Origin: a virus
Taxonomy: Duplodnaviria > Caudoviricetes
IMG/VR virus record: IMGVR_UViG_3300035562_000079
Span: 19,743 to 83,742 of that record
DNA length: 64,000 nt
Strand: one strand, 5' to 3'
Part shown: positions 1 to 64,000 of the stretch, in pieces
Layout of the letters: the number at the start of each line of letters is the position of its first letter
Numbering within the stretch: the first letter of the stretch is position 1
Notes under the pieces: generated by a model
What the model saw: only the letters and a program-made list of their open reading frames with translations
Databases searched by the model: none
Told to the model about the DNA's origin: nothing
Translations under genes and position numbers: made by a program

Positions 1-226
1 ACTTGTTCTTCAGATCACTCAAAGAATATGTCGACGGTATGTTCGCAATATTCCAGCCCCCAGCGGGGTTAGCTGTAACTAGTGCTGACGTTCCAAAGTA
101 CCCTTTCACCATTGTGAACCGCGATCCGGCCCCGATCTCGGACTCCGCGCGCCGGTTGTAGAAATAGTCCAGCAGTGCAGCTCGAAACAGCTTCCCGCCG
201 GTCTGAACGGCCTTAATTTCTGCCAT
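1..226 (-). CDS. R: Tail fibre/baseplate protein gpR (3' end beyond window)
   Basis: Manual translation MAEIKAVQTGGKLFRAALLDYFYNRRAESEIGAGSRF..FGTS resembles P1 gpR (LLDYYYQRRAES..GSRF..FGTS); follows gene 16. Confidence 0.75.
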   Translation of the reverse strand, partial: MAEIKAVQTGGKLFRAALLDYFYNRRAESEIGAGSRFTMVKGYFGTSALVTANPAGGWNIANIPSTYSLSDLKNK

Positions 227-261
227 AGAAGAACGCCTGTGCAGTGGTTGATTAGCAGGCG

Positions 262-280
262 AGTTTAAGTAAAGTGAGTT
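262..280 (-). promoter_or_regulatory. Putative Lpa-dependent late promoter
   Basis: AACTCACTTT-N3-TAAACT upstream of R; same motif precedes other late genes. Confidence 0.6.
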
Positions 281-338
281 TTAGAATTGAAAATGCTGGC
301 CCAGCACACGTGAGCCAGTTTCGCAGGTCATAGAGCCA

Positions 339-1394
339 TTAAATGGTGTCTAAATAAATAATAGAATTTATCTTTCCCACTTCAGCCGCTGAGATCGGAA
401 GTATCGCGCGCTCTATACCTTCAGGGAACACAAACCCTAAAATCCCAGTAGCGAGTTCTACATTGCAGCCTCGGAAACCGAGCGTCTGAATTGTGGCAAT
501 ACCATCCGCTATAACAAGGCGTGAATCAGCACCTTGCGTAGGTCGTATCATAGGCGCAGGAACCACATCAAGCGGCCAGGCATCCAGTCGCATATCGTCC
601 ATATTGACGAGCACAGTCTCGAGTGACCGGGGAATATTGCTGAGCGTTTGGGTTACTTTCAGATTAGTTGAAACTGATTCGGCTGAGATAGCAGTTTGGT
701 GTGATTCGATATACCAAGTACCACTTTGGATCTTTGCGCTAGCGCCAGCTAGAGTGAAAATAATTTTTCGCTCCACCAGCTCAAAGCGCAAATGATATCC
801 CATGCCGTCAAACACAATGTGAAGCGGTATCAATGGCTCAATGACCATTTTGAACTGACGCAAGAACTCGTCTAGCACTTCGGACGGGTCAGTATCCGAA
901 TATACGTCGTAAACGTCGTTCAGCGCTACGCTGATGCGTCCGCGTGAGGTAAGGAAGAAATCACCATACTTCCCCTTTACCGTCTCCAGCTCGTCCCTGG
1001 TGACGAAATACGAGCCATATGGAAACTTAGCCTGGTCTACCGGGGCATAAAGCGGTGCCCAGGTGGCAGCAAGGTTTTTGAACTCACGCCATAGCGTTGC
1101 CTCGATCGGACGGTTTGTGCCCTTGAAGTGGATCTCATCCAGGCGCTGCGAAAGCAATACTGGCAGTGAGGCGCTATTCTTCCCATCGATATAAAAGAAT
1201 TTCCCCAACTCCCCCATACGTTTTCGCAAATCATCTTTATCCATTGAGTAAAGAGACTTTCTGTTGGCGGTGCGCTCTATTAATGGCATCACAATGCTAT
1301 TCAGCATAGACTGCACCACATCTGCAAAACCCGCCCACAAACCTGAGTTTTGCTTGGCAGACGTCATTTGCTCCTTGAACCAATTATCTTTCAT
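339..1394 (-). CDS. 16: Baseplate protein gp16
   Basis: LTSAKQ-like N-terminus, QRLDEIHFKGT, FLTSRG and PLHIVFDG motifs as in P1 gp16; synteny. Confidence 0.8.
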   Translation of the reverse strand: MKDNWFKEQMTSAKQNSGLWAGFADVVQSMLNSIVMPLIERTANRKSLYSMDKDDLRKRMGELGKFFYIDGKNSASLPVLLSQRLDEIHFKGTNRPIEATLWREFKNLAATWAPLYAPVDQAKFPYGSYFVTRDELETVKGKYGDFFLTSRGRISVALNDVYDVYSDTDPSEVLDEFLRQFKMVIEPLIPLHIVFDGMGYHLRFELVERKIIFTLAGASAKIQSGTWYIESHQTAISAESVSTNLKVTQTLSNIPRSLETVLVNMDDMRLDAWPLDVVPAPMIRPTQGADSRLVIADGIATIQTLGFRGCNVELATGILGFVFPEGIERAILPISAAEVGKINSIIYLDTI

Positions 1395-1402
1395 CGCCTG
1401 CC

Positions 1403-2815
1403 TCAGTATTTAAGGTCAAATATCGACTTGGTTACATCCAAGAAAATAAAATCGTTTAGCGCGGCGGCATCACTCATATTCTTGATATCAAGATTAAATT
1501 TTGAAAGCAGCCCTGTTGACTCAATTATTGCCCAAATTTCATTATGAGAAACTCGTGCGAACTCCCCTGATTCATCACGCTCGAAGTTGCTAGAGTCTTT
1601 TCCTGCTTTCGCCTCTAACGCCTCACGAATTTTTCTCTCAGCCTCTGAAATTATTTCGCTTTTCTTAACCGTACCGGAAACGGAAATTGTAAATGGTCTT
1701 TCATTAGTTTTAACGTAAACAAAATTCTTATTTAATTCGTTTGGAATCCCTTTGAAAGTGTCTAAAACCATCGTTTCCATTTGCGCCTGTGTCAACCCCT
1801 TCTTGTGGCCGCAAAAAAATACAGTGTTGATGTTCTTTAGAGATTTAACGCCAGTTGAACGCTCCTGTTCCTTCTCACCCCAAGCATTGATCCAGCTAAT
1901 ATTAGGGATCTGTGTGCGAAGATAAAATTTATAGTCCGCCCCCCACACTACCTGGCCGTCATAAGCGGTAAAATATTGCGCTCTGCTTCGCGTTTCCTCT
2001 GTCGTTTCATACCCGGCGCCGTTCGTGATTGGTGTCTCAGTCTTGATCTCTATCTGGCCTGATAATTCCGACGAATCTGCATACGGTGTCAATGTTTGGC
2101 CTTGTACCAGTGTAATGTCACCATCACTCAGCCAAACATCTAAAATCACCTGTTCACCGCTGGCCGGCATCTTGCCAATAGAACCATCACCAAAGCGAAC
2201 ACCAATCTGTTCCGTTGGCCGATAGAACTTCACGTAATGAAGGCTATTCTTATTTGAAAGTCGAAACTGAGGGTTTTCTTCCCATCGGCGGGCAACACCA
2301 TTATCAGTAACGGAAACATCAATATTCACGCATCTTTTTGTCATAGCCTTAGTTAGTGTGAAAGACAAAAACTCAGTTTCGTTTTCAACATCAAATATCA
2401 GCCTTTCCCGCTCAAGCTGTTTTGTTTGAACACCATGTTTTGTTTCGCCAGGCTTCAATATAACCGGCTCAACAAGCATGTAACGTTTTTGCTCATCGGA
2501 TATCAAGTCAGTATAGATAGCTAATGATTGTGGTTTCTGAGTTTTATTAATTACCGTGGAAGTCCCGTATGATGGGGTAATCTGTCGAGTCACATAGCCT
2601 CTATCCTCAGCAGCAGCAAGAATTGATGAACGTTTTGTTGCTGTACTAATAAAACCTTCAGTTAATGCCTTCTCGGCGGCAGTCTGACAGGCATACATGA
2701 TTTGACTAACCATAATCGCCAGCATTTTCATAAACTGGCTGTTTACAAATCGACTCCACCATACATTTTGCTGAATGAGAGCCGTGAACTTATCCAATAT
2801 ATCTTGCGAGGTCAT
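1403..2815 (-). CDS. bplA: Baseplate wedge protein BplA
   Basis: GFISTATKRSSILAAAEDRGY and VRFGDG motifs (T4 gp6-like wedge); synteny. Confidence 0.8.
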   Translation of the reverse strand: MTSQDILDKFTALIQQNVWWSRFVNSQFMKMLAIMVSQIMYACQTAAEKALTEGFISTATKRSSILAAAEDRGYVTRQITPSYGTSTVINKTQKPQSLAIYTDLISDEQKRYMLVEPVILKPGETKHGVQTKQLERERLIFDVENETEFLSFTLTKAMTKRCVNIDVSVTDNGVARRWEENPQFRLSNKNSLHYVKFYRPTEQIGVRFGDGSIGKMPASGEQVILDVWLSDGDITLVQGQTLTPYADSSELSGQIEIKTETPITNGAGYETTEETRSRAQYFTAYDGQVVWGADYKFYLRTQIPNISWINAWGEKEQERSTGVKSLKNINTVFFCGHKKGLTQAQMETMVLDTFKGIPNELNKNFVYVKTNERPFTISVSGTVKKSEIISEAERKIREALEAKAGKDSSNFERDESGEFARVSHNEIWAIIESTGLLSKFNLDIKNMSDAAALNDFIFLDVTKSIFDLKY

Positions 2816-2819
2816 TACG

Positions 2820-3167
2820 TTACTCCTTTTTCATTGCCCAGGTAAGTTCCTGGTTAGGTATCCCAATAGTCAGGACAAACACATCAATCTCAGCTGGTTC
2901 TATCCTGATCCCCTCCAACTTCAGATCAGCTATGTCGCTCATCATTTTGATGATGATCTCATTTTCAATGGCTACCAGCGTGTGCACGCTGTCCAGAGGC
3001 TCATGTTTAAAGCGTGCCAGGGGATTTCCGTACTCTGGAAGGCCATAAACACTGCCCTCCGGTGTGTGTAACCAGTCCTCTATACGCGCTTCCATTGCCT
3101 CTACATCACCCAATTTGATGGTCACGCCTTCCCCGGTAACGCGCAGGAGGCTATCTATCTCGTTCAT
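2820..3167 (-). CDS. pmgA: Baseplate/sheath initiator PmgA (gp25-like)
   Basis: WLHTPEGSVYGLPEYG motif; lies between sit and bplA. Confidence 0.75.
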   Translation of the reverse strand: MNEIDSLLRVTGEGVTIKLGDVEAMEARIEDWLHTPEGSVYGLPEYGNPLARFKHEPLDSVHTLVAIENEIIIKMMSDIADLKLEGIRIEPAEIDVFVLTIGIPNQELTWAMKKE

Positions 3168-3197
3168 TTGAATACCTATGCTGGGGGCAAGGTGGAT

Positions 3198-3216
3198 AAT
3201 CTAGGCGAAGTGAGTT
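3198..3216 (-). promoter_or_regulatory. Putative late promoter
   Basis: AACTCACTTC-N3-TAGATT upstream of pmgA. Confidence 0.6.
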
Positions 3217-3247
3217 AATGAGCGCGGCATCCCTTCCGCACTCATCG

Positions 3248-6200
3248 TTAGCCGAAGAGCTTTTCGAGGGCGCTATCTGATATTGCGGTTGGTACCTCAG
3301 CTCGCGGCGCAGGTTGCGGGCTGTGAGTAGTCATATTGATATTTGCCTCTTTAGGCTCAGGCTTCACATTGAGTTGTTTCTCAACACCTTTGGCAATACG
3401 TTCAAGCCAAGACAGAGTTTCATCGTCGTTGCTGCGGGATTCATTATCTCGTTGATAGACTGGCGCCACGCCGCTGGCCGCCAGGTTTGGGATCGGTGGT
3501 GGAGGTGACGTTTGAAATGCCGAGATTGCCTGTTGAGTAAGGCTGTTAGTTTTTCCTCCGATAGCGTTAGCAACTGTATCGCTCAGGAATGAAAACGGTG
3601 TATCTGCCATCAAGCCAGATATGACTGATGAAACACCTCCGCCAACGGTATCACCGGCCGTCACTGCGAATGAAGAAAGTGGGTTATCAATATCAACCCC
3701 AATCGACTGGAGGGCACTGCGTGCAGCATCTTCCATCACCCCTTTCCCCGACTCCATAGCTACGCTGCCGATACCTGAAGCCATATCTTTTGTCTCATCC
3801 CACCAGCTGGTATCCCCATTAGCTGCGTTACCCTGCTGTAACGGACTCGAGCCAGGTAGAACTTTGCGGGCTTTTTTAACTTCGCTGGCGGGCACAATCT
3901 GCATCGCCTGTTCTTGAGCGCCATTAACGGCTGGAGGCATAATTGTGCCAGATTCAGCACTTCGTGCGACTCCACTCCCTATCCTGCTGGTGGCCCTCTG
4001 CTGGAGTACGGCAATAGCATCCGGTGAATTTGATGCCTGTTGTAAGGCACCCGGTAACTTGTCGTTTAAAGGCACTGTTAGACCACGATCTGGCGCGGGT
4101 ACAGTCAGGCCTTCTACATCAAACATCCCAGTTAATGCAGCGTCGCTTTTGCCTCCAAGTTCGCCCAAATACGTCGTGGCAGTGTCATATGCTTCTGTGG
4201 CTGCCTCGCTGACGCGCGCGCCCAAAGATTGCTTTTCCGGTCGGGAGAATTGCGCGCTGCTTGAAATCGCTTCAAGGCCGTCCGCTTGGCGCTGCTGATT
4301 AATGATTGACAGAGTTTCTGGGTTAAATTGACCAACCCACTTTTTACCTGAACGTTCGCCAATTGCTGTTTTTATAAATTGATCAGAAACTTGCGGCGCC
4401 CCACCTTCGATAGTAGCTATCTGTCGCATTATTTTCGTCATGACGTCCGCATTGCGTAGATCAAGTCGATCGCTCTCCCTCACGCCCAAGGACTTCGACA
4501 GCTGAGCAATATAGCCCTCGGTATCATTCTCACCACTTGGGGCATATTTGGAGATAATCCCCCTAACGGTGTCTACTTTTTGATAACCAATTGCTTTTGA
4601 TGTTCCTTCGGCATAACTGCTGAGCTGATTCGCTAGTGCACGAAACCCCTCTTCAGGAGAGCCAAATTTAGCAAAACGACGCTCACCTTTTGCATTGGCT
4701 TGCTCTAACTCAGCGCCGGTTTGACCTACATACTCCAGGTTGCCAAAGTTGTTATTCCTAAACGCCCTGGTATGTGCGTTAGCGCCACCTATATTTAACT
4801 CTTTCGAGACGTTATTAAACGCCGGTGCTAATCCAGGAGTTGCAGATATGCCAGATGCGAGTGATAGGTCGGCCATGCCAGGCATTGCTGACTGAAGAGA
4901 ACTATCCAGGTCTTTAATTGCTTCTGTAGTTTGTTTCGCCCCTGCGCGTATTGCGTCGACCTGGCTATCGCTACCCGAGTCAAAAAACTCTTTTACACTG
5001 CTGACGCCATTGTCTAAGGACTGTGCTATGTCACTGGTATTAAATGTTAGGCCATCTGCCACGCCATCCATACCGAGCCAGCGAGCGCCGTCTGCCATAA
5101 AGCCGGCTCCGCCTGACACCAATCCCCCCATGTCGATTATATTGGCGGCGGCATATTCGCTTTTATGACGGCCGGATACATCCTGACCTTCAGCCAATTT
5201 AAACGCCCCTCTCTGTGCTTCACTATCACTGAAGCCATCGATCGCATCAATGCCGGCGCCTATAATCGTCCCTACAATTGGAATCGCCTTCAGAGCACCT
5301 TTAGCAGCCAGCTTGCCAGCGGCTTTTTCCGCCACCTTTTCGCCTACTGCTTTTTCTGCTGCATGTTCTGCCGTGGTGACAGAAGCTTTCTCTGCCACCT
5401 TTTTGCTCGCGCTCTTCCCAGTAGACGCTGTAATGGTTTCTGCGTTCGTTGCTGCTGGTTTAACTGAAACTCTATTGCGAGCCATTTTCCGGCCGCGCTT
5501 AGACTTGGAGCGAGATTTACGCGATTTTTGCTGTGCTTTTACGTCCTCTGGTTGTTTTGGTACCTCAACGCCCTTTTTGCCTGCTGGATTATCGATATTG
5601 GCGCCGACAGACTCAGTAACTTCGCTACTACTGCCAAATACCCCTTTAATAGCGCCATATGCACCAACAGCTACAGCACCTGCACCAGCGGCCACTTTAG
5701 TCAGCCTGCCTCCTTTCCCCTTTGGCGATCCGGAGGATGGATTATGCTTCCCATGCATACCACCGGTAGTGACCGGCCCACGCCCTGGGCGTGGCATGAT
5801 ATCGGTGATATCACCTGCACCGGCTAAACGTTTAAATAGTTTTACGAGTACCCCACCACCCAACGCTAACGATAGCCCTCCCAAAATTCGAGATCCCAAG
5901 GCCTTTCCGATAGCCTTCCCACCTAGGCCAGCTAAAATCCCGCCAAGAACACCGTGACCACCTTTGCTACCTTTTGAGTCTTTGTCTCTGATTTCCCCCA
6001 GAACGCGGATAATCTCTTCATCGGTTTTTGCTAACTGCTCCTGCTGCGATTCCATAACGGAGATCACTTTGCCGGTGGTGCTCGCACTGTAGGCTTGTTG
6101 CGATTTAGTCGGTGCACTAACGTCCGGGAATTTTATCGGCGCCTGGGTTGTGGCATTTGGAAGGTCTTTGCGTTTATCCCGCCATTCTTTGAGACTTACC

Positions 6201-7006
6201 ACCTTATCGTTAATGCCACCGATCAGATCAGCTGCTTCTTTACCGGCGCTAAACAGAACGCCACCAGCTGCCATCCCAGCAACCTCCGCCGCTTCCCCAT
6301 CACCATTCTTGCTAGAGAAAAAGGAAGCCAAACGTTTTAGCAGGTTTTTTTCATCCTTGTCGTTTTCATCCTCAACGTCAGAATCAACCGTGTCCTTTGA
6401 TATAAACCTTCCATTTTCTCCCCGTGAACCGATTTTTCGCTCACTTCTTTGTATTGCTTGTGTTTTTGATGAATCACCATCATCTAGCAAATGCAGTTTT
6501 CTAGCTGTATTGCCGATTGCAGAATAAATGTTTTCGCTTGCATTAATTGAGTTACCAGTCAATTCAGAAGGCCGGTAACCATCATTCGCATTCGATAACA
6601 TGTCAATTGATTGCAATTTACTGCCAATAACATGATTTTTATCAATCGCGGCATTTCTTGGCGGAAAACTACCGATAAAAGATGATTTTTGATTTTTATT
6701 ATCACCAATTTGAAATCTTTCGCCTGATACAGATAACTCCACGCGGCTGTTACCATTGCGAATGTCATGTAACTGATTGCGCCTATAAGTGGGATGGGAG
6801 TCATTGGCAGGCTCTTGACGCCGAGAGATCTGGGCAATGATAGAAGCATTAGACTTCTGTAACTTAACGTCGTTCGAGCGGCTTGTTGGTGAGCGGCTTA
6901 CAATTGCTCGGTGTATATCAGTAAGTACATCGAGTTCTTTCGCACTGGCGTTCTCAATCGCATCGATGATAGACAGTATTTCTGTTGGCTTAGTTTGTGC
7001 CGGCAT
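3248..7006 (-). CDS. sit: Tape measure / injection protein Sit with lysozyme-like domain
   Basis: 1252 aa, Gly/Ala-rich; RNNNFGNL..F.SPEEGFRA..IISKYAP..ENDT muralytic-type motif; synteny. Confidence 0.8.
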   Translation of the reverse strand: MPAQTKPTEILSIIDAIENASAKELDVLTDIHRAIVSRSPTSRSNDVKLQKSNASIIAQISRRQEPANDSHPTYRRNQLHDIRNGNSRVELSVSGERFQIGDNKNQKSSFIGSFPPRNAAIDKNHVIGSKLQSIDMLSNANDGYRPSELTGNSINASENIYSAIGNTARKLHLLDDGDSSKTQAIQRSERKIGSRGENGRFISKDTVDSDVEDENDKDEKNLLKRLASFFSSKNGDGEAAEVAGMAAGGVLFSAGKEAADLIGGINDKVVSLKEWRDKRKDLPNATTQAPIKFPDVSAPTKSQQAYSASTTGKVISVMESQQEQLAKTDEEIIRVLGEIRDKDSKGSKGGHGVLGGILAGLGGKAIGKALGSRILGGLSLALGGGVLVKLFKRLAGAGDITDIMPRPGRGPVTTGGMHGKHNPSSGSPKGKGGRLTKVAAGAGAVAVGAYGAIKGVFGSSSEVTESVGANIDNPAGKKGVEVPKQPEDVKAQQKSRKSRSKSKRGRKMARNRVSVKPAATNAETITASTGKSASKKVAEKASVTTAEHAAEKAVGEKVAEKAAGKLAAKGALKAIPIVGTIIGAGIDAIDGFSDSEAQRGAFKLAEGQDVSGRHKSEYAAANIIDMGGLVSGGAGFMADGARWLGMDGVADGLTFNTSDIAQSLDNGVSSVKEFFDSGSDSQVDAIRAGAKQTTEAIKDLDSSLQSAMPGMADLSLASGISATPGLAPAFNNVSKELNIGGANAHTRAFRNNNFGNLEYVGQTGAELEQANAKGERRFAKFGSPEEGFRALANQLSSYAEGTSKAIGYQKVDTVRGIISKYAPSGENDTEGYIAQLSKSLGVRESDRLDLRNADVMTKIMRQIATIEGGAPQVSDQFIKTAIGERSGKKWVGQFNPETLSIINQQRQADGLEAISSSAQFSRPEKQSLGARVSEAATEAYDTATTYLGELGGKSDAALTGMFDVEGLTVPAPDRGLTVPLNDKLPGALQQASNSPDAIAVLQQRATSRIGSGVARSAESGTIMPPAVNGAQEQAMQIVPASEVKKARKVLPGSSPLQQGNAANGDTSWWDETKDMASGIGSVAMESGKGVMEDAARSALQSIGVDIDNPLSSFAVTAGDTVGGGVSSVISGLMADTPFSFLSDTVANAIGGKTNSLTQQAISAFQTSPPPPIPNLAASGVAPVYQRDNESRSNDDETLSWLERIAKGVEKQLNVKPEPKEANINMTTHSPQPAPRAEVPTAISDSALEKLFG

Positions 7007-7158
7007 TATCGTTTACCTGACGAGTTTTTAATCATTTGAACCAGGTCATCAACCATCTTGAAAGCACGCCACTGAGGCAGTCGCTCTACATCACCGATCG
7101 ACTGATGGCCGTATAAGGCCAGGTCATGAATTAGGGTCACCCAGGAATTTAACGACAT
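7006..7158 (-). CDS. Small tail-assembly protein (50 aa, not in ORF track)
   Basis: MSLNSWVTLIHDLALYGHQSIGDVERLPQWRAFKMVDDLVQMIKNSSGKR; overlaps pmgB 3' end; TAATG coupling with sit. Confidence 0.6.
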   Translation of the reverse strand: MSLNSWVTLIHDLALYGHQSIGDVERLPQWRAFKMVDDLVQMIKNSSGKR

Positions 7159-7951
7159 GACCTGGAAGGTAGTCGACACACCGAAACTGAAAGAAAAGGC
7201 GTGTAGAAATCGCCTGTCCCTCCTTAGCCAACGGGCAGTTATGCGGCTTGATATATAGCTGGGCTTTTCCCTTGTGGATCGTAATTGGTAGCCCGTGGCG
7301 TAAGGTTTCTTGCATCTTCCTTACGCCGGCTGCCAGCGGCACAAACTCCGAATTGGCTTCCATGCTACGAATCAGCTCGTATCGCATTTCCGCTGCCTCT
7401 TGGAACTCCTGGGGCTGTTCGGCCAAATGAGCCTGCAAGGTGATCTCCACCAGCCGTAAATTCGCTAATTCCGTTTCATAATTAGGTGCACCTGGAGCCG
7501 GTAGGTTCGAATACATCATTTCTAAATGCTCCATACCCAGACCATCGATAGGTTTCAAATGCCATTGATGTGGCACACCTTTAACCGGAATGGTTACTTC
7601 GACATAAGGAGGGATTGTCAGTAGCTCTAAATCCTCAGCCAAATCGCACAGGTCAAAGTCATAGTGATGCAGCTCCCCACAATGGCCGCATTGATAACTT
7701 ACGGTCTGTTCTGCACCGTTTGGTTGCGAATGTGTATGAATCCACCACAACGCCGTGCGGCGGTCTTGAGCCGTCCATCGAGCACTATCCTGCACATCTC
7801 CGATCTGCATTGTATTTAGGTATCGCGTCGTAGCCTGTTCTTCTTGTTCCGGCGCCGTCCCGCAAAACTCCAGAGCATCATTAACCGCCGGCGCCCGAAA
7901 ATGGATTTCGTTCTTTGGATTTGAGGGTTGGTAGAGGGTAGGGATAAACAT
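7124..7951 (-). CDS. pmgB: Morphogenetic/baseplate assembly protein PmgB
   Basis: WTAQDR.TALWWI and CxHC motifs as in P1 PmgB. Confidence 0.8.
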   Translation of the reverse strand: MFIPTLYQPSNPKNEIHFRAPAVNDALEFCGTAPEQEEQATTRYLNTMQIGDVQDSARWTAQDRRTALWWIHTHSQPNGAEQTVSYQCGHCGELHHYDFDLCDLAEDLELLTIPPYVEVTIPVKGVPHQWHLKPIDGLGMEHLEMMYSNLPAPGAPNYETELANLRLVEITLQAHLAEQPQEFQEAAEMRYELIRSMEANSEFVPLAAGVRKMQETLRHGLPITIHKGKAQLYIKPHNCPLAKEGQAISTRLFFQFRCVDYLPGHVVKFLGDPNS

Positions 7952-7959
7952 ATTTCGCC

Positions 7960-8739
7960 TTAAAATTTGATTATGCTGGTGGCCTTGCTTAGTGCATCAC
8001 CGGCCATGCCGGTTGCCATCGATGACGCAAGCCCAGTTAAACTGGCATCAGCTGATGTGTGGCATACAAATGTCAGAGGGTATGAAAGGAATTCACCAAC
8101 CTGGTCATATGAACGCGTCGTGGCGCCACGCTCCGTTGGGATCACGGGATATTCAGCATCCAACGTTTTACTGCCGTTAAAACCAACGCGATAAATACGG
8201 ATGTTCATCACGTAGAAGGGAGAGAGGTTAATAGTGCCGTCACGGTTTATCACACGGCGCTTTCTGGCATCGAACCATTTAGCAATTCGCCCGGTCTGGT
8301 CATCGCGAACGGTGATTGTTACGGTACCGGGTGTTATATGAGTTGGTTTATTAAACTGGATACCGCCGATAATTTTGGCATCTGTTTCAATAGTCCCTTC
8401 GCTGTACGAAACATCGCGAACGAACATAAACAGGTCTTTCATACCGTCGGCTTCAACAACCCATTGCCACCCCTGTGCGTACTGGATTCGCATCGCCATT
8501 TCTAAAATGCTTTTGGCATAGGCAACTTCACCGGAGTGCCCGGCTTTCCCGTTAACCATCCCACCACCGGCAAAACCACTGGATGAACCGCCGCCCAGTG
8601 CATAATTCAATGCTTCTTTTACAACATCATTTGTCCCCTGGAGGAAGCGGTTTGTAGCAGAGTCCATCGCGTCATTAAACATGCCGTTTACAGCATTTTT
8701 TAGGCTGGATCTGCTGGATAATCCATCAAAAATACCCAT
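7960..8739 (-). CDS. tub: Tail tube-fold baseplate protein Tub
   Basis: Tube-like motifs (YAQGWQWVVE, VTITVRD); synteny. Confidence 0.7.
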   Translation of the reverse strand: MGIFDGLSSRSSLKNAVNGMFNDAMDSATNRFLQGTNDVVKEALNYALGGGSSSGFAGGGMVNGKAGHSGEVAYAKSILEMAMRIQYAQGWQWVVEADGMKDLFMFVRDVSYSEGTIETDAKIIGGIQFNKPTHITPGTVTITVRDDQTGRIAKWFDARKRRVINRDGTINLSPFYVMNIRIYRVGFNGSKTLDAEYPVIPTERGATTRSYDQVGEFLSYPLTFVCHTSADASLTGLASSMATGMAGDALSKATSIIKF

Positions 8740-8751
8740 GACACCCCCCGT

Positions 8752-9303
8752 TTAAAATAGTGTTGCGCCGGCAATGATTGCCCGGTTTGACGACATCTGA
8801 GCCTCCAGGTCTAACTTGCGCTGAGTCAGCGTGTTTTCGTCAGGAAGGGCGGATGTATCAAGTTTCCCTGCGATTGATACGCGCCGTTGACGCTCGGTAT
8901 TAGGAATTGCGATTAATACCTCCAGGTAGTCTTGAATAAGTCCGACAATCGTTGGGGGAACCGTCCATTCACTCAATGAGCGGTCGCGCAAGTTGACTAG
9001 GTAAGAAAGGGTTAGGGGGTATACTTCTCTACCAGTTAGCTCGAGATCTACCGACGAGCCATAATCGTCGCTATAAACCAATACTTCGCGCTTATCGACT
9101 ACATGCACCAGAGCCAGATAATCTTCAGGATAAGGCAGGGATATCCCTGCCTCTTTTTCTATCTTGATACGACGCACCAAGCCAGCCCGATCCTGATAAG
9201 CCGCCAAAGCCTGAATCAATAGGCTTTCAAGCACTTTTGACTCAACCACCAGCAGGGGCGTAAACCGAGATTTAACGCCCTCAAGCAGCCCGTTAGGTGT
9301 CAT
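8752..9303 (-). CDS. pmgC: Head-tail adaptor PmgC
   Basis: MTP..LLE.VK.RFTPL, YQDRAG and [12 protein letters not shown] as in P1; start moved to ATG 9303. Confidence 0.75.
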
Positions 9304-9307
9304 CGAA

Positions 9308-9799
9308 TTACTCCACCCAGTTGTAGACGATGCGCAGGCTTGGGCGGACGGCAACAGTGACGTCTTCAGATGAGAGATCTACTGCTTCAGAGTAGACTTT
9401 GCAGTGAAGCAATGAGCGGGTCAGCCCTTTGTGATCACCCCCGTTCGACTCGGCCGCTGCACTAATGGTGATATCGACGTATTTTTTGCCGAACACCATA
9501 TCTTTCACAGCTGCCAGAACGTCGCCTGTAATGGTTTCGACGCACTGCACCTGTGTTTCCCCACTATTTCGTAGTGCACCGTGCTGGTTGAACTTCATGC
9601 CGCCAGGCGCCACGTCTTCCATGTCCTCACGGGTCATTTCTGGAAGCTGAGCTGTTCGGATCAAGATCGAGAGGTTTTCATACCCCTTAATCACCATCCA
9701 GTATTCCGAGCCAATCAGCTTTTCGCCGGCCGCTAGGTTCTGGTTGAAGCGCTTCTTCATGAAACCAACGTCAGCCTTGGTGTTACCAAATCCACTCAT
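9308..9799 (-). CDS. bplB: Tail tube protein BplB
   Basis: Size, synteny before pmgG, tube-like sequence. Confidence 0.75.
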
Positions 9800-9806
9800 A
9801 ACTACC

Positions 9807-10382
9807 TCAAATGTACATAAGTGGTATTTCCGACTCGTTGTAAGCCGTCATACCTGAGATGTGTAGGGTCACTGTGTTGTGGGCATACATACCCGTTATC
9901 GTGCGCGGTGCGTCCAACTCGTATTGAACAGACTGAATCACGGCATGCATAATTTTTTGACGGCGCCCAATATCCAGGACAACAGGCTTCGGCCGGCGGC
10001 CACCAGGCAGGAAGTTTTTTAAGTCAGGCGAAGCCATTTGCTGCAACATCATAATTGCGGAGTTGACCTCGATCTGGGCATCCACTTTCGCCATGAAATG
10101 CAGCGACAAATTAAACTCAGGTGGCTTTTGACCTTCCCACACCAACATGCTGTTAATTTTCGCTTTTGACGTCGTGGTCGATGCCGCTTGAGTCGCATTT
10201 GAGAGGGTACTCACACCGGCCATAGAGCCAACGGAGTTGTTTTCAAAAGGCGACGACCAAAGGCTTTCGAGCATCGCAACGCTGCCTTCCCCGATGTACC
10301 CAACGACCATGTTGGTACCTGATGTGATGTACGCCTTCAGGAAAGGACTCACGCCATCAGGCATTATTGCGCCACAAATCAC
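9807..10382 (-). CDS. pmgG: Tube initiator PmgG
   Basis: W.SPF, VWEGQ.PP.F and PGGR.P..V.LDIGR motifs; synteny. Confidence 0.75.
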   Translation of the reverse strand: MICGAIMPDGVSPFLKAYITSGTNMVVGYIGEGSVAMLESLWSSPFENNSVGSMAGVSTLSNATQAASTTTSKAKINSMLVWEGQKPPEFNLSLHFMAKVDAQIEVNSAIMMLQQMASPDLKNFLPGGRRPKPVVLDIGRRQKIMHAVIQSVQYELDAPRTITGMYAHNTVTLHISGMTAYNESEIPLMYI

Positions 10383-10425
10383 AGAACCCCCTTAAAGGCC
10401 CACCCGACAGGATGGGCGTATTGAT

Positions 10426-11145
10426 TTACAGGCCGCGTTTTTTGCGAACTTTCAACGATCTCCGTCGAGAGATGTTCGCCGACGCAGTGTGAGATTTGCG
10501 TTGTGCTTTTTTGATGGACGCACGCTGCAATGCAGTGATGCGCTTAGGGCGAGGGCGCTTACGGATCAGCTTAACTTCACCGTTGCGAACAACTTTTTTG
10601 TTTGCTTCCAGCATAGCGTCATCATCGCTATCACCTGACACGCCATAGATTGCGATTGCTTCGTCATCGTCTTCGTTGGCGGCAGAAATGGCATCAGCTA
10701 CGGAGAGTGCCGCATCGTCATCATCTTCATCGATCATCTGAGTGACAGAATCTTGATCGGCGCCCAATGAAACAGCAGCATCAGCCAGGACAGAGAGGAC
10801 TCGGTTGTATTCGTCCGTCTGTGCATCAGTGATTTCGTCTTCCTCTTCGTCATCACTAATGCCAGCCATAACCATAGCGATACCGTCAATGTCTTCACTA
10901 GTCGGGCTAGAGGAACGTGCCCAATCAATCAGGAACGATGCGGCTACCGAACGTTCATCCTGACGAGAGCGTTTAGACACCGCTTCGAAAATGGCGTCAG
11001 ACAGTGCCTTCTTGCCCTTTTCTTTCTTAGACTCGTCTTTACCCTTATTCGACTCCAACAGTGCATCAGAGGCCGATACAGGCGCCACTGTGCCAAATGC
11101 AGCTTCCAGCAAAGGGTTAACTTGGTTTTGTTTGAAAATATCCAC
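10426..11145 (-). CDS. 21: Gp21 (head/prohead core-like)
   Basis: Acidic body, repeated LLE/MLE protease-type sites, basic C-terminus; synteny. Confidence 0.7.
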   Translation of the reverse strand: MDIFKQNQVNPLLEAAFGTVAPVSASDALLESNKGKDESKKEKGKKALSDAIFEAVSKRSRQDERSVAASFLIDWARSSSPTSEDIDGIAMVMAGISDDEEEDEITDAQTDEYNRVLSVLADAAVSLGADQDSVTQMIDEDDDDAALSVADAISAANEDDDEAIAIYGVSGDSDDDAMLEANKKVVRNGEVKLIRKRPRPKRITALQRASIKKAQRKSHTASANISRRRSLKVRKKRGL

Positions 11146-11156
11146 TTATAGCTCCA

Positions 11157-12737
11157 TTAACGCATTAGAACAGGAACGCCTACAATGCGGCGGGATACAC
11201 CCGTCACACACACTTCCCAGCGCACTTCCCAGCTATCGAAACTTGTATTGGTAACTGTCACGATATAAGGCGCATCACCCTGGCTAACATCACGTGGCTT
11301 AACCAAGGCCTCAGCAGCTACATAGCGATCGAGAAGGCGAGGGATGCCCTTTTCAAGACCTTCACGGGTTAAACCATCAGGTTCGTGTTTGAGGGCAGCA
11401 GCTAAGGCGTAGTAATTGCGTGCGATAGAGTTCATCACTGAAATAACATGCTGATATTTCTTGTAGTTCTCTTCGACACAAGTAGTTAGGGCATCATCAA
11501 TAACGATCGCGCCATTTACACTGGTCACAACGTTTAAATGGGTTTTTGCAAAGACTTCGCGGTCAATACTGGCGGCAGCTGGCAGAGGCTGAATGTTTTG
11601 ACGATTAACTACGCCGCGTGACTCGCCAGCCGGGGAGTAATGCCAGCCGCCTATATCAGGTACCAGAGCCACGCCCTTCGCTTTAGCTGTGAAAGCGTCG
11701 CCGGACAAACCAAATACAACATTCGATTGGCTCAATGGATCGCGGCAGGAGAATGGGAAGTAATAGGCTGTGACATTTTCATTGCCACCCAGGCCAAGCC
11801 CGGTTAGTTGCTCCAGCGCCTTATCAGCGGCTAAACGAGGATCAACATCTGCGAACATATCTACACGAACAGCCTTCGCCAGTTCGGCAAGTTTGCCGAT
11901 CGCCGTCGCTTCATAAATGCCCAAAGACAGGATAGCGGTGTACTCCACCAGCGAACCATCCAACACCGCTATGGATGCTGCATAGTCTTTCGACGTCAGT
12001 TTCTTAAAATCGCCGTCAGAGCCACCGACAAATGCTTGACCGTTGATGCCTGTGAATGACGCAGGCAGAGCGACAGTATCAGATATCAGCACACGCAACC
12101 GTGAACCGTTACGTTCGAGGACATCCGGGATATACGCGGAAAGCCCCATGTCATCCAACACGTCTGAATTAAGCGATACTTCGTAATTTTCCAGAGTGGT
12201 TTCTGCTCCCAGCGAGTCAGTTGCCACAAGCTTCAGAGAGAAGATGCCAGGTTTAGTTTTGACAGGCTCAAAACTCAATTTTCGGTTGGTAGACTTATCG
12301 CCATCTTCGACAAAGAAGGTGAGAGCGGCCTTGGCCGGCAAAGTAATGTCGGCACCAAATGCGCTTGTGCTGGTGGTTGCCTTAACTGTAGTAACCGCCG
12401 GCGTACCGGCCGTCTCTACCGTCAGGTTGATTGCAGGGATCAACATGCCAGGCAATGGAATGCGTACCACATAACCGTCACCGCCAACCAAAGCCTGGTT
12501 CACATGACGTAGAGGTTCAAAATACTGGCCCTCTTGTGGTCTTGGAGCTTCACCCAGTACAGATTTGACGTTGTTCTGTGTGATTTTCAGGACTGTATTT
12601 GGTTTGCCTTTCCGAGCAATAACCAGGCCCGCAAATACTGAGGCACCGCCAGAAGTAGATCCGGTTGTTGCTGATGCATCGATTGGCGCAACTGCCGTGC
12701 CGGCAGCCGTACCAAGAGCAAAAGGGATTTTATTCAT
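11157..12737 (-). CDS. 22: Tail sheath protein gp22
   Basis: 526 aa; WHYSPAGESRG sheath motif; synteny. Confidence 0.85.
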   Translation of the reverse strand: MNKIPFALGTAAGTAVAPIDASATTGSTSGGASVFAGLVIARKGKPNTVLKITQNNVKSVLGEAPRPQEGQYFEPLRHVNQALVGGDGYVVRIPLPGMLIPAINLTVETAGTPAVTTVKATTSTSAFGADITLPAKAALTFFVEDGDKSTNRKLSFEPVKTKPGIFSLKLVATDSLGAETTLENYEVSLNSDVLDDMGLSAYIPDVLERNGSRLRVLISDTVALPASFTGINGQAFVGGSDGDFKKLTSKDYAASIAVLDGSLVEYTAILSLGIYEATAIGKLAELAKAVRVDMFADVDPRLAADKALEQLTGLGLGGNENVTAYYFPFSCRDPLSQSNVVFGLSGDAFTAKAKGVALVPDIGGWHYSPAGESRGVVNRQNIQPLPAAASIDREVFAKTHLNVVTSVNGAIVIDDALTTCVEENYKKYQHVISVMNSIARNYYALAAALKHEPDGLTREGLEKGIPRLLDRYVAAEALVKPRDVSQGDAPYIVTVTNTSFDSWEVRWEVCVTGVSRRIVGVPVLMR

Positions 12738-12781
12738 TTTTGTTCCTAACAGCGCCCCATGAGGAGCGCCTTATCAAAGGA

Positions 12782-14764
12782 TTAGCCGGCTGCCTTCACA
12801 GTCACTTTCGCAACTGCGGTTTTTGCACCGTCTTCACTGGTCATTGTGATGTTGACGACGCCTACAGCTTTCGCTTCGCCGTCGCCGTTCTGATCAACAA
12901 CTACCAACGATTCATCGCTAGAAGTCAGCGTAAACGTCTTGTTGGTTGAGTTTTCAGGCAGAACAGCAGGAGTCAGCTTGAATTTTTCACCGACGGATAC
13001 GCTCAAAGTTTTCGGCGTCAAAATAACGCTCTCAACACCTACGATTGGTGCTTCTGTATCTTCGCCGCCGGCTTCAGACTTTTTTTCGATGAACTTCCCA
13101 GTGCCTGGGTCGATAGCACCAACTTTCTCGTTAACCAACGTCAGGCGAGAGAAATAGTCTTCGCCATTACGTGGGTGGATCTCATTGATTGCAGAACCCC
13201 ACAGAGTCTGACGGTTCACCAGGGCTGTAGTAGTTGGATGGACAAACGGGATAGCAGGAACGGCATCACCCGCGACCATGCCCGCTTCACCCAGGTTTTC
13301 ACCACGGGAGTAGAAGAGAATGTCGCTAGGAGAGTACGGGTAACCCTCTTTGTTAAACTGCTCGCATACAGGGTTAGGCACTTCATAAATGCGGATTGAG
13401 CCGAACAAGATACCAATGAAGTGAACGTAAGACGTTTGCACGTAGTTCGGCGCCAACTGGAACATGCTTTCCGGCAGCGATTTGATGTAGCCCGCAGCAT
13501 CGCCACCAGCAAAACCACCACGGATTCCGTATTTTTTAGTACGGTCACGCATCTCGGTGGAGATACGGTTTACAACACCACGGAACAAGGCGCACCAAGG
13601 CTCCCATTGCTGACCTTCAGGTAAAGCAGTGTCGAATTTGTATTCGTGCACAGTATGGAACGCGAGCTTACGCAGACGTTTCATATCTTGCTCATGCGAG
13701 CACCATTGAGTGAGGCTGGTAAACTGCATTGATGCCAAGTTAAGGCCGAACTCACGTTGCAGATCCATCATAGATTGCACGGTATGTTCTGCGGCCAGGA
13801 TGTATTGCGATGGTTTCATCGTCCATTTACGCATTGCCTGGTTAATAACGGGGATCAGGTCTGGAGCATTCTCTACGTCCAGCTCTGCCTGCATTGCGAT
13901 GTGAGTACCTGCTGGTGGTTCGGCATCGAACTTCAGCTTCACAATACCCTTGGTGTAATCGATGCTGCCAGTGACTTGGAAGCTGTTGCCTTTGGAATCT
14001 TTTTCGTTGTAGTTGATGTTGCTTTCGCCATCATCGTAATGTTTGCCAAGACGGCGGTTCACAATGATACGCACGCGAGAGCGACGAACAGGCATGTCGC
14101 GACCTTCATCATCCTTGATCGAAATGGTGAATTCTTTGGTTTTGCCGTCAACATCGTCTTTCAACATGAAGATGCGGCCCATTTGAGAGAATACACCAGC
14201 GCTGAGGTGATCCATTTGTTCACCACGCTCGAACGAACCCATTTTCACACCGGCGATGTTATAAACCTCATAGAAGTCTGACTCATCACGTGTTGCAGGC
14301 ATGAAAGTACACATGTCGCTTGTAGCGGCGCCGAGGGCGGAAGGTAGGATCATTGCCATGAAAATAGCCTGGCGCATAACACCTTCTGACGTACGCATAT
14401 CGCTGGATACTGACTCCAACATTGCTGAACCATCACCGCTGCGCTTAGCGCTAGGGGCTGATTCCAAGATCAGGTTTTCACAGGCATGTTGGGCGTTTGC
14501 CAGCAAATCGGCTGGTGGGTTACATCCGTTAATACGACGGTAATCGGCAACGCTAGCAGCCCAAGCGGTGGCGATTTGGCGCACTGCCTTTGGATCGACA
14601 CCTTCAAACATCGGATCTTGGGCCGCTGTCTGGAAAATGGTTTCTGCTTGTTGTTCAACACTCATTGCGGCGTTGATAGGTGCATTACTGGTAAACGCCA
14701 GCACTCGGCCAGCGCGACAATTTACGTCTCTTTGACGTTCATGAAATGCTTTGGTATCAGACAC
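12782..14764 (-). CDS. 23: Major capsid protein gp23 with C-terminal Ig-like (Big_2) domain
   Basis: P1 gp23-like body; C-terminal VESVILTP.TLSV..GE..LT..VLPEN.TNK...SSD...DG.KTA...VTV. Confidence 0.85.
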   Translation of the reverse strand: MSDTKAFHERQRDVNCRAGRVLAFTSNAPINAAMSVEQQAETIFQTAAQDPMFEGVDPKAVRQIATAWAASVADYRRINGCNPPADLLANAQHACENLILESAPSAKRSGDGSAMLESVSSDMRTSEGVMRQAIFMAMILPSALGAATSDMCTFMPATRDESDFYEVYNIAGVKMGSFERGEQMDHLSAGVFSQMGRIFMLKDDVDGKTKEFTISIKDDEGRDMPVRRSRVRIIVNRRLGKHYDDGESNINYNEKDSKGNSFQVTGSIDYTKGIVKLKFDAEPPAGTHIAMQAELDVENAPDLIPVINQAMRKWTMKPSQYILAAEHTVQSMMDLQREFGLNLASMQFTSLTQWCSHEQDMKRLRKLAFHTVHEYKFDTALPEGQQWEPWCALFRGVVNRISTEMRDRTKKYGIRGGFAGGDAAGYIKSLPESMFQLAPNYVQTSYVHFIGILFGSIRIYEVPNPVCEQFNKEGYPYSPSDILFYSRGENLGEAGMVAGDAVPAIPFVHPTTTALVNRQTLWGSAINEIHPRNGEDYFSRLTLVNEKVGAIDPGTGKFIEKKSEAGGEDTEAPIVGVESVILTPKTLSVSVGEKFKLTPAVLPENSTNKTFTLTSSDESLVVVDQNGDGEAKAVGVVNITMTSEDGAKTAVAKVTVKAAG

Positions 14765-14816
14765 TTTTTCGTCCTATCTATTTGCACAGACAGGGGTTTG
14801 CTTCTCGACAAGCGGG

Positions 14817-14835
14817 ATATTAACGAAAGTGAGTT
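14817..14835 (-). promoter_or_regulatory. Putative late promoter (LP23-like)
   Basis: AACTCACTTT-N3-TAATAT upstream of gene 23. Confidence 0.65.
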
Positions 14836-14915
14836 ATTGAGAGTCACGATAAAAGTGTGGGGTTGTTAATGGAGGTTTGTTAGACTGGTTCTATTAAACT
14901 AATACAGGATTAGTA

Positions 14916-15338
14916 ATGCGTTATACAGTTTATGTGGAATATCGGAACGGCGCGATTAACACGCCAGCCCACTCTGGCGTTAAGGAAGTTGCGTACCGGA
15001 ATTTTGTTGAGTTAGTCGCAGATAAAGATCTCCTGCTCACGGCAGCCGCCTGCGTTATCAAATCCTCCACCAGCGAGATACTTCGCTTTGACTTACGCAC
15101 GGCCCAACCAATACCGGAATTTAAAGATATCCAATGGCCTCGGCGTGGTGCTCGTCGCCAGGTTAAAAATGGAAAGACGGTATCAGCGTTTTTAGCTTCA
15201 AATGAAGAGGACTTTTTGAAGTCGTTAGGAGAGGGAAGTCTCACACACGGTATCCGTAAAGCGGTTTCGATGTTAAACCTACTCGAACAGGAAAAATTGA
15301 AGGCTCTCAAAGAAAGAGCAACCAACGCAACAGCATAA
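14916..15338 (+). CDS. Hypothetical protein, possible C-terminal ribbon-helix-helix
   Basis: ORF with RBS; C-terminal KTVSAFL...LGEGSLTHGIRKAV pattern. Confidence 0.55.
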   Translation: MRYTVYVEYRNGAINTPAHSGVKEVAYRNFVELVADKDLLLTAAACVIKSSTSEILRFDLRTAQPIPEFKDIQWPRRGARRQVKNGKTVSAFLASNEEDFLKSLGEGSLTHGIRKAVSMLNLLEQEKLKALKERATNATA

Positions 15339-15371
15339 CACCCGCTTAAATGCCCCTTATTGGGGCTTTTT

Positions 15372-15638
15372 TTATAACTTGGCGTGCTCAGTTCGTTGCA
15401 GGTGGAGTTGTAACACTTCTTCAGCAAAGTGATCGTCAACGATATAGAAATAACACTCTGGGACGTTCAACACTTTAGCGAACTGGCACATTGTCTCGAA
15501 CATAGGTCGATATGCGCCTGTCTCATACGATGAGATACGACCGCGTGCTGTGCTTTCGTCAATGCCAGCTAAAACGCCGAGTTGCTCTTGTGTAAGCCCG
15601 GCGCGGGTTCGCGCAGATTTCAGCCGTTTAGTGATCAT
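15372..15638 (-). CDS. XRE-family HTH regulator
   Basis: RLKSARTRAGLTQEQLG...ISSYETG HTH. Confidence 0.85.
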   Translation of the reverse strand: MITKRLKSARTRAGLTQEQLGVLAGIDESTARGRISSYETGAYRPMFETMCQFAKVLNVPECYFYIVDDHFAEEVLQLHLQRTEHAKL

Positions 15639-15742
15639 ATTATTGCCGTCATATTGATTGACGACATGTGTAACATTGCATAACATCAACGTTGTTCAGA
15701 ATTACAGAACATCATAAAGACCACGAAGCAACACCTGGGAAA

Positions 15743-15771
15743 GGCCGATCAATTGATCGGCCATTTTTTTT
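15743..15771 (+). terminator. Intrinsic terminator
   Basis: Perfect palindrome GGCCGATCAATTGATCGGCC followed by a T-run. Confidence 0.65.
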
Positions 15772-15878
15772 AATGGACTATCGGTTATGGGCGTTTGGTG
15801 TAGATAAACCTGTTCTTAATGTGGTTAGAAACGGGAAGGAACTTCATTCGCCAATACTGCCAGATATAGGTTAATCTT

Positions 15879-16172
15879 TTGAATAATAACCAATTAATAG
15901 ACTCAGTGATAGCAAATCGACCCGTGATTTATCCTGATTCTCAACCAAATACGGCTGATGTGAGTAAAGAGATCTCTAAACCGCTCAGCAATCACGATGT
16001 TTTATCGGCTATAAGTCGGCATTTCATTAATCCTCGATCATGCGATTGCATCCTCACCTTGTTGGTGCTTCTGACGATTGAGAACCCTGAAATGAAGCTT
16101 GCAGAATTTGGGGCTGCTGTAGAGTTGATTGGCAACGTGGTTAATGAGTTGAATTTGTTAGCAGTGAATTGA
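15879..16172 (+). CDS. Hypothetical protein
   Basis: 97-aa ORF with TTG start. Confidence 0.4.
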   Translation: MNNNQLIDSVIANRPVIYPDSQPNTADVSKEISKPLSNHDVLSAISRHFINPRSCDCILTLLVLLTIENPEMKLAEFGAAVELIGNVVNELNLLAVN

Positions 16173-16232
16173 AAGACTAAAAAATAGCCTAGTAGTGATA
16201 ACCGGTCACCAATTTAAGCGACGAAGCTAAAG

Positions 16233-16468
16233 TTATCCACATATCAACTGAGTAGATCCAATAAATTAACCAATAGATCCAGATATAACCTAAAAGATCC
16301 CGGAACCCTTTAAGCCAGTGATAGCGCGGCCTGTAGCCTCGTTTGTGTGTTTATAAACTGGAAAAGTGTGTTTATAAACTGGATATCTGTGTTTGCAAAC
16401 TGGATGAATGTGTTTGCAAACTGGATGAAGTGTGTTTATAAACTGGAAAAAGGATCTTTTTGTCCACA
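16233..16468 (+). promoter_or_regulatory. Plasmid origin (oriR-like): DnaA boxes, AGATCC repeats, five iterons
   Basis: TTATCCACA at 16233; three AGATCC copies; TGTGTTT(AT/GC)AAACTGGA at 16346, 16367, 16388, 16409, 16431; TTGTCCACA at 16460. Confidence 0.9.
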
Positions 16469-16496
16469 TAACTCAGGCCATCAAAAGAAACCAATT

Positions 16497-17396
16497 ATGA
16501 CTATGAAAAACAACGTATTAAGTCTTATTGATGTACTGGCGTCGAAAGGTGAAAAAAAACTTACCCCCAATACAAACAGCACTGTTCAGCCCGTTGCATT
16601 AATGCGGCTTGGCCTGTTCGTGCCAAGTTTGAAACGCAAGGGGAAGAACGTTGAGAGCGTCACCATAGACGCGTCTGAGGAGCTTTCTAAGCTCGAAATA
16701 GCACAGGCTGAGGGCTATTCGAACATTACGATAAGCGGCCCCCGCTTGTCTATGGAGACGGATTTCAAGGTTTGGGTCGCAGTCATTTTATCTTTTTCAA
16801 AGTACGGCCGAGACACCAACACGATCGAATTACCTTTTTCTGAGTTTGCGAGCTTTGCTGGTTACCCGGATAAGGAAAAAACCCGCGTTCTGCGCGAACG
16901 TATCTCCGGCTCACTAACAAGAATTCGCAGCACCACGCTGAGCCTTTCCTCTAAAAACAAGGATAAGCATAGTGTTACAGGCCTTCTTCAGAAGGGGAGC
17001 TGGGATGTGAAAGCTGACGTCATCAAACTAACAGCTGACGAATCATTATGGGAGCTATACCAGGTAGATAACCAGGTTCTCCTCCAAATGTTCGTGCTGA
17101 GAAAGTTGGCGAATAAAGGGACTGCGCAAGCGCTCTACACCTTCATTGAAAGCCTTCCGCGCAAACCTATCCCATTGTCTTTTGAACGAATTAAGCAACG
17201 TCTGGTGCTGACATCGCCGCAGAACCAACAAAACCGAATTATCAAAAAGGCTGTCGAGGAGTTGATCGAGACAGGCTATCTCGATGCGACCATACAAAAG
17301 CGGGATAAGGATTGGCATGTACTGATCCACGGACGTAATCCAAAATGCCACCTGCCTGCCGGCGCCAGTTTAATTGAAGGTTTGGACGACGATTAA
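16497..17396 (+). CDS. repA: Replication initiator RepA (P1/IncFIB-type)
   Basis: TVQPVALMRLGLFVP, GPRLSMETDFKVW and AQALYTFIESLP motifs; start set downstream of the iterons. Confidence 0.92.
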   Translation: MTMKNNVLSLIDVLASKGEKKLTPNTNSTVQPVALMRLGLFVPSLKRKGKNVESVTIDASEELSKLEIAQAEGYSNITISGPRLSMETDFKVWVAVILSFSKYGRDTNTIELPFSEFASFAGYPDKEKTRVLRERISGSLTRIRSTTLSLSSKNKDKHSVTGLLQKGSWDVKADVIKLTADESLWELYQVDNQVLLQMFVLRKLANKGTAQALYTFIESLPRKPIPLSFERIKQRLVLTSPQNQQNRIIKKAVEELIETGYLDATIQKRDKDWHVLIHGRNPKCHLPAGASLIEGLDDD

Positions 17397-17399
17397 ATT

Positions 17400-17656
17400 T
17401 GTGTTTGAAAACTGGAAACACAGATAAGCAATCCCAAAAATGTGTTTGCTTACTGGATAGCATGAGTCATTTCTGAAGTGCTTGGCGTTAGAACCTGCCT
17501 TTTATCCAGTTTACAAACACATTTTGCTCGTTATGGGCGCCATGCGACATAATTTATCCAGTTTATAAACACACTGCCTGCTTCTAACGGTTATGTATCC
17601 AGTTTGCATACACACTCTTGCTCTGCCCTCATAATTCATCCCGTTTATAAACACAT
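17400..17656. repeat. Copy-control iterons (incA-like)
   Basis: About six iteron copies in both orientations (17400 and 17441 forward; about 17505, 17557, 17598, 17640 reverse). Confidence 0.85.
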
Positions 17657-17720
17657 TTCCACAAAGTCACTATTCATACATGATATGATTAAGACCTCTC
17701 CACCAGCATGAACTGTACAC

Positions 17721-18008
17721 ATGAGATTATCGGCAATTCAAAAAGATACCCTGTTTCTACTCCATGCCTTTCGGTTAAAGGGTCGTACCGGTGGGATTCG
17801 TCAAACAGCATTGTTCAACATCGTCCGATCGAACCGCTCGGATGAGCTTTACCCCAACAACTACAGCCTATCGTGTCGAACGATGGCAAAGAACGGGCTG
17901 ATTATCTTGGAGAGGGACGAAAGTCTGCGTCTGTACCTAACTTTGACTGACGTGGGATCTAAAGCTGCTGAAACCATCTACGATGAAAGAACCGGGTACG
18001 GACAATAG
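17721..18008 (+). CDS. Winged-helix-like hypothetical protein
   Basis: MRLS..QKD.LF..L; C-terminal LTLTDVG wing motif. Confidence 0.6.
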   Translation: MRLSAIQKDTLFLLHAFRLKGRTGGIRQTALFNIVRSNRSDELYPNNYSLSCRTMAKNGLIILERDESLRLYLTLTDVGSKAAETIYDERTGYGQ

Positions 18009-18074
18009 CCGTACACATTGACGATTCTGGTGCTGATGTGTATTATCGCATTGTGGTACGGCTATTATCCGTAC
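17996..18074. promoter_or_regulatory. TA promoter with two palindromic operators
   Basis: GTACGGACAATAGCCGTAC and GTACGGCTATTATCCGTAC flank TTGACG..TATTAT. Confidence 0.7.
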
Positions 18075-18265
18075 CTTTAGAATCTAAATTCTATGGAAAT
18101 TCTTAATCTAAACAAATTATTTAAATCGAAAACTTACGTAACGGAGAATCAAAATGGCACATTTATATATAAGTAATTTCAACAATTTCAACGGGATATC
18201 TTTTGCAGGAAAAAGGTAACGTTGACCGTCATAGGGAGATTGTAGAGGAATATAGAGAGGTAACT

Positions 18266-18580
18266 ATGACTACTGTAACCCAGATGTCTGTGGATGCGGT
18301 TAAAGGTTTCAAAAATGCAAGAGTCGAGTTGAAGACCACCTCGAATCTTAAAGATGTACTTCGTGAAGCGGCGGCTGTCGCCGGTTTAGATTTGACAGCA
18401 TTCATACTGAATGCGGCTTTAGAAAGGGCTGAAAGCGTACTGGATAACCAGCGTCGCCGTGAGCTATCGGAAGAGTCGTGGCATCAGTTGAATCAACTTT
18501 TATCTGAACCGGCCGCACCAACGCTTGCCCTGCAAGCCTTGATGAGGAGGAAAAATCATGGGGAATCGGAACACCAATGA
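18266..18580 (+). CDS. DUF1778 RHH antitoxin (TacA/AtaR-like)
   Basis: ARVELKT...AAAVAGLDLTAFILNAALERAE motif; overlaps GNAT gene. Confidence 0.88.
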   Translation: MTTVTQMSVDAVKGFKNARVELKTTSNLKDVLREAAAVAGLDLTAFILNAALERAESVLDNQRRRELSEESWHQLNQLLSEPAAPTLALQALMRRKNHGESEHQ

Positions 18581-19103
18581 TGTAAGTGGTTCAGCAGTAA
18601 TGGCCTGTACGTATCAGGCGGATATAACGTATCCCGGTCAGAAGAAATTTGACTGTGGAAATGACATTGTGAACAGTTTTGTGCGCAACTCCCTCAAAAA
18701 AAGTGTTGCTGATGGAAATTGCGCTGCAAAATCTCTAATCGATGCGGAAACAGGCGAACTAATAGGGGTGTGTAGCTTCACAGCTTACAGCCTTGCCAAG
18801 CAGGCATTGAGCGGGGTGATCGCAGGCTCTCTTCCTCGAGAAGTTGGGGCGGTGCGGCTGGTAATGCTTGGGGTAGCCACTAAGTATCAAGAACAAGGCT
18901 ACGGTCTGGATCTGTTGCGTGACTTCTTTGAGCAGGTAAAGATTATCCACCAGGCGTTACCTGTCAAAGGTGTCTATCTTGATGCCGACCCAAGCGTAGT
19001 GAGTTTCTATGCTCGTCTCGGGTTTGTTCAACTGAATATGCCACCAAATAGCTTTGGGGCTGTGCCGATGTTCTTGGCGATTCAGCATATCTTAGCTGCA
19101 TAG
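18558..19103 (+). CDS. GNAT acetyltransferase toxin (TacT/AtaT-like)
   Basis: FDCGN, LGVA..YQ.QG.G and FYARLGF motifs. Confidence 0.88.
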   Translation: MGNRNTNDVSGSAVMACTYQADITYPGQKKFDCGNDIVNSFVRNSLKKSVADGNCAAKSLIDAETGELIGVCSFTAYSLAKQALSGVIAGSLPREVGAVRLVMLGVATKYQEQGYGLDLLRDFFEQVKIIHQALPVKGVYLDADPSVVSFYARLGFVQLNMPPNSFGAVPMFLAIQHILAA

Positions 19104-19117
19104 CGCGCTAAAAATTA

Positions 19118-19145
19118 GAAGCCCTGCTTACAAAGCAGGGCTTTC
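19118..19145. terminator. Bidirectional terminator
   Basis: AAGCCCTGCTT-acaa-AGCAGGGCTTT hairpin between convergent genes. Confidence 0.6.
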
Positions 19146-19182
19146 GTGTATTTAGTCCCTTGAAATCAAAATAGTTACATTG

Positions 19183-19518
19183 TCACCTTGTGGTGGCACC
19201 AGCACCAGCACCAGCACCAGCGCCATTCACTTGATTAACAGTTAGGTTGTGATTGTTGGTTTTAGCCAAGCTTGCGAGTACGAGAGGTAAAAACACCATC
19301 GGGTAATCACCGTACTTTGTGATCAGTTCCTCTGGCAATAGGCACATTTCCGCTGGCAGTATTGGCTTGCTGTGTTTTTCCTTCAGCACTGTATTTGGTA
19401 TTGAAGGACTTGATACTTTCGCTGTGCAACCGGATAGCAGCACCAGGGAGAGGCTGAGCAGAGCAAGGATCGTCGGCCATTGCTTCGGTGAGTTTGTATT
19501 GCAATTCGGCGTTCTCAC
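19183..19518 (-). CDS. mlp: Lipoprotein, o-spanin-like Mlp
   Basis: Lipobox LSGC; overlaps the upstream membrane-anchored coiled-coil gene. Confidence 0.65.
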   Translation of the reverse strand: MRTPNCNTNSPKQWPTILALLSLSLVLLSGCTAKVSSPSIPNTVLKEKHSKPILPAEMCLLPEELITKYGDYPMVFLPLVLASLAKTNNHNLTVNQVNGAGAGAGAGATTR

Positions 19519-19840
19519 GTTTGAATACCTCTAATTCTTTGGCTTCTTGAAGGTGTTTGTTGTTGAGTTCGATCAGGCGGCGTTCTGCGTCATCACGCTC
19601 TTCTTTTGTTTGGGTCAATGACAGGCTTAGGGTTTTGTTTACCCCCTCTGCCTCCTGTAGATTCTGGCTCGCCATTTCGATCGCAGATGCCTGGGTCGTC
19701 AATTTCTGCTGTATGGTTGAACAAACAAGCCACACCCCTCCAATGATAAGTAGCCCAGTACCACCGATTAACGCCGCCTTGCGGATATTGGGTATTTTCA
19801 AAAAGTTAAAGGCCTCGAATAACAGGGATAGTGGGAACAT
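19307..19840 (-). CDS. ppfA: i-spanin-like PpfA
   Basis: N-terminal TM, coiled coil, DPC..QPLP motif typical of Rz-like proteins. Confidence 0.65.
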   Translation of the reverse strand: MFPLSLLFEAFNFLKIPNIRKAALIGGTGLLIIGGVWLVCSTIQQKLTTQASAIEMASQNLQEAEGVNKTLSLSLTQTKEERDDAERRLIELNNKHLQEAKELEVFKRENAELQYKLTEAMADDPCSAQPLPGAAIRLHSESIKSFNTKYSAEGKTQQANTASGNVPIARGTDHKVR

Positions 19841-20619
19841 TACTTTTCTCCAAATAGCGCATTAATGACGCTGGTGGGCGTGATCGCCGTTATGGCTCCT
19901 TGCATAGGTGAACTCATACCCATTGAGTCCAGAACTGAAATGCCTACAGCGTTTTTGAAAGCCTTGGCCGCCAGGGCGACAGAAGTAACGCCATCAGCTG
20001 TTAATTTACTTGCCGCCCCATAAGCCTCTGTAAGCCCGCTGGTGGCGTTTTTCATGTCACCGCATGCGGTGACTAATCTTTTAACCAATTCATCGCTTAG
20101 CGTTGGTGCTGGTGGCGCTGTTGGTGCGCTGGCCCCACCAGCTGGCGGCGGGATGTTCAGGATTTTGTTAATGTCGTTCATTACATTGAGCACGGGTTGC
20201 GGATTTACTTTCGTCACTGCGTTTGACATCGCCTTGACGATTACCGTGTCGGCAAGTGCTGTTACCAGCGCGGGTGCAGCGCCGGACGGCTTGCTTTCTC
20301 CCTTTAGGTAACAATCCCAACCAATATTTACGGTGATCAGCTCCGACGGTGATTGGTAGGTGGCGAACGCGGCTACAAAACCCCGCCCGCTCGATTCCGC
20401 AAACTCTAGCGCCTTGGCTACTTCTTTAATTTGACCGATCGGTGCTGAGATGCTCGCGGGATATTCGATACCAGGGAGCAATACAGCCAGCAAAGAATCG
20501 GCTTTATCCTTCGACTGATCGCTTACTGCTGTTGCCAGGGTTACTGAGGCGGCCGGTGTGAAGCCTGATTTATTTAGCTCTCGGAAAGCATTGACCTGTT
20601 TCGGGTTATCCAACATCAA
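19840..20619 (-). CDS. upfB: UpfB-like virion protein
   Basis: IGWD.Y motif and Ala-rich profile as in P1 UpfB; synteny. Confidence 0.7.
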   Translation of the reverse strand: MMLDNPKQVNAFRELNKSGFTPAASVTLATAVSDQSKDKADSLLAVLLPGIEYPASISAPIGQIKEVAKALEFAESSGRGFVAAFATYQSPSELITVNIGWDCYLKGESKPSGAAPALVTALADTVIVKAMSNAVTKVNPQPVLNVMNDINKILNIPPPAGGASAPTAPPAPTLSDELVKRLVTACGDMKNATSGLTEAYGAASKLTADGVTSVALAAKAFKNAVGISVLDSMGMSSPMQGAITAITPTSVINALFGEK

Positions 20620-20900
20620 GCCACCTCCACCAGCGGGTCACCGGATGCTACGACGGAGCCACAAGAAACAGGATCGTCTTTGCAGACGATCCCTTTACCA
20701 TTGACGGTTATCCAAGGCCGGGTTGAAACCGCAGTGCCGCTATGCACTGTGTTACCGTCTGTGTGTTCGCTGAAGGCACTACCATCGACCATTACCGGTA
20801 TACCGTTGATAGTAACCAAAGGGTCACCGTCGACACATGGGCGAGGGGGGAAACCCTCATGCCCAGAGCAAACAGCCCCTTTGACGGAGATATTTGCCAT
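20616..20900 (-). CDS. upfC: PAAR-like spike tip UpfC
   Basis: CSGH.GFPPR..VTING.P..H..D.VSCGS PAAR pattern. Confidence 0.88.
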   Translation of the reverse strand: MANISVKGAVCSGHEGFPPRPCVDGDPLVTINGIPVMVDGSAFSEHTDGNTVHSGTAVSTRPWITVNGKGIVCKDDPVSCGSVVASGDPLVEVA

Positions 20901-21580
20901 TAACGGAACACCCCTTCCAATCTGGCCTGAAAATCCTCTTCTGTTTCTTCAGGCTTGCGTAGTGAGCTGATGTTGAAGCGAGACTTCACTAATGACGATT
21001 TCAACGTTGAGTGGTGCATTACCTGGTACTGCTCGCTGGTGGCTAATTCATAGCACAATGGCTTTTCGCCATTCATTACCAAAGGCTCATCGCAAACGAG
21101 GATCGTATCAGGGTTAATCGCAGCAGCAGATTTTTGCCAATCCTGGGTTGAGGCGAATGGCGCCAAACCCTCGATGATGATATCGATCGGTAACTCAGCC
21201 CGTAGCGCTACGAAATCAGGAGTGAAAGCGCTATGGTCAACGAACTCGACAAACGTGCGGGCTTCATGGCGCTGATAAATGCGATTACCAGTAATTACGA
21301 GGGGCTGATCGCGGGGGAGCATTTCGTTAACCGCTGAAATGACGAATGGGGCGTATTTTGCGGCGTTTTGGCTAACTACGAGTGTCGATCGACGCTTATC
21401 GATCAGGTTAGCCACTGCAATGTTCGTGACGTTATTCGTTAAGCCACACACGGGGCCGGCAAGCAGCATTAAGCGCTTATCTTTGCCGGGGGTGAAGAAG
21501 GCTTCGACCGTATCTTGCTGTTGGGACGTGAGTTTCACCATGAGATGAGGATTTGAAAAAATACCGGAGCTAATTGCCAT
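20900..21580 (-). CDS. Degenerate terminase ATPase-domain paralog
   Basis: Colinear with the N-terminal half of PacB in this window, with mutated Walker motifs (see findings). Confidence 0.55.
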   Translation of the reverse strand: MAISSGIFSNPHLMVKLTSQQQDTVEAFFTPGKDKRLMLLAGPVCGLTNNVTNIAVANLIDKRRSTLVVSQNAAKYAPFVISAVNEMLPRDQPLVITGNRIYQRHEARTFVEFVDHSAFTPDFVALRAELPIDIIIEGLAPFASTQDWQKSAAAINPDTILVCDEPLVMNGEKPLCYELATSEQYQVMHHSTLKSSLVKSRFNISSLRKPEETEEDFQARLEGVFR

Positions 21581-21791
21581 TGCTTATACCTCTCAGCTAA
21601 AGCGTGAAATGAGTTTGAATGGATGAAGGGAGGGCTTAACCGTATCCGAACTGAGTTTTCATTCTTTAGCGGAAGATCGGGTGAAGTTTGGGCTATTAGC
21701 CGTCCTGGCCTTTATGCCTGGCAAATTAGACACGTACAATGGCCCGGTCGGCGGCACGTAGCCGCCATAATCGAAGTAAAAGGGAATTAGT

Positions 21792-22247
21792 TTGAAACTT
21801 AAAACGTTGCTGTTATCGGCATCGATCGCTCTATTGGCGCCCCAGGCATTTGCACAGGAACCTGCAATGTCATTCAAATGCGATCAACTGAATATTCTGG
21901 TGTACAAACAGAGCGACGCCAAAGGGCGCAAAGTGGTGACACTGAACGGCACTAGGCAAGATGATGTAAAGACGTCGCTCTCAACTCGTTCAGGAAAAAA
22001 GGTTAGTACGGTTTCGTTTGTAGAACGCGCCCAAGCTGGTGGCTCTTATGGGCTGTATAATCTGTATATCATTCGGGCTGAAGGCGTGTACTTAACAAAT
22101 GATTGGCTGGATGCCGATGATAAGCCTAAGCGGGAAGCCAAGGTGTATCAGTGCGATTACAAAGGTGAGATTAACGCGGCAACGCCAGCACAATTTACAG
22201 CCTGGGAAGCGCGCAGAAACGCTGAAGCGATGGATGCCCGGAGCTAA
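21792..22247 (+). CDS. Secreted/periplasmic protein
   Basis: Sec signal peptide ending AFA; two Cys; RBS AAGGGA. Confidence 0.7.
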   Translation: MKLKTLLLSASIALLAPQAFAQEPAMSFKCDQLNILVYKQSDAKGRKVVTLNGTRQDDVKTSLSTRSGKKVSTVSFVERAQAGGSYGLYNLYIIRAEGVYLTNDWLDADDKPKREAKVYQCDYKGEINAATPAQFTAWEARRNAEAMDARS

Positions 22248-22250
22248 GCG

Positions 22251-23516
22251 CTACCGCACCTTAAACTTAGGCAGATCTGACCACCGTGTTGTATAGGCAG
22301 GTGAAAGCCATTGCCGCTTCATCTCGAAGCCTGTGTCGATGCCTTGGCCTGCCAAAAATAGCGTGCCTCGAGCGTCTTTGTTTAACCTGTCCATAACAGC
22401 CATTAACTTTTCACTGTTCGGCCGTGGCGGAGCATCGTCAAAGAGTACCAGCTGCGCTTCACGGCCACTAAAATCCGCCAGCATAATGCCCGCTTTAGCA
22501 TACCTGATCCCTGGGCGCCAAATTCGAAGAAGCGCCCGCTGGGCCGCCGCCACAACATCCCGCGTATCCTGTGTAGGCGTGGTGAGAATTTCACAATGTT
22601 GATTGCTGTATTGCACGTCATTAGAAAACGGGCTGGTACGGATAAACACCGATATAGCTTTGCAATACTGTTTTTCCTGCCTCAGCTTTCCGGCCGCTAT
22701 TGATGCGTGACCGCAGATAGCTTGTTGCATATCCACCAGCTCAGTGACTCGCTGACCGAATGATCTGGAGCTGATGATCTGCTGTTTTGTCGGGGGATGT
22801 TCCTCGAGGGCCAAGCAAGCCTCGCCGCGCAGCTCTCGAACGGTACGCTCCAGCATCACGCCAAAGTTCTTCCGTATGAACTTGGTATCGGCAAGGGCCA
22901 GATCCAATGCTGTTTTATACCCCATAACGGTTAATTTTTTTGTAAGCTGCCGACCAACGCCCCAAACTTCAGATACCGGCAACAAGGACAGTAATTTGTA
23001 GCGCCGCGCAGCATCATCAAGCACAACTACGCCCCCCGTTTTGCTCCACGTCTTTGCGGCGTGATTGGCAATCTTCGCAAGGGTTTTCGAGGGGCCAAAC
23101 CCGACACCTATTGTTAGTCCAGTCGCCCGGTAGACGGCATTTCGCAGCTGGTGGCCGAACTCCTCGTAAGACATTGCCTTCCCGAGGCCTGCGCACTCAA
23201 TGAATAGTTCGTCGACACTGTACTGCTCCACGTTGGCTGATAGAGATTCCACTGTTGCGACAAATCGCGCTGACATGTCTGCGTAAAGCGCATAATTTGA
23301 AGAAAATACAATAACTTGATGCTTCTTGATTAAATGTTGCACCTTGAATAGCGGTTCACCCATTTTTAAGCCAGCCAACTTTGCGAGGCGGTTTCTGGCA
23401 ACAATATTGCCATCGTTGTTTGAACTCACGACGACCGCGCGATTGTCCAAGTCTGGTCTGAAAACCTGCTCGCATGAGGCATACATTGAATTAACGTCAG
23501 CAAGTGCAAACATCAT
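22251..23516 (-). CDS. umuC: Y-family DNA polymerase V subunit UmuC
   Basis: FALADVNSMYASCE, YSVDE and LSPAYTTRW motifs. Confidence 0.95.
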   Translation of the reverse strand: MMFALADVNSMYASCEQVFRPDLDNRAVVVSSNNDGNIVARNRLAKLAGLKMGEPLFKVQHLIKKHQVIVFSSNYALYADMSARFVATVESLSANVEQYSVDELFIECAGLGKAMSYEEFGHQLRNAVYRATGLTIGVGFGPSKTLAKIANHAAKTWSKTGGVVVLDDAARRYKLLSLLPVSEVWGVGRQLTKKLTVMGYKTALDLALADTKFIRKNFGVMLERTVRELRGEACLALEEHPPTKQQIISSRSFGQRVTELVDMQQAICGHASIAAGKLRQEKQYCKAISVFIRTSPFSNDVQYSNQHCEILTTPTQDTRDVVAAAQRALLRIWRPGIRYAKAGIMLADFSGREAQLVLFDDAPPRPNSEKLMAVMDRLNKDARGTLFLAGQGIDTGFEMKRQWLSPAYTTRWSDLPKFKVR

Positions 23517-23953
23517 GGTAGCGCCTTGTGCAGCCAGAACGTGACAACCCCCCACACTTCGAATGTGTCAGGATCTGGATATATGGGACTGTATGCGGCA
23601 TTCATCGGCATGAGGCATAGGGTAGGGCGTGTGTGCAACATTTTCACGGTAAACTCGCTATCGACCTTAGCGATGATGATAGAGCCGTGTTTTGCCCGGA
23701 GGTCGCGATCCACTATAAGTAAATCGCCATCATGTATCCCGGCCTCAATCATTGAGTCACCTTCAGCCCAGCCAAAGAATGTTGAGTGCTTTTTGGCGAT
23801 GCAATACTCATTCAGATCCAGGGAGGCATCTTCGTATCCCTGTGCGGGTGAGGGAAACCCAGCACGAATGCGTTCTGCAAATAGCGGGGTGCGCATTTGT
23901 GGCACGCTGGCGCTGGGGTGGAGGATAGGGAAAGGTGCTTCTATAAGTTTCAT
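23513..23953 (-). CDS. umuD: UmuD (S24 autopeptidase)
   Basis: AGFPSPA cleavage site; GDSM and FTVK catalytic motifs. Confidence 0.93.
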   Translation of the reverse strand: MKLIEAPFPILHPSASVPQMRTPLFAERIRAGFPSPAQGYEDASLDLNEYCIAKKHSTFFGWAEGDSMIEAGIHDGDLLIVDRDLRAKHGSIIIAKVDSEFTVKMLHTRPTLCLMPMNAAYSPIYPDPDTFEVWGVVTFWLHKALP

Positions 23954-23969
23954 GATCGCTTCCGTAATA

Positions 23970-23985
23970 CTGTATACATATACAG
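23970..23985. promoter_or_regulatory. LexA (SOS) box
   Basis: CTGTATACATATACAG just upstream of umuD. Confidence 0.92.
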
Positions 23986-24068
23986 TATATATTGCCGGGA
24001 GCGAATTATACAAATACAGCCGTTCGCCATAAAAAAACGCCCTCACTAAGGAGGGCGTTAGACAAGCC

Positions 24069-24434
24069 TTAACGTAGCTGAGCAGTAGTGCAATTATAGA
24101 TTTCCGCCAGCTTGGCTAGTGTCGCGGCCTGTGGGCGCTTCGAGCTTTCCCACTGAGACACGGAAGCCTGCGTTACACCCAGCTTTGCGGCAACATCCGC
24201 TTGGGATAAGTTGCGATAGATGCGCCATGCAGCCAGCAGGCTCACGTCTTCTTTGACTTTGATACCAACGACAGCATGAGGAATTACGTCATCGTCATTG
24301 CTATCTGCTGAGTATGGGACATCTTCATACGCATCATCATTTTCGGCCGCAGCCATAAGACGTTTATAGTCGTCGATCGGTATTACGGCGTAAGCAACGT
24401 TGTCGTTGCTATCTTTCAGAAATTGAACGGACAT
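24069..24434 (-). CDS. HigA-like HTH antitoxin
   Basis: YAVIP.DDY N-terminus plus XRE HTH; downstream of a RelE-like gene. Confidence 0.8.
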   Translation of the reverse strand: MSVQFLKDSNDNVAYAVIPIDDYKRLMAAAENDDAYEDVPYSADSNDDDVIPHAVVGIKVKEDVSLLAAWRIYRNLSQADVAAKLGVTQASVSQWESSKRPQAATLAKLAEIYNCTTAQLR

Positions 24435-24545
24435 ATTTAAATCCTCGACTTCAGGAACAGTTCATAACTCTAACTTAATAAATCATACTTCATACTTATT
24501 AAGTGTTAATTTAACGGTGTTGAGGGGGTTTCCCCCCTCACTCGC

Positions 24546-24806
24546 TTAGCTGTAGGTGTTTGTTGTCCGGCGCTTAACCATCAGTATTTTGATGACCGTT
24601 GGCACCCCGTCGATAACTTCAAACAACACTCGGTAATCACCAACCCGCATCCTGTATTCATTATCGCCATCTTTCATCTTTTTGATATCGAGGTTAACGG
24701 TGGGAAACCCTGTTAACTGGTCGACCTTCTCAAAGATTTTTCGCTTATACCGCACATCGATGCTATCCAACTGCTTCTCAGCGCGGCGTGACCAAACTAT
24801 CTCCAT
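24546..24806 (-). CDS. RelE/ParE-family toxin
   Basis: A.KQL..I and YRMRVGDYRVLF motifs. Confidence 0.88.
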   Translation of the reverse strand: MEIVWSRRAEKQLDSIDVRYKRKIFEKVDQLTGFPTVNLDIKKMKDGDNEYRMRVGDYRVLFEVIDGVPTVIKILMVKRRTTNTYS

Positions 24807-25049
24807 ACGCCTTACCTTTCCCGTTCTTAAAGAGCATCGCCTTGCGATATGCGACCAATATAAGGTTTTACATAAGGTTATGCAAGCATTATCTTATGTT
24901 AATGCTTATATTAATCTTATACTGGATGTGCGGGGCAGCTACTACAAGGGAAATGACGGTTAACTTTATAGCTCAGGCGCGAGATAGAGGCACAATCTTC
25001 ATGGAGGCATAGAAAAAGCCCACTTGGTGGGCTTGCATGGCTGATGGCA

Positions 25050-25298
25050 TCACGGTCTTGGTCGCCGACCGATCTCATGCCAGATGTATGCGAGACGGCC
25101 TACGGTGCCCTGACAATGCTTGCAGCGATACTGCGCTCGACCAAACTCTCCCTCAAGCGTCTCCTCTTGAAACTCATGATAGGGACAAGACTTGAGCTTA
25201 TCGATATTTGCTTTTACTTGAGCGGCTATTTGCCGCATCCCATCCCCGGAGATACCAACAGCTTCCCCAATGACGTCTAAACCGTTTTTTTTATGCAT
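25050..25298 (-). CDS. Hypothetical Cys-containing protein
   Basis: C..H and CKHC motifs. Confidence 0.55.
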   Translation of the reverse strand: MHKKNGLDVIGEAVGISGDGMRQIAAQVKANIDKLKSCPYHEFQEETLEGEFGRAQYRCKHCQGTVGRLAYIWHEIGRRPRP

Positions 25299-25460
25299 GT
25301 TCTAATTCTCTAATATTTTCCGTTCGTTAGGAGCCAATGGTATTGCCCCTCGAACAATTAGATAAAAGGCCAAAAGGAAGCCGGGGGCCAGTGTGCTGCC
25401 TGCAATCGAAATACAGATTAAATAGTGCTCCATATCAATAGTCACAGTGCCTCCACGCGG

Positions 25461-26333
25461 TTAGAAGGTAGCAATCAGATCGGCGGCATTCTTCCTGGTA
25501 TCACCTTTACAGCTAAGTGAACGCGGGGCATCAAGCTGGTGGATGGTCATTCCATGCTTGACGTACAGCTCAATGACGTTCGGCGCCCGGCTGTTTGTGA
25601 TAATGACGGCTGCGCCGCGCTGGTGGGCAGCTGCGAGGTGATTCATCAATGCTTCTTGATCTGCAAAGCTAAACCCACCCGATGAGTAAGTGGTAAACCC
25701 TTCTTTTCCGGGTAACGGCTCGTAAGGTGGATCGCAAAAGACCACATCACCGGCGCCAGCTTGGGCTATCGTGCTCTGAAAGTTTTGATGTGAAAATTTG
25801 CAGCGCGTCGAAACTGAATGACACACCTTTATCTCGTCAACCGGCAGATAGGGGGACTTATACTTGCCGTAGCTTGTGTTAATGGCGCCAGCGAGGTTGT
25901 AACGCATCAGCCCGTTGAAGCAGTGTCGGTTGATAAAGATAAAGTGAGCTGCGCGGGCCACCAGCGGCATGCTGAGCTTCTCATTATTAAACTGCTGGCG
26001 TACTGCGGCGAACCCCTCTGCGGTGTTCTTGGTGCCAAATAGCTCCACCAGCGCCGTAATTAACGTGTCCGGCGAAGACTGGATCACATGGTAGGTCGTG
26101 ATTAGGTCATTGTTTATATCGCCGCATAGATATTCAGGGAAATCGAAGTTCATGAACACCGATCCTCCGCCAACAAACGGTTCGATCAGACGTTTGCCTA
26201 CTGGAAGGAATTGGGCGATTGTTGGTAACACCGAGGATTTACCCCCTGCCCATTTAAAAACGGAGCGTACTGGCTTCTCCCGGAGTGGGGCGCGTGTAGT
26301 CAAAGTATTCGCAGAAGGGCAGGTTACTTCCAT
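25461..26333 (-). CDS. dam: Dam-family adenine methyltransferase
   Basis: KWAGGK, EPFVGGGSV, FNGL.RYN and DPPY motifs. Confidence 0.93.
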   Translation of the reverse strand: MEVTCPSANTLTTRAPLREKPVRSVFKWAGGKSSVLPTIAQFLPVGKRLIEPFVGGGSVFMNFDFPEYLCGDINNDLITTYHVIQSSPDTLITALVELFGTKNTAEGFAAVRQQFNNEKLSMPLVARAAHFIFINRHCFNGLMRYNLAGAINTSYGKYKSPYLPVDEIKVCHSVSTRCKFSHQNFQSTIAQAGAGDVVFCDPPYEPLPGKEGFTTYSSGGFSFADQEALMNHLAAAHQRGAAVIITNSRAPNVIELYVKHGMTIHQLDAPRSLSCKGDTRKNAADLIATF

Positions 26334-27253
26334 TCCGATTCCCCCCCAAACGCGACTAATGTGTCGTTAATCACCTCTGCCACTGTCTCTGCCATCAGCA
26401 AAAAATCGGCTCGTTTACGAACGTCAGAGCCGCTCTCGTCCTCCTCTTGCATTTCATCGTTCATTTCTAAGAACAAGTCGGAGAACTTCAGGCGTTTGAA
26501 CGAGCAATCATCGGTCATCATGAAATTGACGTGGAATTTTGTGGCGTGGAACATGCTGAGGTTTGTGACCAGTTTGCCGCTCGATACTGTGGACTCGATT
26601 GTGTCGCTACCTAAAGGCTCATTTCGGAATGATGTTGTTCCACCCTCAGAGAGAATGCTTACCATGCGGGCATCACACTCCCCCTGCATGTGGAGCGGCG
26701 CCGGGGCTTCCCCTGCCTTCATCCATTCGGTCATTACCAGTTCGATAGGTTCTTTGGTGGTGATTGGCACAACCGGCAAAGAACCCAGCGTTTTTCGAAG
26801 CAATGCCAGCACATCCTCTGCGCGTTTAGCATTAGTGGTATCAACGATGATCCTCCCCTTATCTTGGTCAATCCAGAGCTGCGTCTCTACCTTTCGGGTG
26901 AATGCTCTAGGGAGTAGGTTTTGCAGAACCTCATCTTTAATTGTCGCGCGCTCTGCGTGCTTTAGTCGGCGGTGTTGTTCTTGCTCCAACTGGTTAACAC
27001 GTTCATTAACTTGGGCTTTTAGGAAGTCGGGAGGAATGACCTTTTTCTCGGTCAGCATAGTGATCAGAATGTGGTTCTTCATCTGAAGCGAGAATTGTTC
27101 TTTGCCATCGAGAGCCTTCCACCCGCTACGGCTCATGTCGTGTGCTCCGCACGGCGTGAATGCCATTGCTTTCAGCTGCTCATTGAGATTTTCCGGCGCT
27201 ATAGCCCCGGAGCGATGTAGATACACCACCGCATTTTTGAACAGGGTAAACAA
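26324..27253 (-). CDS. rdgC: Recombination-associated protein RdgC (HrdC)
   Basis: FKN, FTPC...GW, LLPRAF and LRKTLGSLPVVP motifs; TTG start after AAGGAG. Confidence 0.92.
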   Translation of the reverse strand: MFTLFKNAVVYLHRSGAIAPENLNEQLKAMAFTPCGAHDMSRSGWKALDGKEQFSLQMKNHILITMLTEKKVIPPDFLKAQVNERVNQLEQEQHRRLKHAERATIKDEVLQNLLPRAFTRKVETQLWIDQDKGRIIVDTTNAKRAEDVLALLRKTLGSLPVVPITTKEPIELVMTEWMKAGEAPAPLHMQGECDARMVSILSEGGTTSFRNEPLGSDTIESTVSSGKLVTNLSMFHATKFHVNFMMTDDCSFKRLKFSDLFLEMNDEMQEEDESGSDVRKRADFLLMAETVAEVINDTLVAFGGESEWK

Positions 27254-27514
27254 AGGGTTCTCCTTGATGTTTTGTAAAACTAATTTCAAATTAGTTTAAC
27301 AGAGTTAATGCTCATTCACGTCAACTTTTGTGCGGGTGACGCTGGTGGTTATGTGAAGAGTTACCAGGAATGTAGCGGCCATATTTGAGAGAGGGAGGGG
27401 GCTTGGAGTGAGGCAAAGCAATATGCCAAATGGAGTAAAGGGGCTATCCTATAATGGCTTTTAAAATAGATAGTTAAATGGATTACTGCAATTTTTAGGC
27501 TTAAGGAAGGTTTT

Positions 27515-27907
27515 ATGACTACGGAACAAAGCAACTACATCTCACAGCAAAACGAGCCAAGAAACTATACCAGCGAGGAAAAGATGATGATCATCCAGCT
27601 CGCAGGTGTCTTGTACTCGCCGGAAAAAATTCAAACTCTTTGGGAAATGTTTTCCGCAATGAACAAGGATATTGAGGATTTGAAGGACGTGGAAAAGAGA
27701 GCAGATCTTGATTATGGAAACACTCACGTAGTGAGCGAAAGGAAGCAGCTCAACATAACGATAGCCGCAGCTAGTCGCAAACGGAAAATGCTCCAACAAG
27801 AATACAATATCCTTATCAAGGAGCATCATCTTGTTGTAAAACTAAAATCCTTTGAGAAGGAAGTTAAGGCGCCATACGAACCTAACGAAAAAATGATTGA
27901 GTTGTAA
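27515..27907 (+). CDS. Hypothetical AT-rich coiled-coil protein (moron-like)
   Basis: Strong RBS; opposite strand to neighbours; low GC. Confidence 0.6.
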   Translation: MTTEQSNYISQQNEPRNYTSEEKMMIIQLAGVLYSPEKIQTLWEMFSAMNKDIEDLKDVEKRADLDYGNTHVVSERKQLNITIAAASRKRKMLQQEYNILIKEHHLVVKLKSFEKEVKAPYEPNEKMIEL

Positions 27908-27982
27908 ATCTAGGCACATGACTGAACAGAAGTTATCCACAAATTCTGTTGATAACCGCCGGACGCCGGCGGTTTATCGTGC

Positions 27983-28618
27983 TCAAGCTTTGTCAAAGGC
28001 TATCTGAGCACCTTTGAAGCTAATCTTCCCACCAGCGGTAAAATCCATATTGCCAGCCGCCTTCACGTCCACATCACTGGCAGCGACCAACGTCACTTTG
28101 CCACCTGCACTGATAAACGCATCGCTACTGCTGATCATATAGGATTGACCAGCCTCATTCATTCCAATGGTAGAGCCATCATCGATACGAGTAATGGCAT
28201 AACCACCACCAACAGAGCGCACCTCAAGCAGGCCGTTGCGTTTCAGTACCGCGTCCTTTGTTGAGTTGAGCTTTGGAGCTGGTGGGGCGCCTTCAACGTC
28301 TGGGGGCGTGTACTGGCCGCCCTGGCCCGAAGCCTCGGGAGGAACGTTAGGCACACCACCGGGCCAGTCTTGTGCCGCACCTATAATCATGGGCCGTCGT
28401 GAGTCGCCTTCATACGGAAACTCTACCCATACTAGATCGCCTGCAATGGTAGGGACAAAACCGCCCCCAATCGGTAGTAGGTATTCAGCCCAAGGCAGAG
28501 CCGAATCAGCCATATCATCCCACTCATGCATTAGGCGTATCTGTGCTTTCATCATCCCGCCCTGGTGCACGGTACTGACGATTTTAGCTCGGCGTTTTCC
28601 AATGATTTTGTTATGCAC
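27983..28618 (-). CDS. 5: Baseplate spike gp5 (OB-fold/gpV-like)
   Basis: LPWA..GD.VWVEF..GD..RP motif; beta-helix C-terminus. Confidence 0.85.
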   Translation of the reverse strand: MHNKIIGKRRAKIVSTVHQGGMMKAQIRLMHEWDDMADSALPWAEYLLPIGGGFVPTIAGDLVWVEFPYEGDSRRPMIIGAAQDWPGGVPNVPPEASGQGGQYTPPDVEGAPPAPKLNSTKDAVLKRNGLLEVRSVGGGYAITRIDDGSTIGMNEAGQSYMISSSDAFISAGGKVTLVAASDVDVKAAGNMDFTAGGKISFKGAQIAFDKA

Positions 28619-29594
28619 CTTTCACTACTCCCAATATCATCCGACAAACGTAAGAGCGGCGGTCTTCATAGTGTGTCACCCCCATTATCACCATGCTGCT
28701 TTCTACTGACTCATCGAGTGAGCTATCAGTGTCATAGCGCTGAATAAGCACCGTGATCTGTTGGCCCACAGCCAAACTGGCGTTACCCTCACATTCGACA
28801 TCGAGTTTCGGGATAATTGTCAGAGATAGGTTCATCAGAACTTCACGGTTGGCATCGGAGATCATCTTGATTGGGAACTCCTTTTTACCAATCGCGATAT
28901 ACCCCTCTGTCTCACTGTATGCAGAAAATCGATAACGAACCTTACTCAGATAGGCCTCATCCTGAGTTAGATGTCGTGCCTTTGTGAAAAGGTTCTCCGC
29001 AGATGGGTTATTGGTTTCGTACTTGGCTACCGGCTTCAGTTTTTGCAGTGCCGACAGTGTTCTAACACTCAGGGTTCCCCGAGCAATCCAGGCACGGGCA
29101 CCGTGGTCACGGGCTATCTTATCGATTAATGCCGAAGGTTTGGCGCCAGGCACAAGGTGATAGGTGGTCATCCGGTTAAAAGGATCTGCGACCAACTTCA
29201 GTTTTTCACCAGATAGCGCGCTCAACATATCTTTAGGGTTTTGGTCGACAAAGAACCGAGGTGATACCGTTTTCTGATGGAGCTGATGCAAAGCCTTTGG
29301 AATCGCAACAATGCGTACCGTATCGTTCGCGTAAGGGCAGGAAACGATGGTCATTTCATCGCTCCAGCTCATACCACCATCGCTGTCCCCCATGACGGCC
29401 ACCAGCAGAGATCCCTCTTTCATTTTTTTCTCATTCATAAGCTGGTTGTTGACGTCACGAACATGCAATTCCAACGCCGGCGACTGCATATTCATGTGTT
29501 CAACGTAAGCCGAAGTGGTGACCATTTCCCTGGGTACTTCAGCACCATCGATCACAACGGACTGAAGGAAAAACTGGTTAAGCTGTCCGGCCAT
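28611..29594 (-). CDS. 6: Baseplate hub gp6
   Basis: Size, synteny and hub-like sequence. Confidence 0.7.
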   Translation of the reverse strand: MAGQLNQFFLQSVVIDGAEVPREMVTTSAYVEHMNMQSPALELHVRDVNNQLMNEKKMKEGSLLVAVMGDSDGGMSWSDEMTIVSCPYANDTVRIVAIPKALHQLHQKTVSPRFFVDQNPKDMLSALSGEKLKLVADPFNRMTTYHLVPGAKPSALIDKIARDHGARAWIARGTLSVRTLSALQKLKPVAKYETNNPSAENLFTKARHLTQDEAYLSKVRYRFSAYSETEGYIAIGKKEFPIKMISDANREVLMNLSLTIIPKLDVECEGNASLAVGQQITVLIQRYDTDSSLDESVESSMVIMGVTHYEDRRSYVCRMILGVVKGA

Positions 29595-29595
29595 C

Positions 29596-30366
29596 TCAGT
29601 TCTCCTTCACGGCGGCAATTACGTTAGTTAGCGCACGGTGGGGGACAACGGCAAGCGCACGTATCACATCGACTGAGGCTGTCAGAGTCGTCTGCACTGC
29701 GAAAATACGGTCGTCACCGATTGGTGCTGAAATATCGGTAAAGGATAAATCGCGGCTATCGGTAAGCGTTACATCCAGATCCAGCTCCACGAGCGCCAGT
29801 TTAACCGGCGCCGATAATGAACGGTGTTCAGAGAAGCGCAGCTGTACGCCTATCGTGTTGATCAGAAGGGATAGCGTTTCCTTTTCCGCCGCCAGCAGAG
29901 TAATTGTGTATGTAAGAGAGGCGTTTGTGGAATCGATCGCGGCGTAAGGCTGACCGTCCTTATCCTCAACGATGTTAAAGCCGTATGAATGCTTGAGATC
30001 CCGTTTTTGCTCTATAGGCATAAATGCAGTGTCAAAAGAGCGTGAAACGTTAATCACCGGTAAGGCCTGTTTATTCATAACCGGTTTATTTGGCGTATTT
30101 TTCCAGCTGTCGGCCTTGCGTAGGGCACGCAGAAATTCGGCTACATCGTCAAACTTACCGAAAACGACGCGATCGGCTGGTGGGCTTTCTATAAACCTAA
30201 CAAAGGCCGCGTTCTCAAGGGTTTCTGTGTTAATCGAGGCGCCGTCAAACATGCGGCTAATGTAGGTAGCGATAGCGTTATCAGCTGATTGGAAGCCTGA
30301 AATTTCAAATTCGCCCGTTGGCTCCAGTCGCAGTTCGCGAAAGCGAGAGATCAATTGTTCCATCAT
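29596..30366 (-). CDS. 24: Tail terminator gp24
   Basis: Synteny; LPVINVSR motif. Confidence 0.65.
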   Translation of the reverse strand: MMEQLISRFRELRLEPTGEFEISGFQSADNAIATYISRMFDGASINTETLENAAFVRFIESPPADRVVFGKFDDVAEFLRALRKADSWKNTPNKPVMNKQALPVINVSRSFDTAFMPIEQKRDLKHSYGFNIVEDKDGQPYAAIDSTNASLTYTITLLAAEKETLSLLINTIGVQLRFSEHRSLSAPVKLALVELDLDVTLTDSRDLSFTDISAPIGDDRIFAVQTTLTASVDVIRALAVVPHRALTNVIAAVKEN

Positions 30367-31163
30367 TGGGCCACCTCGGGCGTTCCCTCAAAGTTACGGG
30401 CAGGGATGCAGTAATACAATGAACCGACTGCTGCGGTTCCGTATGTGAATATTCGATGGACATACCACCAGCAGCGAACGGTGGAACCCTCAGACAACGA
30501 CTCGTTCCATTCGAGAATAGAACCCACAGGTACAAAGGCGCGGGCCGCAGGGTGAGGGTTACCGTTTTCATCTTCGCCGGTATCAATTGCCTCCATTTGC
30601 GGCGCTATACGGAGCAGTAGAACGTCATCAACACCGCCGTCTTGCTCGCCGTCGTTATCCATTGCATCCAAACCCGCGCGTTCATCGGGGCAATCCAATA
30701 CAGCCACGGCGACGGGGTCGCCATAGGTAAGCGTCTTTTGGTTGTTATTTAGTTCGGTAAAACTCGGCTCCAATGGTTGGCCTTCATCGTCTAACTCAAC
30801 TTCCTCGGCATCGCTTGGAACGAACAACAATGCATCAAAAGAGAAAGGGTCGGCCGCTATGGCCCGTTGCCAGTCTCGTCGAACCATGTCGTTAAACGCA
30901 GCGTGGCCGGAGTAGCGGCTTTTTAATGACTGGGCCGGACGTGTAGAAATGCTATTGGGGATAGTGGCAGCAGATGGTAAATCTGCGCCCTCAGCCGTGT
31001 TGTCATCAACGCTGCTAACAGCATCGCTAATGTCAGTGAAGGCCTGTTGTTCTGGTTCTGGCGTGCTGGTGGGCACCTCGGGAATAGGATTTGCCTCGAT
31101 CGGCAGGTTCTCTGGTAATTCTTCTTCATTTTCTGGTTCGAAAAATTCACTAAAGCGGCTCAA
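30363..31163 (-). CDS. 7: Neck protein gp7
   Basis: Synteny; PVGSILEW..WWYVH motif. Confidence 0.7.
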   Translation of the reverse strand: MSRFSEFFEPENEEELPENLPIEANPIPEVPTSTPEPEQQAFTDISDAVSSVDDNTAEGADLPSAATIPNSISTRPAQSLKSRYSGHAAFNDMVRRDWQRAIAADPFSFDALLFVPSDAEEVELDDEGQPLEPSFTELNNNQKTLTYGDPVAVAVLDCPDERAGLDAMDNDGEQDGGVDDVLLLRIAPQMEAIDTGEDENGNPHPAARAFVPVGSILEWNESLSEGSTVRCWWYVHRIFTYGTAAVGSLYYCIPARNFEGTPEVAQ

Positions 31164-32377
31164 TGCTTATTCCCCAATGTGGTCTTAATGTGCTGCTCGA
31201 AGGCTTTGGCGGCTTCCTCTGGTGTTTTTCCTGCCATTACCTGGGCGTCGATAAAAATTTGTCGTTGCAGCTTTAGCAGGTCAGTCACCTGGCGTTTGTA
31301 TTGCTCCAACTCGTCCGAGCGCTGCTTCGCCTTGGCTTCGGCAACCTTCCTGCGAGCGCGTTCTTGCGCAGTTACCTGGCGGGCACGTGCCAGCTTTGAT
31401 CTGGCATTGCTGAGGGTGGTTTTGTCTTTGTCGGTGAGCTTGCTTTGTAATGCGTCAATGCGTTTCTGATAACGCTGGTATTCAGCGCGGACTGCGGCTT
31501 GGTTGGTTTTACCTTTCCTGTTGCGATTGAGTTGCTTAATTTCGCTCTCGCTAAAGTATTCGTGGGTCTTCTTACGATCGTCACCGAAGTGGTGGCCCTT
31601 CGATGCCTTGATCAGTGATTCGATAATACGTGTTTGCCAACCTGCACCTTGCATACGAGTGAATGCGTGAATGATGTGCTTACAAGCCACCCCACGCAGG
31701 TTCGGGTTCTTAATTTTTGGGAAGACGTATTCTTTAGGCGGCGCTATGGTGAAGTTGCCCGCCGTGGCGATATAGCGATACCAATACATGTAGCGGCCGC
31801 AGTCACAGTTAATGGAGGCACGGCCGGCCACCAGCTTCCGTACCAGGCGCATTAAGGTAGCCCGGTCATTGGTTACGTTTTCGAGTGCATCCTCCCATTC
31901 TTCAAATCTGAGCTGCACCAGGTGGCTGGAGTCCAAAGAACTGTTGGAAGCGGTCACGCGAATTTGGGCAATGTTATGTTTCAAGCCAATGAAGGAGGCA
32001 GACGAAATGCCTGAGCCATCATCAACATTGTTATTTGCCCTCTTAACGTCGATGGACTGGGAGTGGGCCACCAGTTGCCCATATGTGATACCAGGCTGAG
32101 TATTGGTGAACTTTTTCTTCGCCTCGCCCCGACTGGCCTCAAATCCTTTCAAATCATCCAGGGTGAAGAAAGTGCCGTCCTTCTTTTTTCCAAGCCCAAT
32201 GACGTCTTCTAAGTGTTTGTTCTTCAGTAAAGATGGTGTGAGGTGTTTGCTCCCATTTCTCCGCCGGCGCGCCTGTGCACGTTCTTTCTGGATCTGGTCA
32301 AATAGGCGGGTAAATTGTTTCGGTGATAAGCCATCAGTGATGTATCGCCCGTTGTCGTCCTTCTTGAAGTCGTCCAC
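31160..32377 (-). CDS. 25: Gp25 with SWIM-like zinc finger
   Basis: CDCGRY.YW..CKH motif; synteny. Confidence 0.75.
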   Translation of the reverse strand: MDDFKKDDNGRYITDGLSPKQFTRLFDQIQKERAQARRRRNGSKHLTPSLLKNKHLEDVIGLGKKKDGTFFTLDDLKGFEASRGEAKKKFTNTQPGITYGQLVAHSQSIDVKRANNNVDDGSGISSASFIGLKHNIAQIRVTASNSSLDSSHLVQLRFEEWEDALENVTNDRATLMRLVRKLVAGRASINCDCGRYMYWYRYIATAGNFTIAPPKEYVFPKIKNPNLRGVACKHIIHAFTRMQGAGWQTRIIESLIKASKGHHFGDDRKKTHEYFSESEIKQLNRNRKGKTNQAAVRAEYQRYQKRIDALQSKLTDKDKTTLSNARSKLARARQVTAQERARRKVAEAKAKQRSDELEQYKRQVTDLLKLQRQIFIDAQVMAGKTPEEAAKAFEQHIKTTLGNKH

Positions 32378-32389
32378 CGTATCCCCCTG

Positions 32390-32728
32390 TTATAACGTTT
32401 GGGTTACGGGTAATTCGCCAGTATCCACGTAATGGCGAATCCGGTCGCGAAGCCAGGCAATTGACGGTACGGACAGCGTGGCGCCGATTGGTAACGGCTC
32501 GTATTCAGCCTCAGTGCCGGCCAACAGCCGCACGCACCACCGTAGCTCATGCGTCCCCCAAATACGGTGGGCGATAAGGTCGGGGCGGTACTCTTCATCG
32601 GGTTTAATATCGTAGCGCTGTAGGTCGATGTCCTGGCTGGTGGATTTGCGGATCACTTCATTATGAAGGTAAGCCCTGATGATAGGGTCTTCGATGCAGC
32701 GATCATCTAATCGGTTGTAGGTGCTCAT
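32390..32728 (-). CDS. 26: Baseplate protein gp26 (gp53/LysM-like)
   Basis: YRPDLIAHRIWG...L.W motif. Confidence 0.8.
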   Translation of the reverse strand: MSTYNRLDDRCIEDPIIRAYLHNEVIRKSTSQDIDLQRYDIKPDEEYRPDLIAHRIWGTHELRWCVRLLAGTEAEYEPLPIGATLSVPSIAWLRDRIRHYVDTGELPVTQTL

Positions 32729-33375
32729 AAGATAATCGTGTCCTTGTCATCCATTCTTTTACCTGCCAAGGTTGCAGCCGGCGTATGCTTCGCTTGGACT
32801 GACTGTGTGATCCAATCTGCGCTGTGCCTTGCATCACTGCTGTCAGAATGGAGCGCGCTCATCATGCGTTTGAAGTAGCCGGCGCTGCCGACGGGTTGAT
32901 AGAAAGTGCCGTAACAACAAAGGATCGTCAGGATATGCTCTGGACGCAGCTCGGCCCAGGCGATGTTGTAGATTGGCTCCCCATTTGAGTTGTAGGAAAC
33001 GTCGACGATGGAATGAGGGATATCGAACCGACTTGCACCATCTTTCGGCGTGATAATGGCATTGGTGCGTTTAAGCTCGTTGTAACGATCAAGAGCGACA
33101 GATATTACGGGGTAGCCGTTGTTATGCTTATCGCTGAGTCGGACGCGATTTGCGCCGGTAGCTTTCGATACGTCACCGGAAACTTCGTCTACGAGCGAAA
33201 CCATACCTTTGTTGACGTAACCCAATAGAGTAGGGATGAGCTGACCATTGATATCGGACAGGTTGGGGGAGTATTTCGTCACGTTACCCATGACGAGGAC
33301 GTTATCTTTATAAACGGCTCTCAACATCTGGGCGCTTGGGCCAGAGAGAGTGGCGACACAGATCGGTAAAACCAT
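32725..33375 (-). CDS. mat: Mat-like maturation protein
   Basis: Follows ref as in P1; LVDE, VALD and YNI.W motifs recalled from P1 Mat. Confidence 0.55.
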   Translation of the reverse strand: MVLPICVATLSGPSAQMLRAVYKDNVLVMGNVTKYSPNLSDINGQLIPTLLGYVNKGMVSLVDEVSGDVSKATGANRVRLSDKHNNGYPVISVALDRYNELKRTNAIITPKDGASRFDIPHSIVDVSYNSNGEPIYNIAWAELRPEHILTILCCYGTFYQPVGSAGYFKRMMSALHSDSSDARHSADWITQSVQAKHTPAATLAGKRMDDKDTIIL

Positions 33376-33394
33376 AATTCACCTTTGCAGAAAG

Positions 33395-33420
33395 AAAAAA
33401 ACCGCCCGGAGGCGGCTCAT
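33395..33420 (-). terminator. Terminator/attenuator in mat leader
   Basis: GCCGCCTCCGGGCGG followed by a T-run directly before the mat RBS. Confidence 0.6.
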
Positions 33421-33511
33421 TTCTGCATGGGCATTCGGCTGTCGCGCTGAAATTGTGGTTTCGTGTCGAAAAGCAAAACCCCAAAACCGAACCGCCCTAA
33501 GCGAAAATTAT

Positions 33512-33527
33512 ATTAGTTTTACGCAAC
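33512..33527 (-). promoter_or_regulatory. Putative C1 operator overlapping promoter
   Basis: GTTGCGTAAAACTAAT within TTTACT-N17-TAATAT; motif recurs across the window. Confidence 0.6.
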
Positions 33528-33542
33528 GCGAAAGTAAAGCAC

Positions 33543-33905
33543 TTATATCACCAGTTCCCCAGATTCAATTTTGTCTACCAGCGATATAGCCAGATCAAGG
33601 AGAAAATCTTGAGTGTTATTGCGCCGCTCAAAATCTGTTTTACCTCCAACGGTACCGCAAGCATGCACCGGAATTAACCAAGGGAAGCGCCGCCGGAATT
33701 CCGACGGGGCAGCATGCTGGTGGTGCCAAACACAAAGGGGGAGTATTCGCTTATGTGCGCCGGGTTTTACGCGCCCATCGATGTGATGAAGACTGACCTC
33801 GTATGATTTTTGTCCGTGGAGTAAGCAAGCAATACAGGGCAACTTGCCCATTCTGTCCATGAACCGCCGTTCTTCGGCTGTAGGTGTGCGACCGTAGTTT
33901 TTCAA
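33543..33905 (-). CDS. ref: Ref RecA-dependent HNH nuclease (short form)
   Basis: GRTPTAEERR, LPCIAC, VSLHHI.GR and LPLC.WHHQHAAP as in P1 Ref. Confidence 0.88.
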   Translation of the reverse strand: MKNYGRTPTAEERRFMDRMGKLPCIACLLHGQKSYEVSLHHIDGRVKPGAHKRILPLCVWHHQHAAPSEFRRRFPWLIPVHACGTVGGKTDFERRNNTQDFLLDLAISLVDKIESGELVI

Positions 33906-33973
33906 TGTAGATACAATAATTAGTTTATTAGATGGACGATAACAACTTTATTGCCATCGCCCACCATTGTGGA

Positions 33974-34759
33974 TTAATCGGCGTTCGCAGTGGTCAGAGG
34001 GGCACTATCTGTATCCTCAGAGTCTTCTCCACCAGCATTCGCTTGAGCTTCTGACTCGGGCATGTTTTCTTCAGGCTTTGTTGCAAGAGCCGCTTCAATA
34101 ATTCCGGCCGCGTTATCTGGAGAAATGCCGATAACAGCATACTCATCGAGTTCTGGCACATGCACGACGTCGTTGCCCATGTCAGTGTTAGCCAACATCC
34201 AAGCATAGGTATTATCTCCCATCCACTGGAGTGACGGCTTATCCCCATCGACTTCAGGGCGAAGAAGATAGGCTTTGCGACCGATACCGGCGACACGTAA
34301 AGCAGCAAAGCATACTGCCTGGATGAGGGAATGTGATGTTTCTGAGACTGGTTCCTGGGTGCCGACTTTCAATCCTGTATTCGCCATATCATTGGCGCCA
34401 TAATTGGTGTTCAGTTCAACGCGCCACTGGCCTACTAGGTTACCGTTCTCAAACAGAATAGGTGAAGCGATCAGGCCCATAGAACGAATTAAGCTTTGGC
34501 AAAATGCGATGTTATTGAATGGTGACAGTTCTGGCATGCTTTCAAAAGCGGAATAATCAGGTTCACTTCCTTCCGTAACCTGTTTACGAATCCAGGTGCG
34601 TGAACCATCTTGTGCAACGAAAACGTTAGCCGGCCCTTGGCTGGCAATATGGTCATGCTTAAGCCCGGCGAGCAGTGCCAGGGCATTGGAAGCTTCGAAG
34701 GGATTCAAGCCGCTGTCAGTTGTGGTCAATGTGAGGTGATCGTTCAAGCGGTATTTCAT
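33974..34759 (-). CDS. Hypothetical protein
   Basis: 261-aa ORF coupled to the upstream ORF. Confidence 0.65.
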   Translation of the reverse strand: MKYRLNDHLTLTTTDSGLNPFEASNALALLAGLKHDHIASQGPANVFVAQDGSRTWIRKQVTEGSEPDYSAFESMPELSPFNNIAFCQSLIRSMGLIASPILFENGNLVGQWRVELNTNYGANDMANTGLKVGTQEPVSETSHSLIQAVCFAALRVAGIGRKAYLLRPEVDGDKPSLQWMGDNTYAWMLANTDMGNDVVHVPELDEYAVIGISPDNAAGIIEAALATKPEENMPESEAQANAGGEDSEDTDSAPLTTANAD

Positions 34760-35100
34760 TGGCGTTCCTTAAATAAGTTTAAACGGACAGGGGGGGATTG
34801 ACGGGCTTGGTCATCAAAAGCAGCAGCTAAGTCGGCAATAATATCCCCAAATTTTGAGTCACAATCAGCCACACCTCGAGTAGCAACCTCTTCAGTAGCT
34901 TGCTCCACGAATGCTATAGCGCGGCTGATATCTGGCATGGTGTAATCGATAGCCAGATCACGCAGGGCCGGGTGATGAAGTAGCTCCACCCCTAAGACAA
35001 CAACGGAGGTTCCTGCTTTGACGCCAGCTGCCAATGAGACACGACGGCCATTCAGAGAGAAGACCTTGCGGGCATGGATTTTGGACACAAAAACCCCCAT
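34756..35100 (-). CDS. Hypothetical protein
   Basis: 114-aa ORF behind a TATAAT box and an operator-like motif. Confidence 0.6.
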   Translation of the reverse strand: MGVFVSKIHARKVFSLNGRRVSLAAGVKAGTSVVVLGVELLHHPALRDLAIDYTMPDISRAIAFVEQATEEVATRGVADCDSKFGDIIADLAAAFDDQARQSPPVRLNLFKERQ

Positions 35101-35176
35101 TGATGTACAGGAGGCGCATTATACACCTAATACTATATTAGTTTAACGAAACATTTTTTTCATCACTGCCGCTACG

Positions 35177-35581
35177 TCATTTATTGTTCTTGGTTTTTCT
35201 AACAGCTTTGAGTTCTTCAAACAACATGCTGAAGTGTTCAACGCGTTCTTCTAGTGCTGATAGATGTCGCACCTTTTCTGATTCTGGTAGTGCGTTGAAT
35301 AGAGTTATTAACTTCGCTTGCCGCTCGTCCAACTGGCGAGGTAATTCATCTGCGGGAATAGGGCGCTCGGCATCATCACCGTATAGCAACCAAGTTGGAG
35401 AGCAACGTAGGACGCCCCCCAGTGAAAAGAGGTTTTTCCCTTTTGGTTCAGTTTCGCCATTTTCCCACTTAAAGATAGTTACATGAGAGACTCCTACAGC
35501 ATCGCCGAGGCTCTGTTGAGTGAGGTCTAACTCTGTTCTGCGTGACCTTATGCGATCGCTTAGATAGCTGATTTTCGACAT
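35177..35581 (-). CDS. XRE HTH repressor (DicA/C2-like)
   Basis: LTQQSLGDAVGVSHVTIFKWENGETEP..CSPTWLLYG. Confidence 0.85.
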   Translation of the reverse strand: MSKISYLSDRIRSRRTELDLTQQSLGDAVGVSHVTIFKWENGETEPKGKNLFSLGGVLRCSPTWLLYGDDAERPIPADELPRQLDERQAKLITLFNALPESEKVRHLSALEERVEHFSMLFEELKAVRKTKNNK

Positions 35582-35593
35582 GATAATATATCC

Positions 35594-36628
35594 TTAATCC
35601 TTTGTTCTTGTTCCATTTTCCATTAGGTCAAGCATTGCTCCTCTTTGTGCCTCGATATGTCGGATATATCCCATCAATGTTTCTGTTTTCGTCCATGTCC
35701 CTTCCTGCATGATTTGTGGAACGCTGTAACCTGCGGCGGCCATGTCTTGTGCAGCCCCAACACGTGCGCTATGACCAGTCCAGCATGTATATCGATCCTT
35801 ATTGCCTTTTCTGTCGCTTTTCCCGAGTGATGCCCAAGCATCAGAAAATATCTTTTCGATGGCCGGTGCGCTCAGCGGGGTTGAGGTGTTAATGATAGCC
35901 TTGTTTGTTCTGTGTATACGACAAAACAGGAATGCATCAGGGTGATCAGAAAGTCCGGCGGCATTTATCCAGGAAGTAAGGCGCTCGCTAGACAAGGCGC
36001 TGAGTGATTTTGTAACCCCACCAGCCTTCAATATCGTCTTCGTGTACGCTACGTTCAGGATGATCCGGCCATCCTCCGCGCGCTCAATATCACGAACGCG
36101 AAGGCGTCCTATTTCACTCATACGAAGCAAGGTGCTGTACGCAACGTGAAGGAAAGCAAGATTACGAGTGAGCGCAACACGCTGCGAGTCTGCCCAAATG
36201 GAATCTATATTGAGAAGATCCTCGCGGCGAAACGGCACAGCCTGACCTGTCCGCTCACCAGAAACGAGCGCGGAACGCCGCGTTAACCTCATCGCCCTCG
36301 CAATCGTCGGAGAGCTTGTGGGAGATACCACTTGCGCCTGGCGGTGCAACATCGAAATCAGTGATACATGAACCTCGATTGAACCGACCGATAGACCGGA
36401 GTCTTCCAAATGTGAAATATAGTCACGTAGATCCGCACTTTTCATAGGAAAAAAAGTCCGCCCCTCTTTCTCAGACCACGCCGCAACAATACGCATGACG
36501 CTAATTAACTGCGCCCAGGTGTTCGTAGAGAAGGCACCTTTATCACGAACGAACTCACGCAGACGTTGAGAAATATCGTCTTGAGCACCAACTGCTACCA
36601 ATGAATTCAGGTCTGTAACGCCGCTCAT
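35594..36628 (-). CDS. cre: Cre-like tyrosine recombinase
   Basis: 344 aa; AYSTLLRMSE, TKT, WTGHSARVGAAQDM, EGTW and MGYIR catalytic set. Confidence 0.93.
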   Translation of the reverse strand: MSGVTDLNSLVAVGAQDDISQRLREFVRDKGAFSTNTWAQLISVMRIVAAWSEKEGRTFFPMKSADLRDYISHLEDSGLSVGSIEVHVSLISMLHRQAQVVSPTSSPTIARAMRLTRRSALVSGERTGQAVPFRREDLLNIDSIWADSQRVALTRNLAFLHVAYSTLLRMSEIGRLRVRDIERAEDGRIILNVAYTKTILKAGGVTKSLSALSSERLTSWINAAGLSDHPDAFLFCRIHRTNKAIINTSTPLSAPAIEKIFSDAWASLGKSDRKGNKDRYTCWTGHSARVGAAQDMAAAGYSVPQIMQEGTWTKTETLMGYIRHIEAQRGAMLDLMENGTRTKD

Positions 36629-36976
36629 AATTTAATAGCCCTTAAATTTACACTTGGTAGCGCTACGTGAAAAATATTAAATCAACAAGGGTAATCCCTG
36701 TCAGATTTTTTGTAGCGTTACCTATTTTTGTGTTGCTACTTTTTCAGTCCGGTGCCGGTAACCATCAAACAAGTGCTCCACCAATGAATTACACGCCTCT
36801 AACCCTGACAGTGATTAGGACGTCACTTTTAGCGATTTTCTGTCACGCGGGACGTTGTGAACAATTTGTGAACACTCCCACCAAGGAGCGCAGTCAACTC
36901 ATAGGTCAGTGACACAGAAAATATTTTCTAATGCGGATGTGTTGCGATCACCCCACTACCACTTTTGTGAAACCTT

Positions 36977-37010
36977 CTAACTTTATATAAGTCCCATTAT
37001 ATAAAGTTAT
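36977..37010. promoter_or_regulatory. lox-type recombination site
   Basis: CTAACTTTATATA-AGTCCCAT-TATATAAAGTTAT: 13-8-13 architecture about 350 bp upstream of cre. Confidence 0.88.
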
Positions 37011-37739
37011 GGCGAAGGAGTACAGATCCGGCTTAATTTGACTTAAGAGTCCTTCTTTTGGGGGGTAAGCTGATTTTGTGAAGCGTGACTCAGATAATCC
37101 AATCTATTTGTTATAAACGGCGAATAGTAACAACGTTTTTAATGCGTAAAAGTAGCGTTTTCATTTGTTATAATTTGTAATGGACAGCGATCTAAAACCA
37201 GATAAAATAGCGCCGATGTGAAAAACTAACTGACTATTATTGTAAAGGGAGTTTCGTGAGTTCTTTAACCTCGCCCGACGATGAGCAGATATTGCAGTCG
37301 GCTAAGCATAACTTTATTAGCAGTAGGTCTTCTTCTTTCATCGCGGAAATGATGTGTATATTAAGTGCTGAATTTCCGAGTTCTTGTGTGCAGGAGGCAC
37401 ATCGCAGAATCAAAGCTCTTACCAACATTCATAATGCGCATTCAAATAGTTTTAGTGGTTAATTTTTAAAATTTATTTGGCGTCTATGGCCCCTTGTAGG
37501 GGTCGCTAACCCCTCCAGCAAACTGAACCCATCCGACCACTCCCGTAGCGATTTGCAGCCCTCTATGGGGGTGTGTAGGTGCGGAATTCTCTTAAATAGC
37601 CACCTATCTCTACGATCCAACAAAAAACATTCTCAATTCGTGTTGAAACGTATTAAAATAAAAAGTGTGTCTGTTTATCTAATAGATAATTAGAATTTTT
37701 AGATGTATCCAGAATGGATTGTGCAGCGTTAATTAACGT

Positions 37740-38708
37740 ATGGGAATGAATAATAGAATGAATACTGCCCTGTTCGATACCGCGTTTAAAGCCTTTAAGG
37801 AAGTACGGAGGGAGTGGATTCAGATTTTACAGCGCTATGCCGTGTACATTAACGACACCGGAGACGGCGTGCAACGGCCTGTGGCGGTGATCAATGATCC
37901 TGAGATAATGGCGCGCCTGCGTCATTTACAGCTTGAATGGGAGCGTTTTTACCTCCTGGCTGAATCTCGCCGTCTTAAAAAGCTGTCGCCGCTCCCGGTT
38001 TCGCTGTATTCGCCGGTGCCGGTTATCGCAACGAGCGGTGATCTGGCGGCTGTCATTGTCACCCAGGCGGCCAATACCATGAAGTGGCACAGGGATAAGG
38101 TAATCATGTCCCTAGAAAAGAAACTAGCTCAACATATGAAAATGCGCCGGTTGGTAGAGTCTGGTGCATTACCACAGAATGAACTGCCTTTAATTAATGC
38201 GACCATCGCCGTATATGAGGCTGATTTGGAGCGCTTCAACGCAATGCCTGAAGGCACTATGCTTGTTCGCCGGCAAAGCGGTTATACCGACGTTATCGTA
38301 AAAATTAAGAATGAGGCTTCACAAGATGAGGTGTCGACTCTGAGTTCTATCTTTGATGGGTTCGTGGAAACGGAGGTTATCCGTGTTGGCGCCTATGGCT
38401 GCGTTATCGATGGCTCTAAGTTGAAATACGAGCCTGTCATTGACGACAAAACAACGGCGGAGACTCGCCGTAATGTTTATGCCAACGTTACGCCAGTACC
38501 GTGCGCGCTGATGAGTTCTAATGCCTCGTTATATCTGCTAGATGACGTTAATCGTGCTAAAGCAGAAGCGAAACAAGCTGCGCTGGATGAGCGGCGCAAA
38601 ACAAGCCGCCATGTAATGCGGGCCTCTCGCGGCCATACAGATGATGTCGCAGAAGAAAAGAAGCCACTTCGCACGCGGATCTCAAGCAAAGCCGTCCCGA
38701 AAAATTGA
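37740..38708 (+). CDS. c1: Primary repressor C1
   Basis: RPVAV, LY.PVP.I, QAAN and GY.D motifs plus basic tail colinear with P1 C1; converges on pacB. Confidence 0.8.
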   Translation: MGMNNRMNTALFDTAFKAFKEVRREWIQILQRYAVYINDTGDGVQRPVAVINDPEIMARLRHLQLEWERFYLLAESRRLKKLSPLPVSLYSPVPVIATSGDLAAVIVTQAANTMKWHRDKVIMSLEKKLAQHMKMRRLVESGALPQNELPLINATIAVYEADLERFNAMPEGTMLVRRQSGYTDVIVKIKNEASQDEVSTLSSIFDGFVETEVIRVGAYGCVIDGSKLKYEPVIDDKTTAETRRNVYANVTPVPCALMSSNASLYLLDDVNRAKAEAKQAALDERRKTSRHVMRASRGHTDDVAEEKKPLRTRISSKAVPKN

Positions 38709-38746
38709 CGCACACACCCTTCCATTTAAATGCTGCGAGGAAGAGG

Positions 38747-40264
38747 CTACGCTGCCCCTTCCTCTGCATCATCAAAGTCATCCAGGTATTTCAACGCGTC
38801 CACTCGTACATTTTCCCTATCGAAACCAACGTCATCATTTGCGGCTACAAAGTCCACCAGCATCGAGAAGCAATACGTATCCCATAGATCTGGTGATTTG
38901 ATATTAAGCTTCTGCCGCATTACGGTTTTCTTCATGATTACGTTCTGTCCCATCTCATTTATATCGACAGGGATTTTACTAGCTTGCTCAGCTGTTTTAG
39001 GGTTCGCATCAAGGCGCATACGACCGGACTTAATCGCATCCCTTGCCATTATGTTGGCAAAAGCGCGCTGGTTGGCGAATCGTTGTTTATCGTCGCGGGA
39101 GTGCATTGGCTTACCCCAATTTATACGAACAACAGGCACACCAAGGGACTCTAGTTCCCTCACTGTTGCATCGCCAATGCCGTCGGCATCAACGGCTATT
39201 GTTATGTTGGGGAACTTCTCTTGAGTGCATTCCTGAAAGATATAGTGAGCAAATTTGACGGGGTGACAGTCGCCGGCCATCTCCATTACCAAGAACGGAA
39301 CAACTCGCCTTGTGTGGCGCCGGCCGGACACCCTGAAAATACTCAACACTGATTTGTCACGGCCGTTACCAACGTCACAACACGCAACCCAACCCCAGCC
39401 TTTATGCAGACGTACTTTCCGCCTTGCTGCCCGTTCGCACTCATCACGTCCCAGGAGGAAGCCATGAGCATTTTTAGGGAACAGGCCTAATACTTTAATT
39501 TGATACTCGGGGTTGTCACGACCACCGTACTCCAACAGCTTACTGCGTATGAACTTCTCATTTACCCACGGGGATTCTTCTGAGTTGAGCGTAATAGCTG
39601 TAAAGTCACCCCTTGGGTTTTCCTTAGAGCGCGCAAGCTTGTGATGGGAGTCGTAGAAATAGCCACTTGGTCGAGTTGGCTGGGATATCAGTAATAGTCG
39701 GTTATCGTCCTCTGTCAGTGCGCCAGTGATGATACCGAAAGCTTTGTCGTTAACACCTGACGCTTCATCGATGATGTAAAATAGGTGTTTAGCGTGTTCG
39801 CCTGCAAGCGCCTCTTCATTACCACGTCGGAAGCCCTTTGGAATGACTGTCCAGCTGCCTTTATTGGCGATCTCATAGAAAGACGTATCAGTGATTACAA
39901 AGTAGTTCTGGAGCCACGGTTGACGGCGAACGCACTCGTTCCAGTTTTGCTTTATATATTTGAAAATACCGGTCATTACCTGTTGGATCTTGTTCGCAAC
40001 GATAATGACGCGCGCACCTGGGTAAAACATCAGGTAGCACAGGATCATGATAGAGGTCATGTCCGATTTACCAGTACCATGCCCCGATGCAACAGTGGTG
40101 CGGCTACCAGTATCTTGGGCGGCGTTGATAATCTCTTCCTGTTGCCAGCTGGGGATCTTACCGAACAGCTCCACGGCTGCCAGGCTCCAGTCATAGCGAT
40201 AGCGGATTACCATATCCCGCCAGCGGGGGTCTGTTGTGACCGAGCGTATCGTTTTACGCGCCAT
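38747..40264 (-). CDS. pacB: Terminase large subunit PacB
   Basis: SGHGTGKS Walker A, IIDEASG Walker B, RNase H DVG..D and SPDLWD. Confidence 0.95.
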
Positions 40265-41501
40265 CTCTTGCCCCTCCTGGCCCATATAACTCATCGTCGG
40301 TTAGTTCGTCATCAAACTCCTCGTCAGACTCAAATTCACTACTGATAAACTCGCCTTCGCGTCCATCTCCATCGGCGTCAATATCTCCGTAACTACCTTC
40401 ATCAACGATCTGCGCAACCATTGCTCGCCGTTCTGCAATAAAGTCCTCTTTACCCTCCCTCATAGCCTTATGCTTTCTTGCTTCTGCATCGATTTGTTCA
40501 TCATCAACGGTACTTGTATTGTCATCAGGCTCAGGTGGCTTGGTGGCCTCTATACGGGCTTGCTGCATCAAATGAGGTGGAACTATGCCTCCGTTTGCTT
40601 CGATGAACTCTGCCGTCTCCTGATAGCTCCAGTCGTGTTCCTTTTGCTGTTCATAGGCCACCGCAATCAGATTCAGAGTTTCCATTTTGATGCTGTGGGC
40701 CTCTTCCTCTCTGCGCGACTTCAACATCACTGAACGTAGTGCACTCATCGATTTGGCTGTTTCACCGATCCCTACACTGACATTGAGTAGCATCTGTAGC
40801 GTTTTGTGTACCGGGTGCGTGCCTCCTTCATCTGGTTTGAAATCGCCAGCCTCCTCGTCTAACCGGTCGAGACTACGATTGCGAGCGCGCTCCATGAGCT
40901 TTAAGTGGGAATAGACCATTGCAATTGAGCGAGCTTCTAGGGTGTTAATGAAGTTTGGATCTCGCATTTCCTCCAGGGTGTCTTCTACATCCTGGGGGCG
41001 AGGCGTTGCATAACGGCCATGAATAATGCACTCCTCGTTCATGTGTCCAAAGCGACGGCCGCCCCGCGCTTTAGGCACATGAAGCAGGGCCGCATCGTCC
41101 ACCCCGTTCTCCGCCGGGAAAGTGATCTTTTTGTCGCTTGCATGATCACGTGCTTTTCGTGATCTCTTATGGTCTGCCGCCTCAGCGCTAAATCGTGCTT
41201 CACCAGAGCTGGTGCGGGTTCGTCGCACATTTTTGGGGGCAGTGATCACGTGATCACTTTCGCTCCCGATAGGATGATCACTTGAACGATCACGTTTGTG
41301 ATCACCTTTAGAGGCCTTTCCTGCTGGCGCTTTCTTTGGTTTATTCTTTGGAGCTGGCTGCGACTGGTCTGCCGACCTCTTTTTCAGCTCCCTACGGGCC
41401 GTATTTGCGTTCAAGCCGTGGGCTTCAGCATATTCCTTGACTGTGATCCCTCGCTCATTTTGGAGCGCGGCAAATCTTTCTCTGTGCTCATCCCAGGTCA
41501 T
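40254..41501 (-). CDS. pacA: Terminase small subunit PacA
   Basis: N-terminal HTH (GLNANTARR), DH repeats, HG.YA motif; precedes pacB. Confidence 0.88.
41123..41304. promoter_or_regulatory. pac site (GATC hexamer clusters)
   Basis: (T/C)GATC(A/T) at 41123, 41143, 41160 and 41243, 41251, 41275, 41287, 41299 inside pacA. Confidence 0.8.
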
Positions 41502-41541
41502 TCGATGCTACTCAGTGGCCTAATTTCAGTACGTGCAACGC

Positions 41542-41560
41542 GGTATATCAAAAGTGAGTA
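41542..41560 (-). promoter_or_regulatory. Putative late promoter (LPpac-like)
   Basis: TACTCACTTT upstream of pacA. Confidence 0.5.
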
Positions 41561-41707
41561 ATGAAGCTGGCATTTTTAGATTTATCATGTTTTTGAAATC
41601 ATTAATTAACCATTTGCAATCAAATATCATCTCTTTGCTTGAATGGAAGATCGCAGTGAGATAATCTCTCACCGTGTTTTACCTAACAGAGAAAAAGGCG
41701 AAAAAAA

Positions 41708-42811
41708 ATGAGCAAAAACAAACCAGTTTATGTGGCTTTAGACTGTGGCTCTGGCAATGTTGCTACCGTAATGGAGAATAAGGGCGAGGTTCAGATTCGT
41801 GTAACTCCATCGTTTGTAGCGAGAGTGCTGGGACAGGCGAAAGAAAGCGACTCGAAGACTAACTGGGTTACCACGGGTGCCAGCGGCGAACTGGAAACCT
41901 ATGCTGTGATGAATAAGGCTATCGGCGCCATTGATACCCGGACACCCGATTATCAACTGAGCGCGGCTTGTCGTGTGCTTGTAGTTAATGCTTTGGCACA
42001 GCTCAAACTTGGCGGCCGCAAAGTAGTGATCGCTGACACCTTGCCGGCAGACCAGTATTACGATGATAACAACGCCATAAACCGCCAGCAGATCGAGCTG
42101 AAGAGAAATTCCTTGATGACCGCGGTAACCAACGCCACCAGCGAAATTGCTTCACCTGACATCGTGTGTGTTGAAATCATGCCGGAAGCCGTGACCGCAT
42201 ATAATGCAGCCCTATACACCCAGGATGGGCAAGATAACCCGTTCCTGATTGGTGCCAAGGATGTAGCCATTATCGATATTGGTCGCTATACCTGCGATAT
42301 CGCACACTTGGATTGTGACAACCATACCCTGTTCTCACGTGGCACAACCCCTCGCGGTGTTCATATCATGCTGGAAGCGGTCAAAATGCAGATGATTGAC
42401 CAGGCAGAAACGATCGGTATCCCTGTGGAGAAAGTTCGCGTGATGACGCTCGATGACATCGACTCCATTGTCCGCAAGGGCTACTACGGTTCGAGCATTG
42501 AAGCCTTGAAAGATAAACGGGTGTATCTTGACCATATCATCTCGGCTGCGGCAGCAAGCTTCGCAAGTGAAATCAACTATGCTCTCAAAACCATTGTTAA
42601 GTCACTTGGCAGCATCGATGCGCTGATTATTGTTGGCGGCGGCGCATACTATATTGGTGGCCTGCTTCGAGAAATGCCTAACTTTGTTGCGGATTGGCAT
42701 GATAACGTTGTGATACCCCACCAGCCGGAAACTGCGGTCGCACGTGGTGCATACCTTGCCCTATTGGCCCGGCATGATGTGGAAGATCAAACAACTGAAA
42801 TTGAGGCTTAA
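41708..42811 (+). CDS. parM: ParM/StbA actin-like partition ATPase
   Basis: LDCGSGN, MPEA, IDIGRYT.D and VGGGA actin-fold motifs. Confidence 0.88.
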   Translation: MSKNKPVYVALDCGSGNVATVMENKGEVQIRVTPSFVARVLGQAKESDSKTNWVTTGASGELETYAVMNKAIGAIDTRTPDYQLSAACRVLVVNALAQLKLGGRKVVIADTLPADQYYDDNNAINRQQIELKRNSLMTAVTNATSEIASPDIVCVEIMPEAVTAYNAALYTQDGQDNPFLIGAKDVAIIDIGRYTCDIAHLDCDNHTLFSRGTTPRGVHIMLEAVKMQMIDQAETIGIPVEKVRVMTLDDIDSIVRKGYYGSSIEALKDKRVYLDHIISAAAASFASEINYALKTIVKSLGSIDALIIVGGGAYYIGGLLREMPNFVADWHDNVVIPHQPETAVARGAYLALLARHDVEDQTTEIEA

Positions 42812-42813
42812 TT

Positions 42814-43293
42814 ATGGCTGAAAACAAACGCCGTCTACTTCAGCTTAATCTGGATAAAGTTGCAGCTCACAGCTATTTTGGAAAACGCTTTGTCGATAAG
42901 CACCAAAAGACTGATGCTCTGGTATCCCGGCAGGCACTGCTGTTCAACTCGATCAGCATCGGCAATATGATTATCGAAAGCGGTTTGGATAGCGCCTTTA
43001 AAGCCCTGGATAATGCGACGTTTGCGAACGCCAGTAAGGCTGATCGAGCCGAAATGATTCTTCGAGCGTTGGAGCTATTTAGCGGAGTTAAAACCACCAG
43101 CGGCAAAGCTTCTCAGCAACCCCCTGAGCCGTCAGTGCAAAGGGTTGTTGAGTCAGGGCCACCAGCAGTGAAAGCTGAAGACAAGCCCGTGGATCAGACA
43201 CCTGAAGCGCCGGCTGAAGAATACAGTGACAGCGCCGAAACCACAAAAATGTCATTGCCGTTAAAACGTGATAAAGCCCGAACGTTTAGCTAA
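42814..43293 (+). CDS. Putative ParR/StbB adaptor
   Basis: Directly after parM; low-complexity C-terminus. Confidence 0.55.
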   Translation: MAENKRRLLQLNLDKVAAHSYFGKRFVDKHQKTDALVSRQALLFNSISIGNMIIESGLDSAFKALDNATFANASKADRAEMILRALELFSGVKTTSGKASQQPPEPSVQRVVESGPPAVKAEDKPVDQTPEAPAEEYSDSAETTKMSLPLKRDKARTFS

Positions 43294-43668
43294 TAGGCTG
43301 TGAAATAACTCCCTTCCAAAAGCCATCGCACTCAGCATGGCTTTTTCCTTTGCATCGCCCCTGAGTGTTTCCTTGATGATGGTAGTGGATAGGTCGGTGC
43401 GTCTACCATTGCGGAACTTGAAGTAATGGCTGCTGATAGCTTTCAAGTGGAAAGTTCGCGGCCGGATCTCGTCATAAAGCACGCAATCCGCCTGGTTGGA
43501 ACGGTAGAAACCTTTCAACCGTATATAGATGTCATTTTTTTCTATGAGGAGGCCTGGATATGCTTTCTGGAGAAGAATAGTTAGCTCGGGGGCTGAGACA
43601 GGCCTATTTAGTCTCAACATAAAATCTGCGACTTCTGCACTGTTGATGCGTGGGCGATTTTCCTGCAT
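43261..43668 (-). CDS. lpa: Late promoter activator Lpa
   Basis: RI.S.E.ADFM, S..EL..L.K.YP, D.Y.RLK and RPR.F as in P1 Lpa. Confidence 0.8.
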   Translation of the reverse strand: MQENRPRINSAEVADFMLRLNRPVSAPELTILLQKAYPGLLIEKNDIYIRLKGFYRSNQADCVLYDEIRPRTFHLKAISSHYFKFRNGRRTDLSTTIIKETLRGDAKEKAMLSAMAFGRELFHSLLAKRSGFITF

Positions 43669-44036
43669 TGCGTCCTTCACTCTGCTGTGTTGCGTAAAAC
43701 TAATTAAAGCATTCGGGACGATAATAGCTGGAGAACAATGACCTTTCAAATGCGCTATTGAGCCGGAAAACTCACAAGTGCTAAGGCGGGCGAGGTTTCT
43801 CCTGTTAATGCATTACTAATTAACTAATTATTTTAGACCGCTTCGTAAGCCATCTTCATTTTTTAGTACAATGTTCTGTTTTCAGCTAAAAATGACATAG
43901 TGACTTACACGGCACACAACTGTCGGGATTTACCAATTCTATTTAACTAACAGGATGTTAGACCAAACCCACAAAACCAATTCCCATCATGGTAAAATTG
44001 GAATCCAGCGGCGCCCTTTTAATAACCGGAGAAAAC

Positions 44037-44465
44037 ATGGCTATATATAACGGCTTGCAGTTCAGAACGAGACTTGAGGCCCGCTGGGCGGCATTCTTTG
44101 ATTTGGCTGGATGGGAATGGCACGTAAACCCTGTAGCAGTTGATGATTGGGCGCCAGATTTCCGCGTCACTTTCCCTTGTAGGCACTCCGAATGTGCCGG
44201 GACGCACACCTTACTCGTTGCTATCGTCCCTTCGTCAAATATTGACGATATCAAATCACACCCGTGCCTTGAGAATGCTTATGGCGTATGTGCTGCTTAT
44301 AAAGGTTTAAACGTTGCCGTAGATGCAGGTGCGGTTTTTGGTACGTCCCCAAAAGTTTCTCAGTGGGAGTTCGTACATGGATCAGGTGGGGGCATTTACG
44401 AGGTGGGTTCATTCGTTCATGACGCAAATTCACTTTGGGAAAAAACCTTCAAACTGGTTTTATAA
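44037..44465 (+). CDS. PD-(D/E)XK-like nuclease family protein
   Basis: YNG.QFR.RLEARWAAFFD..GW.W...PDF motif. Confidence 0.7.
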   Translation: MAIYNGLQFRTRLEARWAAFFDLAGWEWHVNPVAVDDWAPDFRVTFPCRHSECAGTHTLLVAIVPSSNIDDIKSHPCLENAYGVCAAYKGLNVAVDAGAVFGTSPKVSQWEFVHGSGGGIYEVGSFVHDANSLWEKTFKLVL

Positions 44466-44537
44466 GCTTTATGAGTTAGCCAATGACCCATTGAGAATTG
44501 CCGGCGCTCAATGGGTATGGAACCCTGCGAGCCACGT

Positions 44538-44957
44538 CTAAAACAACCTCATTTGCCCTTGGCCGGCTATTCTCCCCCCCACCAGCATTACAGCCCTCCT
44601 TATTTTTGCGTTGTGCGCCCTTCTCGCAGACTCTGCATCGCCACTTGTAGCGAATATCACCGGAGGGTTAATAACGCCGTGTAGCGTCCCTGTGTTTGCA
44701 TCTGTGTGGCGCGCAATACAAACGGGACAATAGTCGGTTGAGTCCCAAAACCCCGAGCGCCCCATTTTGAAGTGAATCATCCCTTTACGGGTGGCACAGG
44801 ATTGGCAAATTTCAACGTCGCACGTCAGGCGCTGGTGAATATCGATGCATAAGCGAGGTTCTTTGCCTGTCATATCCATTACCCCCATAAACCCCAATTC
44901 ACCATCGCAAAACAGATCTGCCTTCTCTCCACAGAAAACACAACTGCTCCTACTCAT
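44538..44957 (-). CDS. Cys-rich hypothetical protein
   Basis: Multiple CxxC motifs. Confidence 0.6.
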   Translation of the reverse strand: MSRSSCVFCGEKADLFCDGELGFMGVMDMTGKEPRLCIDIHQRLTCDVEICQSCATRKGMIHFKMGRSGFWDSTDYCPVCIARHTDANTGTLHGVINPPVIFATSGDAESARRAHNAKIRRAVMLVGGRIAGQGQMRLF

Positions 44958-45052
44958 TATTTCCCCTTATCATCTTGGGAATAATAGCCTCAAATCAGGC
45001 TTAACTTATTGATTTATCCGACGACCCAAAAGTGGGCCGTCGGGCGAAACGC

Positions 45053-45268
45053 TCATTTCCTACTGGGCCTATTTACCCGTCTTGTCGTATTGCGGTATTC
45101 CGCTGAACCGTAGATAAAACCCAACCCGCCAAACACGAACGCTATCTTACCGGCCGTGGCTGTACCCCATTCGGCGCCCCATACAATCCCAACGATGACG
45201 CCCCAAGTGATGAATGCCGCCCCCACCAGTAGGGAGCGGAACATAGCGATTATGGTGTTACTCGCCAT
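45053..45268 (-). CDS. Small membrane protein
   Basis: Two hydrophobic segments. Confidence 0.55.
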   Translation of the reverse strand: MASNTIIAMFRSLLVGAAFITWGVIVGIVWGAEWGTATAGKIAFVFGGLGFIYGSAEYRNTTRRVNRPSRK

Positions 45269-45916
45269 TCAAATTTCTGGCGCCGGTTGAGGGAGCAAAG
45301 CCTTAAAGGCCTCTACCCTGGCATCATGAACCGCTCTTTCCTCTGGAGTCATCGCCTCCATTTCTTTGTTGCACTCAGCCCGGCGGGCCAACGCCTCGAG
45401 TAGTGTCTTTGTCGGGATACCCTTGCCGAGCTTCAAACCAGGCAGTAAATGCACGGGGCATGGCAGTCTTTCTGGGTATGATGGCGATTGCGGGGCGGTG
45501 AACGGTTCGCCTCTTTCTTCTTCTTCCCGATGATCTGCTTTGGCCCAAAACGCCAGGACTTTGCGCCCGTCGCCCTTGTATGGGGCAAGCCATTGTCCAT
45601 CAAGCTTTTCAAACGAAATGGTGATTGGAACTCGCCTGACAGCATTGCCATCCAAAATATCAGCAGGCATGCGTAACAATGCGGTGGTTTCCATTGACGG
45701 ATCAAGCGTCTGAAGTTGCCCGATCATCTGCCCAACAGTTTTCGGCGATCCCCATTCAACCGGCTGCGCCTCCCGGTTAGCCAGGATTTCTGCGGTAAGT
45801 GCTAGAATGGCTTTAGCCGCGATATGCTCCGTGTCGTGTTCGTCAGTTTCATCTGCTGTGACTTCTGCATTTCTGCGCCACAGCTTTACTGTCTCAGTCG
45901 TTAGTGTCTGTGTCAT
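45269..45916 (-). CDS. Hypothetical phage early protein (mosaic)
   Basis: Start MTQT, ATGA-coupled to the upstream ORF. Confidence 0.6.
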   Translation of the reverse strand: MTQTLTTETVKLWRRNAEVTADETDEHDTEHIAAKAILALTAEILANREAQPVEWGSPKTVGQMIGQLQTLDPSMETTALLRMPADILDGNAVRRVPITISFEKLDGQWLAPYKGDGRKVLAFWAKADHREEEERGEPFTAPQSPSYPERLPCPVHLLPGLKLGKGIPTKTLLEALARRAECNKEMEAMTPEERAVHDARVEAFKALLPQPAPEI

Positions 45917-46086
45917 GCATCCCCCTGGATATCTTTCTGAATATCGTGCTGCGCCTGCTGTCTTGCGTGCGACTTGCACACGTTGCGTGGTTCATCCATG
46001 CCGTGGCCTTTTTTGTGTCCTCGGCTGCGGCATAGAGCGCACAAACAACCGGGGCGCGCGCTTCGCTTAATTCCGTATGGTTTCAC
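45913..46086 (-). CDS. Small Cys/His protein (57 aa, not in ORF track)
   Basis: GTG start after GGGGG; MKPYGIKRSARPGCLCALC...; fills the operon gap. Confidence 0.5.
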   Translation of the reverse strand: MKPYGIKRSARPGCLCALCRSRGHKKGHGMDEPRNVCKSHARQQAQHDIQKDIQGDA

Positions 46087-46095
46087 TTTTCCCCC

Positions 46096-46518
46096 TTAAC
46101 CTGCCGTTGATTCGACCTGGGCCGGGAAATCAATAACCCCCAATACGGCACCGAGTTTAGTTGCGGTAGGAATGTAGTCACCGCCCTCGTGTTCTAAAAC
46201 CTTGCAAATAAGATCGCTAAAACTGCTGTCGTAAACAGTGATGTCGCAATCGCCAGCCGTTGCAAATCCTAAGCGCTTTGAAGGGCAGCGATTCAGCACC
46301 TCCTGCAACTCTTCCAGCTCTGCAAGCAGGGCTGTTATAAGTTGCGATGTTTCTAGCAGCGTGATGGTATGTAATACGCTCGATGCTTCAGACGTTAATG
46401 CTGCTAATTTTGACCAACGATCAAAGTTTTTCGCTGCAATGCGGGCAGCTGCTTTTAGTGCGCTGAATTTATCCGCTGCAATGCAGACCGCCGCTTTTAG
46501 TGCGCTGAATTTGTCCAT
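46096..46518 (-). CDS. Ead/Ea22-like protein
   Basis: MDKFSALKAA and ITALLAELE patterns. Confidence 0.55.
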   Translation of the reverse strand: MDKFSALKAAVCIAADKFSALKAAARIAAKNFDRWSKLAALTSEASSVLHTITLLETSQLITALLAELEELQEVLNRCPSKRLGFATAGDCDITVYDSSFSDLICKVLEHEGGDYIPTATKLGAVLGVIDFPAQVESTAG

Positions 46519-46808
46519 TACTCACACAGCCTTTTCCCGCACTGCGGGCAGTGAATAAAACGGTTAGAAAAACCGGGATGCGGAACGGCAAAGCGCTTTG
46601 TTTTTTCATTCCAGTCTTCAAGAACGTCATTGAATTTCGCAATTTCAGGTGCCCATTCAGATTCGATAATCGTTCTGGTTCCAATCATTCCCGCATGGCA
46701 TGTCCCTAGCTGGCAGAATTCTCTCTGCTTATTTTCACCTGACTTGCCACATGAGCGATCTCCAGGTACGAGAGGTAGAACCGGAGGCTCTTTCATTTTT
46801 TGGCTCAT
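46518..46808 (-). CDS. Hypothetical Zn-ribbon protein
   Basis: C-terminal CPQCG motif. Confidence 0.55.
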   Translation of the reverse strand: MSQKMKEPPVLPLVPGDRSCGKSGENKQREFCQLGTCHAGMIGTRTIIESEWAPEIAKFNDVLEDWNEKTKRFAVPHPGFSNRFIHCPQCGKRLCE

Positions 46809-46817
46809 AACATCATC

Positions 46818-47081
46818 TCACCACGGAACAATGACGCAGGTTGCCAAGAACGCGCCTCGGCTTCGTTCTTTGGCCGGATAGTAGTAAGTGCTGAATCCAT
46901 CGCGTGGTGTAGCGCGATACCAACCAACGACAAGCTCACCTTTTTCATAATGTTCTCGATAACTTTCATCTATTTCTTCAGCATCGATAGCGGCCGCAAT
47001 TACCGTTTCCTTGCTATGTTCACCTCGAGCCATTAGCGTGCGGCTATCGTCGCTACGCAATACGTCCACTTGAACATTCAT
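46818..47081 (-). CDS. Hypothetical protein
   Basis: Coupled ORF in operon. Confidence 0.55.
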   Translation of the reverse strand: MNVQVDVLRSDDSRTLMARGEHSKETVIAAAIDAEEIDESYREHYEKGELVVGWYRATPRDGFSTYYYPAKERSRGAFLATCVIVPW

Positions 47082-47980
47082 GCTGCCTTATCCCTTACCT
47101 GGCCCATATAACGGATCATTTCCATCCCCACCCATTCGGCAACGTGCTTACTGACTCCGTTACCTACCTGTCGATAGCCAGCGGTATCTGAGACGGGGAA
47201 TGTGAACCAATCAGGAACTCCCTGGAGGCGCGCATATTCACGTAATGAATAGGGCCGGACACCCATTGGATAGCGGTTGTCGACCACCAGCCGCGTAGAT
47301 TTGTCTTTGGCATAATGGGCTACACACGTCGGGGCAATATCACCCATAGCCGGATCGCTGATGATCGGAAGGTCACGATACGAGCCGCTCATGCGCGCTT
47401 TAATCGCAGACGGCAGCGTTACCCGAGGTTCTTCTTCTAGGATGGCTGATAGTGGTACAGGCTTCGTGTTTTCTGGCGGTCGCATGTCGAACGGTCTACG
47501 GGTACCGACGATAATCAGACGATTGCGGCGCTGCGGAAGCCACAGCTCTGATTTCACCGGGCAAAATACCTGTATGTAATAGTCAGGCATCCTCGTCATC
47601 GCTTCCATAACGACTGGGAACGCACGCATACCAGGGACGTTCTCTACAACATAGAATTCAGGCCGAGCCAGAGCAAAGTGCCGCAGCGCGTGTAAAAAGA
47701 GGTCATCGCCAGTTCGGGTGCCGTGGATATCCCCAATCGTTGAGTATTTCGTACATGGGTACGTGAAAACCATCCCGTGGCAGCTGTCCTGCTCGAATAC
47801 CAACTCCTTTGAGATATCGCATTGCTTAATGTGATCCCCAAGATTGGCGCGGTAGGTTTTGCAAGCGTCTGCATCAAGTTCAAACGCCTGGTTAATTTGA
47901 ATGCCAGCATCCATAAGGCCAATATCCATTAAGCCAGCACCACAGAAGTAGGAATTGACCGTTATAGGGTTACGCACCAT
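47078..47980 (-). CDS. DNA cytosine-5 methyltransferase
   Basis: FCGAG, PC, ENV, Q.R.R, RE.ARLQG and GN motifs. Confidence 0.92.
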   Translation of the reverse strand: MVRNPITVNSYFCGAGLMDIGLMDAGIQINQAFELDADACKTYRANLGDHIKQCDISKELVFEQDSCHGMVFTYPCTKYSTIGDIHGTRTGDDLFLHALRHFALARPEFYVVENVPGMRAFPVVMEAMTRMPDYYIQVFCPVKSELWLPQRRNRLIIVGTRRPFDMRPPENTKPVPLSAILEEEPRVTLPSAIKARMSGSYRDLPIISDPAMGDIAPTCVAHYAKDKSTRLVVDNRYPMGVRPYSLREYARLQGVPDWFTFPVSDTAGYRQVGNGVSKHVAEWVGMEMIRYMGQVRDKAA

Positions 47981-48329
47981 GACTGCCCCCTGAAGCTTCG
48001 CCATAATTTCCGTACCACCAGCCATCGTCAGCTTTAGTAAGCAGCATTTTTTTGACCGCCTCCCCTCCCCCTAAAATCTGCTCGCGTGCCTTCTTCGGAA
48101 CCGCGAATGTCATACCGACCTTTCCATTCAATTTTCGCTTGAAGTCGCCACCAGTTTTTAACCTGAGCTTTTTTAATTCCGCATCTACCTGGAATTCAAT
48201 CGTGGGCTGCTTTGGGCCTTCAAATACTGCAATCGTGATGTGACCGATTCCGTTCCTTCTGACGGTAACCGCTGGCGTCCGGTTCGGGCCGTCTCGTAGC
48301 GTCATTTCATTTATTGATACAAAGGCCAC
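47970..48329 (-). CDS. Hypothetical protein
   Basis: Coupled ORF. Confidence 0.6.
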   Translation of the reverse strand: MAFVSINEMTLRDGPNRTPAVTVRRNGIGHITIAVFEGPKQPTIEFQVDAELKKLRLKTGGDFKRKLNGKVGMTFAVPKKAREQILGGGEAVKKMLLTKADDGWWYGNYGEASGGSHGA

Positions 48330-48881
48330 TTAAGCGCCCTCTTCCAGTGACTGGGAAGGCCGCTCCAGAATCGCTTCAACGCTTTCGGAAAATGCCTGGG
48401 CGCCGCGCTCTTGGAAGGATTGTTCAACCTCATTCTGGAAAGCAATGCCGTCGGCTGTGTTCAAGTGGCCGTGACGATAGCCAGCAGCATAGACCTCACC
48501 GGCCGCTACTGAATGCACTGAGGTTTCCAACAGAAGTGCGTCTATTTTGTTTTTCAGATCAAATACCGCTTGGTAAATGCCCTTATTTTCCACACCGAGC
48601 ATTTCAGCGATCAACGTGCAGGTTTTTAACCCGAAATCCTTATCTTCTTCATTCTCAATTTGGAACGCATCCACCAAAGGAAATAGGCCTTCATCCGGGT
48701 AGTCGGTGCTGTATGCCACCAGCCCGTTAAATGCCTCTGCCCCCTCTTCTGGGGCTGCCGGGATGTGGCCCGACGTAATTGTGTATTGGGCGTCTAATAT
48801 GTCTGATGTCGATTCAGAGACGAGTAAGCCCGTAAACTCTGCCAGATCTTTAACCTGGCGAGCCGAAATGAGGAGTTCCAT
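48330..48881 (-). CDS. Hypothetical protein
   Basis: 183-aa ORF with RBS. Confidence 0.6.
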   Translation of the reverse strand: MELLISARQVKDLAEFTGLLVSESTSDILDAQYTITSGHIPAAPEEGAEAFNGLVAYSTDYPDEGLFPLVDAFQIENEEDKDFGLKTCTLIAEMLGVENKGIYQAVFDLKNKIDALLLETSVHSVAAGEVYAAGYRHGHLNTADGIAFQNEVEQSFQERGAQAFSESVEAILERPSQSLEEGA

Positions 48882-48902
48882 ACTTGTTTACCTTGATGAA
48901 AG

Positions 48903-49031
48903 TTAATCGTAGTTCTTTGTTTCTGGGCGTTTTTTATATTCTTGGTCTGATGCCAACCCCACCCACACCAGCACGCCAACACCTAATAGGATGAATGGGA
49001 GGGCTTTATATAGGACTTCCCAGGTCAGCAT
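48903..49031 (-). CDS. Small single-TM peptide (42 aa, not in ORF track)
   Basis: MLTWEVLYKALPFILLGVGVLVWVGLASDQEYKKRPETKNYD; fills the gap. Confidence 0.45.
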   Translation of the reverse strand: MLTWEVLYKALPFILLGVGVLVWVGLASDQEYKKRPETKNYD

Positions 49032-49033
49032 GG

Positions 49034-49597
49034 TTATTTCCCCGGAGCAGTGATTCGCTGCCAAATAGCAGAAACGTATTTGATCTGGTGGATCGCATCA
49101 TCGAGGGCATTGTGCTTTTCACCTTCAAACGGCATTTCTTTTTTGGGATTGAAGCCGATATCAAGTCCAGCTTTCACTACAGTACGAACATCACTGTCGT
49201 TCCAAAAATCCCAGAACGGCTTTACTCCGCAGCGTTGATAACCAGAACGAAGGATGGTGTTATCGAAGGAAGAGCCATTCCCCCATACCTGTACGCGGCC
49301 TAAGTCGCCACAGTGGGACTTGATGAATCCTCCCAGCCGTTTCAAGGCATCAATGTTTCTTTCACGAGGCTTCGCAGCAACTGCTGCACGAGCAGCTTCA
49401 CTTTGTGCAAGCCACCAATATATGGTTTCACCATCCGGCACTGCACCAAGTGCCAATTCACTCTCCAAATCAACGACAGTGTAAAAACTTGGCCCAACCT
49501 CTCCAGTTTTGATGTCAAATAAGACTGCTGCGATCGAGAGCATTGGCGCCTGTGGGCCATTACCGAGAGTTTCAATATCAACCATTACATGGTGCAT
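49034..49597 (-). CDS. DEDD 3'-5' exonuclease
   Basis: MVDIET, WGNG.SFD, D.RT and HNALDDA motifs. Confidence 0.9.
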   Translation of the reverse strand: MHHVMVDIETLGNGPQAPMLSIAAVLFDIKTGEVGPSFYTVVDLESELALGAVPDGETIYWWLAQSEAARAAVAAKPRERNIDALKRLGGFIKSHCGDLGRVQVWGNGSSFDNTILRSGYQRCGVKPFWDFWNDSDVRTVVKAGLDIGFNPKKEMPFEGEKHNALDDAIHQIKYVSAIWQRITAPGK

Positions 49598-49877
49598 TTT
49601 TTTCCCTATTTTTTAATTTGTTGTTTGGTTTAACCTGGAACCGACCACAATGGAGTGCATTTGAAACCGCTATATCTAGCGCGTTACATTCCCAGGGCCG
49701 GAGTGGCGCCTCTTCTATCCAGCCGATCAACTGATCGTGAAAGAAAACATCCATCCGCCCCACGGTGCATTTCGTTGATATTCCAGCCTTCTGCCAGGGC
49801 CAATCACTGATATGTGGTTTTATGATGAAGGCCAGGTGATCGTCACGCTGGCGCTTCAACTCGGCCATAACATCCAC
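49578..49877 (-). CDS. Hypothetical protein
   Basis: Coupled ORF; start uncertain. Confidence 0.45.
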   Translation of the reverse strand: MDVMAELKRQRDDHLAFIIKPHISDWPWQKAGISTKCTVGRMDVFFHDQLIGWIEEAPLRPWECNALDIAVSNALHCGRFQVKPNNKLKNREKNAPCNG

Positions 49878-50338
49878 TACTTTTCGACCTCGGCAGCATG
49901 ACCAGCATTGATAACAGCCATACGTAACGACTTGATCGAGGTACACCGGTGGCGAAACACTAAGGACGCGAGGTAATCCACCAACTCGAGGAATTTAAGA
50001 CGCCTCTGTAAACGCTGACATTCGTCCGGGGTTAAATCCCCGACAATTGCCCGCGATTTAACGCTGTCCAGCTCTCGAACCAATTCACTATTTCGAGTCA
50101 TTAGAGAACGCCGGTCATCAGTCAATACCTCAATGGTTGCTTTATGCTCCTCAGTAGCCTGCTGACGGCCTGCCGCTTCCGCTTTACTAGTTAGCTCAAG
50201 CAGCGTCGTGAAAGAGCTACCAGCCATGCTAAGGGGCTTCCGAGTGTCGACACCGACCGGAATCGTCACTTTCATGCCCAGCCATTCCGCCAAAGATCGG
50301 ATTTGCGAAAAGGAAACCTGTTCCAATACTGTTTTCAT
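49877..50338 (-). CDS. Hypothetical coiled-coil protein
   Basis: ORF with RBS. Confidence 0.55.
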   Translation of the reverse strand: MKTVLEQVSFSQIRSLAEWLGMKVTIPVGVDTRKPLSMAGSSFTTLLELTSKAEAAGRQQATEEHKATIEVLTDDRRSLMTRNSELVRELDSVKSRAIVGDLTPDECQRLQRRLKFLELVDYLASLVFRHRCTSIKSLRMAVINAGHAAEVEK

Positions 50339-50368
50339 CGTTCTTTCTCAAAAGGTAATCAGGGAGAG

Positions 50369-51691
50369 TTACTTCTTGCCTTTGCGATGTTTCTTACTAC
50401 GGCCAACGATCGGCGCGTCTGCTCGTCCTTTGGTTTGCCCGGATAGCCCAACCAGACGACTGATAGTTTCTTCAATGGTGCTAGATGATTCAGGGAGCAT
50501 TGGCTTCTCAATTTCAATAGGGCCAAGCTCCGCCTCCCATGCGGCCTTATAGACGTATGCAATAGAACGGATCTTCCTGGCAGTCACTTCACCGATTCCC
50601 TTCAATTTCTCGAGATCAGTGGTAAATGCATTGCCCAGGTGCGACAAAGTAGTGATTTCCAGTTCGGCCATTTTCACAACGTCGGCTGGTTTTAACTCTG
50701 GAACGTCAACAAGCTTCACGCGATCGGCATATTCGAAGAAGGACGCTAGGTGCGGGTTTGTTACCGCAACAAGCGCATGATGCGCGCGCGTCAACTCGTT
50801 ATAGAGGTCTTGGGGGATCTCGTTCTTGAAAATAGCGAGGTTCTGGTACTGGACAATGCCCCACTCGCTAATGCGAGCAACGAGGTCTACGCCGTAGGTA
50901 CTGCGTAGGTTGATATGGAAGTTCAGGTTATTAACAAATGCTGGCTGATCTACATCGCGTGGCGCATTCGGGTATTGCAGCGGATACATGAAGAAGTGCA
51001 TGTAGAACTTTAGGCCCGGATTTGCACTACTCTGCCAGAAGCGGTCACCACAAAAACCGTTAATAATATCCTGCTCGCGGCGGGAATAGTCCCGGTAGTG
51101 AAGCAGAGCAATATGATCCAACTGCATTTTGTTGTATGACAGCGAGGTTTTGTCGTGCACCGTCATTTCCTGCCCCAAACGCTTACGCAACTGTGTGACT
51201 TTACCGCGCGCTTCACTCAGTTCTGTTTCTGTGGTTTTCAGCTTTACGGTAAGGCGGCGCAGAGCTTCGGCATGGTCAGCCTTCAAGTCATCATGTCGTT
51301 GAGCTAATCGCTCTACTTCTCGCTCTAAGCTTCGTTTTTCTTCGGCGGTTATACCTGTGGACTGACCCAACTCAGCACTAAGCAAATGCAACTCATCAGC
51401 TTTGATCGACAGCTGAAGGCGCAAGTTTGTAATGCTATTGTCTCGGGCCTCTACAGCATCCACCAGCTCGTTGTAACCGTCTGCCTCAGCAGTAGCAAAA
51501 ATCGCAATGTTGCGAGCCAGGTCGGCTAAATCGGCCTCCATGCGCTCCATGCTTGCCCGGAACACTGAGTTACCTGCCACGCGGCTACAGATGGTCGCTT
51601 CAGACGATAACATGTTGATTTGTGCAACCAGGATATCCGCATCTGGTACGAAGGCCGATTCCGGTTCGGCCACTAATAATGCGTCAGTCAT
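50369..51691 (-). CDS. pmgS: PmgS-like coiled-coil protein with C-terminal HhH
   Basis: AEAD..N.LVDA and RI.EW..Q.LAIF motifs as in P1 PmgS; LKGIGEVTA HhH. Confidence 0.7.
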   Translation of the reverse strand: MTDALLVAEPESAFVPDADILVAQINMLSSEATICSRVAGNSVFRASMERMEADLADLARNIAIFATAEADGYNELVDAVEARDNSITNLRLQLSIKADELHLLSAELGQSTGITAEEKRSLEREVERLAQRHDDLKADHAEALRRLTVKLKTTETELSEARGKVTQLRKRLGQEMTVHDKTSLSYNKMQLDHIALLHYRDYSRREQDIINGFCGDRFWQSSANPGLKFYMHFFMYPLQYPNAPRDVDQPAFVNNLNFHINLRSTYGVDLVARISEWGIVQYQNLAIFKNEIPQDLYNELTRAHHALVAVTNPHLASFFEYADRVKLVDVPELKPADVVKMAELEITTLSHLGNAFTTDLEKLKGIGEVTARKIRSIAYVYKAAWEAELGPIEIEKPMLPESSSTIEETISRLVGLSGQTKGRADAPIVGRSKKHRKGKK

Positions 51692-51906
51692 TAGAACTCT
51701 TGCTCCCACTGCTTTTGTGTCATTTTTCCGCGATACACAACCTGTGCAAGTATCGCCCCAGGCTCCAGGCCTAATTCGTTCTTCAAAACTTCAATACGAC
51801 GGTAGCCAAGGCGCTTGTGCCTGTACCGTACATCTATCTGGTGCCGCTTTTTGTCACTTTGTTCAAACACCAACGAAAACCAGTAATACCTACGTTTAAA
51901 CATCAA
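51691..51906 (-). CDS. Small hypothetical protein (pmgR position)
   Basis: TAATG-coupled to pmgS. Confidence 0.5.
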   Translation of the reverse strand: MMFKRRYYWFSLVFEQSDKKRHQIDVRYRHKRLGYRRIEVLKNELGLEPGAILAQVVYRGKMTQKQWEQEF

Positions 51907-52087
51907 AACACCATGTTGTTAGCGTAAATCTAATAATATATTAGATATATTACAAAACACCGGATCGATTTGCATTAAATTTGTTAGTTTTACGCAACAC
52001 TGATTATAGATTTTTGAGGGGTGAGGACTAAGCTGAAGCGTTGAGGAAGGTCAGCAGATGACGTTATGCCAACCTTATCTATTGATA

Positions 52088-52267
52088 TTACTTGATTTTA
52101 AACGCGCAAAAGCTCGATAGGAAAAATGCGACGATAGCGTTTAAAAGCACCGCAAAAGTGTCAGATGCCAGGCCGAACATATGGAGCGGCAGCATGTTTA
52201 CTGTAAAAAACCCGGCAAATACCCCGGTCGCTACAATTCGACGGCGGGTAAAGAAGTCCTTAATCAA
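52088..52267 (-). CDS. Small hydrophobic protein (59 aa, not in ORF track)
   Basis: GGAGG plus TTG start; MIKDFFTRRRIVATGVFAGFF...AVLLNAIVAFFLSSFCAFKIK. Confidence 0.45.
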   Translation of the reverse strand: MIKDFFTRRRIVATGVFAGFFTVNMLPLHMFGLASDTFAVLLNAIVAFFLSSFCAFKIK

Positions 52268-52571
52268 GAAGCCTCCGGGTCGTGTCGACCATAATTTTTT
52301 TATTCATCGCATATGCGTAGTTGTATTCCGCTACAGAAACCGGAGATTTTTGGAAGTCACGAGGAAACCAAACTACCGCGCAAGCCACCAGCATTGCCAG
52401 GCGCATCATGGATACCGTTTCAAGGGGCTGGCTAATCATCGTTTCAGGCGGCTCGATGAGAGCATAACCCTGCTCTTCAAAAGTCGCCTTCACGTTGCAA
52501 AGCTTGGTTCTCATTATACGGGCATCGACATCATGAGGAGTCGACAGATAAACACTTATCAAATCCGCCAT
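52260..52571 (-). CDS. DUF4406-like protein
   Basis: VYLS.P..GY...P..C.....F.KS....AEY.YA pattern. Confidence 0.55.
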   Translation of the reverse strand: MADLISVYLSTPHDVDARIMRTKLCNVKATFEEQGYALIEPPETMISQPLETVSMMRLAMLVACAVVWFPRDFQKSPVSVAEYNYAYAMNKKIMVDTTRRLLD

Positions 52572-53143
52572 ACTTCATCACGCTCCCGCAGGGGCATTGA
52601 GGCACCAGCCTCAAGATGCCAGTATGACATGATCACCTCGATGGCTTCACTATGCCCAACACACAGCGCACAGTAATAACCTTCTGCCGTTAGGCGTTTC
52701 AACCAATCTTTTTGCTCTTCGGATGCGCCGTTCTTCCCATATTTCAGCTCTATCCGCATACCATGATACTTACCGCGTGCTGCATCGAGCGACATATCCG
52801 GGTACCCCTTCTTTTGGCCCTCAGCCTTTAGCTTTCCTCCGGTTGCCTTGGTTCTTTGGCCACCATTAGGCGTAGAGTGCAGCAGGTGATAAATTCCCTG
52901 ATGGTGGCGCTCGAAATAATGGAACACTCTGACCTGTTCGTAGTGCTCTTGTTGGCCCTTAATCAGGTCGGGATTCTTATCAAGCAAAGCCAACGCGATA
53001 GCATGCGCCGATTTCTTCACTGCGCTTTTAATCACTTCTCCCAGGATGTTGCCCTTTCCGCTAACTCGCGAGGTTTTACGATTTGGGCGCCCCCCCATTT
53101 TTTTTTGATGATCTGCTAACCATTCCTCGGTGAACCTAATCAT
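52559..53143 (-). CDS. pmgM: VRR-NUC nuclease PmgM
   Basis: TPNGG.R...K.EG.KKGYPD..IELK..EQ..W motif. Confidence 0.85.
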   Translation of the reverse strand: MIRFTEEWLADHQKKMGGRPNRKTSRVSGKGNILGEVIKSAVKKSAHAIALALLDKNPDLIKGQQEHYEQVRVFHYFERHHQGIYHLLHSTPNGGQRTKATGGKLKAEGQKKGYPDMSLDAARGKYHGMRIELKYGKNGASEEQKDWLKRLTAEGYYCALCVGHSEAIEVIMSYWHLEAGASMPLRERDEVWRI

Positions 53144-53300
53144 TGGAACCTCTCCGGGATCGACGGATTTCTTTGGCCTGGTTAAGCTTCGCCATCGGAT
53201 CAAAAGTGGTTTTTCCGTCTTCAGCAGGCTCTTTCAGTTTGCGGGGTGTGCTCAGTCGATAGATGCTACTGTCCGCGATTTTCCGTTCAGCTCTTGCCAT
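53136..53300 (-). CDS. Small basic protein (54 aa, pmgL position)
   Basis: Manual translation MARAERKIADSSIYRL...; overlaps the pmgM start. Confidence 0.45.
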   Translation of the reverse strand: MARAERKIADSSIYRLSTPRKLKEPAEDGKTTFDPMAKLNQAKEIRRSRRGSND

Positions 53301-53360
53301 CACTCACTCATTAAAATTAAAAAACTAACTAATAATTAGATTAACGCTAACACCTGTAAT

Positions 53361-53666
53361 CTATAATCGCGTGCTGATATCTACTTTTGCCACTCCCGTT
53401 TGAGCAAGTACCTCCGCATTCATACGATCGACATTCTCACGCAGCCACTTCCCTGCCTCCATTTCTCCTCGAAACTTCTCTGGCGCACCAGGAATTTTTT
53501 TTCCAGGTGGAACCCTGTATCGATCTGGTGATATTGGGTCAACAGGGAAATATCCAACCTCAAAGTGTGGTGCTGCCGTTGCCCTCCATCCTCCAGAAGG
53601 GAAGTAGCCAGGTGTTACACGAGTAACGTAGAATAAGCCTGCGCTGCGTTTGAATTCAATGCTCAT
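53361..53666 (-). CDS. Hypothetical protein
   Basis: ORF with RBS. Confidence 0.55.
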   Translation of the reverse strand: MSIEFKRSAGLFYVTRVTPGYFPSGGWRATAAPHFEVGYFPVDPISPDRYRVPPGKKIPGAPEKFRGEMEAGKWLRENVDRMNAEVLAQTGVAKVDISTRL

Positions 53667-53758
53667 AACAACCTTTAACCATGTAAAACTAATTAACTAT
53701 TAGAATAACATTATTACAGGCAAAAAAAAGGCACCGCGAGGCACCTTTATGAATTAGT

Positions 53759-53799
53759 AAGTATGAAGTATGAAGTATGAAGTATGAAGTATGATTTAT
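53759..53799. repeat. Heptamer array (AAGTATG)5, putative centromere
   Basis: Five exact tandem copies right after the RHH partition gene. Confidence 0.8.
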
Positions 53800-54122
53800 A
53801 GTTTATTGAGTTCAGCCAGGTACTTCTCTACCGCTTCTCGCATAATCGCACTGACGCTTTTTGGGTTCTTCCCCGCTCGTTTATTGCTCAGCGCCAAATC
53901 TTCAATTTTGCGCTGTAGTGCCATTGGCAACGAAATAGCAGTGCGCGTCATCTGTTCAGCTGGTGCTGGGGCCGCCGCAGGTGCTACTGACGCCTCTGGC
54001 TCAGCTTCATGCTGCCCGTATGGTCGATCAGACAAACGCTTAGCGAGGGCTTCAACCTCGGCTTCACTTGGTGCGGGGCGGCGATCTACCTGTACGCGTT
54101 CGCTTGGTTTTTTCACAGCCAT
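53796..54122 (-). CDS. ParG-like RHH centromere-binding protein
   Basis: Flexible N-terminus plus RTAISLP...SVSAIMREAVEKYL; coupled to parA. Confidence 0.75.
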   Translation of the reverse strand: MAVKKPSERVQVDRRPAPSEAEVEALAKRLSDRPYGQHEAEPEASVAPAAAPAPAEQMTRTAISLPMALQRKIEDLALSNKRAGKNPKSVSAIMREAVEKYLAELNKL

Positions 54123-54757
54123 TAGAATACCTCGTCAATCAAAGACCAAATTTCAACTTTCGCTTTTTCGTTGTCTGTTTCGAGCACCGACTTACCTTCA
54201 GCCATCACATCGCGATAAACCTTGCGGAAGCAACTCTTAGAATTCAAGGGCTTGAGTTGGTCAAACTCTGCTACATAATCCAGAAATTCTTTGCGCTCAG
54301 TCCCAGCCAAAATAGGATTTGTTGAGGCAATACTTTGATAGCAATACGCTTTCAGATCGGGGTTTAAATCTCGAACTTGAATTAATTGCTCTTGCAGCTC
54401 CAGCATTGTGTCGAGATCCAGTTGCGAACACTGATGCGGTGCAATGAGTTGATGGGCCACTGTGCAGGCGGTGATCAGTTCTCGGCTGTTACGCCCGGCC
54501 ACATCCACGATGACGTGTTTGTATTTTTCGTCAAGGCTTCGTAGCGTAGCTGCAATGTTGCCTGTTTTCTGGATTAGGGTGATAAACGGCTGAAGGCCTG
54601 ATGATTCACGCTCAGCATTCCAACGAGACGCCGACAACTGTATATCAGCATCCACCAGCACAGCCTCTTCACCACGCAGTGCCAGCCCCACCGCTATGTT
54701 TACGGCTGTTGTAGTTTTCGAACATCCACCCTTGTTTGCGCCAACGACAGTGATCAT
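54122..54757 (-). CDS. parA: ParA/ParF Walker ATPase (type Ib)
   Basis: KGGCSKTT, VDAD.Q and IVD motifs; 211 aa with no HTH. Confidence 0.92.
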   Translation of the reverse strand: MITVVGANKGGCSKTTTAVNIAVGLALRGEEAVLVDADIQLSASRWNAERESSGLQPFITLIQKTGNIAATLRSLDEKYKHVIVDVAGRNSRELITACTVAHQLIAPHQCSQLDLDTMLELQEQLIQVRDLNPDLKAYCYQSIASTNPILAGTERKEFLDYVAEFDQLKPLNSKSCFRKVYRDVMAEGKSVLETDNEKAKVEIWSLIDEVF

Positions 54758-54770
54758 GCGAACCCTCGAT

Positions 54771-54935
54771 ATAACTTCATAATTTACACGTATGAGTTAA
54801 CACTTATGAATTCATACGTATGAAATATGAACTGTGTGCCACCCTAGAATTTGATTGATTATTATCCCAATAAACCAAAATGTAAAGTCATACTTTATAC
54901 TTATAACTTATGAAGTATGATTTATTACTTATGAG
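54771..54935. repeat. Degenerate heptamer repeats in the parA promoter
   Basis: Many TATGAA/CATACTT variants including TATGAAGTATGATTTAT. Confidence 0.65.
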
Positions 54936-55082
54936 ACAATCATTAAAAAAGGGCGCATTGCGCCCTTAGTTTCAGTAGTTCCTTAGTTAGACAACGCTTA
55001 GTGTTCGCTGGCCGGACTTAGGTCGCTTGTCAGCATTGCAGCGCGGCAGGGGTTCCACATGCCAGTTTGTTCAACTCATCTT

Positions 55083-55400
55083 TCATTTGTCTGCTCCGCA
55101 TTTTCCGCAACGTTCATGACCACTAAAATCGTACCAGCTAGAACCCTCGTGCTTGCAGTCTTCCCATTCTGAAAGGTCGGACTTTAGCTCGGCAATGCGC
55201 CGTTTTGCATCTTCCAGCGCCTGCTCAGACTCGGTTAGCAATGAGTCGCGATTCTCTAGAGCTTCCAGCAGAGCAAGTACGACAGCGGGGTTAGCAGCAG
55301 CGATGAATATCGCATCTTGTCCCGGTGTTGCGGCAAGTGCGGCAATTGCGGCCGCTTTCAGTTCTTCCATCATGAAGATTTTGTTTTCTGTCTTGCTCAA
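55083..55400 (-). CDS. Ead/Ea22-like protein
   Basis: FIAAANPAVVLALL signature. Confidence 0.75.
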   Translation of the reverse strand: MSKTENKIFMMEELKAAAIAALAATPGQDAIFIAAANPAVVLALLEALENRDSLLTESEQALEDAKRRIAELKSDLSEWEDCKHEGSSWYDFSGHERCGKCGADK

Positions 55401-55418
55401 AATGCTTTCTCCTGGGCT

Positions 55419-55679
55419 TCAGCCCGATTGCTTTGGCTGATAGAACGCATCCATCAGGAAGCGCTTGCCGAGTTTGGTTAACTTCCCGTGCAGCTTCTTC
55501 GTGAAGCCGATTTCCACCATGATGGTGGAGAGGGTGTGACCAGACCACGAATCGCACGCCGCCTTCAGACATCCTTGCTCTAACATTTTCCGTTTGTTAA
55601 CCGGGCCAAAATTGGTGCCTTCGAAAGCTTGTTCGATATATTCATCAGTGATGTGGTCGCAGTGGATCGGCTTAGCCAT
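55419..55679 (-). CDS. Hypothetical protein
   Basis: Coupled ORF. Confidence 0.6.
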   Translation of the reverse strand: MAKPIHCDHITDEYIEQAFEGTNFGPVNKRKMLEQGCLKAACDSWSGHTLSTIMVEIGFTKKLHGKLTKLGKRFLMDAFYQPKQSG

Positions 55680-55989
55680 ACTGGGCCTCCTGCGCCAATT
55701 TACGTACTCTGATTAATTCTGGATTCTTCAACTTACAAAGCTGCATCGTCGCCTCGTCTATCGTTTTAAACGTATGCGCCTCTGTGATTTCTCGCGTCCA
55801 GTATTTGGCTTTGTGCTCGCCCAAGTCGCGTTCAAAATACAGGCGGTCAACGCCAATCCATTTCGGCTTCCCGTTCATCATCACAATGCCGCGATCGTCT
55901 GTGAGAATGTCGTCGCCCTCGAATGCCATGAGGACAAACGGCCCCTCTGGATTCAGAGTGCTCAGCTTCAGTTCATTTTCTGGCATCAC
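55672..55989 (-). CDS. Hypothetical protein
   Basis: Coupled ORF. Confidence 0.6.
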   Translation of the reverse strand: MMPENELKLSTLNPEGPFVLMAFEGDDILTDDRGIVMMNGKPKWIGVDRLYFERDLGEHKAKYWTREITEAHTFKTIDEATMQLCKLKNPELIRVRKLAQEAQYG

Positions 55990-56432
55990 GCACCTCCCTC
56001 GGTGGCATCCTGATAACTTTCCGGCACCAGCAGCGAAAACACCTTGTGCGGGCGCTGGTGCGTCTCGAAGAAGCTAAGTCGGCCTTTCGTTGGACAGAAT
56101 GGCAGCGGGCGCGCATCGGACAGCGTGAAGCCCACAGGGCCGTAGAACCACGGAGATCCGCTCTCAGTTACGCAGTCGGTAATGGTCGCAACACCAACAA
56201 TGCCACCCAGCTCGAAATACTCAGGCTTTGGCATGCTCAGGGCTACTTTCCAACCACCGGCTTGACGAAGAATTTCGCGAGCGACCTCAACCTCTGCCTT
56301 TGTAGGCTTTCGCGCTGATGCGTGGATCAATACCGGCCCGCGATATTTCGTGTTCCAGCTGCGGTTTTCAATGCCCTTGTGACCGTTCACGATGAGCCAG
56401 GCCCAAGGCTGGCGAATTGATAGAGCCTTCAT
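55986..56432 (-). CDS. ASCH domain protein
   Basis: MKALSIRQPWAWLIVNG.K.IENR.W..YRG..LIHA. Confidence 0.9.
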   Translation of the reverse strand: MKALSIRQPWAWLIVNGHKGIENRSWNTKYRGPVLIHASARKPTKAEVEVAREILRQAGGWKVALSMPKPEYFELGGIVGVATITDCVTESGSPWFYGPVGFTLSDARPLPFCPTKGRLSFFETHQRPHKVFSLLVPESYQDATEGGA

Positions 56433-56550
56433 CTTTCTACTCCGCGACACCAACCGTTACCGGGGCATCAGATATGAAAGCGCCCAAAGAGGGCGCTGGA
56501 TAGTTAGAGGGGGCTGTGCTCCGAAGGATCAATAACCCCTTCGGCCTCGA

Positions 56551-56898
56551 TTACCAATCAAAGAGTGGCAGGCCTTCGACCGTTGCTGCACCAACATCAA
56601 AATTGATAGCATCGAACCCTGCTTCCATGAGCACAGTGATTGTGGCTATGGTCGGCTCGCTAATTCCACAATGAGTAAGCACGTCAGCCCATTCTTCATC
56701 TTCGCGTGGGAGAACGATCCAGCCTGAGCCAGTGCAAACGAGCCAATTCAGACCCTCTTCTTCCTGTTTATCCCAACTCAAAGTCGGGAGCACCCCAGAA
56801 TCACACTCTGGAACGTGCGCGGTACTGATCACAGCCATCTTGACGCTTGGAACCTTGGCCGCCAACTTAGCCAACTCGGTCATATTGAATTTGTTCAT
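56551..56898 (-). CDS. Hypothetical conserved phage/plasmid protein
   Basis: ISTAHV...FD.....GLP.FDW pattern. Confidence 0.65.
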   Translation of the reverse strand: MNKFNMTELAKLAAKVPSVKMAVISTAHVPECDSGVLPTLSWDKQEEEGLNWLVCTGSGWIVLPREDEEWADVLTHCGISEPTIATITVLMEAGFDAINFDVGAATVEGLPLFDW

Positions 56899-56940
56899 GA
56901 TATTTCTCGAAACTTTCCGCCCTGAGGAGTCGTACAAACG

Positions 56941-57135
56941 TTATTTTTCAAGTAGCAAAAGCATTTCTTCCGCTGCAACGTTGAGAATTAATTCCTCGTA
57001 CTGTTCCCCCGCTTCATCGATTACAGCACTGTTGTCAGCATTGCCCTTGGCGTATTGCGCTTTAGCGTCAACCAGCGTTTTTGCCGCATTCACAATGCGT
57101 GCTCGAGTATTTTCTACGGTTCGCCCTTTTTTCAT
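56941..57135 (-). CDS. Hypothetical protein
   Basis: RBS GAGG. Confidence 0.55.
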   Translation of the reverse strand: MKKGRTVENTRARIVNAAKTLVDAKAQYAKGNADNSAVIDEAGEQYEELILNVAAEEMLLLLEK

Positions 57136-57180
57136 TGTTGAAACCTCTGTTGAAAGCCCCGGCTTGCCGGGGCGTTGTTG

Positions 57181-57360
57181 TTAACGGGTGGCAAACACGT
57201 AGACGGCATTAAGCACGGTCATCACACCGATGGTGCCGAGCGCCATACCAAGAAACTGAAGCAGTTTTGGAACAGAAGAGGTGGAAGGTTTTGCCGCTGA
57301 GCGGCTTGCAGGGCGGGCATTTACAAAATCCACCAGCATAGACACTTGATTCTTAGACAT
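57181..57360 (-). CDS. Small C-terminally anchored membrane protein
   Basis: Hydrophobic C-terminus; first gene after a promoter/leader. Confidence 0.5.
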   Translation of the reverse strand: MSKNQVSMLVDFVNARPASRSAAKPSTSSVPKLLQFLGMALGTIGVMTVLNAVYVFATR

Positions 57361-57580
57361 GATAGTATTCTCGTCGTTAGGTAACACGGGATTGGAAATT
57401 TTCGTCGATTGACAACCCCTCATTAAAACCCGCTTCGGCGGGTTTTTTTGTGCCTGTTTTCCGGCACAAGACAACTATACATTTATTGATTAGTTTAACG
57501 CAACAAAAAATCATGTTTTTGCAATCAAAGTTGATTCAAAGTTGTTATAAATCATAATTGTAAGCATAAAAAAAGAGAGC

Positions 57581-57853
57581 CTAAGCTCTCTTGTTTTTCC
57601 CTTTGTGGGAGATTTCAATCTGCCGGATGTTATCGGGCAGCGAACGGTTCCAGCCTTCCCGCGAGTAATGCCTCACGCCTTTGGCTGGTTCGCCAGTGCT
57701 CAAATCCGAGACAGTACCCCAACATTCAGGATCAGCTTTGCTTGTGAGCCGCATCATGCGGCTCATCTGCCGGTGATCGATTGTCAGCTCGTATCCCATG
57801 CTTGCAGCCATCGATACCAGCTCTAGCCATGTATACCAGCGCCTTTCTCTCAC
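57581..57853 (-). CDS. lxc: Corepressor Lxc
   Basis: W.TV.D..T....GVR....E.W....DN as in P1 Lxc; follows ulx. Confidence 0.7.
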   Translation of the reverse strand: MRERRWYTWLELVSMAASMGYELTIDHRQMSRMMRLTSKADPECWGTVSDLSTGEPAKGVRHYSREGWNRSLPDNIRQIEISHKGKNKRA

Positions 57854-58302
57854 GCTAAAACCCCTCTCAAAGCGATCAGCTTTTCCATCTGATCATCGTC
57901 GCAATAATAAATATATGGCTCGGTATCATCGGCATCAGCATGCACGTCCAGTTCATGCTGTGGTGCATACATTAAGCCGAATTCGATCCGTTCCGCGCTA
58001 TATAGGTGAGCAGCCACCAGGGAGAGCGCTGGCCGAGAAAGACCATAGATAGCTCTAACATCCTGGGCCACCTGATCCCCGAACAAGTTCGAGCCAAAAC
58101 CATCAATCAATAAAGTTTTTACCGTAGGCCACCACGGCCCAAAGGTACGATATAGGGCCGGATTGGCCTTCAGGCGCGACGAAAGGCCAGCAAGGTATGC
58201 TGAGGTGTACTCAAGCTCGCTACGGCCATTGAGGGCTTGCTCATGCAGTATCTCTTCGATGTGGCTTTCTGATGGCTGCATAGTGTCGATCAGTGTTGTC
58301 AT
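57850..58302 (-). CDS. ulx: Antirestriction Ulx
   Basis: RL..NP.LYR.FGP.WP..K and RPAL.L.AA.LYS.ER as in P1 Ulx. Confidence 0.85.
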   Translation of the reverse strand: MTTLIDTMQPSESHIEEILHEQALNGRSELEYTSAYLAGLSSRLKANPALYRTFGPWWPTVKTLLIDGFGSNLFGDQVAQDVRAIYGLSRPALSLVAAHLYSAERIEFGLMYAPQHELDVHADADDTEPYIYYCDDDQMEKLIALRGVLA

Positions 58303-58343
58303 GTTCGATTTGATATGCCCCCTCTCGGGGGCTTCTCCAGTAG

Positions 58344-61300
58344 TTAGCGATATTCAGCGATCGCTGCCATAACATCTTTCAAATCATGCGTGGCAGGAAT
58401 AATCCACCAGCTACCCATAAACTCCATCCCAGAGCGTTTCCCATTCAGGTACTTAGCTCCAAATTCAGACTTGAGTTTATCCTTAGCCTGGTACAGAGCG
58501 CCACCTATCCCATCGCTATCCTGCAAACCATACGCACCATCAGCGGGGAAATCATAACGGTTAGTACCTTTCCCGCCGGTTAATGGCTGGGTATTTTTTC
58601 GGACAGTAATGCTATCCATGCTGGTGGTCGCTTCGGATACTGCCTCATCGGCTTTCACACGCAGTGTCTTCTCAGCTTCTACGCGGTCGGCCTCAGCCTT
58701 AGCCTCTTCTTCGGTTATCAGGCCTGCACGCAATTTTAGTCCCGCCAGGAACGCAGTATTGTCGCTGTTAGCTGCACTGAAGGCTGAGTCAATCATTTTG
58801 GTCGTTTCACCGATCATCGAGCTGTCATAAAAAGCGGATTCGGTGATGCTCTCCTTGTCGATCAACCCCATGATGACCGCGTGCGCATAGAACTCATCCA
58901 GATTATATGCATCGTAGTTAATGGCCCCGAAAGACGATGATTTATACATGGGTGATAACAATAGAGCCGTAGCTCTAAATTCTTTGGCCTTCTCGTAAAC
59001 CGCACTCACAGGTAGCGTCAGATTATCGCCATATCGCAACCAGGCTGCGTGCGCGATGCGCTTCGCTTGCTGGACAACATTTTCATGATGCTCGGCAGTT
59101 TTCTGCCTTGTGGCAGCAGAAAGCACCGGCTGGAAGTCCTCGATGTTTCTGTACTCGCTAGGGATATAGTTTGCTTTAAACGGGGGGATTACATTGCTTA
59201 TGTACTGCGTGGCATCGTATTTCCCTGTAAGCAGGTATTCGCTGTACTGAGACACTTGGCTACCGTCAAATTTCCGATTTTTAAGGTCGGTTTTCTCAAT
59301 CGAACGTGCGATATACGCAGCAACAATCTCATCAATAGCCGCTGGGCTTGCGATCTCCCCGTATTTATTAACCTCGCTACGCCACTCCCGGCCAAATAGT
59401 CCGATAAGGAATGGCTCAATACCTCTCACATTCCGATCAGAGCGGCACCACTTTGCCATAGCAGTTTTAAGCGTATCGTCCTGAGTGTCAGGGTACACTA
59501 CGCTCGCCGCATTTTTGGTTAGCCATTCCATACCTTCACTAGTGATGATCGGGTTAGGGGAATAGGAGCGTGTTATCCGTAAATCATAAGTATCCAGTTC
59601 ACCTGCATCATTGCGATATACCACCCTCGTATCGCTCAGAATCAGCCAGCCATTCGCAAGATATCGCTCAAACTCGCCCTTAGTCATCTGTTCTTCTACA
59701 GAATGCGTGTAGCGCCCTGGGGCGGCCCACGCTCTGAGAGTGGCCTCGGATTCCGGCACATCGCTGTCTCCGCCCAGGTCGGCAAGGACAACCGTCTTAC
59801 CGTTCTCCAGCGAACCCCCTTTGTTGTCTTCAAAGAAAATAACATCAGCAAGACCAGTACCGGCGTCAATGTCGATCGTCCGCAGGCGAATATAGCTTCG
59901 GCTACCTGGGTTCAAGCGGTAAATGCCACCGCGCTTTATCATTCGCCCATATGCCGTCTGAACGTAGCGATCGCCGTGTGTCAGAATATCGGTATCAATG
60001 TTCAGTAACCCTGCCTTGATTGCGCGTTCAATTTCCGGTGAGAGTTGCTTAATTCGGTCGGCCGCTTTCTGCATTCGTAAAGTAACTCGTTCAAGTCGTG
60101 TGACTTCGCGCGTTTCCTTCTGTAATGATTTTTGTATGGCACTTACCCAATCTCGCGCATGTCGTTCCACGCCGGAATACTGCGAACTCATCCCCTTTTG
60201 CACATCATCACGCGCTGCCGCAAGTTTACGCTCGGCCTCTGCCTGACGCGAACGAGCACCGGCTAGTTGCGAGGCAATCGTAGTTGCGCTCTCTTTCTCG
60301 GCATGACTCATCTTGAGGTATTCCGCCAGATTAGCCTCAGCTCGCTGACGGGCTTTCTCTCTTGCAACTGCTTCGGCCTTCGAGCGGGCCTCAGCGACCA
60401 TGCGAGCGTGATCTTCCGGGTTAGCAGCAAGCAGCAGCCGCATTTCTTCCTGGTTATTGGCGTCCGCGTTTGCCATTCGCGCCTTATCCGAGGTGAGAAT
60501 TTCGGTAATCCAGTCCTTTTTACGTTTCAGCGTATTGAGCCGGAATTCGTCAAACGAACCCTTACCACAGTAGTAATGGACACGAACGGAACTGGCTTTT
60601 GAACCCACACGCGCACCACGGCCGTTGCGCTGGTCGATGCTGGCAGGCGTCCACGGCAGAGTTAGATGGTGAACATCACTGGTACCACGGTGAAGGTTGA
60701 TCCCTACTTCGGCCTTTTTATTACAGATCAGGAACGGCGTTCGGCCTTCGTTGTAGTTCGCTGCGATTTGCTCCAACCCGCCAAGGGATACTTCCGTTTT
60801 TTTGGCGATATACTCGTCATACTCCTCTTTGGCCTGGTAGTAGTTCGCTAATTCTTCCTGACTAGCGTCTTCTTTCGGTTCTTTTGGTTCTGCGACAGCT
60901 TTGTGTGCCCTCCCTGTTTTCCCCGCATCAGCGACGGTTGTCGCGTTGAGAATGCCGATCAACGACAGGTCAATTCCGAGAGCATCAGCAATAATGCGCG
61001 CCAATTTTCCATGCTGCGTTTTTTCATCGGTAAATATGATCTGCTTGCCGGTTTTAACCCCTTCTTTCAGATTCTCGACCAGCGCACTGTATTTCGGCGG
61101 TACCGGATGCGATACATCGGATACATGCAAGCCCGCTTTGCCCAAACGTTTCAACACCTCGCTTTCTGCTGCCTCCGACACAACAAGCTGAACGAAATCG
61201 CTGGTGGTTGTAACTTCCGGGGCAACCTTGATCCGCACAGACTTACTGCTATCGTCGTCCTCATCGAGCTTACGACCGACATATTCCGGTAGCAGATCCA

Positions 61301-64000
61301 CGAGCGCAGCCACGGCACTAGCCTTCCCTACAGGAAAGCGGAACGTCATTTGACGGTAGTAAAGGTCTGGGTCTATACAAACTCGATCCATATCGCGGAT
61401 GATGGAGAAAATTGAATCAATTTCTTCTCCTTCATCTGGTTTTTCACCTTTAGAAAGCGCATCGGCCCGCTGGCGCAACTCTTCGTAAATCTCGGCTTGC
61501 TTAGCGGTCATCGGCACCGGAACGTTCCGTTCGTCCAGCTCTGGGATTTTTACAGTATCTGATACATCTTTGGCTGTTTTAAGCGTTGTCCAACGGTGGA
61601 AAATACCACGCAGGCCGTCCAGGTTTTTAAAACCCACAAGCCCCTGCTTACGTTCAATTTCGCCGGAAATCTTCTGGACAGTGACTTCTTCGGTTAAACC
61701 GAACGTTTTCACGAAATCATCCGGCGTGAGAATGCCCATACGCTGCCATTCTTCACTGCTCACGACATGGGATAGCATATTGAAGGCGTCGATCGGTGAG
61801 TTAACCAGCGGAGTTGCTGTCAGAAATACCGGGCCTCGACCACTATTCTTGCTGGTGGTAAAAGCCGTTTTCAACGCCATATCTCGTGCGGTTTTCGCCA
61901 CAGCACCGGTGGGTAGGTAGGCCAACTGTGCGGCCTCACGGCCAGCTGCATAGCTGTTGCGGTAGTTATGCCCTTCATCAACGATGATGCTGTCAAAGTG
62001 CATATCTTCAAAGTACGGAAAGTCCTCTTTTTTGTCCGTACCGGTATCACTGGCACGAGCCAGTATTTTATTACGCTTCGCGGCGTCGCGGTGCTTTCCA
62101 CCGATAAGATCAACACGCCCCATCTGCGCTTCGGCAAACAGGACATCTCGAGCGTGCTCGTCTACGGTATCCTGGCGGAGGGGGATGGCTGCAAACTGCT
62201 CTTTGGTCAAAAGTACCGAGCGATAATTGGACATGGGAATCATGTTCATCCGCTCTTTTATTGTTTCTGGTGAGGCGAGTTTTACTGCGTTGCGGTAAAC
62301 CTGTAGGCCGGTTTTGCTATTAATGGCCGGTTCGCCATTGTCATCAAGCACCGGTACCTGCTTGATAAAACCATCTTCCCCGCGTATCTCATCCAGGCCA
62401 ACGAACAACATGTTATCGAGTGCAGGTTTACTGTAGAACTCCTGCGCTTCGTGATACCAGTTTTCAAGTACAGCTTTTGGCACAACAAAAGCGGTTCGCT
62501 TACTGCGGCCGTTCTCAAAGTTGTACGCTTCCAGGGCTAATCCCACGGTGGATTTACCCAGGCCCGTACCAAACGCAGTGATCCCTCGACCATCCTCGGA
62601 TAACCGGCGCACTTCCGAGTTTTGATATCGGAACGGGATACGATCACCTGATATACCGCTCAGGTTTAGCGATTCCTCGCTATGGCTGTACGGGATAAAG
62701 GCATTGAATGAATCATTGTATTGCTGCACCAGTGCTGATAGTGAATCGTGGCGGCGTATCCACTGATTAAAGTCGTCTTCCAACCCTCGGATCTGCCCCA
62801 GATATAGATCTGCATTAACGCCACGTGGTTTCACACCGTTAAGGTAGTTCTCAAACTGGTCAAGAAAACCATCGCTGTTGCGTACTCGCTTATAAACCCA
62901 TTCTTCCTTACCCGTTTCCTTGTTTTTGGTGCGCACGGATTTATACCGGTAACCGGTAAATATACCGTCGCCGCCGTGGTAGCCATCCTCAGATACCAGG
63001 TCGCCATTTTCTATCTGCACATTTTTGACGTATTTAACATCGCTGTACCCGCGTTCCTGTAAAAACTCCTGGATCACGCTTCGGTCAAACCAGCGGCTGT
63101 TGAGCGAGAAATCTATATCATCAGCATTCGTCCATTTCCGCCGCGCCTTTATCTCGGCCAGCTGGCGATGATAGTTGTCCTTGATCGCACCATCTGGCGT
63201 GCCATCCAGGGCACCTAACAACTGACTATTCAACAGACCAATATCACCGCTGGTGGCCCTATCCATCGGCATAAGCGTGCCGTCAGGTTGGACGGCGATC
63301 CCGTCTTTAGTTGCCAACAGGTTTAATAGCGCCGAGTCACTCGCCGGTAGGTCGCCAGTGAATGCTTCTCGGAAGGAGTTTAGCTCGACCGGATCAAGAT
63401 CAATCTGGTTAAACAAGTGGCGCAACACCTGCTCATGATCCGTGGCGTCGTAGGTTTTCAGATTGCCCTTATCCAGATCACCACGTAGTAGTGCGGATAA
63501 TTCTCCCTCTTTCGTGACGCTGGCCTTGAAGGTAAGCCAGCCTGCGGCACCGTCGCCCGCAACTTTAGCAGAACGTCCCTGGTGTGGATTTCCGTGGGCA
63601 GTGACTTCTTCGCTTACCAGGCGTTGCACATCGGCCAGCTCACGATCAAGCGCCTCCGACTGCCAACCTGTAGCCATTTTTTCTTGCAACGTCTTAATCC
63701 GGGCGCCTATCAGAGATCCCCGTAACACCCGCTCCCGCAAGGCTGGTTTTTGCCGCATGGCAAAGGAAATAGCGAAGTGAAACTCCGTTGGGATCGCGTC
63801 TGGGAAGTTTTGCCAAACAGCTTCCAGCTGCGACGGTGTAAGTGATAACAACCCTTCCGCGTTATTGAGGCGCGTCACCAGGTCGCTGTAGCTCTTTCCG
63901 CCGTACTTGCTCACGTCGATCGTGTCGTAATTGGCCGAATCATCCACCAGCCACCGGCCACCTATAAACTCATACCAAACACCGGAAAAGAGTCGTTTTT
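58344..64000 (-). CDS. darB: DarB antirestriction protein (SNF2-type helicase part; 5' end outside window)
   Basis: GTGLGKS, VDEGH, TATP and QRNGRG.R motifs; more than 1867 aa; upstream of ulx-lxc. Confidence 0.9.
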   Translation of the reverse strand, partial: KRLFSGVWYEFIGGRWLVDDSANYDTIDVSKYGGKSYSDLVTRLNNAEGLLSLTPSQLEAVWQNFPDAIPTEFHFAISFAMRQKPALRERVLRGSLIGARIKTLQEKMATGWQSEALDRELADVQRLVSEEVTAHGNPHQGRSAKVAGDGAAGWLTFKASVTKEGELSALLRGDLDKGNLKTYDATDHEQVLRHLFNQIDLDPVELNSFREAFTGDLPASDSALLNLLATKDGIAVQPDGTLMPMDRATSGDIGLLNSQLLGALDGTPDGAIKDNYHRQLAEIKARRKWTNADDIDFSLNSRWFDRSVIQEFLQERGYSDVKYVKNVQIENGDLVSEDGYHGGDGIFTGYRYKSVRTKNKETGKEEWVYKRVRNSDGFLDQFENYLNGVKPRGVNADLYLGQIRGLEDDFNQWIRRHDSLSALVQQYNDSFNAFIPYSHSEESLNLSGISGDRIPFRYQNSEVRRLSEDGRGITAFGTGLGKSTVGLALEAYNFENGRSKRTAFVVPKAVLENWYHEAQEFYSKPALDNMLFVGLDEIRGEDGFIKQVPVLDDNGEPAINSKTGLQVYRNAVKLASPETIKERMNMIPMSNYRSVLLTKEQFAAIPLRQDTVDEHARDVLFAEAQMGRVDLIGGKHRDAAKRNKILARASDTGTDKKEDFPYFEDMHFDSIIVDEGHNYRNSYAAGREAAQLAYLPTGAVAKTARDMALKTAFTTSKNSGRGPVFLTATPLVNSPIDAFNMLSHVVSSEEWQRMGILTPDDFVKTFGLTEEVTVQKISGEIERKQGLVGFKNLDGLRGIFHRWTTLKTAKDVSDTVKIPELDERNVPVPMTAKQAEIYEELRQRADALSKGEKPDEGEEIDSIFSIIRDMDRVCIDPDLYYRQMTFRFPVGKASAVAALVDLLPEYVGRKLDEDDDSSKSVRIKVAPEVTTTSDFVQLVVSEAAESEVLKRLGKAGLHVSDVSHPVPPKYSALVENLKEGVKTGKQIIFTDEKTQHGKLARIIADALGIDLSLIGILNATTVADAGKTGRAHKAVAEPKEPKEDASQEELANYYQAKEEYDEYIAKKTEVSLGGLEQIAANYNEGRTPFLICNKKAEVGINLHRGTSDVHHLTLPWTPASIDQRNGRGARVGSKASSVRVHYYCGKGSFDEFRLNTLKRKKDWITEILTSDKARMANADANNQEEMRLLLAANPEDHARMVAEARSKAEAVAREKARQRAEANLAEYLKMSHAEKESATTIASQLAGARSRQAEAERKLAAARDDVQKGMSSQYSGVERHARDWVSAIQKSLQKETREVTRLERVTLRMQKAADRIKQLSPEIERAIKAGLLNIDTDILTHGDRYVQTAYGRMIKRGGIYRLNPGSRSYIRLRTIDIDAGTGLADVIFFEDNKGGSLENGKTVVLADLGGDSDVPESEATLRAWAAPGRYTHSVEEQMTKGEFERYLANGWLILSDTRVVYRNDAGELDTYDLRITRSYSPNPIITSEGMEWLTKNAASVVYPDTQDDTLKTAMAKWCRSDRNVRGIEPFLIGLFGREWRSEVNKYGEIASPAAIDEIVAAYIARSIEKTDLKNRKFDGSQVSQYSEYLLTGKYDATQYISNVIPPFKANYIPSEYRNIEDFQPVLSAATRQKTAEHHENVVQQAKRIAHAAWLRYGDNLTLPVSAVYEKAKEFRATALLLSPMYKSSSFGAINYDAYNLDEFYAHAVIMGLIDKESITESAFYDSSMIGETTKMIDSAFSAANSDNTAFLAGLKLRAGLITEEEAKAEADRVEAEKTLRVKADEAVSEATTSMDSITVRKNTQPLTGGKGTNRYDFPADGAYGLQDSDGIGGALYQAKDKLKSEFGAKYLNGKRSGMEFMGSWWIIPATHDLKDVMAAIAEYR

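Follow-up and report, generated by a model that had tools for sequence, protein, structure and literature searches.

Terminase ATPase domains constitute a main target of bacterial pattern-recognition immunity, as exerted by Avs1-3 and Upx. In the account given of the individual sensors, for EcAvs2 the isolated ATPase domain suffices as activator (with five of five terminases), and the sensor touches the terminase-bound ATP via a bridging ATP, SeAvs3 reads the active-site residues together with the bound ATP, and for all tested homologues of Upx the ATPase domain alone causes activation, largely independently of the Walker B Asp (PMC13601566). The same report describes vs.8 of phage T4, a terminase-ATPase-like protein that stands alone, has its Walker motifs conserved and is toxic with EcAvs2, and lists the functions of vs.8, Ksap1 and Ksap2 as unknown, with anti-defence roles being suggested by its authors (PMC13601566). 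Ksap1 and Ksap2 are described as small phage proteins with a weak resemblance to the terminase ATPase, which trigger KpAvs2 (PMC11564622; PMC13601566). These three proteins are recently recognised and as yet unexplained activators of terminase-sensing immunity. The family of the 226-aa protein analysed here is a natural, conserved version that lacks precisely those residues that hold ATP and carry out catalysis, and it offers a ready-made probe of whether a terminase domain devoid of ATP triggers, escapes or blocks the sensors and whether it touches the packaging motor.

The gene of the 226-aa protein is located in a window of 64,000 nucleotides, which is the whole stretch of DNA that was analysed and belongs to a virus record of 83.7 kb that has direct repeats at its termini, and the gene shows 99 % identity over its length to an 84-kb Serratia marcescens plasmid. 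The genome contains a P1/D6-type set of genes, namely PacA/PacB, a RepB-type replication initiator and ParM-like and ParA-like partition genes, along with genes for the tail and baseplate, Dam and Dcm methylases, umuDC and toxin-antitoxin pairs, and is therefore that of a phage-plasmid (of Serratia). The coordinates of the features discussed are collected in the table.

Table. Features of the window and motifs of the 226-aa protein; nucleotide positions are those of the window.
Feature	Position	Strand	Remarks
Bidirectional terminator-like hairpin	19119..19143		closes the gene run
Rz1-like lipoprotein (o-spanin)	19183-19518	-	overlaps the Rz-like i-spanin gene
Rz-like i-spanin	19307-19840	-	
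UpfB-like protein, 259 aa	19840..20619	-	phrog_1559
PAAR spike-tip gene, 94 aa	20616..20900	-	P1 UpfC / T4 gp5.4-like
Stand-alone terminase-ATPase-domain homologue, 226 aa	20900..21580	-	intact ORF
Conserved block before the start codon	21593..21615	-	crAss001_48-like gene remnant; holds AACTCATTTC
Divergent protein, 151 aa	21792..22247	+	signal-peptide-like N-terminus; phrog_13864
PacB, complete large terminase, 515 aa	38747..40294	-	GHGTGKS and YIIDE intact, nuclease half present
PacA, partner subunit of PacB	40254..41501	-	candidate binding partner of the 226-aa protein
Q motif	Q20-Q21 of the 226-aa protein		
Degenerate Walker A, AGPVCGLT	A41-T48 of the 226-aa protein		
Walker B strand, then G138	I132-E137 of the 226-aa protein		strand from the AlphaFold2 model

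Two toxin-antitoxin-like pairs flank the region (18203-19103 and 24069-24806), one consisting of a DUF1778 protein and a GNAT acetyltransferase and the other of a RelE/ParE-like toxin and an HTH protein, the names being taken from the annotation of the near-identical plasmid, and umuD-umuC is found at 22251-24046. In L002, a 52 %-identity relative, the place of umuDC is occupied by a gene of the Hcp family (type VI secretion tube-like; 9558-10037 of that locus), approximately 2 kb upstream of its terminase-like gene. At 58344-63998 an ORF of more than 1,880 aa runs off the window, and its SNF2, ResIII and helicase-C domains are reminiscent of the DarB anti-restriction protein of P1.

The relationship of the 226-aa protein to terminases only becomes visible at the level of profiles and structures. 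BLASTP of the protein against PacB gave no match (best E 24), and searches of Pfam, PHROGs, NCBIfam, PADLOC and PDB sequences returned no matching family; no Pfam terminase model scored above its gathering score, the best being GpA_ATPase (E 0.01) in two of eight members, with none for the window protein. Matches of the protein to DarT and a MTase in PADLOC (E 0.005-0.025) were treated as chance. Relatives were recovered by a word-indexed search of 5.8 billion clusters (four), by an exhaustive HMMER scan of 1.84 billion representatives (four at E <= 0.001) and by a second profile search (nine), and the resulting family alignment comprises 11 distinct sequences, including that of the window, with identities down to 21-22 %. 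When compared by hhalign with a 24-sequence PacB alignment, the 11-member family matched with a probability of 92.8 % (P 4e-7, score 57.0, 188 columns), the match spanning 16-216 of the family and 39-247 of PacB and pairing the Q motif, Walker A, the next strand, Walker B, SQPT/CDEP and NSEESP/STLKSS. As controls, 60 column shuffles scored 16.1 on average (sd 2.9), with none above 28.2, and the score of the reversed alignment was 19.6. With the distant sub-clade by itself, PacB was still matched in the same region (71.8 %, E 3.5e-5), and the Serratia-only sub-alignment gave no match to PacB (probability 0.5 %). Among six single window proteins compared with the family, PacB came out on top (38.1 over 196 columns); for the ParA-like P-loop protein the score was 25.1 over 28 columns, and for the DarB-like helicase region, the ParM-like protein, a 446-aa ORF and UmuC about 15-17.2.

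The initial annotation had aligned the protein by eye with PacB, for which it quoted the motifs SGHGTGKS and YIIDE; both are present in the 515-aa PacB, and hhalign pairs the same blocks, but three of them are one residue off the register originally noted. Its description of the protein as a paralog of this phage's PacB stands as far as homology is concerned, which the profiles show, but at an identity of ~14 % to PacB a duplication from that gene is without support.

Consistent with the profile comparison, an ESM feature search places the 226-aa protein next to Terminase_6N clusters (0.97, with 197 of 256 features in common), and the distant member P0008, which is 22 % identical, likewise (0.96); the Atlas single-sequence model of P0008 superimposes on terminase clusters with a TM of 0.75-0.77. 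AlphaFold2, given the 11 family sequences and no templates, produced a model with a pLDDT of 84.3 and a pTM of 0.85, and a model from 5 close sequences (pLDDT 39) was discarded. In Foldseek searches of the PDB, the ATPase domain of P74-26 TerL came first (E 1e-6), followed by the terminases of T4 (gp17), D6E, Sf6 and HK97, and the top matches in BFVD were terminase large subunits, which bears out the terminase fold that had been proposed by eye. The structural matches cover model residues 1-226 and span entire ATPase-domain constructs (residues 3-253 in the case of P74-26), and the 226-aa protein therefore ends at the ATPase/nuclease boundary, as had also been proposed. The DFQARLEGVF block at its C-terminus corresponds to the end of the PacB ATPase domain, the C-terminal RNase-H-like nuclease domain is absent, and the PAAR gene begins at the stop codon of the gene. 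The protein is, in all likelihood, a complete but catalytically degenerate terminase ATPase domain and nothing else.

The degeneracy is common to the family. The position of the Walker A Lys is taken by L, V, M, T or A, with Lys or Arg in none of the 11 members, and the P-loop of the family reads [ASTH]G[PI]xCG[LVMTA][TS] versus SGHGTGKS in PacB. The acidic residue of Walker B (E or D) is retained in 11/11 sequences, as E137 in the window protein and as Asp in the distant members, and is followed in every one of them by a Gly, the catalytic Glu being missing; in the register of hhalign, which is one residue off, the positions of the Asp and the Glu are both non-acidic, so the Glu is absent in either register. 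The SQPT block, invariant in the PacB alignment, is not conserved in the family. The loss of the Walker A Lys, which the initial annotation had read from the one protein, is thus found in 11 of 11 relatives together with the replacement of the catalytic Glu by an invariant Gly, and none of the 11 sequences has intact Walker motifs. Other parts of the site are conserved, namely the Gln21 of the Q motif (invariant, 11/11), the P-loop glycines G42 and G46, an invariant Cys45, the Ser/Thr that follows the missing Lys, and the residues N58...R64-x-T66 as a patch. Members of the family have an acidic pI (5.3-6.7), versus a basic pI of 8.7 for residues 1-280 of PacB.

Within the gene run, base 20900 is common to the TAA stop of the 226-aa gene and the ATG of the PAAR gene (TAATG), so that the intact ORF and its coupling to PAAR are found as initially annotated; the overlap implies that the two genes are probably translationally coupled. 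According to the annotation of D6, the PAAR gene corresponds to upfC of P1 and the 259-aa gene to upfB. In the cryo-EM description of P1, UpfC forms a monomeric spike tip on which UpfB is arranged as three trimeric "tripods" (PMC12810830), and upfC has been reported to be dispensable for plaque formation (PMC9024508). The order of the 226-aa, PAAR and UpfB-like genes, the one-base overlap and an open frame are preserved at five of five loci (the window, L001, L002, L006 and L007); the Rz/Rz1-like pair comes next in the run at four of them, being not evident in the ORF list of L007, and the divergent 151-aa gene is a conserved neighbour in L001, L002, L006 and L007. The gene had been said to lead a virion/lysis operon, and it is indeed the first of the co-oriented run of PAAR, UpfB-like and spanin genes in the window, but the second gene in relatives. 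The ORF of the Rz1-like lipoprotein ends in a Gly-Ala repeat (GAGAGAGAGA, 19183-19232) and is 111 aa long in the window versus 103 aa in L001, L002 and L006; the length of the repeat may vary.

In an upstream alignment of four loci, a conserved block lies directly before the ribosome-binding site. It contains AACTCATTTC (21606-21615, minus strand), previously interpreted as a weaker copy of a late motif. The string is there, but with up to one mismatch it is matched 6 times versus 5.1 expected and is thus not enriched. In L007, an intact 70-aa gene at 9776-9988 ends in ..RISRFS stop (Pfam crAss001_48, E 5.8e-19), in L002 a gene of the crAss001_48 family (11712-12004) has its frame split by an internal tandem duplication, and in the window, L001 and L006 only the last codons of the crAss001_48-like gene are left. 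The block is the 3' end of a gene still complete in L007 but lost from the window, and AACTCATTTC is therefore a gene remnant, its reading as a late-motif copy being unsupported; the remnant codons I S R F S stop occupy 21610-21593, and the Shine-Dalgarno sequence GAGAGG (21594-21589) overlaps the remnant's stop. As for other motifs, AACTCACTTT occurs exactly at 271-280 and 14826-14835 and with one mismatch at 3207-3216 and 41551-41560. Its copies precede pacA and runs of tail genes, with an AT-rich -10-like hexamer 2-3 bases behind them, and the motif is a candidate for the late-promoter box of the phage. Near the 226-aa gene it is found with two mismatches at best (21606-21615 and 21648-21657), and no sigma-70-like site was found on the strand of the gene. 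Another string, TTAAACTAAT, is present in the window in 14 copies with at most one mismatch, including those at 14894-14903, 27275-27299, 35137-35146, 53335-53344 and 57489-57498, often as inverted pairs just upstream of gene starts (e.g. AAACTAATTTGAAATTAGTTT at 27275-27299), and a single copy, TCAAACTAAT (21786-21795), is located between the 226-aa gene and the divergent 151-aa gene; these copies are candidate operators of a phage repressor. Contigs from RNA libraries (four runs, two studies) contain a 90-99 % identical variant of 19101-22300, which includes most of the gene and is no proof of its transcription or timing.

The dN/dS of the 226-aa gene, determined according to Nei-Gojobori, is 0.086 between the window and L006, a pair with few changes, and 0.072 between the window and L007, where dS is 1.29 and near saturation; for comparison, it is about 0.05 for PAAR and about 0.20 for the UpfB-like gene. 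As judged from these ratios, the gene is under strong purifying selection, and with a dN/dS of about 0.08 it is therefore not decaying. The protein is shorter than a terminase and its catalytic residues are gone, as would be expected of a functionless, decaying fragment of a second terminase gene, but the dN/dS, the intact frames at five of five loci, the fixation of the same substitutions in relatives down to 22 % identity and the confidently folded model (pLDDT 84.3) render such an origin extremely improbable. Neutral decay, which the initial annotation had named as the contrary outcome, was not found and is effectively excluded.

The distribution of the gene is narrow. It was found in 2 of 72,556 plasmid records, both from Serratia, in none of 50,697 phage records searched with four family probes, and in 2 of the 45 viral records that contain a PacA homologue (1 of 20 among those at least 90 % complete), and D6 and JK004 have PAAR-UpfB and lack the 226-aa gene. 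It is, accordingly, a rare accessory gene restricted to the nearest relatives of the phage-plasmid, and packaging does not need it, since it is absent from 43 of the 45 PacA-bearing records as well as from D6 and JK004. None of the distant relatives P0006, P0007, P0008, P0010 and P0011 was located in scans of viral, genome and metagenome contigs, and a genome-contig scan with the Serratia-only sub-alignment gave no match. The GC content of the gene (0.495, versus 0.490 for the window) shows no trace of a recent acquisition from a foreign source and is not decisive as to its origin.

A terminase fold from which the hydrolytic residues and the nuclease are missing would not be expected to translocate DNA, and the 226-aa protein thus probably works by binding and not as an enzyme. 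The explanation that is ranked first, and which is put forward tentatively as possible, is that it is a mimic that does no more than bind, its targets being the partners of the terminase itself (PacB, PacA). The partner of the 226-aa protein would be one with which the ATPase domain of the true terminase is ordinarily in contact, i.e. PacB itself or PacA, and a non-hydrolysing look-alike, made alongside the late virion genes, could tune or cap the packaging complex, for example by covering the exposed ATP-site face of PacB before PacB assembles on the procapsid; both the partner and the effect are guesses. Several observations count against such a packaging partner, as the gene is 18 kb away from pacA-pacB and is absent from the large majority of PacA-bearing records (43/45, and 19/20 of those at least 90 % complete), the surface of the protein is acidic, unlike that of PacB, and most of the ~40-residue N-terminal extension of PacB is missing from it. 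In other terminases, the binding of the small subunit often maps to the N-terminal extension. A further proposal, which is considerably less likely, is that of a "terminase shield", in which the dead copy would dock on the ATP-site face of monomeric PacB, in the manner of a neighbouring ring subunit, or in the pocket of the sensor. The surface hidden in this way would be the active site with the bound ATP that is read by Avs2/Avs3-type receptors, and it would stay hidden until PacB assembles on the procapsid, with the loss of its own ATP site keeping the shield itself from being sensed. If true, it would be the first case of a phage countering terminase-sensing immunity by means that are built from the sensed protein itself.

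Ranked behind the packaging-partner mimic is an interference with the host sensors (Avs1-3, Upx), in which the 226-aa protein would sit in the pocket of the sensor, leave the ATP-dependent interface incomplete and so block the sensing of PacB. The residues lost are the ATP-holding ones, and it is terminase-bound ATP and active-site residues that EcAvs2 and SeAvs3 are described to read (PMC13601566); the accessory region has toxin-antitoxin pairs, umuDC and a DarB-like gene, and an anti-defence role of stand-alone terminase-like proteins has been suggested (PMC13601566). It has to be noted, however, that ATPase domains alone activate EcAvs2 (5/5) and all tested Upx homologues in that report (PMC13601566), which argues against a simple decoy such as the initial annotation had considered, that Ksap1/2 and vs.8 appear in their published descriptions as activators and not as inhibitors, and that an acidic pI is a poor fit to a pocket described as complementary to terminase in shape and charge, leaving this explanation rather unlikely. 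The third place is taken by a reuse of the fold as a chaperone or adaptor for the UpfC-like spike tip or the UpfB-like tripod, the protein then helping to assemble the tail tip or being one of its minor constituents. This is suggested by the stop/start base shared with PAAR and the constant gene order at five of five loci, the downstream genes being those of a P1-type membrane-piercing apparatus (PMC12810830), but UpfC-UpfB occur without the 226-aa gene in D6, JK004 and P1, and in L007 and L002 an extra small gene is present in front, so that the site looks like an insertion spot. With no terminase-fold protein with a tail role known to us either, this role is judged improbable. Similarly doubtful, and ranked fourth, is a ligand-dependent protein, either a switch or a non-canonical enzyme, holding a nucleotide or phosphate ligand in the remodelled P-loop (GPxCG). 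The retention of the Q-motif Gln, the P-loop glycines, the Ser/Thr, the Walker B Asp/Glu and the Cys could mean that a ligand pocket is still used, and Q21, G42, C45, G46 and the acidic residue of Walker B are kept even in relatives that are only 22 % identical. Nevertheless, no family with this P-loop motif emerged from the Pfam, NCBIfam, PADLOC and PDB sequence searches, and the Walker A Lys and the catalytic Glu are both lost, which in P-loop NTPases normally abolishes hydrolysis and weakens binding.

Compared with the large terminases (P74-26 TerL, T4 gp17, HK97, Sf6 gp2, D6E and PacB), the 226-aa protein has the same ATPase-domain fold, but it has no nuclease, has lost the Walker A Lys, the catalytic Glu and the SQPT-type motif, and is acidic. 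Among ring ATPases, inactive subunits such as the clamp-loader delta and delta-prime keep the P-loop fold, have lost the catalytic residues and have a structural or regulatory role; unlike for these, there is no sign that the 226-aa protein joins a ring. The literature searches made for this analysis returned no account of a phage protein consisting of a catalytically dead terminase domain. The closest known proteins are vs.8 of T4 and Ksap1/2. Like the 226-aa protein, vs.8 consists of the ATPase domain only (219 aa versus 226 aa) and is encoded by a lineage-restricted accessory gene, but it keeps Walker A (GRQSGKS) and Walker B (YIIDE), which the 226-aa family does not, and its gene stands in a different context, in an early region of T4. 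Compared with the family by hhalign as a single sequence, vs.8 aligned over no more than 36 P-loop columns (E 0.051). Ksap1 and Ksap2 resemble the 226-aa protein in being small, lineage-specific phage proteins that are similar to the terminase ATPase core. Judged by these sequence comparisons, the 226-aa family thus appears to be a further, separate lineage of stand-alone terminase-ATPase-like proteins, and the only one found in which the active site is degenerate.

Follow-up and report, generated by a model that had tools for sequence, protein, structure and literature searches.

The 64-kb stretch of DNA analysed here (the window), which is part of an 83,742-bp virus record bearing terminal repeats, very probably carries a real Cre/lox module of a distant P1-like phage-plasmid, in which a site of the lox8 type is combined with an enzyme of a separate lineage and would serve circularisation and dimer resolution. 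Judging from its sequence features, this module is probably functional on its own site, and it comprises the following adjacent elements:

35594..36628, minus strand: Cre-type tyrosine site-specific recombinase, an ORF of 344 aa
36629..36976, minus strand: leader of 348 bp from the site to the recombinase start, with no cra-like ORF
36977..37010, no strand assigned: lox8-type site of 34 bp, which in the gene direction is ATAACTTTATATA-ATGGGACT-TATATAAAGTTAG

The recombinase and its 34-bp target

On the plus strand, the 34-bp site at 36977-37010 reads CTAACTTTATATA-AGTCCCAT-TATATAAAGTTAT. The reverse complement of its right arm is ATAACTTTATATA, and the two arms agree at 12 of 13 positions, the sole mismatch being the outermost base. 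Over their inner 12 bp, the arms form a perfect inverted repeat around an asymmetric, non-palindromic 8-bp spacer. The site is located upstream of the recombinase gene, with 348 bp between its near end and the start codon. Inverted repeats of 13-8-13 geometry with at most one mismatch occur only once in the window, namely at this site, and at least one such repeat appeared in 4 of 60 dinucleotide shuffles (mean 0.07), while repeats with up to two mismatches number three in the window versus a shuffle mean of 0.93. The geometry by itself is only modestly unusual, and the decisive support for the reality of the site comes from its conservation across loci. The site pattern itself has a single occurrence in the window, against none in 100 shuffles, and the complete 83,742-bp record contains no further copy. 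The leader at 36629..36976 contains no minus-strand ORF of at least 30 aa, and a consensus promoter scan of this region gave no minus-strand match, the total number of matches not being above that in shuffles. The promoter of the recombinase is presumably located within these 348 bp.

The protein is related to Cre over its full length. A search of the PDB with the recombinase returned 17 distinct sequences, all of them Cre or its engineered derivative Tre, among them Cre 1nzb (E 4.2e-82, residues 10-339 of the recombinase against 14-342 of the chain), and the Pfam family Phage_integrase was matched with an E of 4.8e-15. The identity to P1 Cre and D6 Dre amounts to 40.1% and 44.4%, respectively, by tblastn and to 39.3% and 43.8% by global alignment. 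In a MAFFT alignment with P1 Cre, the residues R173, K201, H289, R292, W315, and Y324 of Cre are all matched, and the catalytic residues are likewise visible in the HMMER alignment to Tre/Cre. The sequence comparison also points to the two-domain Cre architecture of ~340 aa, in which a helical domain at the N-terminus is followed by a catalytic domain at the C-terminus. The target adjoining the gene is of simple build, its 34 bp consisting of inverted 13-bp arms that enclose an asymmetric spacer of 8 bp. The first-pass annotation had claimed a 34-bp site with 12/13 inverted arms and an asymmetric 8-bp spacer, located about 350 bp upstream of a recombinase with a full catalytic set, and each of these elements was reproduced; the loxP and rox arms that it quoted agree with the P1 and D6 records. 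Its general description of a Cre-type recombinase with an adjoining lox-type target, whose arms lie between those of loxP and rox, is therefore supported.

Several positions involved in the reading of the arms were compared with those of known enzymes. At Cre positions 258, 259, 262, 263, and 266 the recombinase carries A-P-E-K-S, identical to Dre, with P at position 259 where Cre has R, and K at position 263 where the Rahnella group has S, F, A, or T. Position 43 is A in the recombinase, R in most relatives, and K in Cre. The recombinase shares 56-58% identity with ten Rahnella proteins, which are referred to as YR8-type solely because their N-termini agree by eye with the printed YR8 sequence. 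In a maximum likelihood tree of 87 rows, built with a quick search method and omitting 16 near-duplicate Panto-like viral rows and three broken genes, an 8-row Serratia clade with a support of 100 and a 70-row clade with a support of 95 are sisters; the latter includes the YR8-type proteins of Rahnella and the YR4 and YR12 types of Pantoea, and the branch uniting both clades has a support of 80. The recombinase does not belong to the YR8 orthologue group, i.e., the Rahnella clade, since the Serratia clade falls outside the 70-row clade. Thus, by its sequence, the enzyme is a new divergent Cre-type member of a separate lineage, which shares its target with the YR8 group.

The phage-plasmid setting

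The surroundings of the module correspond to those of a P1-like element. The features that flank the recombinase and the site are listed below:

33543..33905, minus strand: Ref-like endonuclease, downstream of the recombinase as ref is relative to cre in P1 (phrog_2321, E 2.4e-50)
35177..35581, minus strand: HTH_3 regulator of 134 aa, immediately downstream of the recombinase (Pfam HTH_3 E 5e-14; PHROG repressor/regulator families)
37256..37462, plus strand: 68-aa ORF pointing away from the site and located where P1 has coi, supported by its conservation
37740..38708, plus strand: C1-like protein of 322 aa, at the position of the P1 c1 repressor (phrog_1678, function unknown)
38747..40294, minus strand: PacB-like large terminase, 61% identical to P1 PacB over 493 aa (PHROG terminase large subunit)
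40254..41501, minus strand: PacA-like terminase subunit, 30% identical to P1 PacA, E 2e-38 (phrog_1711 terminase)
41143..41304, no strand assigned: candidate pac site, formed by six clustered TGATC(A/G) hexamers in the 5' part of the pacA-like gene

The resulting gene order (pacA-pacB, C1-like, small ORF, site, recombinase, regulator, and, further on, Ref-like) mirrors that of P1, which is pacA-pacB-c1-coi-lox-(cra)-cre-c8-ref. Elsewhere in the element, PHROG matches include PmgB/C/G/S-like head proteins, tail sheath, baseplate proteins, and an Lpa-like activator, as well as Ref-like, DarB-like, Ulx-like, and UmuD-like proteins, ParA, and a partition protein. Genes for structure, packaging, immunity, and partition thus follow one another as in P1. 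The 322-aa protein, which matches no Pfam family, aligns collinearly with P1 C1 along ~300 residues, with 20% identity and a pairwise E of 2e-5; this weak but collinear C1 homologue is probably the immunity repressor of the element. For the two small proteins the likeness to P1 is positional only. The HTH_3 regulator occupies the position of c8, shows no sequence similarity to P1 C8, and is present in one of the related loci (L001) and missing from the annotation of another (L002). The 68-aa ORF, which has no similarity to P1 Coi and no PHROG match, is intact in all five Serratia-clade loci, and the ORF that overlaps it on the other strand is missing or shortened in two of these. A megablast of the 3-kb region against phage records gave no nucleotide-level match, and the relationship to P1 is therefore distant. 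Taken together, the element is a distant P1-like phage-plasmid of a new lineage, probably of Serratia.

Some further observations concern the layout of the element. The pacA-like gene and the Lpa-like gene (43261-43749) are separated by a partition-protein gene and the next ORF (41708-43293, plus strand), unlike in P1, where lpa directly precedes pacA. A second ParA-like gene is found at 54122-54757. As in P1-type phages, there is a DarB-like methyltransferase/helicase protein of 1,867 aa (58344-63947, minus strand) and a pair formed by UmuD-like and DNA-polymerase genes (22251-24046, minus strand).

The closest relatives of the recombinase are encoded on circular plasmids of Serratia marcescens (84 kb, 92% identity) and Serratia sp. 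JSRIV002 (87 kb, 79% identity), where the gene has the same neighbours as in the window. These relatives bear on another reading, in which the recombinase would be an integrase and the site an attP for insertion into the host chromosome. The names of the matched Pfam and PHROG families, 'phage integrase', point in this direction. However, the two Serratia plasmids are not integrated, the record itself shows terminal repeats as well as genes for partition, the site has the symmetry of a lox-type site and lacks arm-type sites, and the homology to Cre extends over the full length of the protein, all of which make an attP exceedingly improbable.

For the Cre/lox module, the mechanism would follow that of Cre/loxP. 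A recombinase dimer would bind the site through its two 13-bp arms, two sites would be paired in a tetramer, and strands would be exchanged across the central part of the 8-bp spacer via a Holliday junction; from the sequence, we infer that the recombinase is active on this site. In P1, lox falls inside the terminal redundancy of the first headful, and the pac site consists of TGATC(A/G)-type hexamers. The P1 record has its annotated pac cut 275-284 nt into pacA, at a distance of 4.0 kb from lox. The candidate pac cluster of the window, the sole one of its kind there, has five of its six hexamers within 62 bp and occupies the stretch 197-358 nt inside the pacA-like gene; the lox-type site is ~4.2 kb away. 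By analogy with P1, the recombinase would most likely play a dual role. Firstly, it would circularise the terminally redundant DNA after injection, a role suggested by the location of the site about 4 kb from the candidate pac site. Secondly, it would most likely resolve plasmid-prophage dimers.

Conservation of the site and covariation of its arms

The conservation of the site was examined in 104 loci, i.e., the window and 103 related loci, by scanning 1 kb upstream of each recombinase gene for lox-like sites, defined as ...ATA-N8-TAT... with at most three arm mismatches. Such a site was found in 89 of the 104 loci. The other 15 had no site by these criteria within the scanned 1 kb; three of them are broken or partial genes, and in the remaining ones the site may be located farther from the gene. 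The exact 32-bp core TAACTTTATATA-ATGGGACT-TATATAAAGTTA is present in 10 of the 104 loci, four of which are probably the same element sampled repeatedly, since L001, L004, L083, and L084 encode identical proteins, and 21 of the 104 loci are within two differences of this core. The exact core precedes genes of the Serratia clade (92% identical to the recombinase of the window) as well as Rahnella and Chimaeribacter genes (56-59%), and it occurs with one or two changes in Mixta and Erwinia aeris. In the Rahnella relatives, the site is found 200-235 bp upstream of the gene and in the same orientation as in the window.

This conservation is confined almost entirely to the site itself. In a megablast of the Rahnella rivi locus (H69), the Serratia plasmid was matched over the 33-bp site alone, with 100% identity. 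Between clades, with recombinases 56-92% identical, the flanks of the site are unalignable, and an alignment of nine loci covering the site and 80 bp on each side has 30 invariant columns, 28 of which are inside the 34-bp site. A separate search for the exact arms with any spacer yielded eight loci in species-representative genomes and five in viral contigs, 11 of these 13 having a Cre-like gene within 1.6 kb. Their spacers are ATGGGACT in 8/13, ATAGGACT in 2/13, ATGTCAGT in 2/13, and ATTACAGT in 1/13.

Individual loci illustrate the range of arrangements. On a contig of Chimaeribacter arupi, the recombinase gene near 48.6 kb (L012) has no lox-like site upstream, and a site with the same arms and the spacer ATAGGACT is found near 31.8 kb (L114), ~15 kb from the recombinase and with no Cre-like gene within 1.6 kb, a layout that may reflect a rearrangement. 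A contig of a Cocleimonas sp. MAG (L112), from a distant gammaproteobacterial group, has the same 12-bp arms with the spacer ATTACAGT, and no Cre-like gene was detected within 1.6 kb of it. Two viral contigs of 32.8 and 89.9 kb (L119 and L120) have perfect 13-bp arms, ATAACTTTATATA, with the spacer ATGTCAGT; their recombinase is 47-48% identical to that of the window and represents a third lineage using the same arms. The Pantoea sp. C3 plasmid pC3_3 (L026) has the arms CTAACTTCGTATA, which match the loxP arms at 12 of 13 positions, and a different spacer. Loci of the Pantoea dispersa type (L069, L071, and L073) have the spacer ATTGGCAT, which is the rox spacer read in the Dre direction. In the P1 record (L105, positions 1-17), the loxP spacer read towards cre is GCATACAT, and all other sites of the family have AT.....T when read towards their gene. 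The P1 lox site thus appears inverted relative to its gene when compared with its relatives.

The arms of the sites vary together with the proteins that read them. Over the 89 natural pairs, whose counts are phylogenetically non-independent (L001, L004, L083, and L084 are repeat samples), R at Cre position 259 is accompanied by C at position 8 of both arms in 24 of 24 loci, and P at this position by T at position 8 of both arms in 58 of 65 loci, the other seven being mixed. PMC4957104 reports that the change R259P, together with K43R and G263K, shifts Cre towards rox, and the covariation between R/P259 and C/T supports this published specificity switch.

Conservation and covariation also bear on the possibility that the palindrome is mainly an operator of the immunity region, bound, e.g., by the C1-like or the HTH protein, and no recombination site. 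Its position between divergent genes fits such a function, in a region equivalent to P1 immC, which has operators and promoters near lox. Nevertheless, the 13-8-13 architecture and the ...ATA N8 TAT... core are common to loxP, rox, and lox8, the site accompanies the recombinase in large plasmids that are dissimilar to the Serratia element outside the 33-bp site, the sequence of the arms changes together with a recombinase residue that contacts DNA, and the near-identical lox8 is, according to PMC10250229, a proven recombination substrate. An operator in place of a recombination site is hence very improbable, although operator function may be a second role of the site. Both the integration and the operator-only readings are rejected on the grounds of the circular-plasmid relatives, the lox-type architecture, and the covariation.

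lox8, known systems, and sites shared between replicons

The closest described counterpart of the site is lox8, the tested target of YR8, a protein of 349 aa encoded by a plasmid of Rahnella aquatilis HX2 (CP003406.1; Jelicic et al. 2023, PMC10250229 Table S3). In that table, lox8 is given as CTAACTTTATATA AGTCCCAT TATATAATGTTAG; the site of the window is identical at 32 of 34 positions, having the same left arm and the same spacer and two differences in the right arm, and it conforms to the lox8 target type with arms (C/A)TAACTTTATATA and the spacer AGTCCCAT. The proposal of the first-pass annotation that this is a candidate new lox-type site with its own spacer is therefore not supported. 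When the published Cre-type systems are compared, the identity to an already described pair extends to the site and not to the protein, which was compared with the ten Rahnella YR8-type proteins and is 56-58% identical to them. Both are Cre-type enzymes of similar length (344-349 aa). However, the protein of the window is outside the Rahnella clade, has A at Cre position 43 where the Rahnella group has R, and is encoded by a P1-like phage-plasmid.

According to PMC10250229, YR8 excised at lox8 in E. coli under induction only, reaching 25% at the highest arabinose level, a value given as 'around 15%' in the discussion of the same paper, and its activity was high in HEK293T cells. It is for YR8 on lox8 only that recombination independent of accessory proteins has been shown. 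In the supplementary tables of the paper, the half-site string occurs only in the lox8 primers and the YR8 row, and neither this string nor the accession of either Serratia plasmid is present among the ~480 predicted pairs of Table S2. Table S1 of the paper names one target pEVO-lox7 in the primers of the bacterial reporter and lox8 in the mammalian ones. Literature searches found the site sequence in no main text, the matches being unrelated primers; a search for later use of YR8 returned the original paper only, and one for the Cre of a Serratia P1-like phage-plasmid gave, among the papers listed, general phage-plasmid work only.

The other known systems are more distant. The module resembles Cre/loxP in the full-length homology of the protein, the identical catalytic set, the 13-8-13 design of the site, and the location of site and gene between an immunity region with pacAB and ref. 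It differs in the protein identity of ~40%, the spacer, two of the 13 arm positions (TTCGTATA versus TTTATATA), and the absence of a cra ORF between site and gene. Written as 13-8-13 in the gene direction, rox is ATAACTTTAAATA-ATTGGCAT-TATTTAAAGTTAG and matches the site of the window at 29 of 34 positions, differing in one base per arm and in three of the eight spacer bases, and the proteins are 44% identical; as in the window, a C1-like repressor gene adjoins rox in D6. Panto/pox, YR4/lox4, and YR12/lox12 from Pantoea plasmids belong to the same wider family as the recombinase of the window. Pantoea recombinases are 51-60% identical to it and have lox-like sites 190-320 bp upstream, but their arms (TTCATATA, TTCGTATA, and CCTTATATA) and their spacers are different, and the Panto-type proteins, with 41-44% identity, use arms of the GAAACTTTAAATA type.

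These comparisons also bear on the suggestion that the module is a new recombinase/target pair, orthogonal to the existing Cre-type systems and usable alongside them. The protein does represent a distinct lineage (identity of 56-58% to the Rahnella YR8-type proteins and of 39-44% to Cre and Dre) and belongs to the sister group of the 70-row clade with the YR4, YR8, and YR12 types, it has A at Cre position 43, and the exact 34-bp sequence is two positions off lox8. Moreover, PMC10250229 reports that YR8 recombined its own site only in a 13 x 13 matrix and that similarity alone does not predict cross-reactivity. On the other hand, the site is 32/34 identical to lox8 with the same spacer and 29/34 to rox with a single difference per arm, Dre recombines lox8 according to the same source, and an identical 32-bp core serves the Rahnella and Chimaeribacter recombinases. 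Orthogonality to YR8/lox8 and Dre/rox, which the first-pass annotation had held possible, is unlikely because Dre recombines lox8 and the five helix-J positions are those of Dre, and a new orthogonal pair is accordingly given little credence. Instead, the sequence makes a cross-reaction with YR8/lox8 and Dre/rox likely.

The value of the module as a tool is therefore small, as its target is effectively lox8 and would probably clash with YR8/lox8 and Dre, and the set of orthogonal systems is not extended. A possible use would be that of a second, divergent enzyme for the lox8-type site, e.g., if it were more active in bacteria than YR8. If the reading of a shared site is true, this would be a naturally different and possibly more active enzyme for lox8, YR8 being weak in E. 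coli. The 89 natural pairs additionally provide comparative material on how Cre-type proteins read their arms.

The asymmetry of some sites deserves mention in this context. In the published lox8, a TTT arm is paired with an ATT arm; both arms are ATT in two Rahnella species, and a TTC arm is combined with a TTT arm in one of the related loci (L065). Such asymmetric sites might be the footprints of arm swaps.

For the biology of these elements, the module shows that a very distant P1 relative associated with Serratia has retained the lox-cre unit of P1 as well as its place by the genes for immunity and packaging, and that one lox sequence is common to quite different replicons. The identical 32-bp core, including the spacer, is found in the Serratia P1-like phage-plasmid and in plasmids or large contigs of Rahnella and Chimaeribacter, whose recombinases are 56-58% identical to that of the window. 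Cre-type exchange requires matching spacers and, since this core is shared across unrelated replicons, the site could conceivably serve as a common docking point at which the phage-plasmid and resident plasmids fuse and separate through site-specific recombination, so that plasmid DNA would be moved by transduction, an idea that is considered unlikely.
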